Shown: positions 1 through 64,000, counted from the first letter of the stretch. The stretch is 64,000 nt of DNA from Acidimicrobiia bacterium (GCA_016932695.1 JAFGCH010000081.1:15404-79403), one strand, 5' to 3'. Program-made: numbers and translations. The notes: generated by a model not told the origin, from the letters alone.

Positions 1-832
1 GCAGGTCGAGCAAGCCCCGGCCCGCCAGCGCCGCCAGCCCGGCCGCCAGGTCCACTCCGTCGGGGCCCGGCACCACCACCACTTCCCCCGGGCAATCCCG
101 CTCCCCCGGGGCCAGGACTACCGGGGCCCGCTCCCAAAGCCGAGCCCCGGCGGGCAGCGGGCGCCGGCCCGCCACCACCACCGGACGGGGCTGCGGCCCC
201 CGGTACCCCGGCAAGCGCACCGTCAGCCGCGGGTCGTCGACAGCCAGCGTGCCGGCCCCCACCATCACCGCGTCCGCCTCCGCCCGCAGACGATGACCGT
301 CCGCCCGGGCCTCGGCCGAAGTGATCCACTGCGAAGTCCCGTCTGCCGCCCCTGCCTGGCCGTCGAGGGTCAGAGCGGCCTTCAGGGTGAGGCGGGGCCG
401 CCCGGTGCGGCGCTGGTGGAAGTACGCCGGGTCCATGGCCTCCACCGCCGCGGCGGCAATGCCGGAGTGCACTTCGAGCCCTCCCGCCCGGAGCCGGGCC
501 AGGCCCCGCCCCGACACTCGTTCGTCGGGGTCCACCGCTCCCACCACCACCCGCGCCACCCCCGCCGCCAGGATGGACGCGGTGCAGGGCGGGGTCCGCC
601 CGGTGTGGTCGCAGGGCTCGAGAGTGACGACCAGCGTCCCTCCCGCCGCCCGCAGCCCCGCCTGTCCCAGGGCGACCACTTCCGCATGGGGCCGGCCCGG
701 GCCCTCGTGGGCCGCCCGCCCGACCACCATCCCGGCGGCGTCGAGCACCAGCGCGCCGACCCGGGGGTTGGGGTGGGGCCGGGTGGGCGCGGCCAGGGTG
801 ATCGCCTCGCTCATCAGCCGCTCGTAGTCCAT
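1..832 (-). CDS. ribD: Riboflavin biosynthesis protein RibD (deaminase/reductase), 3'-truncated by the window edge; start ATG at 830-832
   Basis: Manual minus-strand translation gives MDYERLMSEAITLAAPTRPHPNPRVGALVLD...GRPHAEVVALGQAGLRAAGGTLVVTLEPCDHTG, which are CMP/dCMP-type deaminase motifs (HAE, PC..C). The frame runs off position 1, so it is absent from the ORF track. Confidence 0.8.
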   Translation of the reverse strand, partial: MDYERLMSEAITLAAPTRPHPNPRVGALVLDAAGMVVGRAAHEGPGRPHAEVVALGQAGLRAAGGTLVVTLEPCDHTGRTPPCTASILAAGVARVVVGAVDPDERVSGRGLARLRAGGLEVHSGIAAAAVEAMDPAYFHQRRTGRPRLTLKAALTLDGQAGAADGTSQWITSAEARADGHRLRAEADAVMVGAGTLAVDDPRLTVRLPGYRGPQPRPVVVAGRRPLPAGARLWERAPVVLAPGERDCPGEVVVVPGPDGVDLAAGLAALAGRGLLDL

Positions 833-879
833 GCCGGTCTCCGCATCATGGGGCGCGCGGCCGCGAACGAGCGGCGCGA

Positions 880-1005
880 GCCCTCCTTCTCCCATCCGGA
901 CTGTCACCGTCGGCCCCGGGATCACACCGGGTCGGCCCCCAAAGGGGGGTTCGCGGGCTCTACCGCCGGTCGGGAATTGCACCCCGCCCTGAAGAAGGGC
1001 CTAAC
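880..1005 (-). ncRNA. FMN riboswitch (RFN element) in the ribD leader
   Basis: The minus-strand leader reads ...CCUUCUUCAGGGCGGGGUGCAAUUCCCGACCGGCGGUAGAGCCCGCGAACC...GGCCGACGGUGACAGUCCGGAUGGGAGAAGGAGGG. It matches the conserved RFN cores GGGCAGGGUGAAAUUCCCGACCGGCGGUA, AGCCCGCGA and GCCGACAGU..GGAUGGGAGAAGG, and lies directly 5' of the ribD ATG. Confidence 0.75.
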
Positions 1006-1043
1006 GAGGGCATTCTACCGGCCGCGCCGGGCCGCCCCAGAGG

Positions 1044-1973
1044 TCAGCGACTGCGGCGGTCCACCTTGTAGCAGGAGCCGGCCTCGTGCTTGGCGTGCTC
1101 CTTCATCTCTGAGGCCACCGCCGACGCTTCCCACTCGCTGGTGAACGTTCGCCGCAGGTTGGTGGCAACGCCCATGGAGATGGAGACGATGGGGAACGCA
1201 TGGCGCTCTCCCCGGCGGTCGATGACCTCCACGAAGCCGCGCAGGGCATCCTGGGGGTCGTAGAAGTCCAGGATGCCATCGTCGAAGCGGTCCACGACCG
1301 TCTTGCAGAAGGTCTCGGCGACGTCGGGCTGCATGACCGCGATGAAGTCGTCCCCGCCTACGTGCCCCACGAAGCACGACGCGTCGTCGGTCTCCACCGC
1401 CGCCTGCACCAGGACGTTGGCGGTGAACTTGATGACGTTGTCACCCCGCATGAAGCCGTAGTGGTCGTTGAAGGCCTTGAAGTTGTCCAGGTCGGCGTGG
1501 ACCACCGCCATAGGCCGCCCGCTGGCCACCCGGCGCTGCAACTCCTCGGCGATGCGGAAGTTCCCCGGCAACGCGGTGAGGGGCGACAGGTCGCGCATTG
1601 CCTTCGAGCGGCGCAGTACCGCGCCCACCCGGGCCACCAGCTCCTCTATGTCGAACGGCTTGGTGATGTAGTCGTCGGCCCCCAGCTCCAGCCCGCGTAC
1701 CCGATCGCGCGAGTCGGTCCGCGCCGTCAGCAGCACCACCGAAACGCTGGACGTGGCCGGGTTCACCCGCAGCCGGCTCAACAGCTCCAGGCCGTCGAGG
1801 TCGGGCATCAGGATGTCGAGCAGGATGAGATCCGGGGGGCGCTCCAGGGCGACACGCAAGCCGGCGATGCCCTCGGTGACCGCGCTCACCTCGTAGCCCT
1901 CGCGCTCGAGGCTCATGCGGACGAAGCGCACGACGTCGGCGTCGTCATCGATGACCAAGATGTGTTCGCTCAT
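1044..1973 (-). CDS. Response regulator with CheY-like receiver domain fused to a GGDEF (diguanylate cyclase-type) domain; signature motif reads GGDDF
   Basis: N-terminal receiver (LVIDDD...LLDILMPDLDG...LLTAR...GADDYITKPF), then D.LT.LPN, ADLDNFKAFNDHYG and HVGGDDFIAV, typical of GGDEF domains. Confidence 0.8.
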   Translation of the reverse strand: MSEHILVIDDDADVVRFVRMSLEREGYEVSAVTEGIAGLRVALERPPDLILLDILMPDLDGLELLSRLRVNPATSSVSVVLLTARTDSRDRVRGLELGADDYITKPFDIEELVARVGAVLRRSKAMRDLSPLTALPGNFRIAEELQRRVASGRPMAVVHADLDNFKAFNDHYGFMRGDNVIKFTANVLVQAAVETDDASCFVGHVGGDDFIAVMQPDVAETFCKTVVDRFDDGILDFYDPQDALRGFVEVIDRRGERHAFPIVSISMGVATNLRRTFTSEWEASAVASEMKEHAKHEAGSCYKVDRRSR

Positions 1974-2636
1974 CTAGTCCCGGACCGCGGCTCGGAGTTC
2001 CTCGACGGCTCCCACCGGATCGGGCGCACGGACGACCGCGGTGCCGGCCACGAAGGCATCGGCGCCGGCTCTCCGGGCGAGCCGAGCGGTATCCGGTGTG
2101 ATGCCGCCATCGATCTCGATATCGGCAGCGAGACCCCGCGAGTCAATGAGCTTTCGGGCCGCCTCGACCTTTTCCAGCACCTCGGGGATGAAGCCCTGTC
2201 CGCCGAACCCGGGGTTCACCGACATCACGAGCAGGAGGTCGCACAACTCCAGGAAGGGAGCCACTGCAGCGAACGGGGTCGGCGGGTTGAGCACCAGGCC
2301 GAACTGGAGGCCCAGGTCGCGGGCCGCCGCGGCCGCCCGGGCCGGGTCGGGGTAGACCTCGATGTGCACCGTCACGCTGTTCGCCCCGGCCTTCGCCAGC
2401 GCCTCGAACAGTGCCATGGGGTTGGTGACCATCAAATGGGCGTCGAAGAACAGGCGCGAGACGTGCCGCAGCGAGGCGATCACCGGAGGCCCGTAGGAGA
2501 GGTTGGGCACGAAGTGCCCGTCCATGATGTCCAGGTGCAGGAAGTCGAGATACGGCTCGATACGGCCGAGCTCCTCACCCAAGCGGGCGAAGTCGGCGTT
2601 CAGGATCGAAGCGGCGATGCGAGCAGGCTTGGCCAC
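1974..2636 (-). CDS. rpe: Ribulose-phosphate 3-epimerase; the ORF-track N-terminus is over-extended, and the likely start is the GTG at 2634-2636
   Basis: ASILNADFARLGEEL...LHLDIMDGHFVPN...HLMV..P...VHIE...GLVLNP.TP...VMSVNPGFGGQ.F...IDGGI are Rpe family motifs. Confidence 0.85.
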   Translation of the reverse strand: MAKPARIAASILNADFARLGEELGRIEPYLDFLHLDIMDGHFVPNLSYGPPVIASLRHVSRLFFDAHLMVTNPMALFEALAKAGANSVTVHIEVYPDPARAAAAARDLGLQFGLVLNPPTPFAAVAPFLELCDLLLVMSVNPGFGGQGFIPEVLEKVEAARKLIDSRGLAADIEIDGGITPDTARLARRAGADAFVAGTAVVRAPDPVGAVEELRAAVRD

Positions 2637-2686
2637 CGGCCGAGTGTATCGCGGGAGTAGCCGCCGGCCGCTCGCGCCTGTGAAGC

Positions 2687-3061
2687 TCACCAGTAGGCGA
2701 AGCGGAGCACCACGGCCGGAATGGCGAGCAGCCAGAACCCGGCGAAGATCAGCAGGCCGCCCCGATCTCGCTTCTCGGCGTAGTAACCCGGCGAGGCAGC
2801 CAGGGAGTAGACGAGGAGCCCGAGGCCGAAGGAGGACAGCACGGCCGACCAGGCGGCAGTGTGATCGGCCAGGATGGCAGCTCCCCCGGCGAGCAACGCC
2901 ACAGCGGTGGCGTATTCGGCGGCGATGTGGAACCAGATGTCGATCCGCCCTGCAGACACCTCGGGCACGCGCCGCGCCGCCAGGGCAACCGTCCAGAAGC
3001 CCCCCATTCCGGCGCCGGTGAGAAGCGACACCACCGCGATGTAGCACAACCCAGGGGGCAT
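2687..3061 (-). CDS. Small hypothetical integral membrane protein
   Basis: 124-aa ORF with 3-4 hydrophobic helices, transcribed divergently from ppk2. I recognise no family. Confidence 0.4.
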   Translation of the reverse strand: MPPGLCYIAVVSLLTGAGMGGFWTVALAARRVPEVSAGRIDIWFHIAAEYATAVALLAGGAAILADHTAAWSAVLSSFGLGLLVYSLAASPGYYAEKRDRGGLLIFAGFWLLAIPAVVLRFAYW

Positions 3062-3138
3062 CGGGGCGACCTCCTTTTCTCGGCAGGCTAGTTCGGGCCG
3101 TTGCCGCCCCGGCCGCCGCCGGGGCCTACGCTGACGCC

Positions 3139-3945
3139 ATGGACCGCTACCGCATCCCGCCCGACACCACCGTGGATCTGGCCGCCTTCGACCCGGGCGA
3201 CACCGCCGGGCTCGAAGAGAAGGAGGCCAAGGAGCGCGTTGCCGCCCTCAACCGCCGCCTGGAGGGCCTCCAGGAGCTGCTCTACGCCGAGGGGAAACAC
3301 CGGGTGCTGGTGGTACTCCAAGCCACCGACACCGGCGGCAAGGACGGGGTCATCCGCCACGTCTTCGACGGGGTCAACCCCCAGGGAGTGAAAGTGGCCT
3401 CGTTCGGACGCCCGACCGAGAAGGCGCTGGCCCACGACTACCTCTGGCGGGTGCACCCGCACACCCCCGGCTCCGGGGAGATGGTGATCTTCAACCGCAG
3501 CCACTACGAGGACGTGCTGGTCGTGAGAGTGCACGGGCTGGTGCCCGAGGGGGTGTGGAGCCGGCGCTATGCCCAGATCAACGCCTGGGAACGCCTCCTG
3601 GCCGAGGAGGGCACCACCATCCTCAAGTTCTTCCTCCACATCTCCCCCGAAGAGCAGGCCGAGCGCCTGGCGGCACGCCGCGACGACCCCGCCAAGCGCT
3701 GGAAGTTCAGCCGGGGCGACCTCGAGGAGCGCGGGCGGTGGAGTGCCTACCGGGCGGCTTACGAGGAGGTCTTGTCCCGCACCAGCACCCCGTGGGCGCC
3801 CTGGTATGTCGTCCCCGCCGACCGCAAATGGTTCCGGAACTTGGTGGTGGCCACGACCCTCGTCGACGCCCTGGAGAGCCTCCACATGGCCTACCCGGAC
3901 CCCGGCGAGGACCTGACCGCCGTGCTCATCCCTCCGGCGGGGTGA
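3139..3945 (+). CDS. ppk2: Polyphosphate kinase 2 family protein (polyphosphate:nucleotide phosphotransferase)
   Basis: Walker A ATDTGGKDG, FNRSHYEDVLVVRVHG and PWYVVPADRKWFRN are characteristic of single-domain PPK2. It is one of the few plus-strand genes. Confidence 0.85.
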   Translation: MDRYRIPPDTTVDLAAFDPGDTAGLEEKEAKERVAALNRRLEGLQELLYAEGKHRVLVVLQATDTGGKDGVIRHVFDGVNPQGVKVASFGRPTEKALAHDYLWRVHPHTPGSGEMVIFNRSHYEDVLVVRVHGLVPEGVWSRRYAQINAWERLLAEEGTTILKFFLHISPEEQAERLAARRDDPAKRWKFSRGDLEERGRWSAYRAAYEEVLSRTSTPWAPWYVVPADRKWFRNLVVATTLVDALESLHMAYPDPGEDLTAVLIPPAG

Positions 3946-4852
3946 ACCGCGCCGGCTGCAGCCTCCGGCCCCGCATCCACTCCCCCGCCGTCATCCGTCG
4001 CCGTCCCTCCGGCTGGACTTCGAGGAGTTCCACTGCGCCGTCGGGGACCCCCAGCAGCACCTTGCCCTCCACCGCCTCCACCCGGCCGGGCTCGGGGCCC
4101 GGGTTCTCGACCGCCCGGGCTCCCCACAGCTTCAGGCGTACCCCGTCCAGTTCGGTCCAGGCGCCGGGCTTCGGATCGAAAGCCCGCACCGCCCGCACCA
4201 CCGCCTCACACCGGTGGCGGGTGGGGTCCACGAAAGCCTCCTCCGCTCGTACCCGAGCGGCGGCGGTGACCCCGGCGGCCGGCTGAGGCCGCGGGGCCAC
4301 TTCGCCGGCAACGTACGCCGGAAGGTGCGCCGCCAGCATCGCCGCCCCGATCTCCGCCAGGCGGGCGGCGAGCTCACCTGCGGTCTCCTCGGGCCCCACG
4401 CCCGTCGGATGCATGGCCAGCACCGGGCCCGTGTCCATGCCGGCATCCAACTGCATGAGGGTGACTCCGGTCAGTTCGTCGCCGGCCAGGATCGCCCTGA
4501 CCACCGGGCTCGCCCCGCGCCATCGGGGCAGCAGGGAGAAGTGCACGTTGACGAACCCGCAGCGCGGCGCCTCGAGCAGCTCGGACGGCAGGATCTGCCC
4601 GTAGGCCACCACCACGGCCACATCGACGGCCAGGGATCGCAGCCTTTCGAGGTCCTGGGCGGCGCGCCCCGGCTGGCTCACCGGCAGGCCCAGCGCGGCA
4701 GCAGCCTCCTTCACCGGCGGCGCCTGGGGCCGGCCGGATCGGCCCCGCGCCTTGTCGGGCCGGGTGGTCACCAGGGCCACCTCCGCCATCTGCACCAGCG
4801 CCCGCAACGACGGCACCGCCTCCACCGGGGTGCCGTAGAAGACCGCTCTCAC
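3926..4852 (-). CDS. fmt: Methionyl-tRNA formyltransferase; the GTG start at 4850-4852 overlaps the def stop (GTGA)
   Basis: VRAVFYGTP...VVAYGQILP...NVHFSLLPRWRGASPV..AI..GD..TGVTLMQLDAGMDTGP are Fmt motifs, and the gene is adjacent to def. Confidence 0.85.
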   Translation of the reverse strand: MRAVFYGTPVEAVPSLRALVQMAEVALVTTRPDKARGRSGRPQAPPVKEAAAALGLPVSQPGRAAQDLERLRSLAVDVAVVVAYGQILPSELLEAPRCGFVNVHFSLLPRWRGASPVVRAILAGDELTGVTLMQLDAGMDTGPVLAMHPTGVGPEETAGELAARLAEIGAAMLAAHLPAYVAGEVAPRPQPAAGVTAAARVRAEEAFVDPTRHRCEAVVRAVRAFDPKPGAWTELDGVRLKLWGARAVENPGPEPGRVEAVEGKVLLGVPDGAVELLEVQPEGRRRMTAGEWMRGRRLQPARFTPPEG

Positions 4853-5352
4853 CGACCTTCCCCTCGCAGCATCTCCTCCTCGCGGATCTCCTTCAACGCC
4901 TGCTTGCGGGCCCGCCGGGGCAGGCGCTCCAGCAGGAGGATGCCGCCGATGTGATCGATCTCGTGCTGCAGCACCCGCCCGAGGAGTTCCTCGCCGGCGT
5001 ACTCGATCTCCTTGCCGGCCAGGTTCAGCCCCCGGGCCCGGGCAAACCCGGGACGGCGGACCGGCCAGTAGCGCCCCGGCACCGACAGGCACCCTTCATC
5101 GAAGGTCCACGATCCGGAGGTCTCCAACAGCACCGGGTTGATCAAGTGATGCGGGCCGTCCCCGATGTCGAAGATCACCACCTGCAGGGCGACGCCTATC
5201 TGTGGCGCCGCCAGGCCCACCCCGGGGGCGCGGTACATCGTCTCGAACATGTCGTCGACCAGGCGCCGGATGTCCCCGTCGATTCGGGCCACCGGCGCCG
5301 CCGGGGTGCGCAGGACGGGGTCCGGGTACACCCGGATGGGGAAGATGGCCAA
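4849..5352 (-). CDS. def: Peptide deformylase
   Basis: GVGLAAPQIG, EGCLSVPG and QHEIDHIGG are the three PDF motifs. Confidence 0.9.
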   Translation of the reverse strand: MAIFPIRVYPDPVLRTPAAPVARIDGDIRRLVDDMFETMYRAPGVGLAAPQIGVALQVVIFDIGDGPHHLINPVLLETSGSWTFDEGCLSVPGRYWPVRRPGFARARGLNLAGKEIEYAGEELLGRVLQHEIDHIGGILLLERLPRRARKQALKEIREEEMLRGEGR

Positions 5353-5388
5353 GGTGCCTCCAGTGCCTCTTCGGCAGACTAGCCCCGG

Positions 5389-7149
5389 TCAGAGGTCGAT
5401 CGGGTCGGCGTCCACCCGCACCCGGGCCCCGGCGTCCCGCCAGTCCTGGACCAGGCGTCGCAGCATCAGACGGGGGCCGTGGAGATCGCGCCCTTGGAGC
5501 AGCCACCTCAGCCGATCGCCCCGTTCCGCCGGCCCGTGCACCTCGGCCCGCCCGGCGACGGCCGACCGCAGGGAGGCGTCGGCGCCCTCCGGCACCCCGG
5601 CCGCCTCCACCACCAGGATCTCCCCCGCCGGTGGGAAGCCGACCGCCGCCCGCCGCGCCATTTCGTCTCCCAGCAGCGGCAGCGGGTCCCCGCGGCGCAG
5701 GGCGCCCAGTGCCGGATGGGTCGGGTCGGCGGTCTGCACCAAGGCCCGGCGCCCCCGCCCCGGGCCGGCGGCAGCGGCAACCCGGGCCAGCAGGCGCAAG
5801 CCATCTTCCACGGCGCGGTAGTGCGGGGCACGCAGCAGTCCGTCGGCGTCTACCACTACCCCCAGGTCCACGGGCTGCAGCCCGGCGAGGTCGCGTTCGG
5901 TGCCGACGACCACGTTCCTGCCGGTCCCCGCCTCTCCGACGGCCCCCCGCCCGAGGAAGCCGCCCAGCTCGGCCACCAGGCGCCCCACCGCCGCCCCGAG
6001 GGCCTCGAAGCGCCGCCCCCCGCAGCGAAGGCAAGGTCCCAGGGCTACCCCGCAGCGCGGGCAGGATCCGCCGGCATCGGGACGAGCCCCGCACCGGGGG
6101 CAGACGCGCAGGGTACGGCAGCTCGTGCAGCGCAGAGCCGGGGCCCGGGTCTCGGCGAGCACGAAGGCCCGCTTTCCCTCGGCCACCACCGCCCGGAGGG
6201 CCTGCCGGCCCCGTTCGCCGATCAACCCGCTCCCGGGCGGCTCGGCAGTGCGATCCACCACCTCGACCAGCCCCCAGAGGCGCCCGCCGTAACGCACCAG
6301 CGCCGGGGCGCGCTCCAGCGCCTCGCCGGTGGGGACCGCCCCACAGAGCACCAGGGGGAAGCGCTGCACCGCCGAACGGCGCCACAGCAGGTCGCGAGCG
6401 TGGAGAGTGGGAGTAGCCCGATCCTTCAGGCCCCGACGGCCTTCGTCGACCACCACCGCCAGGGCCAGGCCGCCCACCGGCCACAGCGCCACTTCCCTGG
6501 TGCCCACCACGAGGCGTCCGGGTTGAGCGGCTGCCTCCCAAGCCGCGGTCAGGGCCGCACCCCCATCTTCGGCAAGGACGGCCACCACCCTCGCCCCGAA
6601 GCGCTCCCCCAGGTGCGCCGCCAGCGAGCGAGCCTCGGCCACCGCGGGCACCACCACCAGCACGCTGCGCCCCGACGCCAGGACCGGTGCCGCCAAGCCG
6701 GCCAGCGGCGCCGCCCAGGGGCCCGGCCCCAGCAGGTATCGGGCCCCCAGGTGCTCCCCGGCCGCGGCCGCCGCCGACACCTCGGGCAGCACCGAAGCCC
6801 CGCACGATGGCACCGGGGGCAACTCCCCTCCCCGTCGGCGCCGCGGCAAGTTGGGCGGGGCCGCCTTCGCCAGCAGCACCGGCAGCGGGGCCACGTAGTG
6901 CGTGGCCGCCCAGCGCATCACCTCGAGCAGGCTGCGGTCGAAAACCGGCATCTCGCCGCGCCGGGAGACAACGGGCCGCAGTCCCGGCCGGGCTGCCTCT
7001 CCTGTGGCAACGACGAAGCCACCCACCCTCCTGCCCCCGAGGGGGATGCGCACCATCGCCCCTACCTCGACGTCGATGCCCGCGGGTACCTCATAAGCGA
7101 AGCCGTCGTCGACGGCGAAGGTAGGGAGATCCGGCACCACCCGGGCCAC
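5389..7149 (-). CDS. priA: Primosomal protein N' (PriA) with degenerate helicase motifs; the ORF-track N-terminus is over-extended, and the likely start is the GTG at 7147-7149
   Basis: The N-terminal 3'-DNA-binding region (VPDLPTFAVDDGFAYEVPAGIDVEVGAMVRIPLGGRRVGGFVV) and the Cys-rich zinc module (CTSCRTLRVCPRCG...CPRCG...CLRCGG) are present. Walker A and DEEH positions read LLGPGPWAAPLAG and VVVDEGRRG. Confidence 0.75.
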   Translation of the reverse strand: MARVVPDLPTFAVDDGFAYEVPAGIDVEVGAMVRIPLGGRRVGGFVVATGEAARPGLRPVVSRRGEMPVFDRSLLEVMRWAATHYVAPLPVLLAKAAPPNLPRRRRGGELPPVPSCGASVLPEVSAAAAAGEHLGARYLLGPGPWAAPLAGLAAPVLASGRSVLVVVPAVAEARSLAAHLGERFGARVVAVLAEDGGAALTAAWEAAAQPGRLVVGTREVALWPVGGLALAVVVDEGRRGLKDRATPTLHARDLLWRRSAVQRFPLVLCGAVPTGEALERAPALVRYGGRLWGLVEVVDRTAEPPGSGLIGERGRQALRAVVAEGKRAFVLAETRAPALRCTSCRTLRVCPRCGARPDAGGSCPRCGVALGPCLRCGGRRFEALGAAVGRLVAELGGFLGRGAVGEAGTGRNVVVGTERDLAGLQPVDLGVVVDADGLLRAPHYRAVEDGLRLLARVAAAAGPGRGRRALVQTADPTHPALGALRRGDPLPLLGDEMARRAAVGFPPAGEILVVEAAGVPEGADASLRSAVAGRAEVHGPAERGDRLRWLLQGRDLHGPRLMLRRLVQDWRDAGARVRVDADPIDL

Positions 7150-7160
7150 GAGGGGCGCGC

Positions 7161-8351
7161 TCAGCGTGTGCCCCGGCTCCTCAGTTCGGCGATCCGCTCC
7201 CAGAGGCGGGCCGCCACCCGGCGCTTGGGAAGGCACTCCCAGGCCTCCACCGTGCCGTCGGGAAGGATCAGTGCGACCTGGTTGGTCTCGGTGCCGAAGC
7301 CCGAGCCGGCGGCCGTGACGTCGTTGGCCACGAGCAGATCCACTCCCTTTGAAGCCGCCTTGGCCACCGCCCCTTCCGCCGGACCCGTCTCGGCGGCGAA
7401 GCCCACCAGGAACGGCCGGTGAGCCAGCGCGGCCACCCCGGCCAGGATGTCCGGGGTGGGCTCCAGGGCCAGAGCCGGCGGGCCGTCGGCACGGCGCAGC
7501 TTGGTCGCGGCCGGCCGCGCCGGGCGGAAGTCCGCCACGGCCGCGGCCAACACTGCCACATCGCAGGCCTCGGCTCGGCCCCACACCGCCCGGGCCATCT
7601 CCTCGGCCGTCTCCACCCGCACCACCTCGAGCCCGGGGATCTCCGGTGGCTCGGCGGCAGTGATCAAGGTCACCGCGGCGCCGCGCGCCGCCGCCTCCTC
7701 GGCTACTGCATGGCCCATCTTCCCCGACGAGCGGTTCCCCAGGTAGCGCACCGGGTCTACGGGCTCGCGCGTCCCTCCCGCCGTCACCAGCACCCGCCAG
7801 CCGGCCAGGGCGCCCCCGCCCAGGGCCTGCTCCAGCGCGGCGAAGACCTCTTCGGGCTCCGCCATGCGCCCGGGCCCCACGTCGCCCCCGGCCAGCGGCC
7901 CGCTGGCCGGGCCCACGATGATGACCCCATCGGCCAGCAGCGCCGCCAGGTTGCGCTGGGTCGCGGGATGCGACCACATTTCCGAATGCATCGCCGGCGC
8001 CACCAGCACCGGGGCCCGGGTGGCCAGGACTACCGCCGAAAGCAGATCCTCACTGAGCCCCTGGGCCAGGCGGGACATGGTGGCGGCCGTCGCCGGGGCG
8101 ATGCACACCGCGTCAGCCCAGCGCGCCAGGTCGAGGTGGGGGGCCGGCGAGGCCTCTCCCCAGAAGTCGCGTTCGGGAGCCGTGCCGGTGATGCCCGCCA
8201 GGGTCGCCGGACCCAGGAAGTGGTGGGCCGAGTCGGTCAGCACCGTGCGCACCGCAGCCCCCGCCTGGACCAGCAGGCGGGCGAGGTGGGCGCTCTTGTA
8301 GGCGGCGACTCCCCCGGTGATGCCCAGGACGATGCGCCGGCCGGCGAGCAT
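7161..8351 (-). CDS. coaBC: Bifunctional phosphopantothenoylcysteine decarboxylase / phosphopantothenate-cysteine ligase
   Basis: RIVLGITGGVAAYKS at the N-terminus (flavoprotein domain), the C-terminal CoaB domain, and 396 aa in length. Confidence 0.9.
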   Translation of the reverse strand: MLAGRRIVLGITGGVAAYKSAHLARLLVQAGAAVRTVLTDSAHHFLGPATLAGITGTAPERDFWGEASPAPHLDLARWADAVCIAPATAATMSRLAQGLSEDLLSAVVLATRAPVLVAPAMHSEMWSHPATQRNLAALLADGVIIVGPASGPLAGGDVGPGRMAEPEEVFAALEQALGGGALAGWRVLVTAGGTREPVDPVRYLGNRSSGKMGHAVAEEAAARGAAVTLITAAEPPEIPGLEVVRVETAEEMARAVWGRAEACDVAVLAAAVADFRPARPAATKLRRADGPPALALEPTPDILAGVAALAHRPFLVGFAAETGPAEGAVAKAASKGVDLLVANDVTAAGSGFGTETNQVALILPDGTVEAWECLPKRRVAARLWERIAELRSRGTR

Positions 8352-8353
8352 CG

Positions 8354-8584
8354 CTACTCGCCGCGGTCGATGATCACCTTGTCGGCAGCGATCTCCTCGA
8401 AGGCGATCGACAGTGGCTTGCGCGACAGGGAGTGCACCTGGGGGGGCACGTAGGAGCCGAGGCCGTCCCCCAGTTGGTGGAAGTAGGCATTGATCTGGCG
8501 GGCGCGGCGCGCCGCCAGCACCACCAGCGCGAAGCGGTTCTGCGTCCGCTCCAGGACGGTCTCGATGGCAGGTTCGATCATCAT
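8354..8584 (-). CDS. rpoZ: DNA-directed RNA polymerase subunit omega; the real start is the internal MMIEPAIE, because the ORF-track ORF is an over-extension into gmk
   Basis: The 76-aa protein ...NRFALVVLAARRARQIN... matches RpoZ, and its position between coaBC and gmk is conserved in actinobacteria. Confidence 0.85.
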   Translation of the reverse strand: MMIEPAIETVLERTQNRFALVVLAARRARQINAYFHQLGDGLGSYVPPQVHSLSRKPLSIAFEEIAADKVIIDRGE

Positions 8585-9150
8585 GCTGCAGTTCCAGGGG
8601 GTGAGGGGGCCGTCAGTATACCGGCCACCTCGTCGATGGCCCGCACCAGGTCGTCGTTCACCACCACATGGTCGAACCAGCGGGGCGCCTGCTCCATCTG
8701 GCCGCGGGCGATGGCCAGGCGCCGGGCGATCTGTTCGTCGTCGGTGTCCCCCCGTCCGCGCAGGCGGGCCTCCAGCACCTCGAGGCTGGGCGGGGCGACC
8801 AAGACCAGCACGGCCTCCGGATAGGCGGCTTTGACTTGCTCCGCCCCCCGCAACTCGATGTCGAGCAGGACGGAGGCACCCGCCGCCAGGTGGGCCTCCA
8901 CCGGCGAGCGAGGAGTCCCGTACAGGTGCCCGCTGTATTCCGCCCACTCCAGCAACTCACCGGAGTCCCGAGCGGCCCCGAAGTGCTCCCGATCCACAAA
9001 GAAGTAGTCGACTCCATCCCTCTCCCCCGGCCTTGCCGGGCGCGTGGTCATCGACACCGAGAAGTGGAACGGGAGTCGAGCGGCGAGCCCCGCCACGACG
9101 CTCGACTTCCCCGCCCCCGAAGGACCGGAGACTACGACGAGGCGGCCGCG
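8581..9150 (-). CDS. gmk: Guanylate kinase; the 5' end is uncertain because there is no canonical start upstream of the P-loop (see findings)
   Basis: FHFSVSMTTR...GVDYFFV...ELLEWAE... are Gmk motifs. Manual translation upstream of the ORF-track start gives the P-loop LVVVSGPSGAGKSSVVAGL encoded at 9097-9140. Confidence 0.7.
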   Translation of the reverse strand, partial: RGRLVVVSGPSGAGKSSVVAGLAARLPFHFSVSMTTRPARPGERDGVDYFFVDREHFGAARDSGELLEWAEYSGHLYGTPRSPVEAHLAAGASVLLDIELRGAEQVKAAYPEAVLVLVAPPSLEVLEARLRGRGDTDDEQIARRLAIARGQMEQAPRWFDHVVVNDDLVRAIDEVAGILTAPSPPGTAA

Positions 9151-9160
9151 GCGGGGCGGG

Positions 9161-9473
9161 TCAGGAGAGGGCGGCGATGAGCGCCTCCTTCTGCTTGACG
9201 CCCAGGCCCCGCAACCGGCGGCTCTCGGCGATACCCAGGCGCTCCATGAGGCGCGCCGCCTTCACCTTCCCCAGGCCGGGGAGCGATACCAGGGCGGCGC
9301 TCACCTTGAGCCCACCCACGGCGTCGTCGGTCTCGGCTCGGGCCAGCAGGCCGGCCAGGGTCAGCGACCCCTCCTTCAGCGCCTGCTTCACCGCCGCCCT
9401 TTGCTGCCGGGCGGCAGCCGCTTTGGCCAGCGCTTGCGCCCGTTGCTCCGGGGTCAGTTTCGGTGGTGCCATC
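9161..9473 (-). CDS. mihF: Actinobacterial integration host factor mIHF; the real start is the internal MAPPKLTPEQ
   Basis: The 103-aa protein ...LTLAGLLARAE...LPGLGKVKAARLMERLGI... matches mIHF, and the mihF-gmk-rpoZ order is conserved. Confidence 0.8.
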
Positions 9474-9498
9474 ACCCCTCCCTCCCTCGGGCTCAACT

Positions 9499-10203
9499 CT
9501 ATAGGACGCCGAGGGCCTCGTGCAGGCGCGCCACCGCCTCCACGGGGTCGGGCGCCCCGGTCACCGCCCGTCCTACCACCAGCAGGTCCGCTCCGCGCGC
9601 CAACGCCTCCTCCGGGGTGGCCGTCCTCCGCTGGTCGTGGGACTCCATGCCCGCCGGGCGGATGCCGGGCGTGACCCGGACCAGGCCGGGAGCCACCTCG
9701 GCTACCACCCCCAGCTCTTTGGGCGAGCACACCACCCCCTCCACCCCGGCCTCGGCGGCCCGCCGGGCCAGACGGGAGGTCAGCTCTCCCGGCGTGCGCC
9801 CAAAGAGGGCGCTGGACGCGGCCTCGTCGATGCTGGTGAGCACGGTTACCGCCAGCACCCCGCATTCCCGGCCCCCCGCCCCGGTGGACAACCCGGCTGC
9901 CGCCGCCTGCAGCATGTCGACCCCGCCCGAGGCGTGTGCCGTGACCCACCGGGCGCCGTACTCCCCCAGGCGCCGCGCCGCCGCCTGCACCTGGCTGGGG
10001 ATGTCGTGCAGCTTGGCGTCGGCGAACACCGGGCCCAGGCGCGCCACGGCCCCCACCAGGCCGGGGCCCGGGCCGTAGAGCAGGCCGAGGCCCACCTTGA
10101 ACCCCGCCACCCGGCCTGCCAGGGCACGGGCCAGGCGGATCGCTTCTTCGCCGCGGCGCAGATCGAGGGCTATCAGGAGAGGGCTGTTCACCACGGTTGC
10201 CAC
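9499..10203 (-). CDS. pyrF: Orotidine 5'-phosphate decarboxylase; the GTG start at 10201-10203 overlaps the pyrD 3' end
   Basis: LIALDL...FKVGL....G.....L...G..VFADAKLHDIP...VTAH..GG... are OMPdecase motifs. Confidence 0.85.
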   Translation of the reverse strand: MATVVNSPLLIALDLRRGEEAIRLARALAGRVAGFKVGLGLLYGPGPGLVGAVARLGPVFADAKLHDIPSQVQAAARRLGEYGARWVTAHASGGVDMLQAAAAGLSTGAGGRECGVLAVTVLTSIDEAASSALFGRTPGELTSRLARRAAEAGVEGVVCSPKELGVVAEVAPGLVRVTPGIRPAGMESHDQRRTATPEEALARGADLLVVGRAVTGAPDPVEAVARLHEALGVL

Positions 10204-11096
10204 GCTCCGATCAGTTCGGCCGCCCGGGCCACCCCGTGCCGGCGCCCGTAGCGGTGCAGATCGGCGATGATCCGCTTCCCCGCCCGCGGGTCGGCGAAGT
10301 GCGCCGTCCCCACCGCTACTGCCTGGGACCCGGCCAGCAGGAACTCCACCACATCGGTGCCGGAGCGCACCCCGCCGCAGCCCACCAGGGGCACCTCCGG
10401 CAGTGCCCGGCGCACTTCCAGCACCGCCCGCAAGGCGATGGGCTTGATGGGCGGACCCGAGTAGCCGCCGATCACCCCCGACAGCCCCGGGCGCCGCGTC
10501 TCGGGATCGAGCGCGGCTCCCCAGACGGTGTTGGCCACCACCAGGAAGTCGGCGCCGGCGGCGACCGCCGCCCCGGCCACCCGGGCGATGTCGGGCGCGT
10601 TGGGCGAGAGCTTGGCCCCCACCGGCAGGCTGGTGGCCGCCCGCACCGCCGCTACCACCTCCGCCGACACCGCGGCGTCCAGGGCGAACAGGGCTCCGTC
10701 GTCCAGGTTGGGGCACGAGAGGTTCACCTCCACCGCCGCCACCCCGGCACCCGACATCGCCGCTGCCACCCGGGCGAACTCCGCGGTGGTGTGGCCCACC
10801 ACCGACCCCCACACCGGGACTCCCAGCCCCGGTAGGCGGGGGGCGACCGTCTTCAGCCAGGCGGCGATGCCGGGGTTCTGGATGCCGATTCCGTTGAGCA
10901 TCCCGCCTCCGACCGGGTAGAGGCGGGGCGGGGGACGGCCGGGCCAGGGCTCCTCGCTCACCGACTTGGCCACCGCGGCCCCGTAGTGCTCCAGGGCGCC
11001 TACGGCGGCGAAGTCCACTACCGACCCCACCGTCCCCGAGGCGGCCACCAGCGGCGTCCGCAGGGTCAGCGGCCCGAGGCGAGTGGTGAGGTCCAC
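10188..11096 (-). CDS. pyrD: Dihydroorotate dehydrogenase, class 1 catalytic subunit
   Basis: LRTPLVAASGT...GAAVAKSV...NGIGIQNPG...EVNLSCPN...GCGGV are DHOD class 1 motifs. Confidence 0.85.
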   Translation of the reverse strand: MDLTTRLGPLTLRTPLVAASGTVGSVVDFAAVGALEHYGAAVAKSVSEEPWPGRPPPRLYPVGGGMLNGIGIQNPGIAAWLKTVAPRLPGLGVPVWGSVVGHTTAEFARVAAAMSGAGVAAVEVNLSCPNLDDGALFALDAAVSAEVVAAVRAATSLPVGAKLSPNAPDIARVAGAAVAAGADFLVVANTVWGAALDPETRRPGLSGVIGGYSGPPIKPIALRAVLEVRRALPEVPLVGCGGVRSGTDVVEFLLAGSQAVAVGTAHFADPRAGKRIIADLHRYGRRHGVARAAELIGAWQPW

Positions 11097-11123
11097 GATC
11101 TCACCCTCGGCGATGGCGCCGGC

Positions 11124-12390
11124 TCACCACTGCACCTCGCCGTCGCGCAGGGTGAAGCGCCCGCGAAGGAGCGCGTGCCGGGCCCGCCCGCGCAGGGCCC
11201 GTCCCCGCCAGGGACTGTTGGCCGAACGCGAATGGAAGCGCTCCGCCACCCACGACACCGCAGGGTCGATCACCGTGATCGTTGCCGGCTCCCCCACCGC
11301 CAGCCACCTCCCCCGGTCCGCCAGGCCCGCCATCCGCGCCGGGGCCAGGGCCATGCGGGTGAACAAGTCCACGGAGCCCAGGCCCACCGTTTCCAGCACC
11401 ACCCCCACCGCCGTCTCCAGGCCGATGACCCCGCGTGGGGCATCTTCGAAAGGCACGTCCTTCTCGTGGGCGGCGTGCGGGGCGTGATCGGTGCCCACCA
11501 TGTCGATCGTGCCGTCGGCCAGAGCCTGCCGCAGGGCCTCCACGTCCTCGGGACGGCGCAGCGGCGGGTACATCTTGAAGGCCGGATCGGTGGAGAGCAC
11601 GGCGCGATGGTCGAAGGCGAGGTGGTGCGGGGCTACCTCGGCGGTGACCGCCAGTCCCGCCTCTTTGGCCGCCCCTACCAGGGCCACGGTCCCCGCGGTG
11701 GAGACGTGCTGCACGTGGTAGCGGCCTCCCGTCAGGCGGGTCACGGCCAGGTCGCGGGCGACCACCACCTCCTCGGCTGCGCCGGGGATGCCCGCCAGGC
11801 CGAGCCGGGCCGACACCTCCCCTTCATGGAGTTGGCCGGCTCCGGCCAGCCCGCGGTCCTCGGCATGCTGCGAGACCACGCCGCCCAGGTCCACCAGGTA
11901 CTCCATGGCGCGGCGCAGCAGCCCCGCATCGGCCACCGAGTCCCCGTCGTCCGTGAACACCCGCACCCCGGCCGCCCACAGCTCGTCGAGGTGGGCCAGT
12001 CGCTGTCCGGCCCGGCCGGCGGTGACGCAACCCGCGGGGAACACGTCCACCAGGCCCACCAGCCGGCCCCGGTCGGCCACGAAGCGCGCTAGGTGACCGG
12101 AGTCGATGGGCGGATCGGTGTTGGGCATGGCCACCACCGCGGTGAACCCGCCGGCGGCCGCAGCCCGCGAGCCCGACTCGATGTCCTCCTTCCACTCCTG
12201 CCCCGGTTCGCGCAGGTGCACATGGGGGTCGACCAACCCGGGCCCCACCCAGCATCCCGAGCAATCCACCACCTCGGCGCCGACCCGGTCGAGATCCGGC
12301 CCGACGGCGATGATGCCGCCCTCTCCCAGGCGCAGGTCGGCAGGCATCGCCCCTGCCGAAGTCATCACGATGCCCGCCGCCAGCAAGATG

Positions 12391-12398
<8 letters not shown>
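11124..12398 (-). CDS. pyrC: Dihydroorotase; the start may be 12398 or 12407
   Basis: GLVDPHVHLREPG...AAAAGGFT.V..MPNT.P..D...DDG...GTDHAPH are metal-dependent amidohydrolase/PyrC motifs. Confidence 0.85.
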
Positions 12399-13934
<1,536 letters not shown>

Positions 13935-13960
13935 CTAGCACGGCGCGGCCCGCCGTCTCG

Positions 13961-14533
13961 TCAGCGCGGCTCCCCCCGGGCGCCAGCCAGCCTCCCGAGC
14001 ACCCCGTTGACGAAGGCACCGCTGCGCTCGGTGGAGTAGGCCTTCGCCAGCCGCACCGCCTCGGAGATCACCACCGGAGAGGAGAGGTCGGGGCGATGCC
14101 GCAACTCCCACAGCGCCAGCCGCAACACGGCCCGGTCCACTGCCGCCAGCCGCTCCACCCGCCAGTCGGTGGCGGCCGCCCCAATAGCGGCATCCAGGTC
14201 GTCACGTTCCGCCCAGGCCCCGCGCGCCAGGGTCGCCCCGAGCTCGTCCAAACCCTCCACCTCAGGCGGCCGGGCCAGCACGTCGGCCTCGTACAGGACC
14301 TCCAGTACCTCGTCGCGCCGCACCAGCTGCGTCACATGAGAGAGGGGCTCCGGGCCCAGGACCGGTGCCGGGACCGCCTCACCGCGCGCCGCGGCTCGCA
14401 ACAGGTCTACCGCTTCACGCAGCTGGCGAGTCCCATCGGCTTCGGTGGCGGCGCGGAAGATGGCTGCCAGCTCCGCGTCGGACGGCGCGTCCGCCAGGGC
14501 CTGGGCTAGCGCCGCCGGGTCGGGTCTGTCCAC
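13961..14533 (-). CDS. nusB: Transcription antitermination factor NusB
   Basis: The C-terminal region AVDRAVLRLALWEL....P..V.I.EAV.LAK.....SGAFVNGVLGRL matches NusB, and it is adjacent to efp. Confidence 0.8.
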   Translation of the reverse strand: MDRPDPAALAQALADAPSDAELAAIFRAATEADGTRQLREAVDLLRAAARGEAVPAPVLGPEPLSHVTQLVRRDEVLEVLYEADVLARPPEVEGLDELGATLARGAWAERDDLDAAIGAAATDWRVERLAAVDRAVLRLALWELRHRPDLSSPVVISEAVRLAKAYSTERSGAFVNGVLGRLAGARGEPR

Positions 14534-14534
14534 G

Positions 14535-15092
14535 TCACACCCGGGTGATGTAGGCCCCGCTGCGAGTGTCGACCTTCACTCGGTCCCCCGCGTCCACGAA
14601 CAGCGGCACCTGCACCACCAGCCCCGTCTCGAGGGTCACCGGCTTGGTCGCCCCGGACACCCGGTCCCCCTTCACCCCGGGCTCGGCATGGGTAACGGCC
14701 AGGACGACCGACGTCGGCAGATCGAGGCCGATGGCCCGCCCGTTGTACATGGCCAGCAGAATGGAATCGCCTTCCTTCAGAAAGCCCGAGGCGCTGGCCA
14801 CCTGGTCCGGGCTCAGGGTGAGCTGGGCGTAGGTTTCCCCATCCATGAAGTGGTAGCCCAGGTCATCGGAGTACAAGTACTGGTGGGCCCGGCGCTCGAT
14901 GATCGCCTGCTGCACCGGCTCGTCGGCCCGGAAGGTGCGCTCGATGACCGCCCCGCTCAGCAGGTTCTTCAGCTTCATCTTGACGAAAGCCTTGCCCTTG
15001 CCAGGTTTGGTGTGCTGGTACTCGACGATCTGGAAGATGCCGTCGTCGAGGTCGAGGGCCATGCCCGGCTTGACGTCGTTCGTTGAGATCAT
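14535..15092 (-). CDS. efp: Elongation factor P
   Basis: The 185-aa protein [19 protein letters not shown] carries the conserved Lys-containing loop, and full-length similarity to EF-P is obvious. Confidence 0.9.
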
Positions 15093-16165
15093 GGGCGCTC
15101 CAACTCCCGGCGCGACCCGGTGAGGATCTCCGGGCCCGACTCCGTTACCAGGACCATGTCCTCGATGCGCACCCCGCCCACTCCGGGCAGGTACACCCCG
15201 GGCTCCACCGTGACTACGTCCCCCACCCGCAGCGGGTCTTCGTTGCCGCGGCGCAGCCAGGGCGGCTCGTGGATCTCGAGCCCCACCCCGTGGCCCGTGC
15301 TGTGGAGGAACTGCTCCTCGTAGCCCGCGGCGCGCAGCACGGCGCGCGCCGCCTCGTCCACCTCATGCCCCGTTGCCCCCGGCCGACAGGCGACGATCCC
15401 CGCCTCCTCGGCTTCCAGGACCACACCGTAGACCTGCCGCATAAGCGGGTCGGCGGGGCCCTCGAGCCACACCGTGCGGCTCATGTCGGAGTGGTAGCCG
15501 TCGACCACACACCCGTAGTCGAGCAGCAGCAGGCCCGACCCCAGGGGCGCCGGCCCGGTCTCGTAGTGGGGTATGGAGGCGGCCGGGCCCGCCGCCACGA
15601 TTGCCTCCCAGTCGGCCCGCTCTCCCCCGTGGCGGCGCATCTCGGCGACGAGCTCCCAGGCCAAGTCGGCCTCGCGGGCCGCTCGCCCCAGAAGCTCGCC
15701 CAGGGCGGCAAAGGCGGCGTCTCCGGCAGCGGCGGCGGTGCGCAGCGCGGCCAGCTCGGGCTCCTCCTTGGCGCGCCGCAGGTCTTCGACGCCTGCGGCG
15801 GCGGGGATCGGGGCCACCCCGGCCTTCTCTTCGAGGCCCCGGGCAAACTCCCAGGTCACCCCGGCCGCTTCCACCTGCACCCGCTCCAATCCGGCGAGCA
15901 GATCCCCCAGCGCCTTCCAGAGATCACCGGTGTAGACCCGGAGATCGAAGTGCGGGAACGCCTCCAGCAACGGCGCCGCCGATTCCCCGTAGCGGCCGTC
16001 GGTGAGAAAGGCCCCTCCACCGCCGGGGCGAACCAGCAGATAGCCGTTGCTGCCCGTGTAGCCGATGAGGTAGCGCAGGTTGGGGGCGCGGGTCACTAGT
16101 AGGGGGGCCTCCAGGCGGGAGGCGAGCGCGTCGATGCGGGCGGGCGTTGGCATGTGGCTCCTCAC
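15089..16165 (-). CDS. pepQ: Xaa-Pro aminopeptidase (M24 family)
   Basis: The C-terminal M24 pita-bread domain [18 protein letters not shown] and GVRIED is present, and the pepQ-efp-nusB order is conserved. Confidence 0.8.
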
Positions 16166-17202
16166 GAGATGCCTACGGCGGCGAGAGCGGAGCTTACGGT
16201 AGCCGTCGGCGCCATCTCCAGGCGCGGCCTCCCTATCACCTCCAGCACCACCATGCGCAGGCCCGCGCCGGAGCGTTTCTTGTCTTGCCCGATGAGACGG
16301 CGGGCCTCCGCACCGTCGAGTCCCGGGGCGGCCACCGGAAGGCCGAGGCTCGCGATCACCTCCCGCTGCCGGGCCTCCTCAGCGAAGCCGGCCAGTTCGG
16401 CCCCGGCCCGGCCGGCGGCCACCATACCCACCGCCACCGCTGCGCCGTGGGACAGGCCGCCGGCCACCTCCACGGCATGCCCGATGGTGTGCCCGTAGTT
16501 CAGGTGAGCCCGTTCCCCGTGGTCTCGCGGGTCGCGCCCCACGATCGCCGCCTTCACCGCCACCGCCCGCCGCACTACCTCCGCCAAGTCGGTATGAGTG
16601 CCGTCGCGCTCGAACATCGCCACCAGGCCGGGATCTCCCACCAGCCCTGCCTTCAGGGCCTCGGCCCAGCCCTCCCGCCGCAGATCCAGCGGCAGGCCGT
16701 CGAGCAGGTCCGCATCGACGATAACCCGAGAAGGGTGATGGAAGGCCCCGACCAGGTTCTTCGCCCCCAGGTTCAGCGCGGTCTTACCACCGATGGCGGC
16801 ATCTACGGCTCCCAGCAACGTAGTGGGCACCAGGATCGCCTCTACCCCCCGCAGGAAGGTGGCCGCCACGAACCCGGCGACGTCGGTCAACGCGCCTCCT
16901 CCCACCCCGACCACGGTGTCCTCCCGGGTCAGTCCCAGACCGGCGAGCCACGCGTAGGCTGCCGCCGCCACCTCGATGGTCTTGGCCGCCTCGCCGTCGG
17001 GCAGCACTCGCACCGCGGAGGCCATCCCCGCCGCCTGCAGCTCTCGAGCCAGGCGCCGGCTCAGGCGTGCCGGCTCCCCCGGCTGGCAGAAGAACGCGGC
17101 CCGGCGGCGCCCCGGGCGCTCCTCCACCACGAGGGACGCCGACAGCAGCCCCCGGCCTACCACCACGTCGGTCGCCCCGGCTACTCGCAGGACTTCCACC
17201 AC
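16162..17202 (-). CDS. aroB: 3-dehydroquinate synthase
   Basis: GGGALTDVAGFVAATFLRGV..ILVPTTLL..VDAAIGGKTALN and NYGHTIGHA.E are AroB motifs. Confidence 0.9.
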   Translation of the reverse strand: MVEVLRVAGATDVVVGRGLLSASLVVEERPGRRRAAFFCQPGEPARLSRRLARELQAAGMASAVRVLPDGEAAKTIEVAAAAYAWLAGLGLTREDTVVGVGGGALTDVAGFVAATFLRGVEAILVPTTLLGAVDAAIGGKTALNLGAKNLVGAFHHPSRVIVDADLLDGLPLDLRREGWAEALKAGLVGDPGLVAMFERDGTHTDLAEVVRRAVAVKAAIVGRDPRDHGERAHLNYGHTIGHAVEVAGGLSHGAAVAVGMVAAGRAGAELAGFAEEARQREVIASLGLPVAAPGLDGAEARRLIGQDKKRSGAGLRMVVLEVIGRPRLEMAPTATVSSALAAVGIS

Positions 17203-17687
17203 AGCACCACCTCGTCGGCCACTTCCTCGGGGCGTCGGTTCGCAGTGGCCACCTGCCGGTGGGCGGCTCCCCGATAGGCCGCTTCCCGGGCGGCCGCGAG
17301 ACTCCGCAAGCTGGGCCGCCCCTCGCCGGCCAGCAGGGGACGGCCGCCGCCGTCGCCCACGCGTTCCTCCAGGACCTCCGGCGGCGCCTCGAGCCAGACC
17401 ACCAGGCCGGTGCGCCGCAGCAGCGCTACGTTCTCCGGCGCCACCACGATCCCACCCCCGCAGGCCACCACCGCCGCGCTCCCGGCCGTTTCCACCAACG
17501 CCGCCGCCTCCCGCCGGCGGAAGCCCGCCTCCCCTTCTGTGGCGAATATCTCCGGCACAGAACGGCCGGCGGCCCCCGCCACCACCTCGTCCAGGTCCAC
17601 GAACGGCCTCCCCAAACGGGCCGCTACCAGCGGGCCGATCCGGGTCTTCCCCGCTCCCATCATTCCCACCAGCCAGAGAGTCGCCAT
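17181..17687 (-). CDS. aroK: Shikimate kinase
   Basis: LVGMMGAGKT.IG..LA..L...FVDLD is the P-loop NMP-kinase fold, and the position between aroC and aroB is conserved. Confidence 0.85.
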   Translation of the reverse strand: MATLWLVGMMGAGKTRIGPLVAARLGRPFVDLDEVVAGAAGRSVPEIFATEGEAGFRRREAAALVETAGSAAVVACGGGIVVAPENVALLRRTGLVVWLEAPPEVLEERVGDGGGRPLLAGEGRPSLRSLAAAREAAYRGAAHRQVATANRRPEEVADEVVLWWKSCE

Positions 17688-18835
17688 CAGAACCCGGCCA
17701 GGCGCTGCCGGTAGGCCTCTACCGCCCGAGCGAAGTCCGCGGCGGTATCTGCCCCGAACATGCGAGACATCTCGACGGCCAGCACCCAGGCCACCATGTG
17801 CTCGGCCACCACTGCGGCCGCGGGCACGGCGCAGACGTCGGAACGCTGCTCCGCGGCCGCTGCGGCCTGCTTGGTCACCACGTCCACACTGGTCACCGGC
17901 CGCCGCAGCGAAGACAGCGGCTTCATCGCCCCCCGCAGACGGATGACCTGGCCGTTGCTCATGCCCCCTTCGATGCCTCCCGCACGGTTGGTGGGCCGCT
18001 CGAACCCGCTCGCGCCGTAGGTGATCGCATCGTGGGCTGCGGAGCCCCGCCGGCCCGCCGCAGCAAACCCGTCGCCGATCTCTACCCCCTTGATTCCGGG
18101 GATCGACATCACCGCCGCGGCCAGGGCGGCATCCAGCCGCCGATCCCAGTGGACGTGGCTGCCCACCCCGGGCGGCACCCCGTAGGCCAGCACCTCCACC
18201 ACCCCGCCCAGAGTGTCGCCCTCACGCCGGGCCGCATCGATGGCGGCGGCCATGGCGGTCGCCGCCTGCGGATCCAAGCAGCGCACACCGGAACGATCCA
18301 CCTTGCCCCGGTCGCCGGCGCCGGGGACCCGCCCGTCGGCCGCTACCTCCCCGATGCCCACCACGTGGCCGATCACCCCCACCCCCGCCTCCGCCAGCAG
18401 TCGCTCGGCCAGGGCCCCCGCTACGGCGCGAGCCGCCGTCTCCCGCCCGGAGGCCCGCTCCAGCACGTCGCGGGCGTCGTGGGTGTCGTACTTGAGCATC
18501 CCGGCCAGGTCGGCATGCCCCGGCCGCGGCCCCGTGAGGGGCGCCGGCACGGGGCCGGGGACCGAGGACATGGCCGCCTCCCAACGGGGCCACTCCGTGT
18601 TGCGCACCACCACCGCCACCGGCCCCCCAAGGGTGCGACCCAGCCGCACCCCGCCCAGGATCTCGACCTCGTCGCGCTCCACCCGCATGCGCGGGCCGCG
18701 GCCGCGGCCCCGCCGCCTACGGGCGAGTTCTGCCGACACCATCTCGCCGGTCACCTCGAGGCCGGCCGGGAGCCCCTCCACGATGGCGACCAGGCCCGGG
18801 CCGTGTGACTCACCCGCAGTCAGGAAGCGCAGCAC
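17687..18835 (-). CDS. aroC: Chorismate synthase
   Basis: MLRFLTAGESHGPGLVAIVEGLPAG...GGRSSARETAARVAAG-like core; the full length aligns to AroC. Confidence 0.9.
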   Translation of the reverse strand: MLRFLTAGESHGPGLVAIVEGLPAGLEVTGEMVSAELARRRRGRGRGPRMRVERDEVEILGGVRLGRTLGGPVAVVVRNTEWPRWEAAMSSVPGPVPAPLTGPRPGHADLAGMLKYDTHDARDVLERASGRETAARAVAGALAERLLAEAGVGVIGHVVGIGEVAADGRVPGAGDRGKVDRSGVRCLDPQAATAMAAAIDAARREGDTLGGVVEVLAYGVPPGVGSHVHWDRRLDAALAAAVMSIPGIKGVEIGDGFAAAGRRGSAAHDAITYGASGFERPTNRAGGIEGGMSNGQVIRLRGAMKPLSSLRRPVTSVDVVTKQAAAAAEQRSDVCAVPAAAVVAEHMVAWVLAVEMSRMFGADTAADFARAVEAYRQRLAGF

Positions 18836-18866
18836 ACCGGCGATGGTACCCCCGCGCCGGGGAGCA

Positions 18867-19508
18867 CTACTTGATGATCGACTGCCCCACCGCCAGGGTG
18901 AACACGCTGTCGCGGTACATGAACACTCCGCTGCTGGTGGCCAGGCTGATCACCTTGAAGTCGGTGGCGAAGGTGTCCCCGACGCCGACGGTGTAGGTCT
19001 GGCCGTCCACGGTCAGCACCGCCTTCTTCACTCCGCCTTCGTCGCGGATCTCCAAGAGCGACACCCGCTTCCCGCTCGGCTGGTCGCCGGTGGTGCTGGT
19101 GGTGCTGCCTCCGGAGGTCGTGGAGGTAGAGGTGGAGCTGGTGGAGGACGTGGTGCCGCCGCCGGTCGTGCTGCTGGTGGAACCGCCGGTGGTACTCGTA
19201 GTGGAACCATCCCCGCCGGTCGTCGTGGAGCCGTCGGGGAGGGTGGTGCTCGTCGGGCTGGTGACCAGAGGAGCGAAGGGATCGCGCGGTTGAGCGACGC
19301 GGAAGCCCCCCGCCGCCGGAATCGTACCGGCGGAGCCGCTCGGGCCCGCCGTCCCCGGGTCCGGGGCCCCGGGCAGACGCCCGTCTCCTCCCAGGGAAAG
19401 CACTCCCGAGGAGGCCATCAACCACACCGAGGTCCCCGCCGTTCCCACCAGCAGCACGGCCACCAGGATCGCTACGAAAGTGCGCCGCAAGGTCCCGCGT
19501 CCCATGTC
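18867..19508 (-). CDS. PilP-like pilus assembly protein: N-terminal signal/anchor, RDPF motif, Ser/Thr/Gly-rich linker and C-terminal beta domain; the real start is the internal MGRGTLRR
   Basis: MGRGTLRRTFVAILVAVLLVG (TM), QPRDPFAPL (PilP-type motif), about 70 aa of S/T/G repeats, then a conserved-looking about 70-aa C-terminal domain. It sits immediately downstream of pilO. Confidence 0.5.
   Translation of the reverse strand, partial: DMGRGTLRRTFVAILVAVLLVGTAGTSVWLMASSGVLSLGGDGRLPGAPDPGTAGPSGSAGTIPAAGGFRVAQPRDPFAPLVTSPTSTTLPDGSTTTGGDGSTTSTTGGSTSSTTGGGTTSSTSSTSTSTTSGGSTTSTTGDQPSGKRVSLLEIRDEGGVKKAVLTVDGQTYTVGVGDTFATDFKVISLATSSGVFMYRDSVFTLAVGQSIIK
19090..19290 (-). repeat. Low-complexity coding repeat (Ser/Thr/Gly-rich linker of the PilP-like protein)
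   Basis: Degenerate repeats of ggt/gga/gtg...acc triplets on the plus strand encode TTSTTGGSTSSTTGGG... in the minus frame. Confidence 0.5.
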
Positions 19509-20187
19509 AGGCCTCCGCGCTCGGGCCGGTGGTCGGCGGCACGGTGGAAGGGACGATCGTCGTCTGCGCCTCCGGCGCCATCTCTTGCTCGCCCGTGCCC
19601 TCACCGGTGTTGCCGGCGCCCCCGTCGTCCGGGAGGGGTTCCAGCGGCACCAGGTCGGCGAGGGTGTACAGCCGCAAGCTGAGGCTCGCCGACAGCGTGG
19701 TCGCCCCGGTCTCATCCTGGCCCGACGACACGGCGATGGCGTCCACCCGCACCAGCCGATCCATGTCCATGATCCCGAAGAGGAAGCCCAGCACCTCGAA
19801 GAAGTCCCCGTCGATGGTGGTAGCCACCGTGATCTGCCGCAGCTCGGAACCGGTGATCGCCACCGGCATGGCCGGCGCCAGGTTCAATAGCTGCACTCCG
19901 GTGGTGTCACAGAGGGCATACACGTCGTCGATGAACTCATCGAGTCGGGGTTGCGCCGGGATCAGGCTCTCCATCTGCCCGATGCCGGCTAGGTACTCGA
20001 CTTCGGCGTCCCGGATGGCCTGCAGCTGGGTCACCTGGGCCCGCAGCGCGGCTTCCTGCTGCTGCGCCGCGTCCAGGTCGTCGCGCGCCTCGGCGATGCG
20101 GCCGTTGCGCGGCGAGATGAGGAAGAACCACCAGGCCACCGCCAGCACCAGCGCCAAAACCAAGGTGAGGATCACCCAGCGGCGCAT
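19507..20187 (-). CDS. pilO: Type IV pilus assembly protein PilO
   Basis: N-terminal TM (WVILTLVLALVLAVAWWFF), coiled-coil (LDAAQQQEAALRAQVTQLQAI), then a PilO-type globular domain. The pilM-pilN-pilO order matches. Confidence 0.65.
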   Translation of the reverse strand: MRRWVILTLVLALVLAVAWWFFLISPRNGRIAEARDDLDAAQQQEAALRAQVTQLQAIRDAEVEYLAGIGQMESLIPAQPRLDEFIDDVYALCDTTGVQLLNLAPAMPVAITGSELRQITVATTIDGDFFEVLGFLFGIMDMDRLVRVDAIAVSSGQDETGATTLSASLSLRLYTLADLVPLEPLPDDGGAGNTGEGTGEQEMAPEAQTTIVPSTVPPTTGPSAEA

Positions 20188-20188
20188 G

Positions 20189-20803
20189 TCAGGGCACCTC
20201 CGGGATCAGCTCCTGGGCGCGGTCGGTGACCGCCCCCGCAGTGAGCGCCGCCGAGGAGCTGAAGTTGACCACCACCTCGTCGCCGATGGCGCTCTCCGAA
20301 GCCATACTCACCCAGGGCCCGGTGACACCGGCGAACCCGCCCGCGCCCAGGGTGCGCAGCCATTCCGAAACGTCCGGGAACTCGAAGGCCACTCCGGTGA
20401 AGGCGACCTGGCCCACCACCCCGCCGATCTGGCCCTCGATGATGCTCCCGTTGAACGACTCCATCCACACCCGCTCGGGAAGAAGCCGGGAGAGGTCGTT
20501 GAGGAAGATGCCCCAGTCGACGTCGTTGGCCAGCGCTTCCTGCACCAAGCCCGCCTTCGAGCGAAACTCCGCCTGCAATGCGGCGGCCTCCGCCAGTGAG
20601 GCCACCTCCTGCTCCAGGCCGGCGTTGACCTCCTGCTGCAGCTCGACGTCGGCCCGCGCTGCCGAAACACGGGTGTTCCAGTAGAACACCCCGGCCACCA
20701 GCACGAGCACGTACGCGATGGCGGCGAGTATCAACAGCCCAATGAGCCGCCGACGGGTTCTCTCTTCGGCGACCTCGGGGGGAAGCAGGTTGATGGGGCG
20801 CAC
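20189..20803 (-). CDS. pilN: Type IV pilus assembly protein PilN
   Basis: MRPINLLPPEV...RR then a TM segment, which is the hallmark PilN N-terminus (INLLP). It is about 200 aa and lies between pilM and pilO. Confidence 0.7.
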   Translation of the reverse strand: MRPINLLPPEVAEERTRRRLIGLLILAAIAYVLVLVAGVFYWNTRVSAARADVELQQEVNAGLEQEVASLAEAAALQAEFRSKAGLVQEALANDVDWGIFLNDLSRLLPERVWMESFNGSIIEGQIGGVVGQVAFTGVAFEFPDVSEWLRTLGAGGFAGVTGPWVSMASESAIGDEVVVNFSSSAALTAGAVTDRAQELIPEVP

Positions 20804-20806
20804 GCG

Positions 20807-21919
20807 TCAGTCCTCCCGAGCCACGTGGGCGAAGCGATTGCCGGGTGGGACCACGTAGCTCCCCCACAACGCCAGGCCCACCGCCGCCGGCAGCACGGGC
20901 TGCAGGTCGAGCAGCTGCGATTCGGTCATGTGCACCCGACCCACACTGACGTGGTCCAGGACCCGGACCGGCTCCACGCGCGTGCCCAGCGCCCGCGCCA
21001 CCCGGTTGGCCAGATGGGGAAGCCGCGCCCCGTTCCCCGACACCAGCAGGCGCTCCAGCGAATGCTCCCCCGCCTGGGTCAGGTAGTAGTTCACCGAGCC
21101 GCGGATCTCCTCGATCAGGCCGTCGGCCGTGCGGGTGAGCAGCCGGCGCAGCGCCGCTTGCTCGTCGTCGCCTTCGGGCAGGCCGGAGGGCACCACTCCC
21201 GCCACTCGCTTCTTCTCCTCGGCGTCCTCCCGACTGAGCGACGCCCCGGCCATGAGCGCTTCGGTGAACTGGTTTCCCCCGGTGGGCAGGATCCGGACGA
21301 AGCGGGTGATACCGCCGCGCACGACGGCGATCTGGGACATAGATGCCCCGATATCCAGGATTCCTTGGGGCCCGTCACCCCCCAGGGTGAGATCCGCCCC
21401 GAACGCCGCCCGCACTAAGCCGAAGGTCTGCAGGTCGATCGAGAGCACTTGCAGCCCGACCTTGCGCGCCACCCCCACCAGGGACTCCACCATCTCGCGC
21501 TGGGCCGCCACCACCAGTATGGAAAGCATGAGGTCGCCGTCGGGAGTGCCGAACTCCTCGAGCGGCACGTAGTCGAGCAGCGCCTCCTCGACCGGGATCG
21601 GGATGGCGTCCTGGACCTGGTACGGCAGGGCCTCGAGCAGCTCCTCCTCCTCCAGGTGAGGCACGTCGACCTGCCGGACGATCACCCGCTGGTTGGCGAT
21701 GCCCACCACAACCCGCTTGCGCGGCAGGCGATGGCGCTTCCACAGCGCGCTCACTGCCTCGGTAACGGCGCCCTGATCGACGACGTCGCCGCCCTGGACC
21801 GCTCCCGGCGGCAGCGGCATCTCGACGAACCGGCGCAGCACCGGAGTGGGCTTGCCGGTTTCGACTACGGCGGCCCGCACCGCCTCCGAGCCAATGTCGA
21901 GGCCGACCGCGATCGGCAT
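20807..21919 (-). CDS. pilM: Type IV pilus assembly ATPase-like protein PilM (actin fold); the real start is the internal MPIAVGLDIG
   Basis: VGLDIGSEAVRAAVV..., ...ILDIGASMSQIAVV.GG, N.YL and LLVSGNGARLP are PilM/FtsA-like motifs. It is followed by pilN. Confidence 0.8.
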   Translation of the reverse strand: MPIAVGLDIGSEAVRAAVVETGKPTPVLRRFVEMPLPPGAVQGGDVVDQGAVTEAVSALWKRHRLPRKRVVVGIANQRVIVRQVDVPHLEEEELLEALPYQVQDAIPIPVEEALLDYVPLEEFGTPDGDLMLSILVVAAQREMVESLVGVARKVGLQVLSIDLQTFGLVRAAFGADLTLGGDGPQGILDIGASMSQIAVVRGGITRFVRILPTGGNQFTEALMAGASLSREDAEEKKRVAGVVPSGLPEGDDEQAALRRLLTRTADGLIEEIRGSVNYYLTQAGEHSLERLLVSGNGARLPHLANRVARALGTRVEPVRVLDHVSVGRVHMTESQLLDLQPVLPAAVGLALWGSYVVPPGNRFAHVARED

Positions 21920-22080
21920 CACTCCTCCGTTGTGGCCGCCCGGGGCGGCTCCTCGCTCGATCACACCGTGGTAACTACACGGGTGTCAGGCAAAAGGCTA
22001 CACAACGGACCGCGCGCCTCCAAGGATCTGGGCTGATCCTGCCGAGCGCGGGCCGCGCGAGGACCGCGCGCCTAAGGTGG

Positions 22081-22851
22081 TCAGCCCAGGTACCAGCCGG
22101 CGATGGTCTCCCCCCAAGCCAGGGCCAGCGCGGCGCCGACGACCATAGCCGGGCCGAAAGGGATCGCATCCTTGCGCCCGGCCCGCCGGGTGACGAGCAG
22201 GCCCGCCGCCACCAGCCCTCCTACGGCAAAGGCGGCGAACGCCCCCACCGCCAGCACGCCCCAGGATCGATAGGCCAGCACCGCCCCCAGGAGCAGGCCC
22301 AGTTTCACGTCGCCGAACCCGAAGCCGCCCCGCGCCGCCAGGGCCACCAGGAAGAGCAGGGCGAAGTACGCCGCCGCTCCCCCGGCGGAGCGCGCCCAGG
22401 CCATGGGTTCTCCGTCCAGGAAAGCCGCCGCCCCCAGCAGCACCAGCGTCACCGCCGCCCCCGGCAGCAGGATGCGATCGGGGATCCGCTTGACGTCGAG
22501 ATCCGTCAGCGTCAGGGCGATGGCGACTGCGGCCGCCCACCAAAACGCCGGCAAGGCCCACGACGGCCCGAGCAGAAGGGCCAGGCCGGCGAAGGCAGCC
22601 CCCGTGCCGGCTTCCACGAACGGATAGCGCACCGAGATGCCGCTCCCGCAATCGCGGCACCGGCCTCGCAGCAAGAGCCAGGACAGCACCGGGATGTTGT
22701 CCCGGGCCCGGATCTCATGGCCGCACGCCGGGCAAGCCGACCGGGGGCGCACCACCGACTTCCGCAGGGGGACGCGATAGGCGACCACGTTGACGAACGA
22801 CCCGGCCACCAGGCCGAGCACCGCACCCACGATTGCCAGCCAACCTGTCAC
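22081..22851 (-). CDS. pilD: Prepilin peptidase (A24 family)
   Basis: The Cys-rich N-terminal zinc module (CPACG...CRDCG) follows N-terminal TMs, with multi-pass membrane helices and conserved Asp positions. It aligns to PilD/TadV. Confidence 0.85.
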   Translation of the reverse strand: MTGWLAIVGAVLGLVAGSFVNVVAYRVPLRKSVVRPRSACPACGHEIRARDNIPVLSWLLLRGRCRDCGSGISVRYPFVEAGTGAAFAGLALLLGPSWALPAFWWAAAVAIALTLTDLDVKRIPDRILLPGAAVTLVLLGAAAFLDGEPMAWARSAGGAAAYFALLFLVALAARGGFGFGDVKLGLLLGAVLAYRSWGVLAVGAFAAFAVGGLVAAGLLVTRRAGRKDAIPFGPAMVVGAALALAWGETIAGWYLG

Positions 22852-22964
22852 CGCCGGTCACCTCCTGCTCCGCTCGCCGGCTCGAGGCCCCCGTCTCACA
22901 GCATCGGACGTGCGAAGGCGAAGGTGAAGGGGTTGATGCCCGGCGGCCTGCCACGCCGGCCGGG

Positions 22965-23432
22965 TCAGAAGCCGCCCTGGTGGTACCCGGCGGGAATCAC
23001 CGCCGGGCAGTCGGCACCGGAGAGGTCCGTGGCCCCGTAGTGAGTTCCCAGTGCGGCGCTGTCCCAAATGGAGAAGACCCGTCCCGAAGCCGAGTCTCGC
23101 GTCAGGCACACGACCTGCGGGTCGGCGTCGTTCAGGTCCACGTACACCCCATCGGCCGGGTCCAGGCTCAGCCAGGAACCCGGGCGCACCGCCCGCAGAA
23201 CACCCCAATCGGCGGTGTAGGCCCCCTCCTCCAGCCACACCATCTTCTCCGCCAGCAGGATGTTGCGCAGATCGGTATGGGCGGCTCGGTCCTGGGCCGC
23301 GTGGCGAACGCCGAGGAAGTAGGGAATGGCCACGGCCAGCAGCACCGCCAGGATGGCCGCCACCATCATCAGCTCGATCAGGGTGAACCCCACATCACCC
23401 CTCGGCCGGTGTTTCACGAGACCCCTCCACAA
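22965..23432 (-). CDS. Type IV pilin (paralog 1)
   Basis: Class III signal ...RGDVG/FTLIELMMVAAILAVLLAVAIP, and a C-terminal disulfide-bonded region (C...C). Confidence 0.8.
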   Translation of the reverse strand: MWRGLVKHRPRGDVGFTLIELMMVAAILAVLLAVAIPYFLGVRHAAQDRAAHTDLRNILLAEKMVWLEEGAYTADWGVLRAVRPGSWLSLDPADGVYVDLNDADPQVVCLTRDSASGRVFSIWDSAALGTHYGATDLSGADCPAVIPAGYHQGGF

Positions 23433-23439
23433 GCGGGCT

Positions 23440-23465
23440 GGGGGCGGGCCGTCGGCCCGCCCCCA
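23440..23465 (-). terminator. Perfect 11-bp GC hairpin (GGGGGCGGGCC gac GGCCCGCCCCC) immediately 3' of pilin paralog 2
   Basis: Inverted repeat seen directly in the sequence. There is no U-tract, which is common for high-GC terminators. Confidence 0.45.
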
Positions 23466-23490
23466 GCAACTCGGTAGACGTTGGGTGTGC

Positions 23491-23955
23491 TTACCAGCCG
23501 CCCTGGACGTAGCCGGCCGGGGCAGCCGCCGGGCAGTCCGCGGCCGACAGGTCGGTGGCGCCGTAGAAGGTGCCCGCCGTCGCGCTCTCCCAGATGGAGA
23601 AGGTGCTCCCCGAATCGGAATCGCGCACCAGGCAGACGATGTCCGCGCTGGCGGCGTTCAGGTCCAGGAAGACACCGTCCGCCGGGTCGGCGGCGATCAC
23701 CGCGTTCGGCTCCAGAGCAGTGATGTCGCCCGCGGTCTGGGTGTAGTCGCCGTCTTCCAGCCAGAAGGCCTTCTCGGCGAGCAGCACGTTGCGGACCTCG
23801 CTCTGGGCCGACCGGTCCTGAGCGGACTTGCGGAAGCCGAGGAACGAAGGGATGGCAATGGCGATGAGGACTGCAATGATCATCACCACGACCATGAGCT
23901 CGATGAGCGTGAAGCCCTCGCTCCCGGCCAGCCGCTTGCGGATGGCCTTGGTCAT
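23491..23955 (-). CDS. Type IV pilin (paralog 2, candidate major pilin)
   Basis: MTKAIRKRLAGSEG/FTLIELMVVVMIIAVLIAIAIP, a strong SD (GAGGAGG) 8 nt upstream of the ATG, and a stable terminator hairpin downstream. Confidence 0.8.
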   Translation of the reverse strand: MTKAIRKRLAGSEGFTLIELMVVVMIIAVLIAIAIPSFLGFRKSAQDRSAQSEVRNVLLAEKAFWLEDGDYTQTAGDITALEPNAVIAADPADGVFLDLNAASADIVCLVRDSDSGSTFSIWESATAGTFYGATDLSAADCPAAAPAGYVQGGW

Positions 23956-24066
23956 CTTGGAAACCTCCTCAGGTTTCTCGGTCCCGGACCGGGGGTTCCC
24001 GATCCGCAGGCTTTATCGGCCGCGCCGCGACGCTTCTTGAGCGGGTTGCGCACCCCCGAACGCGCC

Positions 24067-24091
24067 GCAGCCGGGCTCCCGGCCCGGCTGC
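24067..24091 (-). terminator. GC-rich hairpin (GCAGCCGGGC ...GCCCGGCUGC) 3' of pilC and 5' of the pilin gene promoter region
   Basis: Inverted repeat seen in the sequence, with no U-tract. Confidence 0.35.
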
Positions 24092-24110
24092 GGTTGCCTC
24101 GATGCTCCGC

Positions 24111-25343
24111 TTACCGCTGGATCAGGTTGGCGATGCTGAACATCGGCAGATACAGCGAGATGAGGATGCCGCCCACGCCCACGCCCATCACCACGATCAG
24201 GAAGGGTTCGATGAGGCTGGTGAGGGCGTTCACCGAGTCGTCGACCTCCTGGTCGTAGAAGTCCGCCACCTTGGCCAGCATGGCGTCGAGGGCGCCAGTC
24301 TCCTCCCCCACCGCCATCATGTGGGTCACCATCGGGGGGAAGACCTCATGGCGCGCCAGAGGGCCGGCCAGCGACTCGCCTCGCTTCACCGACTCCTGCA
24401 CGTCCGCCAGGGCCTCGGAGACCACCGCGTTGCCCGCGGTGTCCGCCACGATGTCCAGCGCCTGGAGCACCGGCACCCCGGTCCGGCTCAACACCGACAT
24501 GGTGCGGGCGAAGCGGCTGATGGCGATCTTCTGCACCAGCTTGCCGAAGACGGGGAAGCGCAGCTTCAGGCGATCCCACTTGGCGCGACCCGCAGGAGTG
24601 CGGATCCAACGCTTGAAGCCCACGACCGTGCCGATGGTCAGCAACGCCAGCAGCCACCAGAACTTGGTCAGCATCCCCGAGAGGGTCATGAGCATCTGCG
24701 TCGGCGCCGGCAGGGTGCCCCCCAACTCGTCGTACATCCTCTTGAAGATCGGCACGATGAAAAGCAGCATCGCGCTCAGGATGAGCACGAGCAGCCCGAG
24801 GACCACCACCGGGTAGGCCATAGCCGACTTCACCTTGGAGCGCAGCCGCACCCCGGACTCCAGGGTGTCCGCCAGCCGGATCAGAGTCTCGTCGAGGGCG
24901 CCGCCCACCTCCCCCGCCTGCACCATGGCCACGTAGAGATGCCCGAAGACCTTCGGGTGGCTGGCCAGGCTGGCCGACAGACTGGACCCCTGCTCCACCC
25001 GGGTGCGGACGTCGCCGATCACCCCGGCCAGCGTGGGATTGCGGCTCTGCTCCTGCAGGACGGTGAGGGCGCGCACCAGGGTCAGCCCGGAGTTCACCAT
25101 CGTGGCCAGCTGACGGCTGAAGACCGCGACCTCCTTGGCCTTGACCTTCTTCTTCATCCCGGGGAGCTTGACCTCCTTGTCGAGGGTGCCCACCCGGCGC
25201 TCGGCGATCTTGAGGGGCACGAAGCCCTTGTCACGGAGGGTCTTGGCCACCGCAGCCGACGAGGCGGCCTCCATCTGGCCCGTCTGGACGCCGCCCGCCC
25301 GGTCGCGCACCCTGTACTCGAAGGTCATCGTGGGATTGCTCAC
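24111..25343 (-). CDS. pilC: Type IV pilus inner-membrane platform protein PilC (GspF family)
   Basis: 410 aa with two GspF repeats and 3-4 TMs; ...VNALTSLIEPFLIVVMGVGVGGILISLYLPMF... is the typical PilC C-terminus. Confidence 0.85.
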   Translation of the reverse strand: MSNPTMTFEYRVRDRAGGVQTGQMEAASSAAVAKTLRDKGFVPLKIAERRVGTLDKEVKLPGMKKKVKAKEVAVFSRQLATMVNSGLTLVRALTVLQEQSRNPTLAGVIGDVRTRVEQGSSLSASLASHPKVFGHLYVAMVQAGEVGGALDETLIRLADTLESGVRLRSKVKSAMAYPVVVLGLLVLILSAMLLFIVPIFKRMYDELGGTLPAPTQMLMTLSGMLTKFWWLLALLTIGTVVGFKRWIRTPAGRAKWDRLKLRFPVFGKLVQKIAISRFARTMSVLSRTGVPVLQALDIVADTAGNAVVSEALADVQESVKRGESLAGPLARHEVFPPMVTHMMAVGEETGALDAMLAKVADFYDQEVDDSVNALTSLIEPFLIVVMGVGVGGILISLYLPMFSIANLIQR

Positions 25344-26962
25344 AGCCTCCCCCTCCCCAGGAGATCCATCAGTTCTTCGGCATTCGAGGCCCGTTCTGTA
25401 GCCGCGGCCACCGAGATCTGGCCCGCCCGGACCAGATGGGCCAGCGACTGCTCCATGGTGTGCATGCCGTGCTTGCCCCCGGCCTGCATCGCGGTGCGGA
25501 TCTGGTGCACCTTGCCCTCCCGTATCAGGTTTCGCACCGCCGGGGTGGCCACCAGCACCTCCACCGCGGCCACTCGTCCCTTGCCGTTCATAGTCGGCAG
25601 CAGCTGCTGGCAGACGACACCCTGCAGCGACCCGGCCAGCTGCACCCGCACCTGCTGCTGCTGGTGGGAGGGGAACACATCGATCACCCGCTGCACCGTG
25701 CCCGGGGCGTCCTGGGTGTGCAGGGTGGCGAAGACCAGATGCCCGGTTTCAGCGGCGGTCAGGGCAGTGGCCATGGTCTCGAGGTCGCGCAGCTCGCCCA
25801 CCAGAATGACGTCGGGGTCCTGACGGAGGGCGTGCTTGAGGGCGCTGGCGAAACTCACCGTGTCCGAACCCACCTCGCGCTGGTTCACCACGGCCATCTT
25901 GTGGCGGTGCATGTACTCGATGGGATCCTCCACCGTCATCACGTGCACCGCTCGGGTCCGGTTGATCAGGTCGATCAGGGAAGCCAGCGTGGTGGACTTG
26001 CCCTGACCCGTGGCCCCCGTCACCAGCACCAGGCCCCGGCTCATGCGAGTGAACTCCGCCACCACCGGGGGCATACCCAGCTCTTCGAGAGACATGATGT
26101 GCTCCGGGAGGGCTCGCAGCACCGCCCCGACGGACCCGCGCTGGAAGTAGACGTTGACCCGGAAGCGGCCCCGCCCCGCCACCGGGTGGGAGCAGTCGAG
26201 TTCGCGCTTCTCCTCGAGTTCCTCACGCTGGCGTCCGCTCAAGATGCCGTAGATCAGGGTGCGGAGCGTGCCGGGCATCAGCCGCGCGTACCCCTCGATC
26301 GGCTGGATTTCGCCGTCGATCCGTCGCAACGGCGGTGACCCCGCGGTCAGGTGGAGATCAGAGGAGCCCGAGTCGAGCACCAGCTCGAGCAGCTGGTTCA
26401 GGTGGTATCCCGGGTCCTCTCCCTCAACCGGGGCATCGCCCAGCCGCAGTTCCGGGCTCTCCGAGCCGCGCCGGGCCGGACTGCCGTTGGCCGCCGCCGG
26501 CCGGACCGCCGAGCTCCCCGGCCCGTAGACCCGGGCCAGGACGGCCTCTAGGCCCGCCCGGGGTGCCAGCGCGGGCACCACCCGGCACCGGCTCAGCTTC
26601 TCCACCAGAGACAGCTTGGCCCGGTTCATGGGATCGGCCAGGGCGACCACCAGGCCGTCGGGCCCCTCGCGCCGCAGCGGCAGAGCTTGCTGCCCGGTGG
26701 CGGTGGCCGGGTCGAGGCGACCGAGCGCCTCGGCATCCGGCTCCCATCCGTTCGTAGGGTCGAAGTACTCGATACCCAAGCGCTCGGCGGCCACCCGAAG
26801 CACTTCCTCCGGGGGTACGCGTCCCTCCCCGAGCAGCAACCGCGTGGGGTGGGCCCCGGCGTCCTGCGCCCGAGCCACGATGTGCTCCAGGGCCGATGGG
26901 GCGAGCACGCCCCGGTCCACCAGGAGCTGCCCCAACTGCCGGAAGGCCTTCGGATCGGGCAT
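25340..26962 (-). CDS. pilT: PilT-type twitching/retraction ATPase with an extra N-terminal T2SE_N/MshEN-like domain; the real start is the internal MPDPKAF, and its ATG overlaps the pilB stop
   Basis: PilT core: DLHLTAGSPPLRRIDGE, RFRVNVYFQRGSVGAVLRALP, Walker A GATGQGKSTT, Walker B ILVGELRD and AVRNLIREGK, with no tetracysteine. The N-terminal about 190 aa resemble the GspE N-domain (LGQLLVDRGVL...ALEHIV..AQ). Confidence 0.8.
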   Translation of the reverse strand: MPDPKAFRQLGQLLVDRGVLAPSALEHIVARAQDAGAHPTRLLLGEGRVPPEEVLRVAAERLGIEYFDPTNGWEPDAEALGRLDPATATGQQALPLRREGPDGLVVALADPMNRAKLSLVEKLSRCRVVPALAPRAGLEAVLARVYGPGSSAVRPAAANGSPARRGSESPELRLGDAPVEGEDPGYHLNQLLELVLDSGSSDLHLTAGSPPLRRIDGEIQPIEGYARLMPGTLRTLIYGILSGRQREELEEKRELDCSHPVAGRGRFRVNVYFQRGSVGAVLRALPEHIMSLEELGMPPVVAEFTRMSRGLVLVTGATGQGKSTTLASLIDLINRTRAVHVMTVEDPIEYMHRHKMAVVNQREVGSDTVSFASALKHALRQDPDVILVGELRDLETMATALTAAETGHLVFATLHTQDAPGTVQRVIDVFPSHQQQQVRVQLAGSLQGVVCQQLLPTMNGKGRVAAVEVLVATPAVRNLIREGKVHQIRTAMQAGGKHGMHTMEQSLAHLVRAGQISVAAATERASNAEELMDLLGRGRL

Positions 26963-26964
26963 GC

Positions 26965-28635
26965 TCACACCACCACCCTCAGCACCTCTTCGAGCGTGGT
27001 CAGCCCGAGGCGCACCTTCTCCTGCCCGTCCCGGCGCAACGTGCGCATGCCCTGCTCGATCGCCACCTTCTTGATCTCGTCCGAGGGCCGGCGTTCCACC
27101 GCCATGCGCTGGATCTCCTCGGTGACGGTGAGCACCTCGTTGATGGACAGCCGCCCGCGGTAGCCGGTGCCCGAGCACACCTTGCAGCCCACCGCCTCGA
27201 AGATGGTGGCCGGCTCCCCTTCCGGCGGCAGCCCGATCTGCACCCGGACCTCCGAGGAGGCCTCGTGGGGGCGCCGGCAACGCTGGCAGAGCTTGCGCGC
27301 CAGCCGCTGCGCCACGATGCAGTCGAGGGCGGAGCTCACCAGGTACGCCTCCACCCCCATGTCGACCAGGCGGTTGATGGAAGAGGCCGCGTCGTTGGTG
27401 TGCAGCGTGGTGAGCACCAGGTGCCCGGTGAGGGCGGCTTCCACCGCGGTCTTGGCCGTCTCGGTGTCTCGTACCTCACCCACCAGCACGATGTCGGGAT
27501 CCGAGCGCAGAATCGACTTGAGGGCGGTGGCGAAGAGCAGGCCCGCCTTGCGGTTCACCTGCACCTGGGTGACCCCCGCCAGGCGGTACTCCACCGGGTC
27601 TTCCACCGTGATGATGTTGCGATCCGGCTTGTTGAGCACGTTGAGCGCGGCGTACAGGGTGGTGGTCTTGCCGGACCCCGTCGGCCCGGTGACCAGGATC
27701 GCCCCGTACGGCTTGGCCAGGGACTGGGAGAACCTGTCGAGCGCGTGGGGCATGAAGCCGAGGTCCGACAGCTGCAGGACCGCGTCGTCCTTGTCGAGGA
27801 CCCGGATGACCACCTTCTCCCCGTAGATGGTGGGCAGCGTCGCCACCCGAAGGTCGATCGGCCGGTTGTTCACCCGCAGGCCCACCCGGCCGTCCTGGGG
27901 CACCCGCCGCTCGGCGATGTCGAGGTCGGCCATGATCTTCACCCGGCTCACCACCGCTCCCGCCACCGAGCGCGGTGTGGTCATCACTTCGTGCAGCACC
28001 CCGTCGATACGAAACCTCACCCGCAGGTCCTTCTCCCCGGGTTCCAGGTGCAGGTCCGAAGCCCGTTCGTTGACCGCCCGGGTGATCAGCGTGTTGATCA
28101 GCTTGACCACGGGCGCCTCTTCGACGGCGGCCTCGATCTTGGACAGGTCTTCCACCGCCTCCCCGTCGGCCACCATGTCCGCCAAGTCGGCCACCGACTC
28201 GTCGTAGCGCGCCAGACGCCGGATGGCATCCAGGATGTCGCTCCGGGTGGCGATCCGGGGCGAGATGCGCATTCCCGTGATGGCGCGCAAATCGTCGACC
28301 ACCAGCACGTTGCTGGGGTCGGCCATGGCCACTACCAGGCGATCGTTCTCGAAACCGATGGGGATCACCACGTACCGGCGGGCCAGCGACTCCGGCAGCA
28401 GGGCCGCGGCGGCCGGGTCGATGGTGCTCTCGGCCAGGTTCACATACTCCAGGCCGGAGCGACGAGCCAGCACCCGCACGATGTCCGCTTCGGCGATGAT
28501 GTGCTCCTCGACCAGGATGCGGGTCAGGGGCAGGCCCGATTCGGCCTGTACCGCCGTGGCCCGTTCCAGGTCGCGTCGGGTCAGCAGGCCTTCATCGAGC
28601 AGCAACGACCCGATGTGCTCGGCATCTGCAGGCAC
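26965..28635 (-). CDS. pilB: Type IV pilus assembly (extension) ATPase PilB/GspE family
   Basis: N-terminal T2SE_N domain, Walker A GPTGSGKTTTLYA, and the tetracysteine CQRCRRP...CKVCSGTG. It is 556 aa. Confidence 0.9.
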   Translation of the reverse strand: MPADAEHIGSLLLDEGLLTRRDLERATAVQAESGLPLTRILVEEHIIAEADIVRVLARRSGLEYVNLAESTIDPAAAALLPESLARRYVVIPIGFENDRLVVAMADPSNVLVVDDLRAITGMRISPRIATRSDILDAIRRLARYDESVADLADMVADGEAVEDLSKIEAAVEEAPVVKLINTLITRAVNERASDLHLEPGEKDLRVRFRIDGVLHEVMTTPRSVAGAVVSRVKIMADLDIAERRVPQDGRVGLRVNNRPIDLRVATLPTIYGEKVVIRVLDKDDAVLQLSDLGFMPHALDRFSQSLAKPYGAILVTGPTGSGKTTTLYAALNVLNKPDRNIITVEDPVEYRLAGVTQVQVNRKAGLLFATALKSILRSDPDIVLVGEVRDTETAKTAVEAALTGHLVLTTLHTNDAASSINRLVDMGVEAYLVSSALDCIVAQRLARKLCQRCRRPHEASSEVRVQIGLPPEGEPATIFEAVGCKVCSGTGYRGRLSINEVLTVTEEIQRMAVERRPSDEIKKVAIEQGMRTLRRDGQEKVRLGLTTLEEVLRVVV

Positions 28636-28808
28636 CGAGGGCTCCTCCGCAGTGGTCGACTACGGGGAGTGTCGGCAGGCGGCAGAGAGCCCTTGAGCCG
28701 GTTCGGGATCGGCGAGTCGTGCCCCCGGCGCGACCGGAAGCCGCGATACGCGCCCGCAACGCATCTCGACACGCCTGCCTCGGCAGCGTGATCTCAGCGC
28801 GCCCGGCG

Positions 28809-29582
28809 CTATTCGCCCGTCGCCGCCCGGCGCATCACCTCAATGGGCGCCGGCAGCCCCGTCCACCGCGTGAAGGAGAGGGCGCCTTGCGCCACCAGGT
28901 GATCCCACCCATCCGCTACCGGCAGCCCCCTCCCCCGGGCCAGGAGCACCGCCGGGCTGCCGCCCGGACGGCAGGGCAGGTCGTAGAGGCCGGCGCTCTC
29001 TTCCACCACTCCCGCGGGCAGGCTCTCCCCCTCGCGGCCCAGCGGGGTCGAATTCACCACCACCGCCCCCGGCAGCGGATCACCCCACGGGACCTCCTCG
29101 GCCTCGATCCCCAGCCGCCCGGCGAGCGCCGCCCCCGCCCCGGCGCGGCGGGCGGCGATGGCGAGGCGAGCGCCCCCTAAGGCGGCCAGGACGGCCGCGG
29201 CCGCACCGCCGGCCCCCAGCACCAGGACCGGGCTCCCGGCGGGTAGCCCGGCCGCAGCCCAGACCCCGGGAAGGGCGCCGGCATCGGTGTTGTCCCCCAC
29301 CACCTCCCCTTCCATCGCCCACAGAGTGTTCACCGCGCCGGCCCGGTGGGCCAGCGGCAGCAGCCGGTCGGCGGCCGCGGCGGCGACCCTCTTGTGCGGC
29401 ATGGTCACGTTCGCCCCGTGCAGCGCCCCCGACCGGATCTCGGCACACGCCCGGTAGACCCCCGCGGCGTCCACACGACGCGCCTCATACAGGCCCTCGA
29501 TGCCGACGGCTGCCAAGGCGGCGTTGTGCATGGCGGGCGAGGTCGAGTGGCCGACCGGGTCGCCCAGCAGCACGAGCCTCAC
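28809..29582 (-). CDS. aroE: Shikimate dehydrogenase
   Basis: VLLGDPVGHSTSPAMHNAAL...NVTMPHK...NTDA.G..GAGGAA are AroE motifs. Confidence 0.85.
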   Translation of the reverse strand: MRLVLLGDPVGHSTSPAMHNAALAAVGIEGLYEARRVDAAGVYRACAEIRSGALHGANVTMPHKRVAAAAADRLLPLAHRAGAVNTLWAMEGEVVGDNTDAGALPGVWAAAGLPAGSPVLVLGAGGAAAAVLAALGGARLAIAARRAGAGAALAGRLGIEAEEVPWGDPLPGAVVVNSTPLGREGESLPAGVVEESAGLYDLPCRPGGSPAVLLARGRGLPVADGWDHLVAQGALSFTRWTGLPAPIEVMRRAATGE

Positions 29583-30682
29583 GGGATCAGCCCCGCCTCC
29601 CGAGCCTGCTGTTGGAACTCGAGGAACTCCTGGAAGTCGGCCGTGAAGGCGTGCCGCCCGTCGGCGTCGCTCAAGACGTAGTAGAGGTAATCGGTGTCGG
29701 CAGGCGCCGCCGCGGCCCGCAGCGAGGCCAGCCGCACCCCGGAGATCGGCGTCGGCGGCAGTCCCTTGTAACGATAGGTGTTATAGGGGGAGTCGATCTC
29801 CAGGTCCTCCAGGCTCAGTCCCCCGGCTGGGAGGCCGCCCAGGGCGTACACCACCGTGGCGTCGATCTGCAGAGCCATGTCGATTTCGAGGCGGTTGAAG
29901 ATCACGCTGGCGATCAACGGCCGCTCTTCATCCAGCTTGGCCTCTCGCTCGATGAGCGAGGCGATGATCACCCCGTCGTAGGGAGTGAGCCTCCGGTCGG
30001 CCAGGTAGGACCAGTCCACCGACGCCACCCGCTGCTCGGCCGTATCGGCCAGAAGCTGCAGCACTTCGGCCGCCGGGTCGTTTTCGAAGATCTCGTAGGT
30101 ATCGGGGAAGAGCAGGCCCTCCCAGCCGGCCAGCACCTCCGGGGGCGCGGGAAGCAGATCCGAGGACACCGATCCGTCGAGCAGGGCTCCTTCGAGGGCG
30201 GCCACGGGGAACCCGGCCTGGTCGGCAAGGGAATCGAGCATGGCGGGTACGGTCAGCCCCTCGATCAGAGTGACGCGGAGCACCCCCCCGCCGGGCCCTT
30301 CGACCAACGCGGCGATGACCGCATCGATGCTCATCCCCGTCTCGAGGTCGTAGGTGCCCGCCTGCAGCCGGTCGCTCACCTGCTGCAGCCTCACCGCGCG
30401 CTCGAACTCCGGAGCCGACGAAATGACACCGGCCTCGGCCAGCAGGCGGCCGATCTGCGCCGCCGAAGAGCCGGGGGCGATCTCGACCTGTACCGGCTCC
30501 CCGGCCACTATGTCGTCGTCACCCCCACCCAGGGCGTCGTTGACCATCCCGGCGAGGACCTTCACCCCAATGAAAGCCCCGCCGAACAGCAAGACCACCA
30601 GGCCCACGGTGCCCAGCACCTTCAGACTGGTCTTCAGCCACCGGTTCTGGTCGTCGTCCGTGCCGGGCCGATTCTCGCTCAT
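29579..30682 (-). CDS. mltG: Endolytic murein transglycosylase MltG (YceG family)
   Basis: N-terminal TM, YceG-like domain (...SPYNTYRYKGLPPTPI...), and the conserved neighbourhood aroE-mltG-ruvX-alaS. Confidence 0.85.
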   Translation of the reverse strand: MSENRPGTDDDQNRWLKTSLKVLGTVGLVVLLFGGAFIGVKVLAGMVNDALGGGDDDIVAGEPVQVEIAPGSSAAQIGRLLAEAGVISSAPEFERAVRLQQVSDRLQAGTYDLETGMSIDAVIAALVEGPGGGVLRVTLIEGLTVPAMLDSLADQAGFPVAALEGALLDGSVSSDLLPAPPEVLAGWEGLLFPDTYEIFENDPAAEVLQLLADTAEQRVASVDWSYLADRRLTPYDGVIIASLIEREAKLDEERPLIASVIFNRLEIDMALQIDATVVYALGGLPAGGLSLEDLEIDSPYNTYRYKGLPPTPISGVRLASLRAAAAPADTDYLYYVLSDADGRHAFTADFQEFLEFQQQAREAGLIP

Positions 30683-31091
30683 CGCCCTCCATCCAAGTAC
30701 GACTGCAGCAATACTGCCGCCGCCACCCCGTCGCGCACCGCTCGCCGCCGTCGCCCGGTTAGCCCCGCTTCGACCAGGACTCGCTCCGCGGTGACCGAGG
30801 TGAAGCGCTCGTCCCGCAGCTCCACCGGCAGGCCGGTCGCCGCCGCCACCTCCGCGGCGAAGCGCCGCGCTGCCGCCGCGGCCGGGCCTTCGGACCCGCT
30901 GAGACTCACCGGCAGGCCGACCACGATCCGCTCCACGCCGAGGTCGGCCGCCAGCCGCCCGATCCGGGCCAGTAGCTCTGGGTCGGTGGCGTCCAGCACC
31001 CCGTGCGGCTGGGCCGTGATGCCGAGCGGGTCGCTGACCGCCAGGCCGACCCGGCGGGTGCCGGGGTCCAGCGCGAGCACCCGGCCCGGGA

Positions 31092-31095
<4 letters not shown>
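30679..31095 (-). CDS. ruvX: Putative pre-16S rRNA nuclease / Holliday junction resolvase-like YqgF (RuvX)
   Basis: VLALDPGTRRVGLAVSD...VVGLP is the YqgF fold, and it is 138 aa. Confidence 0.85.
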
Positions 31096-33743
<2,648 letters not shown>

Positions 33744-33825
33744 CGGGCCCTCCTCCGGGCGGCGACCACGGAGAGGGGCGGGTTCTCGCTAGTGATCGGG
33801 TTGGGCGGCACGGGCGGAAGGGTAC

Positions 33826-35165
33826 TCACTCCCTCGGCGGACGCCCCACCCGGCGGTCCACTTCGGCCAGGCCCTCCGCCCGGGCCGCCTCCTCCCCCTC
33901 TCTCCCCGGCCGGTAGAGGATCCGGCCGACGGCGGCGTCCGGCAGGTACTGCTGGGCCACGACGGCTCCCGGGAAGTCGTGGGGGTAGCGATAGCCCACC
34001 CCGTGCCCCAGGGCGGCCGCACCGCGATAGCCGGTGCCCCGCAGATGGGGAGGTACCGCTGCCCCGGGGGTGTCCTCGACCGCCCGGCGCGCCGCTTCCA
34101 TGGTCCGAGCGACCGAGTTCGACTTGGGCGCCGTCGCCAGGTACAGCGCCGCTTCGTGCAGGGCATAGGCCGCCTCGGGCAGGCCGACGAACGCCAAGGC
34201 GTGGACCGCGGCCACCGCCACGCCCAGGGCCGCCGGATCGGCCAAGCCGACGTCCTCCGCGGCCAGGATCACCATCCGCCGGGCGATGAACTCGGGGTCC
34301 TCGCCGGCGGTGAGCATGGTCTCCAGCCAATAGGCGGCAGCATCGGGATCGGAGCCTCGCAGGCTCTTGATGAAGGCCGAGATCACATCGAAGTGCTGAT
34401 CGCCCGCCTTGTCGTAGCGGACCACCCGGCGCTGCAAGGCCTCCTCGATCTCGGCCGTACCGATCCGGGCCCGCCCCCGGCCCGAGGCGAGCAGCGCCGC
34501 CACCTCCAGGGTGTTGTACGCCAGGCGGGCGTCGCCTCCCACCCGCTCCGCCAGGAGGTCCCGGGCGTCGTCCTCGATGCCCGCCACGATCCCCGCCAGG
34601 CCCCTTTCGGCGTCCTGCACCGCCCGATCGATGAGCACCGCCACCTCCGCAGGAGCCAGCGGCTCCAGCCGGAACAGGGTGGCCCGGCTGATGAGAGGCG
34701 AGTTCACCTCGAAGAAGGGGTTCTCGGTGGTGGCCCCAATCAGGGTCACGGTGCCGTGCTCCACCCCGGGCAGCAGGGCGTCTTGCTGGGCTTTCGAGAA
34801 GCGGTGGATCTCATCCAGGAAGAGCACCGTACGCGCGCCGCCGTCCTCGAGGCGGCGCCCCGCCGTGGCGAGCACCTCCCGCACCTCCTTGACCCCGGCG
34901 GTGGTGGCGGAGAGAGCCTCGAAAGCGGCTCCGGTGGCCGCGGCCACTAGAAAGGCCAAGGTGGTCTTGCCGGTCCCGGGAGGGCCCCAGAGGATCATCG
35001 ACAAGGGCCGGCCGGCGCGCACCATCTCCCCGAATGCCGCCCCCGGGGCGAGCAGGTGCTGCTGCCCCACCACCTCCTCCAAGGCCCGGGGGCGCATACG
35101 GGCGGCCAGCGGCTCGGCTGAGCGGCGCCGCGCCGCCCGCTCCTCGCCGAAAAGGTCCCCGGTGG

Positions 35166-35169
<4 letters not shown>
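33826..35169 (-). CDS. rarA: Replication-associated recombination protein A (AAA+ ATPase RarA/MgsA)
   Basis: LWGPPGTGKTTLA (Walker A), FLDEIHRF (Walker B/sensor), and the C-terminal MgsA domain. Confidence 0.85.
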
Positions 35170-36943
<1,774 letters not shown>

Positions 36944-36962
<19 letters not shown>

Positions 36963-38173
36963 GCCGCCACCTCCGCGATCGGCACCGTCTCCTCTTCACC
37001 ATCGGCCATGGCCCGCACCGTCACCCGCCCTTCGGCCCATTCCGCCCCCACCACCGCCGCCACCGCGGCGCCCCGCCGTCCCGCCACCTTGAACTGCGCC
37101 TTCACCGAACGCTCGCCGAGGTCCAGGTCGGCAGACACCCCGGCCGCCCGCAGCATGGCCACCAGGTCGAGGGCCTCGGCCCGCCGCCCCGGGTCGGCCA
37201 GCACCACGAACACCCCTAGGCTCCCCTCTCCCCCCTCCTCGGGCATGGCGGCCACGATCCGATCCACCCCCATCGCCAGGCCCACCCCGGGAATGGGCGG
37301 CCCGCCCAGCAACTCGGCGAGCGGGTCGTAGCGGCCGCCGCCTCCGAGGGCATCCTGCGCCGCGGTGTACGACCGGGCCTGGTACTCGAAGACGGTGCGG
37401 TTGTAGTAGTCCAGGCCCCGCACCAGCCGGGGGGCGATCTCGTACGGGATGCCCCGGCGCTCCAGCCCGAGGCGCACCGCGGCAAAGTGCGCCGCCGCCT
37501 CCGGCCCCAGGTGATCGAGGGTGGCCGGGGCCTCGGCTACCACCGCGACGTCGGCTTTGCTGTCGAGGACCCGCAGGGGATTGGTGTCCAAGCGCCGGCG
37601 GGAGTCCTCGGAGAGCAGATCGGCCCGCTCCGCCAGGTAGGCACGCAGCAGTTGCCGGTACTCGACCCGGTCCTCCGGGTCTCCCAGGGAGTTGAGCAGC
37701 ACCATCACCCCCCTGATGCCCAACTCCTCGAGCAGCCGGTAGCCCACCTCCACCACCTCGACGTCGGCATCGGGCGAGGGCTCGCCCAGGTACTCCACCC
37801 CGACCTGATAGAACTGCCGCCGCCGGCCCGCCTGGGGCTGCTCGTAACGAAACATGGGGCCGGAATAGGCGCACTTCAGCACCCCGGTCCGTCCCTCTTG
37901 CAGATAGGCGCGCACCACCGATGCGGTGGCCTCGGGTCGCAAGGTGAGGGCGCGGCCTGCCTTGTCGGTGAAGCTGTACATCTGCTTGGAGACGATCTCG
38001 GTCTCCTCCCCCACCCCGCGAGCGAACAACTCGGTCGCCTCGAAGAGCGGAGTCAGGGCCAGCCCGTAGCCGTAGCGCTCCGCCAGGGAATCGAAGGCGC
38101 GCAGCAAGCGGCGCCAAGCAGCCGACTCGGGCGGGAGCACATCGATGGTGCCCTTGGGGGCCCGAGTGGTCAC
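36944..38173 (-). CDS. hisS: Histidine--tRNA ligase; the ORF-track N-terminus is over-extended, and the likely start is the GTG at 38171-38173
   Basis: PKGTIDVLP, ...YGY..ALTPLFE..ELF.RGVGEETEIVSKQMY.F.DKAGR.LTLRPE.TA and GGGRYD are HisS motifs. Confidence 0.85.
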
Positions 38174-38817
38174 CGGGGCAGGCCCTGCAGGAAGGGGTTG
38201 GTAGCCAATTCCCGAGCCAGCGTAGTGGCCGGCCCGTGGCCCGGAAGCACGTCCGTCTCCTCCGGCAGCGGCAGGATGCGTTCGGCCATCGAACGCAGGA
38301 GCGTCCGGTAGTCGCCCCCCGGCAGATCGGTGCGCCCGATAGAACCGGCGAACAGGTGATCCCCGGAGAAGAGCACGCCCTCCTCCTCCATCCACAGGCA
38401 GCAGTGCCCCGGGGTGTGCCCCGGGGTGTGGATCACCCGGAAGCGAAGCCCGGCGACCTCGAGCTTGGCGCCGTGGGCGAGAGGCAAGTACTCGGCGGCC
38501 CCTTGGTAATCCCCGCCCCCCAGGCCGAGCAGCAGGCGAGCCTGCCCCTGCAGGTCCGCCGCCAACCACTCGTCGTCGGGGTGCAGGTGAGCCGCGATGC
38601 CGAACGCCGCCACCGTCGGTCCGGCGCCGCCCACGTGATCGAGGTGGCCGTGGGTGAGCAGCAGAGCGCGGGGCTCAACCCCGCTACGGCGCGCCACCTC
38701 GGCAATCGCGTCCGGGTCGGGCGGGGCGTCGATGATGACCCCCGGCCCGCCCTCCTCCACCGACACCACGTAGCAGTTGGTGGCGGCCAGCCAGAGCGGG
38801 GCGAACGCGATGTGCAC
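38170..38817 (-). CDS. MBL-fold metallo-hydrolase (glyoxalase II-like)
   Basis: LLLTHGHLDHVGG and HTPGHTPGH are metallo-beta-lactamase fold motifs. A homolog sits upstream of hisS in other actinobacteria. Confidence 0.75.
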   Translation of the reverse strand: MHIAFAPLWLAATNCYVVSVEEGGPGVIIDAPPDPDAIAEVARRSGVEPRALLLTHGHLDHVGGAGPTVAAFGIAAHLHPDDEWLAADLQGQARLLLGLGGGDYQGAAEYLPLAHGAKLEVAGLRFRVIHTPGHTPGHCCLWMEEEGVLFSGDHLFAGSIGRTDLPGGDYRTLLRSMAERILPLPEETDVLPGHGPATTLARELATNPFLQGLPR

Positions 38818-38862
38818 GGCGGAAGCGTACGGCGGAGCCGGCTCCGGGGCGAAACCCGGCGG

Positions 38863-40203
38863 CTACAACTCGTCCCAGGCCACCACCACCGGCTGCACGA
38901 TGGTTCCGCCGAAGGGGCTGCTCAGCGGCCCGGAGTTGTTCAGGGTGGTGGTGCCGGCGATGTAGTTGCTGTCGATGTAGTCCGCAGGCGAGTCGCAGGC
39001 GTCCTCGGCCAGGAAGCTGCCCTCAGTCACGTGGGTGTGGCCGGTGCTCTCGAGCTGCTCGTGCGCCGCCAGGATCCCTCCCATATCCGGGTCGCCGGAG
39101 ATGTCGATGTCCCGGCCGGCGGCGACCAGCAGGCTGCTGCCCGGGAAGGGGCGCATCACCGGACTACCGGAGATGCTCACGTCGCCTCCGGTGATGGCCG
39201 GGCAAGTGCCTTTGCCCGCCACCAGCAGGGTCGTGTACCAAGGGGTCACCAGCGACCCCGTGTTGGAGGCCAGGTCCACAGAGCCCTGGTGCACGTAGTA
39301 GACCCCGTCGTGGGGAGTGCCCGAGGTCTGCTGCCACCGGGCTTCGAGGCGGGCGTCGCAGCAGCCGAGGAACTTCCACCCCCGGAAGGTGACGGTGGCG
39401 GTATCCGACGACAGCACGAACCCCGTGCAGGGAGTAGCGCCGGCGGTGTACCCCAGTGAGGAGTGGGCGGGCCCAGCCCTCACTGTGCCGTCGGGGCAGA
39501 GATCAAAGTGGCTGGTATGCCACAACTGCCGGGGATCAATCACCGGGATCTGCACGGCCGCCTGATTGCCCGGCGGCTGGCAGGAGGGGTCTTGGACTAC
39601 CGACCCGGTGACCTTCGCACCTCCGGAGGAGCTCATGCAGCCGTCGATGAAGGTGCTGCCGCCCACCTCGAGGTAGCCGTTGCTGTGCACCCCGACGGCG
39701 CTGCCGCCGAAGACGAGGGGATTGCCGATGAACTGCACCGGGCCCCCGGTCAGCACCCCGTAGCGCGCCTTCCAGCCGCCGAACAGTTCCGCGGAGCCGA
39801 GCCGCGCTTGCACCGCCCGCACCCGGCGCCCGTCGGCCTCCCGTCCCGGAACAAACCCCACGGCAAAGACGGCGCTGCTGCTGGTGGGGCGCACAATCAC
39901 GTACTCGCCGTTGAGCGTGATTGCCACCCCGGCCGAAGGCCGCGCATCGGCGGCTGCCACCACCCAGGCTCGGAGCGCCTCGGGCCCGGAGAACGTGTCG
40001 GGCATGGTCTCACCGGTCGTGAAGGAGGCATCGAGGTTCACCAGAGCCAACCCATGATCCAGGCCCGATTCCGCCACCTGGAGAGCCTGCTCCCACTGGG
40101 CGTCGGAGCGGGTGTTGCCCGTTTGTCGCAGCGAGCGCACGCTGACCACCGACGTCAGCAGGATCAGCGTCAGGCCCAGTAAAACCACCGCCACCACGGC
40201 CAT
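38863..40203 (-). CDS. Hypothetical secreted/membrane-anchored protein, last gene of the minor-pilin operon (candidate pilus tip/adhesin-associated); the real start is the internal MAVVAVVLLG
   Basis: N-terminal hydrophobic anchor without a canonical prepilin motif, a 446-aa Gly/Ser/Thr-rich beta-type sequence, and translational overlap/proximity with the upstream pseudopilin genes. Confidence 0.45.
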   Translation of the reverse strand: MAVVAVVLLGLTLILLTSVVSVRSLRQTGNTRSDAQWEQALQVAESGLDHGLALVNLDASFTTGETMPDTFSGPEALRAWVVAAADARPSAGVAITLNGEYVIVRPTSSSAVFAVGFVPGREADGRRVRAVQARLGSAELFGGWKARYGVLTGGPVQFIGNPLVFGGSAVGVHSNGYLEVGGSTFIDGCMSSSGGAKVTGSVVQDPSCQPPGNQAAVQIPVIDPRQLWHTSHFDLCPDGTVRAGPAHSSLGYTAGATPCTGFVLSSDTATVTFRGWKFLGCCDARLEARWQQTSGTPHDGVYYVHQGSVDLASNTGSLVTPWYTTLLVAGKGTCPAITGGDVSISGSPVMRPFPGSSLLVAAGRDIDISGDPDMGGILAAHEQLESTGHTHVTEGSFLAEDACDSPADYIDSNYIAGTTTLNNSGPLSSPFGGTIVQPVVVAWDEL

Positions 40204-40268
40204 GCCATCTTCCGAATGGCGCCGCCCGCAAGGGGTCCATCGGCTTCGCTGTGCCCAGGGTGCTGGTC

Positions 40269-40802
40269 TCACGGCACGTTCCTCAACGCGACTTCGAAGT
40301 CCAGCGTGCGCGCCCCGTCGCCGGGCCCGGCCACCCCCACGACTAGGTGCACAAAGGCCCGGGTGATCTGCGCCGGCAGCGTGCTGTCGTAGGAAAAGCG
40401 GGACTCGGCGCCCGAGAGGCCCCAGGCTTCCACCCGGCCTGCAGAGCTCCCCACCGTCCGCACGAGAGCGCCGCTCGAGTTGACCGACCACGTCACGACC
40501 TCCGCGGCAGGCATGACCGCGTCCCACTCGTAGTCGATCCAAACGCTGAAAGAGGCCGGGCCCGCGGCGGTGAACCGCCGCGCCTCCCTGACGTCCTTGG
40601 CCAACCGGCTCCGGGCGTCGCGCACCGCTTCCTGTGCGGCATCGTCGGCAGCTTGCACCTGCTCTACCCGGGTTGCTCCGACGAAGACGGAGACCATGGT
40701 GGTGGCGACCAGGGCCATCCCGGCCATAGCCAAGGCGAGTTCGACGAGAGTCAGCCCGGCAGCCTCCCGAGGGAAGAGGCGAATCCGGCGATTGAAACGC
40801 AT
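40269..40802 (-). CDS. Minor pilin / pseudopilin (prepilin-type N-terminal cleavage-methylation domain)
   Basis: ...PREAAG/LTLVELALAMAGMALVATTMVSVFV is a class III signal with Glu at +5. Confidence 0.6.
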   Translation of the reverse strand: MRFNRRIRLFPREAAGLTLVELALAMAGMALVATTMVSVFVGATRVEQVQAADDAAQEAVRDARSRLAKDVREARRFTAAGPASFSVWIDYEWDAVMPAAEVVTWSVNSSGALVRTVGSSAGRVEAWGLSGAESRFSYDSTLPAQITRAFVHLVVGVAGPGDGARTLDFEVALRNVP

Positions 40803-40886
40803 GGCGGCTTTCCGGTCGGAGCCGAGGTATTCATCGACCGGGAATGCACCCGGCTTGAACACCTGTGGCATTCGATTGGGCAACTC

Positions 40887-42218
40887 TCAGTTGCAGGTGC
40901 TCTCCGCTACCGGCAGCGGGCGCAGGCCGTCGAGTAGCGTTGCCGTCGGCAGAAGCCCGGCCGGGTACATCACGCTCCCCGCCGTCACCGCCACCCGACC
41001 CAGTCCGGCATCACCGCCCGCCACCAGGGCTCCCCGCCAGGGGTTGGTCCCCGACAGGGTGACACCCCCGTAGGGGGCATAGGCCACCCCCTGCCAGGCC
41101 CCATCCGTGCCGCCCAGGAGGACGAGAGCGCTCGAGGAGCTGCCGAAACCCACCACCCCACCCTGGGTGGCCGTCGCCAGTCGGTACTGCGCCCCGGGGC
41201 GGAACTCCACCACAGTATCCGAGACCAAGGACGCGGCATTCGAGTACACCGTAGAGCCGTCGCGCAGTCGAATCCCCTGGGTGGCGTACACCGGGCCAGC
41301 GCCGTCGATCGTCACCCCCCCGTAGAAGTCGATGCTCCCCGAGACGTACATGGGGGCGCTGATGGTGACGTTGGTGAACGACTGGTTCCCCGACAGCACC
41401 TGGCCCGTCTGCGCCGCTGCCCGCAGAGCGGAGCGCCAGTCCTCGATGGTCATGGTGTCGGGTAGGACGACCACCACGCCTCCGTTCTGCTCGATCACGC
41501 CGCCGACGTTGCTCGGCAACACGGTCGCCGTCCCCCCGGCCCGCACATCGCCGTCCACCACCGAGGTGCCGTCGGAGTAGTTGAAGTTCGTGTGCACCGA
41601 GGCCAGGTGCGAGGTACCTGGGGAGGTGAGAGTGGAGGCACCGCCGGTGAGCGCGGCATCGCCCGCGGCCACCACCGCGGCGTCGGGGAACACCACCGCA
41701 CCGGTGACGATGGCCCCTCCGGCCGACACGTCGGAGATCACAGTGGAAGCCTGGAAGGAACCCGGCGCCCCGTCTTCCTCCCAAGTCACCAGCACCAGCA
41801 CCCGTCGCAGGTCGGCGGTGAGGCGGGTGACGTAAGCCCAAGTGGTGAACGTGACCCCGCCGGCGGTCGCCACCGACTTGGGGGTCATCAGCCCTCCCTC
41901 GCACACCAGGAGGCTTTCGTCCCCCGGCAACCCGGCTTCCTGGCCGAGCAAGGCCTCGGCAACGGGATCGATGAGGGGCGCCGCAGCATCCACCGACGTC
42001 ATCGCCAGCGCGTTCCAGCTGAGCGCCCGAGCCTGCTCCATCCGCCCCACCAGGAGCGCGGTGGCTTCCTGGCGTAACCGGCTGTCTCGCGAGCTGCCGA
42101 TCACCGACCGCAGCGTGCCGGTGATCGCCGCTACCAGCACCGCGGCGAGCACGGACGCCACTACCAGCTCGATCAGGGAGAACCCGGATTCATCGCGGAT
42201 GCGCAAGGGCCGCCTCAT
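40887..42218 (-). CDS. Large (443 aa) prepilin-like minor pilin
   Basis: MRRPLRIRDESG/FSLIELVVASVLAAVLVAAI is a class III signal. The remainder is a Gly/Thr/Val-rich beta-repeat region. Confidence 0.6.
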   Translation of the reverse strand: MRRPLRIRDESGFSLIELVVASVLAAVLVAAITGTLRSVIGSSRDSRLRQEATALLVGRMEQARALSWNALAMTSVDAAAPLIDPVAEALLGQEAGLPGDESLLVCEGGLMTPKSVATAGGVTFTTWAYVTRLTADLRRVLVLVTWEEDGAPGSFQASTVISDVSAGGAIVTGAVVFPDAAVVAAGDAALTGGASTLTSPGTSHLASVHTNFNYSDGTSVVDGDVRAGGTATVLPSNVGGVIEQNGGVVVVLPDTMTIEDWRSALRAAAQTGQVLSGNQSFTNVTISAPMYVSGSIDFYGGVTIDGAGPVYATQGIRLRDGSTVYSNAASLVSDTVVEFRPGAQYRLATATQGGVVGFGSSSSALVLLGGTDGAWQGVAYAPYGGVTLSGTNPWRGALVAGGDAGLGRVAVTAGSVMYPAGLLPTATLLDGLRPLPVAESTCN

Positions 42219-42225
42219 GATCGCC

Positions 42226-43809
42226 TCACGGGCAAGAGCCCTCGGCCCAGCACGGCACGGGGATCTCCCGCCAGGCGGCGTAGTCCCACGAGTCGCCGAG
42301 GAGGGGGAAGAAGGGCGGGCGCAGGCCTTCGAGGCGCAGGTCGAAGTCGTAGTTGCGGGTGGTGAAATGAGCCGAGAGGTTGCCCGTCCTCACCTTGGCG
42401 ATGCCGCCGATGGTGTTGAGCGTCGAGTAGCTGGGGGTGACCAGGTTCCCGGACGTGCCGCAGTCGTAGGAGACCCCCAGGATCCCCCCCTGGCTGAGCA
42501 TGGCGCCGTAGACGTTGAGCACCCGGTCGCTGCCCACGGCGCTCGGGCTCAGGTACACCTCGTCGGAGGCGATGAGGCCCACCACGTCGCTCCCGTTGAG
42601 GCCGCTGGCGTAGGTGATGTCGCTGCCCACGATGAGGTTCTTGGGGGACCCCAGCGTCCCGGCATAGAAGGTGACCGCGCCTTTCACGGTTGCCGGCGCC
42701 GAGGGCCGCCCGATCACCAGGTGGGTGTCGGCCCAGACCACCCCGGTGGTAGGCAGGTCGTAGGTGCCCAAAAGGTTCCAGCTGGCGGTGTCGGACCTGA
42801 CCCACCACCACTCCTCGGTGGTGAGGCAGGAGGTGGAGTAGTTGCCGTAGGACACCCAGACCTTGATGCGGCCCCGGCCGGCCTCCACCAGAGGCTGCAC
42901 CAGGAAGGCTGTCGGGTTCTGGGTCAGGCCGAGGCCGGGGTTGTAGGTGCGGCTCAGGCACAGCCCGGTGCCGTTGCAGGCCACCTCGCGAATCACGTTG
43001 AGGTCGTCCCAGAAGGTGTCGAAGTCCAGCGGCTGGGGATAGGCGACCCGGATGTCGTTGTAGTCTCCGGTGGAGTCGTACCCCTCGGCCCCGTCGGCGA
43101 AGATGGGCGGGCCGTATCTCGAGTTCCGCCCGATGGCCCCCTCGGCATAGGCGTTCTTGTGCACCACGCCGATCGGGGACGAGGTCGAGAAATCCAGGTC
43201 GGCGCCGACGTAGACCTTGCCCCACAGGACCGCGCCGGCGCCGAAGCGCAGGTCCTCCTGCTGGAGGAAGGCGAACTCGGAGATCGCCTGGGGATGGATC
43301 TCGGCCGTGATCGCCCGGGTCCGCCCGAACTCCTCCTGAGTGGTGACGACCGTGAGGGTGAGGCCGGCCTCGCCTGCCGGCGGCTGCACCCCGATCAACG
43401 CCCCTACATCGTCGGCTTCCACCGCGGCCTCCCCGCCGAGGAGGGGATGGTGGAAGAACTCCGCCGCCGCCTCGTAGGTCCAGGTGCGGCAGTCCGGGTA
43501 CCAGGACTCCCCCGGCTGGACCACCAGGTTGTACTGCTCCGCCAGGGTGTCGGAGCAGCGGCGCGGCGCCTCCGCCTCGTCCACCCAGTGCAGGTAGAAG
43601 AGCGGGTCCATGGTCATCTTGGCCGCGTATCGCTCCAGCATGGCCTCGGCCGCCACCGCCAGGGTGTCCTGGCGCCGCAACAACTGGGCATCGCGGTACT
43701 CCTGCTGGGCATTGCGGAACACCAGGGTGACGATGAGCACCAACGCTCCTACCGCCAGCACCACCACGAGCATGGCGAAGCCCTGATCCCGTGCGTCGCG
43801 GCTAGGCAT
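42226..43809 (-). CDS. PilX-like minor pilin (527 aa)
   Basis: ...DQG/FAMLVVVLAVGALVLIVTLVF then NAQQEYRDAQLLRRQDTLAVAAEAMLE, resembling the PilX N-terminal domain, with a large C-terminal region. Confidence 0.6.
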   Translation of the reverse strand: MPSRDARDQGFAMLVVVLAVGALVLIVTLVFRNAQQEYRDAQLLRRQDTLAVAAEAMLERYAAKMTMDPLFYLHWVDEAEAPRRCSDTLAEQYNLVVQPGESWYPDCRTWTYEAAAEFFHHPLLGGEAAVEADDVGALIGVQPPAGEAGLTLTVVTTQEEFGRTRAITAEIHPQAISEFAFLQQEDLRFGAGAVLWGKVYVGADLDFSTSSPIGVVHKNAYAEGAIGRNSRYGPPIFADGAEGYDSTGDYNDIRVAYPQPLDFDTFWDDLNVIREVACNGTGLCLSRTYNPGLGLTQNPTAFLVQPLVEAGRGRIKVWVSYGNYSTSCLTTEEWWWVRSDTASWNLLGTYDLPTTGVVWADTHLVIGRPSAPATVKGAVTFYAGTLGSPKNLIVGSDITYASGLNGSDVVGLIASDEVYLSPSAVGSDRVLNVYGAMLSQGGILGVSYDCGTSGNLVTPSYSTLNTIGGIAKVRTGNLSAHFTTRNYDFDLRLEGLRPPFFPLLGDSWDYAAWREIPVPCWAEGSCP

Positions 43810-44458
43810 TGCGCAGGTTCACCTCCACCAGCAACTCGAAGGGCCCCTCAATCGTGGACACCCCCGGAGGGGCCGCCCGCAGGACGATGGTGACGATGGG
43901 GAAGTTGCACGCCGTCGCCCCCCCGCAGGACGGCACCGTGGTGCGCTCCAGCGGACTACCCGCCCACTTGCTGCCGGCGAACATGGCGGGCGTCGCCGCC
44001 ACCCGCTCCAGCAGTACCACGTCGTTGAAGGGCAAGGTCAGGTAGACCCAATTCGGCGCCGAAGCCGGGTCGGCGGCATAGCGGCGCACCCGCAACTGGC
44101 AGTACTCCCCGGCGCAGGCGGTGCGCTCGTACACGATCTTCTCGGGCCCGGGGAAGTCGTAACGGTCCGAGTAGAAGGTCAGGGCACTCTCGGCCAGGGA
44201 GGCGATGGCCGACATCGTGATTTGCGGGGCCTCGGCCGCTCGTAGTTCGGCGGCCATCTCGGTGACCACTTCCCTGGCCTGCACCTGCAGATCGGCCCGC
44301 TGCCGGGCGTCGGAGGCGTTCTGCCCCACCGCGTTGACTACCAGCACTACTGCACCCAGCACGAGGGTCGACAGGAAGGTGGCCACTCCCATCTCGACCA
44401 GGGTGAACCCCTGCTCGCCGCGAGCGGCACGCCGCAGGCGGGCGATCACGGGCACCAC
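43802..44458 (-). CDS. PilW-like minor pilin
   Basis: ...RGEQG/FTLVEMGVATFLSTLVLGAVVLVV is a class III signal, and the protein is 218 aa. Confidence 0.6.
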   Translation of the reverse strand: MVPVIARLRRAARGEQGFTLVEMGVATFLSTLVLGAVVLVVNAVGQNASDARQRADLQVQAREVVTEMAAELRAAEAPQITMSAIASLAESALTFYSDRYDFPGPEKIVYERTACAGEYCQLRVRRYAADPASAPNWVYLTLPFNDVVLLERVAATPAMFAGSKWAGSPLERTTVPSCGGATACNFPIVTIVLRAAPPGVSTIEGPFELLVEVNLRNA

Positions 44459-46014
44459 CCCCTGATCGACTTGAAGCGGTCCCGATTGGACCTCACCGAC
44501 AGGCGGCCCTCACCTTGGATCCGGCCGTTGGCCAGGCAGCGCTTGGCCACGTAGTAGTTGGCCGGGGGACCCACGAACGACGCCTCCCCTACCGAATTGG
44601 CGGGAAGCGCCGTCCAGGATTCGCTCAGCGTGCGCCGATAGACGAACTCGGCGCGCACTCCCGAACTGAGCACCCCGGTGCCCATCCCGGAAGGCCGGGT
44701 CAGCCAGAGCGCCACCCGGTCGACCTCCTCGGGATCGAAGCTAGCGGTGGCCGGTCCATGGCCCCAGGGGGTGGTGGCAGTAGCTCGGCACTCGCCGGCA
44801 ATGAGGTTGAGCACACTCCGGCCATCGGCGTCGGTCGGGCCGGTCACCGTCTGACCGCCCGGCAGCACCACCTCCACGGTGGCCCCGTTGACCGGACGGC
44901 CCGTGTTGTCGAAGACGGTGAAGGTGACCTGATGGGGAGCCGGCAGCGGGTCCTCCTCTCCGGGAGGGGTCACCGGGCTCAGGCTCACCGTCATCCGGTG
45001 GGCGGGATCGGGGTAGTCCTGAGGGATGTTGATGTACCCCGAGGTGAATGGCTCATAGCCGCTGGCCGTCACCGTCACCTCGTAGGCATCCGGGATCAGT
45101 CCGGAGACGGTGCCCACCCCGGCGGGGTAGGTGGTCTGCTGCCCACTGGGAGAGTGCCGCAGGCCGAGGGTGAAGTTGGTGATGGGCTCCTGGGTCTCCG
45201 CCGACTCGACCGTCACCACCAGGGAGGCCGGTCGGTACACCCGGAAGGCGGCCTCCCCGACCATGCCGATGCGCGCCTCCACCACGTTCTTACTCGCCAG
45301 CACATCGTCGGGATGGATGAGCCAGCCGGCGGCGTCGTCGGTCTGCACCGTCCACGTCCCCACCGTGATCGCCGGGAAGACCTGCACGGCATCGTGGGTG
45401 CCGGAACGGATCTCCGGCAAAGGGGGGCCGACGAGCTTCAGCGAGGGCAACTGCTGCTCACTGGGGGCGAAGGGCTCATGGGGGGCGATGGTGACCCGCA
45501 CGCTGGCCACCCCGTCGAGAGCTCCGATCCTCTCCGGGGCGATGATGGCGTCCATGATCACCGGCTGAGCTCCGGGGCTCAGCGGGGTCACCGACACCGT
45601 CACCACCTTGTAGTTCACCCCCGGGTCCCACACCCCAGGAGCTCCGTCGCCGCCGCCGGGCACGATGTCCAGTCCGGTGAGCGACCCGGCATAGCGCACC
45701 TCCACCTCGACGGTGTAGCGGTGGCCGGACATGTCCACCGTACGGGTCGGATCGAGCACCCCCGACGGCGTCAGCCCCGGCAGTCCGACGTCGTCGTAGG
45801 GCAGCGCCCGGATGGCCTCCATCTCCGATTGGGCCAGCTTCTCCGCCGCCGACACGTCTTCCGAGGCGCGGATGCTGTTTAGTGATGCCATGAGGGGTTG
45901 GATGCTCAAGATGAGGGCGATCGCCAGGATGGTGACCGCCACCATCGACTCCACTACACCGAAGCCGCCGTCGGCCGAACGCCGTCGGCACGTCAAAGCA
46001 GATCGCATGAGCAC
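44446..46014 (-). CDS. PilV-like minor pilin with a large C-terminal extension (522 aa)
   Basis: ...ADGG/FGVVESMVAVTILAIALILSI is a class III signal. The C-terminus has Ig-like/beta-sandwich-looking repeats (TVEVVLPGGQTVTGPTDADGRSV). Confidence 0.6.
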   Translation of the reverse strand: MLMRSALTCRRRSADGGFGVVESMVAVTILAIALILSIQPLMASLNSIRASEDVSAAEKLAQSEMEAIRALPYDDVGLPGLTPSGVLDPTRTVDMSGHRYTVEVEVRYAGSLTGLDIVPGGGDGAPGVWDPGVNYKVVTVSVTPLSPGAQPVIMDAIIAPERIGALDGVASVRVTIAPHEPFAPSEQQLPSLKLVGPPLPEIRSGTHDAVQVFPAITVGTWTVQTDDAAGWLIHPDDVLASKNVVEARIGMVGEAAFRVYRPASLVVTVESAETQEPITNFTLGLRHSPSGQQTTYPAGVGTVSGLIPDAYEVTVTASGYEPFTSGYINIPQDYPDPAHRMTVSLSPVTPPGEEDPLPAPHQVTFTVFDNTGRPVNGATVEVVLPGGQTVTGPTDADGRSVLNLIAGECRATATTPWGHGPATASFDPEEVDRVALWLTRPSGMGTGVLSSGVRAEFVYRRTLSESWTALPANSVGEASFVGPPANYYVAKRCLANGRIQGEGRLSVRSNRDRFKSIRGWCP

Positions 46015-46091
46015 TACTCTCGGTAGCCAACTTGCATACCTTGAGTAGTTCCCGTGCCTTCGGCCTCACCCGGCGGGCGCCGAATTCGGCC

Positions 46092-48284
46092 TCAATCGGC
46101 CCCGGGGAACACCTGCCGGGCCTCGTAGACCCCCTCCACCCCGCGCACCTCGGCCAGAGCCCGGGCCAGGTCGTCCCGGGCCGACACTTCCACCTGGAAG
46201 CGGAGCACGGCGGTGCGCTCCCGCGTCAGGCGGGAAGAGGAGGCGGTGATGTCCAGACCGGTATCCCCCAGTGCCGAAGTCACGTCGCGCAGCAGGCGAG
46301 GCCGGTCCAGCGCCTCCACCTGGATCCAGACGGGGAAGGTGCCGGCTTGCTCCACCCCCCACTCCACCTCGACCATGCGCTCCACCCCCAGCGCCCCTAT
46401 GTTGGTGCAGTCGGCCCGGTGCACCGAGACCCCGCGGCCCACCGTTACGAAACCGACGATGTCGTCGCCGGGGACGGGGGCACAGCACCTGGCCAGCCGC
46501 ACCCACATGTCTTCCAGGCCCTCCACGATGATGCCCTTGCCCAGGGGCCGTTCCCGGGCCGGGGCCGGCAACTCGAAGCCCTCGGCCGGCTCCTCGGGCA
46601 TCTCGGCCTGGGGCCGCACCAGCCGCACCAGGCGGGCCACCACCGTGGCCGCCTGAGCCGAGCCGTCCCCTACTGCCTGGTAGAGGCTCTCCAGGTCGTG
46701 AAAGCCGAGCGACTCCGCCACCTGGGTCATCGCCTCGTCGCGCGCGGCCGCGCTCAGCCCCAGGCCCTCGCGCCGCAGCAATCGGGCCACTTGCTCCCGG
46801 CCCTCGGCCACCGCTACCTCGCGCCGCTCCCGCAGGAACCACTGCCGGATCTTGGCAGCCGCCCGGGTGGTGCGCACAAAGCCGAGCCAGTCGCGGCTGG
46901 GCCCGTGGTCCTCGGAACGAGAGGTCAGGATCTCCACGATATCCCCCGACTCGAGCCGGGTGCTGAGAGGCACCAGCCGCCCGTTGACCCGGGCCCCGGT
47001 GCAGCGGTGCCCCACCTCGGTGTGCACTGCATAAGCCAGGTCCACCGGGGTAGCCCCGCGCGGCAGGCTCTTGACGTCGCCCTTGGGGGTCAGCACGAAC
47101 ACCTCGTCCTGGTACAGGTCCAGCTTCAGGTTGGCCAGGAACTCCTCTGGGTTCTCGTACTCGTGGGGTAGGGCGCTGATGGAGCGCACCCCCTCGACGT
47201 CCTCGGGAGGCGTGCCCTCCTTGTAGACCCAGTGGGCGGCGATGCCCCGCTCCGCCCGCTCGTGCATCTCCTCGGTGCGGATCTGCACCTCGATCGGCTT
47301 GCGGTCGGGGCCCAGCACCGTGGTGTGCAGGCTCTGGTAGAGGTTGAACTTGGGCATGGCGATGTAGTCCTTGAACCGCCCCTGCACCGGCGGCCAGTGG
47401 GTGTGCACCAAGCCCAAGGCGGCGTAGCAGTCCGCCACCCGCTTGGTGATGACGCGGATGCCGATGAGGTCGTGGATCTCCTCGAAGCTGCGGCCGGCAT
47501 CGACCATCTTGCGGTAGATGGAGTAAGCGTGCTTGGGCCGCCCGGTCACCACGGCGACGATGTGCTCCTCGGCCAGCAGGCGCTCCACCTCGGCGATGAA
47601 CTCCTCGATGTAGGCGTCCCGCTTGGAGGCCCGAGTCCGCAGCAGCTCCTGGATCTCGGCGTGGCGCGGCGGGTAGAGGATGGCGAAGCAGCGGTCCTCG
47701 AGCTCGTGCTTGATGCGCTGCACCCCGAGTCGGTGAGCCAATGGGGCATAGATGTCCAGGGTCTGGGCGGCGATGCGCAGCTGCTTCTCCACCGGCAGGG
47801 CGTGCAAGGTGCGCACGTTGTGCAGGCGGTCGGCCAGCTTGATCAACAGCACCCGCACGTCGCGAGCCATGGCAATGACCATCTTGCGGATCGTGGCCGC
47901 CTGGGCTTCCTCGAGGTTGCTGAAGCGGATGCGGTCGAGCTTGGTAACCCCATCGATGAGGTCGGCCACCGTGTCGCCGAACTCCGCCCGCACCTCGTCG
48001 AGGGTGAGGTCGCTGTCCTCGAGGGCGTCGTGCAGCAGGGCGGCCGCCACGGTCTCGGCATCGAGCCCGTACCCCGCCAGGATGCGAGCCACGGCCAGGG
48101 GGTGAGTGATGTAGGGGTCGCCGGTGCGGCGCAGCTGGCCCCGGTGGGCCCGGGCCGCAACCGCATAGGCCCGAAGCAGCAGCCCGGTGTCCCCGTGCGG
48201 GAAGTGACGGCGGAACTCGGCCAGGACGGGCTCGAGCTCCGCGACGTCGGCGGCGTCGACTGCGGCAGGTTCGGGGTCGGTCAT
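46092..48284 (-). CDS. relA: Bifunctional (p)ppGpp synthetase/hydrolase RelA/SpoT family
   Basis: HD hydrolase domain (HRGQLRRTGDPYITHPLAVA...LLHDALED), synthetase domain, TGS and ACT regions, and a length of 730 aa. Confidence 0.9.
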   Translation of the reverse strand: MTDPEPAAVDAADVAELEPVLAEFRRHFPHGDTGLLLRAYAVAARAHRGQLRRTGDPYITHPLAVARILAGYGLDAETVAAALLHDALEDSDLTLDEVRAEFGDTVADLIDGVTKLDRIRFSNLEEAQAATIRKMVIAMARDVRVLLIKLADRLHNVRTLHALPVEKQLRIAAQTLDIYAPLAHRLGVQRIKHELEDRCFAILYPPRHAEIQELLRTRASKRDAYIEEFIAEVERLLAEEHIVAVVTGRPKHAYSIYRKMVDAGRSFEEIHDLIGIRVITKRVADCYAALGLVHTHWPPVQGRFKDYIAMPKFNLYQSLHTTVLGPDRKPIEVQIRTEEMHERAERGIAAHWVYKEGTPPEDVEGVRSISALPHEYENPEEFLANLKLDLYQDEVFVLTPKGDVKSLPRGATPVDLAYAVHTEVGHRCTGARVNGRLVPLSTRLESGDIVEILTSRSEDHGPSRDWLGFVRTTRAAAKIRQWFLRERREVAVAEGREQVARLLRREGLGLSAAARDEAMTQVAESLGFHDLESLYQAVGDGSAQAATVVARLVRLVRPQAEMPEEPAEGFELPAPARERPLGKGIIVEGLEDMWVRLARCCAPVPGDDIVGFVTVGRGVSVHRADCTNIGALGVERMVEVEWGVEQAGTFPVWIQVEALDRPRLLRDVTSALGDTGLDITASSSRLTRERTAVLRFQVEVSARDDLARALAEVRGVEGVYEARQVFPGAD

Positions 48285-48395
48285 CTTCCCTTACCCTCTC
48301 GACCCCGGGGCAGGGCTGGACCGGTGGCCGTCGGCAACGGCATCATCACGAGATTGTACGCCGGGCCGGCCGGGCGGCTTCCGGGGCGCAGGGCT

Positions 48396-49466
48396 TCAGC
48401 GGTGGCGGCGCCGCTTGCGCGGGGGGCGAGGCACCGCCCCGGTAGCGGTAGGCAGCGCGGCAGCCGCCTCTCCCTCGGGTATCACTTCCAATTCCCGCGC
48501 CGCGAACTCATCTTCGGCGCCCTTGCGGCCCAGGCGCCGCCGGATGCGCTGCCAATGCTCCTCGCGCTCCTTCCACACCGCTACCAGCGGCGAACCGAGG
48601 AACATCGAGGAGTAGGTGCCGGCAGCGACGCCGACGAAGAGCCCCAGAGCGAACTCCCGCAGGGTGGCGGCCCCGAGCAGCAGCGACCCCACGAAGAGCA
48701 GGCTGCCCACCGGGAGGAGCGTGGTCAGGGAGGTGTTGATGGAGCGCATCAGTACCTGGTTCACCGACATGTTCACCAGAGCGGAAATGGTGTGTCGGTC
48801 GCCGCGTTCGGCCACGTTCTCGTGAACCTTGTCGAAGACCACCACCGTGTCGTACAGCGAGTAGCCGAGGATGGTCAGGACGGCGATGACCGTGGCCGGG
48901 GTGACCTCGAAGCCCACCAGCGAATAGATGCCCGCGGTGAGCACCAGGTCGTGCAGCACCTCGAGCAGGGCGATCAGCGCCATGCGCCACTCCAGGCGCC
49001 ACCAGAGGAACACCGCGACCACGATGAGGAACACCACTAGGGCGCGCACCGCCGACTCGGTGACCTGGCGGCCGAAGGTGGGCCCCACCGTCTGGTAGCT
49101 GACCTGGTTGAGGTCGGTGACGCCGGCCACCGCCGCCACCGTGGCGATGAGCTCGTCCTGGGCCTCTTCCGTCAGCTCACCGGTCTGCACCCTCACGCCC
49201 GCCCCGCCCCCGGTGACCTGCACGCGAGCCGCGGCCTGCCCGATACCGGCGAGGACGTTGCGGACGTCGGCCACACTCGCCCCGGCGGGGTTGTCGCACT
49301 CCACCAACGACCCGCCTACGAAGTCCACGCTCAGGTTGAGCCCACGGATACCGAGAGCGAGGGCGGAGATCAGCACCAATACGGCGGACAGGGCGAACCA
49401 CCAGCGGCGGCGGCCCACGAAATCGAAATGGGTCTGGCCGTGGTACAGACGCCGGAGCAAGCTCAC
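48396..49466 (-). CDS. secF: Protein translocase subunit SecF
   Basis: N-terminal TM, SecD/SecF C-terminal 6-TM domain, and adjacency to secD. Confidence 0.9.
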   Translation of the reverse strand: MSLLRRLYHGQTHFDFVGRRRWWFALSAVLVLISALALGIRGLNLSVDFVGGSLVECDNPAGASVADVRNVLAGIGQAAARVQVTGGGAGVRVQTGELTEEAQDELIATVAAVAGVTDLNQVSYQTVGPTFGRQVTESAVRALVVFLIVVAVFLWWRLEWRMALIALLEVLHDLVLTAGIYSLVGFEVTPATVIAVLTILGYSLYDTVVVFDKVHENVAERGDRHTISALVNMSVNQVLMRSINTSLTTLLPVGSLLFVGSLLLGAATLREFALGLFVGVAAGTYSSMFLGSPLVAVWKEREEHWQRIRRRLGRKGAEDEFAARELEVIPEGEAAAALPTATGAVPRPPRKRRRHR

Positions 49467-51199
49467 TTCCCCGCCTCCCCGGGTAGCACGATGGCTTCCT
49501 TGGCCACCCCGGCGGCACCGCGGATGCTGAACCGCCCGCCCTCACCCCAGCGGGTGAAGCCGGCCAGGGCCACCGCCGGGCGGGTGAAGAAGAAGGCCAC
49601 CACCAGGTCGGTCACGGTGGCGATGCCCAGAGCCAGGGCGAACCCCTTCACCGACCCCACTGCCAGGATGAAAAGCAGGATGGCCGCCGCCAGCGACACC
49701 GTGTCGGCGGTCAGCATGGTGCGGAAAGCCCGCCGGAAGGCGTGATCGACGGCGGCCCGCATCGATCGGCCGGCGCGGACCTCCTCCTTGATGCGCTCGT
49801 AGTAGACGATGTAGGAATCGGAAGTGATACCGATGGACACGATGATGCCCGCCACGCCGGCCAGGGTCAGGCTCACCCCCTGGTAGCGGCCCAGCAGAGC
49901 GAACACCGTGAGCACCAGCGACCCGAACACGGTGAGGCCGACGACGGCGATGAGGCCCAGGGCGCGGTAATAGAGGAGCAGGGCCAGCGCCACCAGGGCC
50001 AGGCCGCCGAGGCCCGCGATCAACCCGGCACGCAGCGAGTCGGATCCCAGGGTGGCCGAGATCGACTCGACCGTCGGCTGGGAGAAGACCACCGGCAGGG
50101 CGCCGTAACGCAGCACCACCGCCAGGTCGCGAGCCGCCTGTTCGGGGTTGCCCGCCGTGCCCATAGTGATGACGGCCCGCCCCCCGGCGATCCCCTCCTC
50201 CGCACTGACTTCCTCATCCATCTGCGGGGCGGATTGCACCACCGCGTCGAGCACGATGGCGAAGCGCCGGCGCGGGTCGCCCAGGCTGTAGGAGGCCAGT
50301 TCCTTGGTGACGTCCTGGAACTTGATGGCGCCTTCGGCGTTGAAGTCCAGCATCACCACCCACTGGCCAACTCCACCGGTGCTCACCCCGAAGGGCACCC
50401 CGGTGCCCGACGCCCCCTGCTGGATGAACCCGGCCTCGGCGTCCGCCAGATCGCTGCCCAGCACCCGGGCCGGCGCCAGATGGAAGACCTCCCCGGTATC
50501 GGGATCTCCCAGCCAGGCCTCCTTGGTCGGGTCATCGCTCAGGGTTATCGCCGTGGTGCCGTCGACACACCCGGGCTGCAGAACCAGGTCCTGAGCCGGG
50601 TCGCAGATGCTGATGCCCGGAGGCAGCACCGGGGTGAGGTCGGGGGGCTCCGGAGCCGCCGTCGTCGTCGTGGTTTCGACGGCCGAAGTGGTCGTGGTCT
50701 CCCCGGCCGCCGTCGTGGTGGTGGCCCCGTCGGTCCCGGTGGTGGTCGTCGTCTCGCCGGGCACGGTGGTGCTGGTGGTCGTCGTGGTCGTGGTGGACTG
50801 CTCGTATTCGATGGCGTCGAGCAGCAGCGGGCTGGCGCCGAACTGGCTCACCTCGATCACCGGTCGGAAGGCCAACTGACCGATGGTGCCTACTGCCTCG
50901 AGCGCCCGGTCCGGGTCGGTGACTCCGGGTAGCTGCACCTCGATGCTGCGCAGGCCGGTCACCGCGATCTCGGGCTCCTGCACCCGGCCCAGGGCTTCGA
51001 CGCGCCGGCGCATGATCTCGACGGCCTTGTCCAGCACCTCGGGGTCGGTACCCGGTGGGGCTTCGAGCAGCACCGAGAGCCCACCCTGGAGGTCCAGGCC
51101 GAGACGCGGGGTGGTGCCCAATGCCTGGGTGACGATGAGAGAGCCCCAGGCCACCACCACAGTGACGAGCAGGGTAATCAGCGCGCCGCGCCGGGACAT
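49463..51199 (-). CDS. secD: Protein translocase subunit SecD with a Thr-rich insertion in the periplasmic domain; the real start is the internal MSRRGALI
   Basis: SecD TM1, a periplasmic head with an inserted STTTTTTTSTTVPGETTTTTG...ETTTTSAVETTTTT linker, and the C-terminal 6-TM SecDF domain. Confidence 0.85.
   Translation of the reverse strand: MSRRGALITLLVTVVVAWGSLIVTQALGTTPRLGLDLQGGLSVLLEAPPGTDPEVLDKAVEIMRRRVEALGRVQEPEIAVTGLRSIEVQLPGVTDPDRALEAVGTIGQLAFRPVIEVSQFGASPLLLDAIEYEQSTTTTTTTSTTVPGETTTTTGTDGATTTTAAGETTTTSAVETTTTTAAPEPPDLTPVLPPGISICDPAQDLVLQPGCVDGTTAITLSDDPTKEAWLGDPDTGEVFHLAPARVLGSDLADAEAGFIQQGASGTGVPFGVSTGGVGQWVVMLDFNAEGAIKFQDVTKELASYSLGDPRRRFAIVLDAVVQSAPQMDEEVSAEEGIAGGRAVITMGTAGNPEQAARDLAVVLRYGALPVVFSQPTVESISATLGSDSLRAGLIAGLGGLALVALALLLYYRALGLIAVVGLTVFGSLVLTVFALLGRYQGVSLTLAGVAGIIVSIGITSDSYIVYYERIKEEVRAGRSMRAAVDHAFRRAFRTMLTADTVSLAAAILLFILAVGSVKGFALALGIATVTDLVVAFFFTRPAVALAGFTRWGEGGRFSIRGAAGVAKEAIVLPGEAGK
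50630..50810 (-). repeat. Low-complexity Thr-codon repeat inside secD (encodes the poly-Thr linker)
   Basis: Plus-strand runs of gtcgtc/gtggtg (the complement of ACC/ACG Thr codons) are visible directly. Confidence 0.5.
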
Positions 51200-51206
51200 G
51201 GCCGCA

Positions 51207-51650
51207 TCAGCCCTTCGGTCGCACCTTGTTGGACAGGGCGCGCCGAGCCACCCGGATCTTGCCCCCGCCTTCGACCTGAAGCACCGCGGTGTCGGTCTCC
51301 TCGTCGAAGTACTCGATGCGGCCGTAGATGCCCCCGATGGTCTGCACCTCGTCGCCGACACCGAGAGAGGACTGCAGTTCCTGCTGCCGCCGCTGGCGGG
51401 TCCGCTGCGGCCGCACGAGGAGGAAGTAGAAGAGCCCGCCGATGACTACGGCGTACATCACGATGGTGATGATCATGCTGCTGCCGGAGGTCCCTCCGTC
51501 GGCCGCGGTGGTCCCCGTCGTGTCGCCGACCGCGGTGGTGGAGCTGCTCTCCTGAGGCACACAAGCCGCGCCGAGCAGAGCCACGGCGACGATGAGGGCG
51601 AAGACACCCAGGCGGCGGACGAGGGCCCGGGCACGGCTCTTTGACATCAT
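51207..51650 (-). CDS. yajC: Preprotein translocase subunit YajC with an N-terminal extension (extra hydrophobic segment plus Thr/Gly-rich linker); the start is uncertain (51650 or internal 51476)
   Basis: YajC core MIITIVMYAVVIGGLFYFLLVRPQRTRQRRQQELQSSLGVGDEVQTIGGIYGRI, preceded in-frame by MMSKSRARALVRRLGVFALIVAVALLGAACVPQESSSTTAVGDTTGTTAADGGTSGSS. Confidence 0.65.
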   Translation of the reverse strand: MMSKSRARALVRRLGVFALIVAVALLGAACVPQESSSTTAVGDTTGTTAADGGTSGSSMIITIVMYAVVIGGLFYFLLVRPQRTRQRRQQELQSSLGVGDEVQTIGGIYGRIEYFDEETDTAVLQVEGGGKIRVARRALSNKVRPKG

Positions 51651-51702
51651 TCCTCCGAGGACGGTGACGGCCACGGCGCCCGCCAACGGGGCACGGGCCG
51701 CA

Positions 51703-53843
<2,141 letters not shown>

Positions 53844-53897
53844 GGGCCTCCAGTTTGGATGCCGGGCCCTCCGGGCGCCAGCCGAGCCGGGCCGGGT

Positions 53898-54923
53898 CTA
53901 CAGCAAGGTCGCCTGGGCGCCGGGAGGCGGGGGCTCCAGGCCTAAGTGGCGGTAGGTCAGGGCCGTCGCTATCCGGCCTCGCGGGGTGCGCTGCAGCAGG
54001 CCCTGCTGCAGCAGGAAGGGCTCGTAGGCATCCTCGACCGTCTCCGGTTCCTCCCCCACCGCTATGGCGAGGGTGGACAGGCCCACCGGCCCGCCCCCGA
54101 ACTTGCCCACCACCGCCTCGAGGATGGCCCGGTCGACCCGGTCCAGGCCGGCCCGGTCGACCTCGAAGACCTCCAGGGCCCGGCGTGCCGTGGCCTCGTC
54201 CACCCGGCCCTCGGCGCGCACCGCGGCGAAGTCGCGCACCCGCCGCAGCAGCCGGTTCGCCACCCGCGGGGTCCCGCGGCTGCGAGTGGCGATCTCTCGC
54301 CTGCCTCCGGCATCGACGGCAATCCCCAGGATGCCGGCCGATCGACCCACCACCGCATCCAGTTCCCCGGGCGGGTAGTAGTCCAAACGCGCCAGGTAGC
54401 CGAAGCGGTCACGCAACGGGGCCGACACCCGGCCCACCCGGGTCGTGGCCCCGATCAGGGTGAAGCCGGGGAGCGGCAGGCGAATGGAGCGCGCCCCAGG
54501 CCCCTTGCCCACCACCACATCGAGCTGAAAGTCCTCCATGGCCGAGTAGAGGACCTCCTCCACCGCCCTCGGCAGACGGTGGATCTCGTCGATGAACATC
54601 ACATCGCCCTGCTCCAGGTTCGAGAGGATGGCCGCCAGGTCGCCCGCCCGCTCGAGGGCGGGCCCCGCCGTGGAGCGGAACTGGGCGTTCATCGATGCGG
54701 CGACGATGGCCGCCATCGTCGTCTTGCCCAGCCCCGGGGGGCCGGAGAAGAGCAGGTGATCCACCGGCTCCTGCCGTTCCGCCGCCGCTTCGATGAGGAT
54801 GGTGAGGCGTTCCTTGAGCTCCGCCTGCCCCACGAAGTCCTCCATGCGTCGCGGCCGGAGGCCGGCCTCGAACGCCGCCTCGTCGGGTTGCTGGGACCCC
54901 GATAGCAGGCCTTCGTCTCTCAT
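53898..54923 (-). CDS. ruvB: Holliday junction branch migration ATPase RuvB
   Basis: LLFSGPPGLGKTT, IDEIHRL, and a winged-helix C-terminus. Confidence 0.9.
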   Translation of the reverse strand: MRDEGLLSGSQQPDEAAFEAGLRPRRMEDFVGQAELKERLTILIEAAAERQEPVDHLLFSGPPGLGKTTMAAIVAASMNAQFRSTAGPALERAGDLAAILSNLEQGDVMFIDEIHRLPRAVEEVLYSAMEDFQLDVVVGKGPGARSIRLPLPGFTLIGATTRVGRVSAPLRDRFGYLARLDYYPPGELDAVVGRSAGILGIAVDAGGRREIATRSRGTPRVANRLLRRVRDFAAVRAEGRVDEATARRALEVFEVDRAGLDRVDRAILEAVVGKFGGGPVGLSTLAIAVGEEPETVEDAYEPFLLQQGLLQRTPRGRIATALTYRHLGLEPPPPGAQATLL

Positions 54924-55492
54924 CGCTTCCCCAGGCGTTGCAGGGCGGCCCGCAGCAAGCCCTCGACCTCGCCGTCGGCGGCGAGGCCCTCCAGGGCCTG
55001 GCGGATCTCGGCCGGCTGGTAGCCGAGGCCTTCGAGAGCGCCCCGCACCTCGGCCAGGCTGCCGGCGCCGGGGATCTCCAGCAGATCGGGCATCTCGAAG
55101 CGGGCGCGGAGGTCGAGGATGAGCCGCTGTGCCGTCCGCTTGCCCACCCCGGGCACCATGGTCAGGGTGTCGGCGTCGGCGGTGACCACGGCGCGTCGCA
55201 GCTCCGCGGGGCGCAGCGTGCCCAGGATCGCCAGAGCCAGCCGCGGGCCCACGCCGTTGGCCCCCAACAACAGCCGGAAGAGGTCCCGCTCCTCGGCAGT
55301 AGCGAACCCGAAGAGCGACATGCCGTCCTCACGCAGGTGGAGGTGGGTGTAGACCACCACCGGCTCGCCTACCGCAGGCAGGTCGGCCAGGGCCCGCGGG
55401 GGCATGGCCACCTCGAAGCCCACACCGCCGACGTCCAGGAGCGTCCCCTCGGCCCCCATGGCGGCCACCGTACCGCGCAGGCGGCCGATCAT
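54920..55492 (-). CDS. ruvA: Holliday junction DNA helicase RuvA; the real start is the internal MIGRLRG
   Basis: MIGRLRGTV...GVGFEV...LFGF....ER.LF..L....GVGP..AL.IL and the HhH motifs. Confidence 0.85.
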   Translation of the reverse strand: MIGRLRGTVAAMGAEGTLLDVGGVGFEVAMPPRALADLPAVGEPVVVYTHLHLREDGMSLFGFATAEERDLFRLLLGANGVGPRLALAILGTLRPAELRRAVVTADADTLTMVPGVGKRTAQRLILDLRARFEMPDLLEIPGAGSLAEVRGALEGLGYQPAEIRQALEGLAADGEVEGLLRAALQRLGKR

Positions 55493-55989
55493 CGCCCCGC
55501 TCCCGCCACCGCTCGTCGCAGAGCGGAGGACTGGAGATGGCACAAGGCGACGGCCAGGGCGTCGGCGGCATCCGCCGGCCGGGGCGCCGCGGTCAATCCC
55601 AGCCGCCGCGCCACCACGGCCTGCACCCGGTCCTTGGCGGCGTCGCCGCTACCGGTGACGGCCAGCTTCACCGCCGAAGGGGTGTACTCGAACACCGGGG
55701 TCCCGGCCCGGGCGGCGGCCAGCAGGGCTACCCCCACGGCGCGCCCGACGGCGGTTGCGGTCTGGAGGTTGCGGTTCACGAACACCTGCTCCAGGGCCAC
55801 CTCGTCGGGCCGGTACTCGGCCAGCAGCGCCTCCAGGTCGGCGAAGAGCTCGGCCAGCCGCGGCGCGTCGGCCATGGTGGGCGACGTCCGGATGGCACCG
55901 GCGGCCACCGCCCGCAGGCGCAAGCCGCGCGATTCCACCAACCCGTATCCGGTCACCGAGAGGCCGGGGTCGATGCCGAGGACAAACAT
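55489..55989 (-). CDS. ruvC: Crossover junction endodeoxyribonuclease RuvC
   Basis: VLGIDPGLSVTGYGLV has the catalytic Asp, ...EQVF..N...A and ...DAADALAVAL. Confidence 0.9.
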   Translation of the reverse strand: MFVLGIDPGLSVTGYGLVESRGLRLRAVAAGAIRTSPTMADAPRLAELFADLEALLAEYRPDEVALEQVFVNRNLQTATAVGRAVGVALLAAARAGTPVFEYTPSAVKLAVTGSGDAAKDRVQAVVARRLGLTAAPRPADAADALAVALCHLQSSALRRAVAGAGR

Positions 55990-56057
55990 GTGTTCGACAG
56001 GTTAGAGCCTGCGCCCTTCGGGCGCCGGGATCGCCCGGACGGCCCGGTGCGGCCCGG

Positions 56058-56798
56058 TCATCCGGCGACGGCCGCCATCACCTCGTCGCTGATGTCGAAG
56101 TTGGCGTAGACCGTCTGGACGTCGTCGAGTTCCTCGAGGAGGTCCACCAGGCGCAGCACCTTGCGCGCCGTCTCCTCGCTCAGCGGGAGCACGGTGCTGG
56201 GGAGGTAGGTGATCTCGCTCGACTCGACCTCCAGGCCACCCTCCTCCAGAGCTCGACGCACTCGCATGAGGTCGGATGGCGCGGTGATGACCTCCCACTG
56301 CTCGCCGGAGGGGCGTACGTCCTCGGCGCCGGCGTCGAGGGCGGCCAGCATCACCTGCTCCTCCTCCCCCGCCACCAGCAGGTAGCCCTTCTTGTCGAAG
56401 ATGTAGGCCACCGAGCCCGGCTCGCCCAGACTGCCGCCGTTGCGGCTGAAGGTAGAGCGCACGTCACTGGCCGCCCGGTTGCGGTTGTCGGTCAGCACCT
56501 GCACGTAGACGGCCACCCCGCCGGGGGCGTAGCCCTCGTACCACACTTCCTCGTAGCTGGCCCCGCCCGCCTCGCCTGAGCCGCGCCGAATGGCGCGCTC
56601 GATGTTGTCGTTCGGCAGCGAGCTGGCCTTGGCCTTCTCGATCGCTTGGGCCAGAGCGGCATTGCCCGCCGGGTCCCCACCCCCCTGGCGGGCCGCTACT
56701 TCGACGGCGCGCGCCAGCTTGGCGAAGAGCTGGCCGCGGCGGATGTCCTTGGCCCCCTTCTTGTGCTTGATGGTTGCCCACTTGGAATGCCCCGACAT
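56058..56798 (-). CDS. yebC: YebC/PmpR family DNA-binding transcriptional regulator
   Basis: [28 protein letters not shown] is the hallmark N-terminus. Confidence 0.9.
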
Positions 56799-57370
56799 CA
56801 GTGCTCCCCTGCCATGTCGAGCAAGAGTCTATGTACCCGCAGGTCGCCGGTGAGTTCAGGATGAAAGGAGGTTCCCACCACCTTGCCCTGGCGGACCATC
56901 ACCGGGTGCCCGTCCACCGACGCCAGCACCTCGACCCCCTCCCCCACCCGGGCCACCCAGGGCGCCCGGATGAAGACCGCCCGCACCGTCCCCGGGAGCC
57001 CGGCCACCTCGAGGTCGGCCTCGAAGGAGTCCACCTGCCTGCCGAAGGCGTTGCGCTCCACGGTCACGTCGAGCATCCCCAACTGCGGCTGAACCGACGG
57101 GCCCGTGGTACCCGCGGCCAGCAGGATCAGGCCCGCACAGGTGCCCAGGGTGGGCAGGCCCCCGGCAATGGCGGAACGCAACGGCTCGAACAGCCCGAAG
57201 CGCTCGGCCAGGTTGCCCATGGTGGTGGACTCCCCTCCGGGGAGCACCAGTGCCCCCAGCCCGGCCAGGTCTGCGGCGGTCCGCACCAGCACCGGCTCGG
57301 CGCCGAGGGCGCCCACCGCGGCGGCGTGCTCCCGGAAGTCGCCCTGCAGGGCGAGAACCCCGACCCGCAC
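56798..57370 (-). CDS. pdxT: Pyridoxal 5'-phosphate synthase glutaminase subunit PdxT
   Basis: [12 protein letters not shown], the GTCAG catalytic Cys, and the class I glutamine amidotransferase fold. Confidence 0.9.
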
Positions 57371-57372
57371 CG

Positions 57373-58254
57373 CTACCGGCCTCTGGATTGCAGCATCTCC
57401 GCGGGCGGGATCTGGCCGATCTCGAGGCCGACCATGGGGGTTCCCAGGCCGCGCGACACCTCGGCCAGCTTCTGCGGATCACGGAAGTAGGTGGTGGCCG
57501 CCACGATGGCCGCCGCCCGCGGCGCCGGGTCGTCGCTCTTGAAGATCCCCGAGCCCACGAACACCCCGTCACAGCCCAACTGCATCATGAGGGCGGCATC
57601 GGCCGGAGTGGCGATGCCGCCGGCGGCGAAGTTCACCACGGGCAAGCGGCCGGTTTCAGCAACCTCACGCACGAGTTCGTAAGGGGCCCGCAGTTCCCGG
57701 GCGGCCGCCATCAGTTGGTCGCCTCCCAGCGTCTGCAACCGGCGGATCTCGTTGGTCATGGCCCGCATATGCCGCACTGCCTCGACCACGTTCCCGGTGC
57801 CGGCCTCGCCTTTGGTGCGGATCATGGCCGCTCCCTCACCGATGCGCCGCAGGGCCTCCCCCAGGTCCCGTGCACCGCATACGAACGGAACGGTGAAAGC
57901 CCACTTGTCGATGTGGTTCTCCTCGTCCGCCGGGGTCAGGACCTCGCTCTCGTCCACGAAGTCCACTCCTAGGGCCTCCAGGACCTGCGCCTCCACGAAG
58001 TGCCCGATGCGAGCCTTGGCCATCACCGGGATGGTGACCACCGCCTTGATCTCCTCGATGCGGGCGGGGTCGGCCATGCGAGCCACTCCGCCTTCGCGGC
58101 GGATGTCGGCCGGCACCCTCTCCAGCGCCATCACCGCCACCGCCCCGGCCGCCTCGGCGATCTTCGCCTGCTCGGCGGTGGTCACATCCATGATCACGCC
58201 GCCCTTGAGCATCTCGGCGAGGCCTCGCTTGACGCGCACCGTGCCCTGCTCCAC
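57373..58254 (-). CDS. pdxS: Pyridoxal 5'-phosphate synthase lyase subunit PdxS
   Basis: [17 protein letters not shown], ...[18 protein letters not shown] and the remaining (beta/alpha)8 PdxS signature. Confidence 0.9.
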
Positions 58255-58336
58255 GTCGACTCCTTGCGGGGGATACCCAGAGTGTACCGTCGCGCCGGAG
58301 GTGCCCCGAAGCGCCGTGCCCCCCTACGACGGGCCG

Positions 58337-59377
58337 TCAGGCTCCGCCCACCGCCTCCCGGTAAGCGGCGAGATACCCCTCGAGGACCGCCGCCCGGTCG
58401 AAGACGAGGGCGCGGTGCCGCCCCATGCCGGCCAAGCGCGCCGCCTCCCCCTCGTCGGAGAGCACCTCGATGATCGCCCGGCCCAGCGCGGCGGCGTCGC
58501 CGGGGGCGATGAGGCGCGCCGCCTCCCCCGCCACGTGGCGGAAGGCGGGCAGGTCGCTGGCCACCACCGCGCAGCCTGCTGCCAGCCCTTCGGCCACCAC
58601 CAGCCCGAAGCTCTCCCCGCCCAGGTTGGGGGCGCAGAGCACTGCCGCCTCGCCCAGTTCCCGCAGCTTGACCGCCTCGTCCACCCGCCCCAGGTAGAGC
58701 ACTCCCGTCGGGCCCGAATCCCGCCGCGCCCCGAGCACTCGAAGCTCGGCGCCCGGCACCGCGGCCGCCACCACCGGCCAGGCCTGCAGCAGGACGTCGA
58801 GGCCCTTGCGCGGGTCGTCGCGACCCAGGAAGACCACGCGCCGCGCCGCCCGCACGACCGGCACCCGATACCGGGCGGTGTCGAGGCCGTTGGGGATGAT
58901 CCGCACCTTGGTGAACGCCTGCACCCCTGCCGCCGCTACCGGGCTCACCGCGGTAGCCACCGCCAGCCGCCCGGCCAGGCGGCGCAGCAGGGGCGCCGCG
59001 CCGCCGTAGAGGCGCCGCACCACCGCCCCCGGGTCGGCATGGAAAGTGCCCACCCGCGGCGGGCCACCGGGGCGTAGCGCGGCCGGGCCGACCAGCGGCA
59101 CCAGCGGCTCGTGCACGTGTACCACCTCCGCCCCCGCTACGGCCTCGCGCACCCGGGCCGGGACCCGGGGATCCAGGCTGATTGGGGCCCGCGACCGGTT
59201 GGCGGGCACGGTCACCACCCGCCCCACATGCACCGTCCCCGGCGGGCCGCCGCTGCCCGGAGCCACCGCCCAGGCTTCGTGCCCCGCCTCGCGCAGCCAG
59301 GCAACCAGCGAGACCACCTGCCCCTGCACGCCCCCGACGGCGCCGAGGTCGTAGGGGCAGACCAGGGCAATCTTCAC
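58337..59377 (-). CDS. pimA: GT4 glycosyltransferase (phosphatidylinositol mannosyltransferase PimA-like); GTG start at 59375-59377
   Basis: KIALVCPYDLGAVGGVQ..V..L, a C-terminal GT-B domain with EGLAAGCAVVASD and E..G.V, and co-location with patA-like and pgsA. Confidence 0.75.
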   Translation of the reverse strand: MKIALVCPYDLGAVGGVQGQVVSLVAWLREAGHEAWAVAPGSGGPPGTVHVGRVVTVPANRSRAPISLDPRVPARVREAVAGAEVVHVHEPLVPLVGPAALRPGGPPRVGTFHADPGAVVRRLYGGAAPLLRRLAGRLAVATAVSPVAAAGVQAFTKVRIIPNGLDTARYRVPVVRAARRVVFLGRDDPRKGLDVLLQAWPVVAAAVPGAELRVLGARRDSGPTGVLYLGRVDEAVKLRELGEAAVLCAPNLGGESFGLVVAEGLAAGCAVVASDLPAFRHVAGEAARLIAPGDAAALGRAIIEVLSDEGEAARLAGMGRHRALVFDRAAVLEGYLAAYREAVGGA

Positions 59378-60258
59378 GATGCCTCCCGGTCGCTGGGCCA
59401 CACCGGCTGCAGCACGTGCCACTGCTCCGGGGCGCGGCGGATCATGTCCTCGAGTACCCCGGCCAGGCGCCGGCTCCCCAGTTGCACCCGCTCGTCGAAA
59501 GCCCCCTCGCCCGGCACCTCCAGAGGCGGATAGATGTGAAAGATGTGACCGGCCCGGGGCTTGTGGTACACGCCCACCGGGAGCACCACCGCCCCGGTAC
59601 GGCAGGCCAGGGTCAGCGGGCCTGCCGGGATCGTCGTCTGCTCGCCGAAGAGCACTACCGGGATGCCTCGGCCCTTCAGATCGCGGTCGGACATCAGCGC
59701 CACCACGCCGCCGTCCTCGAGGCGCCGTTGCAGGCCCGGCGTCACCGAGATCCCGCGCCTCACAATGACCACGTCGATGTCCATCACCGCCCGCATCTCT
59801 ACGAACCATCGCACGAGGCGTTCGTTGGCCAATCCCTCGGCAGCCGCCAGGACCCGGGCTCCCTCGGCGGCCGAGCGCAAGCCTGCCGCCTCCCAGTTGC
59901 CCAGATGGGCCACCGCCAGGATGATCCCTTGCGGCCCGGCGACGGCCGCCTGCAGCCCCTCGAGGTTCTCCACGATGCTGCTGTCGAGGATCTGCTGCCG
60001 TCGTCGCGGCCTGATCCAGAAGGTCTCGGCGTAGTACCGCCCGTAGTTCCCGAAGACCCGCCGGCCGGCGCGCCGGGCATCGATCTCCGGCCCCTGGATG
60101 CGCCGCTGGTGCCGCTCCGCCATGGCCAGGGCCCGGGGCGAGAGGAAGGACCTCAGGTAGCCGACACCGTAACCGAGGCGGCGCATCACCGGCTCGGGCA
60201 ACAGGGAGGCCAGGCCCGACAGGGCCCGCACCACCAGGTAGCCGAAAAGACCCTTCAC
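59374..60258 (-). CDS. Lysophospholipid (HtrB/LpxL-type) acyltransferase, PIM acyltransferase PatA-like; GTG start overlaps the pgsA stop
   Basis: LPLAT family C-terminal region (...AHLGNWE...RR.......VVALMSDRDL.G.GI.V.LFG...T..GP..LA..TGA.V.P), about 294 aa, between pgsA and pimA. Confidence 0.7.
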   Translation of the reverse strand: MKGLFGYLVVRALSGLASLLPEPVMRRLGYGVGYLRSFLSPRALAMAERHQRRIQGPEIDARRAGRRVFGNYGRYYAETFWIRPRRRQQILDSSIVENLEGLQAAVAGPQGIILAVAHLGNWEAAGLRSAAEGARVLAAAEGLANERLVRWFVEMRAVMDIDVVIVRRGISVTPGLQRRLEDGGVVALMSDRDLKGRGIPVVLFGEQTTIPAGPLTLACRTGAVVLPVGVYHKPRAGHIFHIYPPLEVPGEGAFDERVQLGSRRLAGVLEDMIRRAPEQWHVLQPVWPSDREAS

Positions 60259-60848
60259 GCTTTCAACTGCATCCACGTGTTGTAGAAGCGCTGCAACACG
60301 GTGACCCAGGTGAGCACGGCGAGAGCCCATACCGTGGCCGTGAGGAGCCAGGGATCGCCCACACCGACCCCGGCCAGGCCCACCCCCCAGCAGAACATGA
60401 GGATGCGCTCGGCGCGGCCCATGAGGCCGCCCTTGCCGCGCATGCCTTCGGCCTCCGCCCGCGCCCGTATCAAGGAGATAAGAAGCGAACCACTGGCGGC
60501 CACCAGGCACAGGGTGACCAAGGCCGGCTCGCCCTCCACTGCCAGGTAGTAACCCAGCCCGGTCCACATGGCCACCTCCCCCACCCGGTCGGTGACCGAG
60601 TCCAGGAAGGCCCCGCGCCGAGTCTCCGAGTGGGTCAGGCGGGCAAGGATGCCGTCGAGCACATCGAGGGTAGCCCCGAAGCCGGCAACGGGGGCACCCC
60701 ACTCGAGGTGGCCGAGGCCGATGAGAACCCCGCCCCCGATGGCGATGGCCACCCCCAACAGGGTCACCGCGCTGGGGGTGAACCCAAATCGCGCCAACAC
60801 CCGGGCAATCGGATCGAAGGCGCGGGAGACCCGCCGGCGGGCCCTCAT
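60255..60848 (-). CDS. pgsA: CDP-alcohol phosphatidyltransferase (phosphatidylinositol-phosphate synthase PgsA1-like); the start may be 60848 or 60902
   Basis: D....D.LDG..AR.........GA.LD...D is the CDP-OH P-transferase motif, with multi-TM topology. Confidence 0.75.
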   Translation of the reverse strand: MRARRRVSRAFDPIARVLARFGFTPSAVTLLGVAIAIGGGVLIGLGHLEWGAPVAGFGATLDVLDGILARLTHSETRRGAFLDSVTDRVGEVAMWTGLGYYLAVEGEPALVTLCLVAASGSLLISLIRARAEAEGMRGKGGLMGRAERILMFCWGVGLAGVGVGDPWLLTATVWALAVLTWVTVLQRFYNTWMQLKA

Positions 60849-60933
60849 GTCGAGCACGGCGGGAAGGAAGGTACCACACGGGTAGCCGGCGCCTCGTGGC
60901 AACTACACTCCTCTGGCCCTGTAGGAGGTTTCC

Positions 60934-62976
60934 TTGGCCCGGGATCGCATCAGGAACGTCGTACTCGTCGGCCATAGCGGCAGCGGCAAGACCGCTCTCG
61001 CCGAAGCCCTGCTCCACGTCGCCGGGGTGACCACCCGGATGGGGCGCATCGAAGACGGCAACACCGTCAGCGACTTCGAGCCCGAGGAGATCTCCCGCGG
61101 CTCGTCGGTGAGCCTGGCGATGGCTCCCTTCGAGTGGGCCGGGCATCGCATCAACCTCATCGACACCCCCGGGTACTCCGACTTCATCGGCGATGCGCGC
61201 GCCGCCATGCGGGCCGCCGATCTCGCCCTGTTCGTGGTGTCCGGGGTGGACGGGGTCGAGGTCCAGACCGAGGCCCTCTGGCGGATGGCGGGAGAGGAAG
61301 GTATCCCCCGGGCGTTCTTTGTGAACAAGCTCGACCGCGAGCGCTCCTCCTACTCCCGGACCCTGACCCAGCTGAAAGCCGTCTTCGGCACCGCCGTTGC
61401 CCCCCTGCAGGTGCCGGTAGGGGCCGAGCATCAGTTGTGCGGCGTCGCCCAGACCACCGGCGATGCGGCCTTCACCTACGAGGGCAGCCCCAAGGGCAAG
61501 CAGGGCCCCATCCCGGCTGCAGTCGAAAGCGAGGTCGCCTCGCTGCACACCGCACTGATCGAGGCCGTCGTGGAGACCGACGACTCGTTGCTGGAGCGCT
61601 ACCTGGAAGGCACCGAGCCGTCCGACAAGGAGCTCGTGGCGGCCCTCCACCGGGGGATGGTGGAGGGCACCGCGTTCCCCCTGCTCTGCGGGGCGGCCAC
61701 CCGCCTCATCGGCATCGACCGGCTGGCCCAGTTCATCGTCGACTACGGGCCCGGGCCCGACGAACGTCCGGCCCCGCCCCTGGCCGAGGGAAGCGCCCTG
61801 CCCGACTCGGGCGTGGTGGCCTACGTCTTCAAGACCCAGTCGGACCCCTACGTCGGCCGCATCGCCCTCTTCCGGGTGTTTCGGGGCTCGATCCCGGTGG
61901 ACACCCTCCTGGAGAATGCCACTCGCGGGGGAACCGGGCGGATGCACAACCTCTTCACCATGCGGGGCAAGGAGCACCAGGACCTCACCGAGGTTCCCGC
62001 CGGCGACATCGCCGCCGTGGCCAAGCTGGAGTCGGTCCTCGCCGGGGACACCCTGCGCACCCCGGGGCTGAAGGTCGCCCTCGAACCGGTGCCCATGCCC
62101 CGGCCGGCGATGTCCTTGGCCGTCTTCCCCAAATCGCAGCAGGACGAGGAGAAGCTCTCCCTAGCCCTGCAGCGTGCGGTGGAGGACGACCCCACCTTGC
62201 ATATCGAGCGGCGCGCCGACACCAATGAGACCGTGCTCTCCGGCCTCGGCGACACTCACCTCGACGTCACCGTCTCCCGGTTGTCCGCTCGGTTCGGAGT
62301 GGAAGTGGAGACCGCCCTCCCCCGCATCCCCTACCGGGAGACGATCCGGGGCACGGCCGACGTGGAAGGGAAGCACAAGAAGCAGACCGGAGGCCGGGGC
62401 CAGTTCGGTGTGGCCTTCGTCCGCTTCGAGCCTCTGCCCGCCGGCACCGGCTACGAGTTCGTGGATGCCGTCAGGGGGGGGAACGTCCCCCGCCAGTACA
62501 TCCCCGCGGTGGACAAGGGGGTCCAGGAGGCCCTGTCCCGCGGCATCTTGGCCGGCTACCCGGTGGTGGACATCCGCGCCACTCTCTACGACGGCAAGCA
62601 CCACTCGGTGGACTCCGACGAGCTGTCCTTCCGCATGGCGGGGATCCTCGCCGTCAAGGCCGCCACCCCCACCCTGCGGCCCACCCTCCTCGAGCCGATC
62701 ATGAAGGTCGTCATCCGGATCCCCGAGGACGAGATGGGCGAGGTCATCGGCGACCTGAATTCCCGCCGCGGCCGGGTCCTCGGCATGGACTCCGAGGCCC
62801 AGACCCGGGTGATCACCGCCGAGGTGCCCCTGGCCGAGATGCAGCGCTACAGCATCGACTTGCGCTCCATCACCAGCGGACGCGGCGCCTTCGAGATGGA
62901 GATGAGCCACTACGAGGAATGCCCGCCGCACGAGACCGCCAAGGTGGTGGCCGCATCCAAGGAAGACAAGGAATAG
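60934..62976 (+). CDS. Elongation factor G paralog (EF-G2-like translational GTPase)
   Basis: The G domain (VGHSGSGKTAL, DTPGYSDF, NKLDRE) plus EF-G domains II-V, with a length of 680 aa. It is on the plus strand. Confidence 0.85.
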   Translation: MARDRIRNVVLVGHSGSGKTALAEALLHVAGVTTRMGRIEDGNTVSDFEPEEISRGSSVSLAMAPFEWAGHRINLIDTPGYSDFIGDARAAMRAADLALFVVSGVDGVEVQTEALWRMAGEEGIPRAFFVNKLDRERSSYSRTLTQLKAVFGTAVAPLQVPVGAEHQLCGVAQTTGDAAFTYEGSPKGKQGPIPAAVESEVASLHTALIEAVVETDDSLLERYLEGTEPSDKELVAALHRGMVEGTAFPLLCGAATRLIGIDRLAQFIVDYGPGPDERPAPPLAEGSALPDSGVVAYVFKTQSDPYVGRIALFRVFRGSIPVDTLLENATRGGTGRMHNLFTMRGKEHQDLTEVPAGDIAAVAKLESVLAGDTLRTPGLKVALEPVPMPRPAMSLAVFPKSQQDEEKLSLALQRAVEDDPTLHIERRADTNETVLSGLGDTHLDVTVSRLSARFGVEVETALPRIPYRETIRGTADVEGKHKKQTGGRGQFGVAFVRFEPLPAGTGYEFVDAVRGGNVPRQYIPAVDKGVQEALSRGILAGYPVVDIRATLYDGKHHSVDSDELSFRMAGILAVKAATPTLRPTLLEPIMKVVIRIPEDEMGEVIGDLNSRRGRVLGMDSEAQTRVITAEVPLAEMQRYSIDLRSITSGRGAFEMEMSHYEECPPHETAKVVAASKEDKE

Positions 62977-62986
62977 GTCGGGGCCG

Positions 62987-64000
62987 GTGGAGGAGGAGCG
63001 CGCCGTCCTGCGACACGGGAAGGTCGAACACCCCCTCGAGGTGTTCGTGGGCACCGAAGGAGAGAGCGGCCTCGACATCGGCCGGCTGCTCTCGTCTACG
63101 GGGATGGTGGCCCTCGACTACGGCTTCGCCAACACCGCCTGGTGCCGCAGCGCCGTCAGCTTCGTCGATGGGAATGTCGGGGCGCTGCGCTACCGGGGCT
63201 ACCCGATCGAGCAACTGGCGGAGCACTCCTGCTTCCTCGAGGTGAGCTACCTGCTCTTCCACGGGGAGCTGCCCACCTTGGCTCAGCTGGCGGAATGGCG
63301 CGAGGCCATCACGGTGGAGACCCTGCTCGACGAGGGGATGAGGCAGATGTTCGATGCCTGCCCTCGCGAGGCCCATCCCATGGTGCTGCTCTCCGCGGCG
63401 GTCACCGCGATGGGGGCCTTCCATCCCGAGCTCGAGAGCACCCTGGCCGCCGAGCAGGCCGCCATCCACTTGCTGGCCAAGGTTCCCACCGCCGCCGCCT
63501 TCTCCTACCGGCGCAGCCGCGGGCTGCCCTACGCCTATCCCCGGCGCTCCCTGGACTACTGCTCCCGCTTCCTCCAGATGACCTTCTCCGTCCCAGGGGA
63601 GGAGTACGAGGTCGATCCGGTAGCAGCCCGGGCGCTCGACGTCCTCCTCATCCTCCATGCCGACCACGAGCAGAACTGCTCGACCTCTACCGTGCGGTTG
63701 GTGGGAAGCAGCCGGGCCACCGTCTTCGCCTCGGTGGCCTCCGGCGTCAACGCCCTCTCCGGCCCCCTCCACGGAGGGGCCAACCAGGAGGTGCTCGAGC
63801 TGCTGCAACAGATCCATGCCGACGGGGGCAACTACGCCAAGTACCTCGCTCGGGCAAAGGATCGAGAAGACACCTTCCGCCTGCCCGGCTTCGGCCACCG
63901 CATCTACCGCAGCTACGACCCCCGGGCCGGCGTGCTTAAGACGTTTGCCGATCAGCTGGTCACCCGTCAGGCCGGCCAAGATCCGCTGCTCGAAATCGCC
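62987..64000 (+). CDS. gltA: Citrate synthase, 3'-truncated by the window end; it is absent from the ORF track because it has no stop inside the window
   Basis: Manual translation gives VEEERAVLRHGKVEHPLEVFVGTEGESGLDIG...FVDGNVGALRYRGYPIEQLAE...LLFHGELPT...ILHADHEQNCSTST...GPLHGGAN...GFGHRIY, which are citrate synthase signature motifs. The start choice (GTG 62987, 10 nt after the EF-G stop) is uncertain. Confidence 0.8.
   Translation, partial: MEEERAVLRHGKVEHPLEVFVGTEGESGLDIGRLLSSTGMVALDYGFANTAWCRSAVSFVDGNVGALRYRGYPIEQLAEHSCFLEVSYLLFHGELPTLAQLAEWREAITVETLLDEGMRQMFDACPREAHPMVLLSAAVTAMGAFHPELESTLAAEQAAIHLLAKVPTAAAFSYRRSRGLPYAYPRRSLDYCSRFLQMTFSVPGEEYEVDPVAARALDVLLILHADHEQNCSTSTVRLVGSSRATVFASVASGVNALSGPLHGGANQEVLELLQQIHADGGNYAKYLARAKDREDTFRLPGFGHRIYRSYDPRAGVLKTFADQLVTRQAGQDPLLEIA

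Follow-up and report, generated by a model that had tools for sequence, protein, structure and literature searches.

The window analyzed here is a stretch of 64,000 nucleotides from an Acidimicrobiia bacterium, in which six consecutive ORFs (A to F, A being the most upstream and F the last), all on the minus strand, fill positions 38863 to 46014 between relA and an MBL-fold hydrolase gene (Table 1). This confirms the six-gene minor-pilin operon described in an earlier note on the same DNA, as well as its detachment from the core pil locus, which is found about 10.2 kb away in the same window. Some details of that description have to be modified. The products are indeed large, but four of them, instead of the three counted before, exceed 440 amino acids, with lengths of 522 (A), 218 (B), 527 (C), 443 (D), 177 to 204 (E, depending on the start), and 446 to 469 (F) amino acids. 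The overlaps of 4 to 13 nt attributed to neighboring genes exist at three of the five junctions, A/B (4 or 13 nt), B/C (8 nt), and E/F (4 nt), while C/D and D/E have spacers. The C/D spacer measures 7 nt, and no terminator-like site was found at this junction. The D/E spacer measures 3 nt with the TTG start of E and 84 nt with ATG 40802, which is preceded by GGAAAG, and the longer spacer is more likely. Gene A may start at GTG 46014 or at ATG 46008.

Table 1. Position of the minor-pilin block, its predicted modules, its neighbors, and the core pilus genes in the window
Feature	Coordinates	Strand	Description
relA	46092-48284		Flanking gene
Gene A	44446-46014	-	522 aa; putative PilV/GspI-like minor pilin core (~residues 18-165) plus C-terminal Ig-like modules; signal DGG/FGVVES
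First Ig-like module of A	45016-45222	-	Residues 265-333; CarboxypepD_reg (transthyretin/Ig-like) beta-sandwich, PF13620
Second Ig-like module of A	44779-44934	-	Residues 361-412; Big_1/invasin-like, PF02369, under Pfam cut-off
Gene B	43802-44458	-	218 aa (215 aa from GTG 44449); putative PilW/GspJ position; signal EQG/FTLVEM
Gene C	42226-43809	-	527 aa; predicted Glu5-less cap pilin, PilX/GspK/ComZ type; signal DQG/FAMLVV
Predicted beta-solenoid of C	42346-43275	-	~Residues 179-488; flanked by pilin sheet (strands 136-175) and last long strand (503-516)
Gene D	40887-42218	-	443 aa; putative PilV-like minor pilin core (~165 aa) plus appended C-terminal module; signal ESG/FSLIEL
C-terminal module of D	40890-41723	-	~Residues 166-443; probably DUF7305 type
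Gene E	40269-40802	-	177 aa from ATG 40802; ORF reaches TTG 40883 (204 aa); putative PilW/GspJ position; signal REAAG/LTLVEL
Gene F	38863-40272	-	469 aa from GTG 40272; predicted second Glu5-less ComZ/PilX-like cap pilin; signal HSEDG/MAVVAVV
Predicted beta-solenoid of F	38935-39756	-	~Residues 173-446; flanked by pilin sheet (strands 116-169) and last strand (450-468)
MBL-fold hydrolase	38170-38817		Flanking gene; hisS and aspS next
PilB	26965-28635	-	T2SSE + MshEN, E 6e-142
PilT-like ATPase	25340 to ~26560 (start approximate)	-	T2SSE, E 1.6e-45
PilC	24111-25343	-	T2SSF, E 1.2e-67
Two pilin genes	22965-23955 (23491-23955, 22965-23432)	-	N_methyl, 27.1 and 21.5 bits (cut-off 21.2)
PilD prepilin peptidase	22081-22851	-	A24_N_bact, E 6.7e-34; Peptidase_A24, E 9.8e-12
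PilM, PilN, PilO	19507-21964	-	PilM_2, E 3.6e-43; PilN, E 7.4e-7; PilO, E 2.7e-8

All six products contain a prepilin-type signal, with a short charged leader up to Gly(-1) and about 20 hydrophobic residues after it, that is conserved among their homologues. The five class III signals listed previously, those of A to E, are all present, but the count falls short by one, as F also has such a signal. Gly(-1) is kept in 42/44 homologues of A, 48/48 of B, 56/56 of C, 16/17 of D, 6/6 of E, and 29/29 of F, and the fraction of apolar or small residues at positions +1 to +21 is 0.94 to 1.00 in the six families, a conservation of the motif well above chance. Glu(+5) is invariant in the families of A (44/44), B (48/48), D (17/17), and E (6/6) and missing from all homologues of C (0/56) and F (0/29). 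The absence of Glu5 is a hallmark of GspK/PilX-type caps. With the Pfam model N_methyl PF07963 (cut-off, 21.2 bits), D scored above the threshold (25.7 bits) and A and B below it (14.1 and 17.2 bits); D also scored 19.8 bits with TIGR02532 (cut-off, 16.3 bits), and neither model matched C, E, or F.

Gene F deserves separate treatment, as it had been considered a gene without a prepilin motif, coding for a secreted or anchored PilY1-like adhesin factor that would accompany five pilins. Read from ATG 40203, the product does start directly with its hydrophobic segment, and it has no Pfam or NCBIfam match. Even so, we hold this explanation to be scarcely credible. The most likely translation start is the upstream GTG 40272, which overlaps the stop of E (GTGA) and has a ribosome-binding site (GAGGAA) eight nt upstream. 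It adds a 23-residue leader (...HSEDG/MAVVAVVLLGL) that is conserved, together with its invariant Gly, in the 29 homologues, and many F homologues in the database are 458 to 470 aa long. Given this start and the invariant Gly, F has a class-III-like signal without Glu5, as C does. In addition, the model of F shows a 60-residue N-terminal helix followed by a sheet and a solenoid, resembling ComZ, and no beta-propeller or vWA domain, as in a PilY1/PilC tip adhesin, is seen.

The predicted structures of C and F share the same order of elements (helix, sheet, solenoid, and final strand), and the top full-length structural match for both is ComZ (PDB 6QVI), with a superposition that is loose for C; the T2SS pseudopilins GspK, XcpX, and GspI are also among the matches. 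As modeled, both proteins combine a GspK-like pilin fold with the lack of Glu5 and the last place in the I-J-K (V-W-X) order, as GspK/PilX-type caps do, and both appear to have a ComZ/ice-binding-like beta-solenoid inserted in the sheet ahead of the last strand, as in ComZ-like solenoid pilins. At the sequence level, C and F of the window gave no match to ComZ, GspK, or PilX (Pfam PilX_N PF14341 and GspK models), and PDB profile searches with both families returned nothing relevant; PilX_N was touched by 2 of 29 F relatives (E 7e-4) and by one distant C relative (E 0.009, under the cut-off). The B, C, and F families have invariant cysteines, an extracellular hallmark. About 1,665 cluster representatives at 50% identity are related to the cap, nearly all of them without a name.

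The large C-terminal regions, which the earlier note suggested could be novel modules, appear instead to have known folds, namely, the solenoids of C and F, CarboxypepD_reg and Big_1 modules in A, and DUF7305 in D. The first module of A scored 47.2 bits with PF13620 (cut-off, 32.3; E 2.8e-12), and the PDB domains matched there by the family profile come from NOMO, carboxypeptidase D, and scaffoldin; the second scored 23.7 bits with PF02369 (cut-off, 34.9; E 5e-5), and the profile matched biofilm-associated surface proteins. The C-terminal module of D probably represents a DUF7305-type beta-helix. DUF7305 was matched in six of the 18 members of the family, the best E being 1.8e-6, and a weak bactofilin match came from one member. 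An hhalign comparison of D with F gave a probability of 95% over D 10-280, reaching the start of the F solenoid. Short D orthologues of 165 to 180 aa stop right after the pilin core, which indicates that this graft is separable.

Gene order and size suggest that A and D are PilV/GspI-like, and B and E may occupy the PilW/GspJ position, judging from their size, their N-terminal helix, and their place among the genes. The NCBIfam matches of A (XpsI, PilV, and HpsB) and those of B (PRK10557, GspH, and HpsC) are weak, helix driven, and far under the cut-offs, as is that of E (XpsI); the weak matches to HpsB and HpsC come from A, B, and D. PDB profile matches of the A and B families at the pilin part cover the N-terminal helix only, with the mature N terminus of B aligning to residue 1 of solved pilins. 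The invariant cysteines of B are four (C115, C120, C178, and C184). Compared with each other, the six families form the reciprocal best profile pairs A-D, B-E, and C-F; D is the top partner of A (97.2%), and B is that of E, over the first 76 columns only. One-to-one paralogy of the two triads is not clean, since D resembles F nearly as much as A.

The nearby machine is a full type IVa pilus set, composed of PilB, PilT, PilC, two pilins (the candidate major pilin and a second one), PilD, PilM, PilN, and PilO, and PilD is expected to process all six products. A T2SS next to the block, which would have spoken against pilus genes, was searched for, and the scanned window genes (some small ORFs lay outside the scan) include no secretin and no GspC/L homologues; the T2SS arrangement of an adjacent secretin with GspC/L/M and no retraction ATPase is thus not seen among them. 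A role of the block in a nonretractile pseudopilus, whether as the piston of a T2SS-like secretion system or in ComG-like competence, instead of in a surface type IV pilus is therefore very improbable. The T2SS pseudopilins among the structural matches, the weak similarities to XpsI, GspH, and Hps pseudopilins, and the competence association of ComZ itself would fit such a role, but the PilT-type second ATPase and PilM, PilN, and PilO are typical of retractile T4aP, and the host belongs to the Actinomycetota. These bacteria are generally monoderm, so that a classical T2SS is not expected.

The block interrupts a conserved synteny, as had been claimed. When relatives were sampled through the MBL gene only, 28 of 45 loci had relA directly next to MBL, at a distance of 11 to 79 nt, and other relatives hold ABC, DEF, both, or duplicates at this site, which makes it a cassette hot spot. 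The states observed are empty, ABC, DEF, ABC plus DEF, ABC plus ABC, and DEF plus DEF. In a second sample of 54 loci located by cap gene C, ABC stands by itself between relA and MBL in most, and DEF comes after C in some and ahead of A in others. A distant relative has the same triad (455/184/517 aa) in an unrelated context.

We consider it likely that the block codes for two self-contained core minor-pilin sets, that is, tip or priming complexes serving the retractile type IVa machine 10 kb away. Each would consist of a PilV/GspI-like pilin with surface modules (A or D), a pilin of ~180 to 220 aa in the PilW/GspJ position (B or E), and a large Glu5-less cap (C or F), and we propose ABC as the conserved default set and DEF as an accessory alternative tip. 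The likeness to PilV, PilW, and PilX seen in the earlier note holds, but two V-W-X triads fit better than its composition of these three, two other pilins, and an adhesin factor. A single, larger tip complex made of all six proteins on one kind of pilus (V, W, and X plus three accessory pilins) seems unlikely to us. In its favor, the genes run in one direction with little or no space between them, as would be expected of a co-transcribed unit, no terminator-like site lies after C, and D, with its Glu5 and a solenoid-like module related to F, could lie beneath the cap instead of being a PilV equivalent. However, one complex does not agree with the relatives in which ABC is alone, with DEF occurring without ABC or as DEF-DEF, or with DEF lying on either side of ABC, and two Glu5-less caps contrast with the single distal end of a filament.

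Under the two-set explanation, each product would be cut by PilD after the conserved Gly, and the N-terminal helices would hold the three subunits of a set together as a bundle within the membrane, on the PilC/PilMNO platform. The cap would occupy the top of the trimer, as nothing can be added above a Glu5-less subunit. The trimer would then prime polymerization of the major pilin and finish at the pilus tip, where the solenoid, along with the modules of Ig-like or DUF7305 type, may be displayed to bind a surface, a polysaccharide, or DNA, with the solenoid substituting for the absent PilY1 plug. All the sequences come from uncultured MAGs. What the analysis shows is the signals with their conservation, the organization in triads, the presence of the machine, and, as models, the folds of C and F; cleavage, trimer formation, priming, tip location, and the ligand are inferred.

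Earlier descriptions exist of large modular pilins, of caps like ComZ, and of minor-pilin sets that occur in pairs. Among the closest systems is that of Thermus thermophilus (pilA1-pilA2-pilA3-comZ-pilA4), in which ComZ has a solenoid inserted between the penultimate and last strands, binds PilA2, and has been argued to be located at the pilus tip (PMC6561018). C and F are predicted to share with it the N-terminal hydrophobic helix, the GspK-like sheet, and the triangular ice-binding-like solenoid before the last strand, and the smaller pilin genes also come before the cap gene. The differences are the lack of detectable sequence similarity, a host from an Actinomycetota lineage without the PilQ channel, the two caps in one operon, and the Ig-like modules of A, which PilA2 does not have. 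ComZ is also associated with DNA binding, through lysines located between its two domains (K98 and K233). In cyanobacteria, two PilV/PilX sets ("Com" and "EPS") with a solenoid-bearing PilX prime two functionally different pili, and the solenoid was proposed to replace the PilY1 plug (bioRxiv 10.64898/2026.02.12.705559). The coexistence of two core sets and the bulky beta-solenoid interrupting the cap, predicted for C and F, are common to both, but phylum and cell envelope differ, and here the sets adjoin in one operon at a fixed hot spot. The wide distribution of large modular pilins is already established (PMC8179133); A and D would resemble PilB and PilC of the monoderm Streptococcus sanguinis in joining a functional module to the C terminus of a small pilin module, the grafts being vWA and lectin there and CarboxypepD_reg/Big_1 Ig-like modules and DUF7305 here. 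Other systems are more distant. GspK of the T2SS tip heterotrimer GspI-GspJ-GspK (PDB 3CI0) has its insert, which is alpha-helical, elsewhere in the protein; compared with FimU-PilV-PilW-PilX of Pseudomonas, no FimU/GspH-like adapter was identified within the block and no PilY1 was found, and the curated equivalog scores are far under the cut-offs; and Caldicellulosiruptor tapirins, considered with DUF3494 ice-binding-like adhesins, are nonpilins that lack both the pilin domain and the class III signal.

The locus can be taken as an annotated case of actinobacterial type IV pilus tips without PilY1, made of ComZ-like caps and partner pilins with Ig-like or beta-helix modules, and naming the cap family PilX/ComZ-like would better annotate many metagenomes. 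Current ideas are not overturned, and the picture drawn from ComZ and cyanobacterial PilX is extended to another phylum. The specificity of pilus tips could also be studied through the cassette variation at one site, which amounts to a natural experiment. More tentatively, the relA-MBL site might be a dedicated swap site for self-contained three-gene tip cassettes (an adhesin-bearing PilV-like pilin, a PilW-like pilin, and a PilY1-replacing solenoid cap) that reprogram the binding of one type IVa machine. If this were true, the gain, loss, duplication, or exchange of cassettes would alter what the pilus binds, be it surfaces, polysaccharide, or DNA, in a lineage of actinobacteria without a cultured model.

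The six minus-strand genes A to F lie between relA, first in gene order, and an MBL-fold hydrolase gene, which comes after F and is itself followed by hisS, aspS and rarA. Their class III prepilin signals are real and conserved, as seen in homologues gathered from protein searches and from 54 loci and then aligned per family. The five motifs quoted in an earlier note on this DNA are all present in the sequence. The sixth gene, which that note had taken for a non-prepilin, most likely has a GTG start, giving F a leader with a terminal glycine (...HSEDG/MAVVAVVLLGL). Glu5 is missing throughout the C and F families, and a signal that has Gly(-1) but lacks Glu5 is known to mark the GspK/PilX cap subunit. 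Curated HMMs are much less sensitive to these signals than the homologue alignments, as only D reaches the cut-offs of both N_methyl and TIGR02532, while A and B score too low and no match is obtained for C, E or F. The predicted mature N-terminus of B aligns, in its family profile, to residue 1 of solved pilins, and cysteines are invariant in the B, C and F family alignments, which is compatible with an extracytoplasmic location.

Features of the window and of relative loci (L numbers, retrieved in homologue searches), with counts of family members carrying Gly(-1) and Glu(+5), numbered from the predicted cleavage site
Feature	Position	Strand	Size	Gly(-1)	Glu(+5)
aroC	17687-18949
282-aa ORF directly after pilO	18867-19715		282 aa
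PilM, PilN, PilO	19507-21964	minus
PilD	22081-22851	minus
Two pilin genes	22965-23432 and 23491-23955	minus
PilC	24111-25343	minus
PilT-like ATPase	25340 to about 26560	minus
PilB	26965-28635	minus
aroE	28809-29582
MBL-fold hydrolase	38170-38817	minus
F	38863-40272	minus	469 aa	29/29	0/29
E	40269-40802 (ORF reaches 40883)	minus	177-204 aa	6/6	6/6
D	40887-42218	minus	443 aa	16/17	17/17
C	42226-43809	minus	527 aa	56/56	0/56
B	43802-44458	minus	218 aa	48/48	48/48
A	44446-46014	minus	522 aa	42/44	44/44
relA	46092-48284	minus
L001, A-B-C triad twice in tandem	3758-11548
L055, distant C relative and partners	6056-9554
L059, DEF-DEF tandem between relA and MBL, no A-B-C at site	3194-10000
L092, DEF alone between relA and MBL, no A-B-C at site	7131-10000
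L086, divergent triad in relA-MBL gap	1015-4990		664/205/503 aa
L105, divergent triad in relA-MBL gap	6202-9883		611/about 340/451 aa

Pairwise BLASTP among the six proteins finds similarity confined to the N-termini, and paralogy was therefore tested by profile-profile comparison of all 15 pairs. The reciprocal best pairs are C-F (92.6), A-D (90.7) and B-E (70.6), the last score being about level with that of A-B (71.8). The most frequent arrangement among the 54 loci retrieved through C is relA-A-B-C-MBL; D-E-F occurs in five of them, after C in L004, L007 and L046 and before A in L010 and L011. A relative of ~70% identity (L001) has the A-B-C triad twice in tandem; the gene calls merge A' and B' of the first copy into one product of 734 aa, possibly through a gene fusion or a frameshift. 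In L055, a distant C relative (E 7e-59) lies in an unrelated neighbourhood, next to amtB, a P-II gene and genes of a two-component system. The two genes before it code for a CarboxypepD_reg protein of 455 aa and a product of 184 aa, which makes up the same triad. As the genes travel jointly across loci, the unit is a three-gene cassette, made up of a Glu5-positive pilin with a module, a Glu5-positive pilin of ~200 aa and a Glu5-negative solenoid cap. The gene order of the triads is that of GspI-J-K and PilV-W-X; order and size together suggest the labels V for A and D and W for B and E.

The earlier description of the block as translationally coupled through overlaps of 4-13 nt is right at three junctions: A/B (13 nt, alternatively a 4-nt GTGA overlap), B/C (8 nt, ATGCCTAG) and E/F (4-nt GTGA if F starts at GTG 40272, with GAGGAA 8 nt upstream). 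It fails at the other two, as C/D has a 7-nt spacer and D/E more likely an 84-nt spacer (ATG 40802, with GGAAAG before it) than a 3-nt one (TTG start). A promoter and terminator scan across the block performed no better than on shuffled sequence, and Rfam gave no RNA elements within or adjoining it.

The AlphaFold2 model of C (59-sequence alignment, pLDDT 87.5) runs from a 63-residue N-terminal helix through sheet strands (136-175) and many short strands (179-488) to a long final strand (503-516). ComZ has a GspK-like pseudopilin domain whose last strand is separated from the one before it by a beta-solenoid insertion; the protein binds DNA and the neighbouring pilin PilA2, and its authors argue for a tip position (PMC6561018). 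The order of elements in the model of C matches this architecture; by predicted fold C would be a ComZ-like cap. At the sequence level, profiles of the C and F families matched nothing meaningful in the PDB, ComZ included, and those of the A and B families matched only helices or Ig domains. Pfam scans of every C- and F-family member gave essentially no matches; PilX_N was matched weakly by a few relatives, and JGI lists one distant C relative as "Tfp pilus assembly protein PilX". The contig index gave no exact match to protein C, although there is a cluster 100% identical to it. With 1,665 representatives at E <= 1e-3, the cap family is large, and it is essentially unannotated. Among the partners, A contains a CarboxypepD_reg domain, which passes its Pfam cut-off, and a Big_1-like domain, which does not. 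D consists of a pilin core of ~165 aa plus a 280-aa module; DUF7305 is matched there in 6 of the 18 members of the family, and profile comparison aligns the module with the first part of the F solenoid. As D orthologues in three loci end directly after the core, the module is a C-terminal graft.

Loci retrieved through C cannot show empty sites, and within them the block could pass for a mere part of conserved synteny. A second sample, of metagenome contigs searched with the MBL hydrolase alone, gave 45 loci with both the relA C-terminus and MBL visible; in 28 of these the two genes are 11-79 nt apart, which rules out that reading and shows that the block does interrupt conserved synteny, as had been claimed. 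ABC or DEF homologues occur in four of the 45: L059, L092, L103 (ABC) and L061 (a C homologue). Two more (L086, L105) have divergent triads undetected by tblastn, with prepilin motifs (GFTITEA, GISIVEL, GFSIVET, GMSLIEV) and the same size pattern. The remaining loci, mostly more distant, have other content between relA and MBL. The junction thus behaves as a hot spot for triad cassettes. Low G+C was considered as a sign of recent transfer, the block having ~0.69 versus 0.72 in the left flank; as the right flank (0.67-0.72) resembles the block, composition is uninformative on this point. The window has ~70% G+C, and its nearest relatives are uncultured Acidimicrobiia/Actinomycetota MAGs. On the other side of relA, secF is ~110 nt away (48285-48395); in the distant relative L002 an apt-like phosphoribosyltransferase gene (5046-5570), which the window lacks, lies between them.

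The window also codes for a core type IVa pilus locus (17687-29582, minus strand) nested between aroE and aroC, from which the block is indeed detached, by ~10.2 kb of housekeeping genes. The ORF directly after pilO has no Pfam match and may code for a part of the machine that has escaped recognition. The window genes scanned include no secretin and no PilY1, and readings of the block as PilY1-like, as a T2SS or as a plain anchored adhesin were considered and rejected. Elsewhere in the window are a GGDEF-domain response regulator, a putative diguanylate cyclase (1044-1973, minus), and an FMN riboswitch (RF00050, 880-1000 minus, 111.9 bits versus a gathering score of 66.2) at the 5' end of a minus-strand ORF running off the window start. 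Pili are often under c-di-GMP control.

How the triads would work as minor-pilin sets, from cleavage and trimer formation to the place at the tip and the ligand, we infer from GspIJK, PilVWX and ComZ/PilA2 as analogues. In the likely course, PilD would remove the leaders of A to F, the N-terminal helices of each triad would form a bundle that puts the Glu5-less cap at the distal end, and the trimer would prime polymerisation of the major pilin and then remain at the tip. The exposed binding surface would be the solenoid plus the Ig-like modules of A or the DUF7305 module of D, and these may plug the tip, PilY1 being absent.

The earlier observation was largely right; it erred on the sixth gene and on how novel the large C-terminal domains are. 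Solenoid-bearing cap pilins are known from Thermus and cyanobacteria. Surveys had also noted T4aP genes in Acidimicrobiia (PMC12008989). In the literature searched, we found no description of solenoid caps in Actinomycetota, of a tandem pair of minor-pilin sets, of PilV-like partners with Ig-like or DUF7305 modules or of a cassette hot spot. In cyanobacteria, a 2026 preprint describes two PilV/PilX sets, with a solenoid on each PilX, that prime competence versus motility pili (bioRxiv 10.64898/2026.02.12.705559). The tips proposed here would follow the same logic, with ABC likely the default set and DEF an alternative tip.
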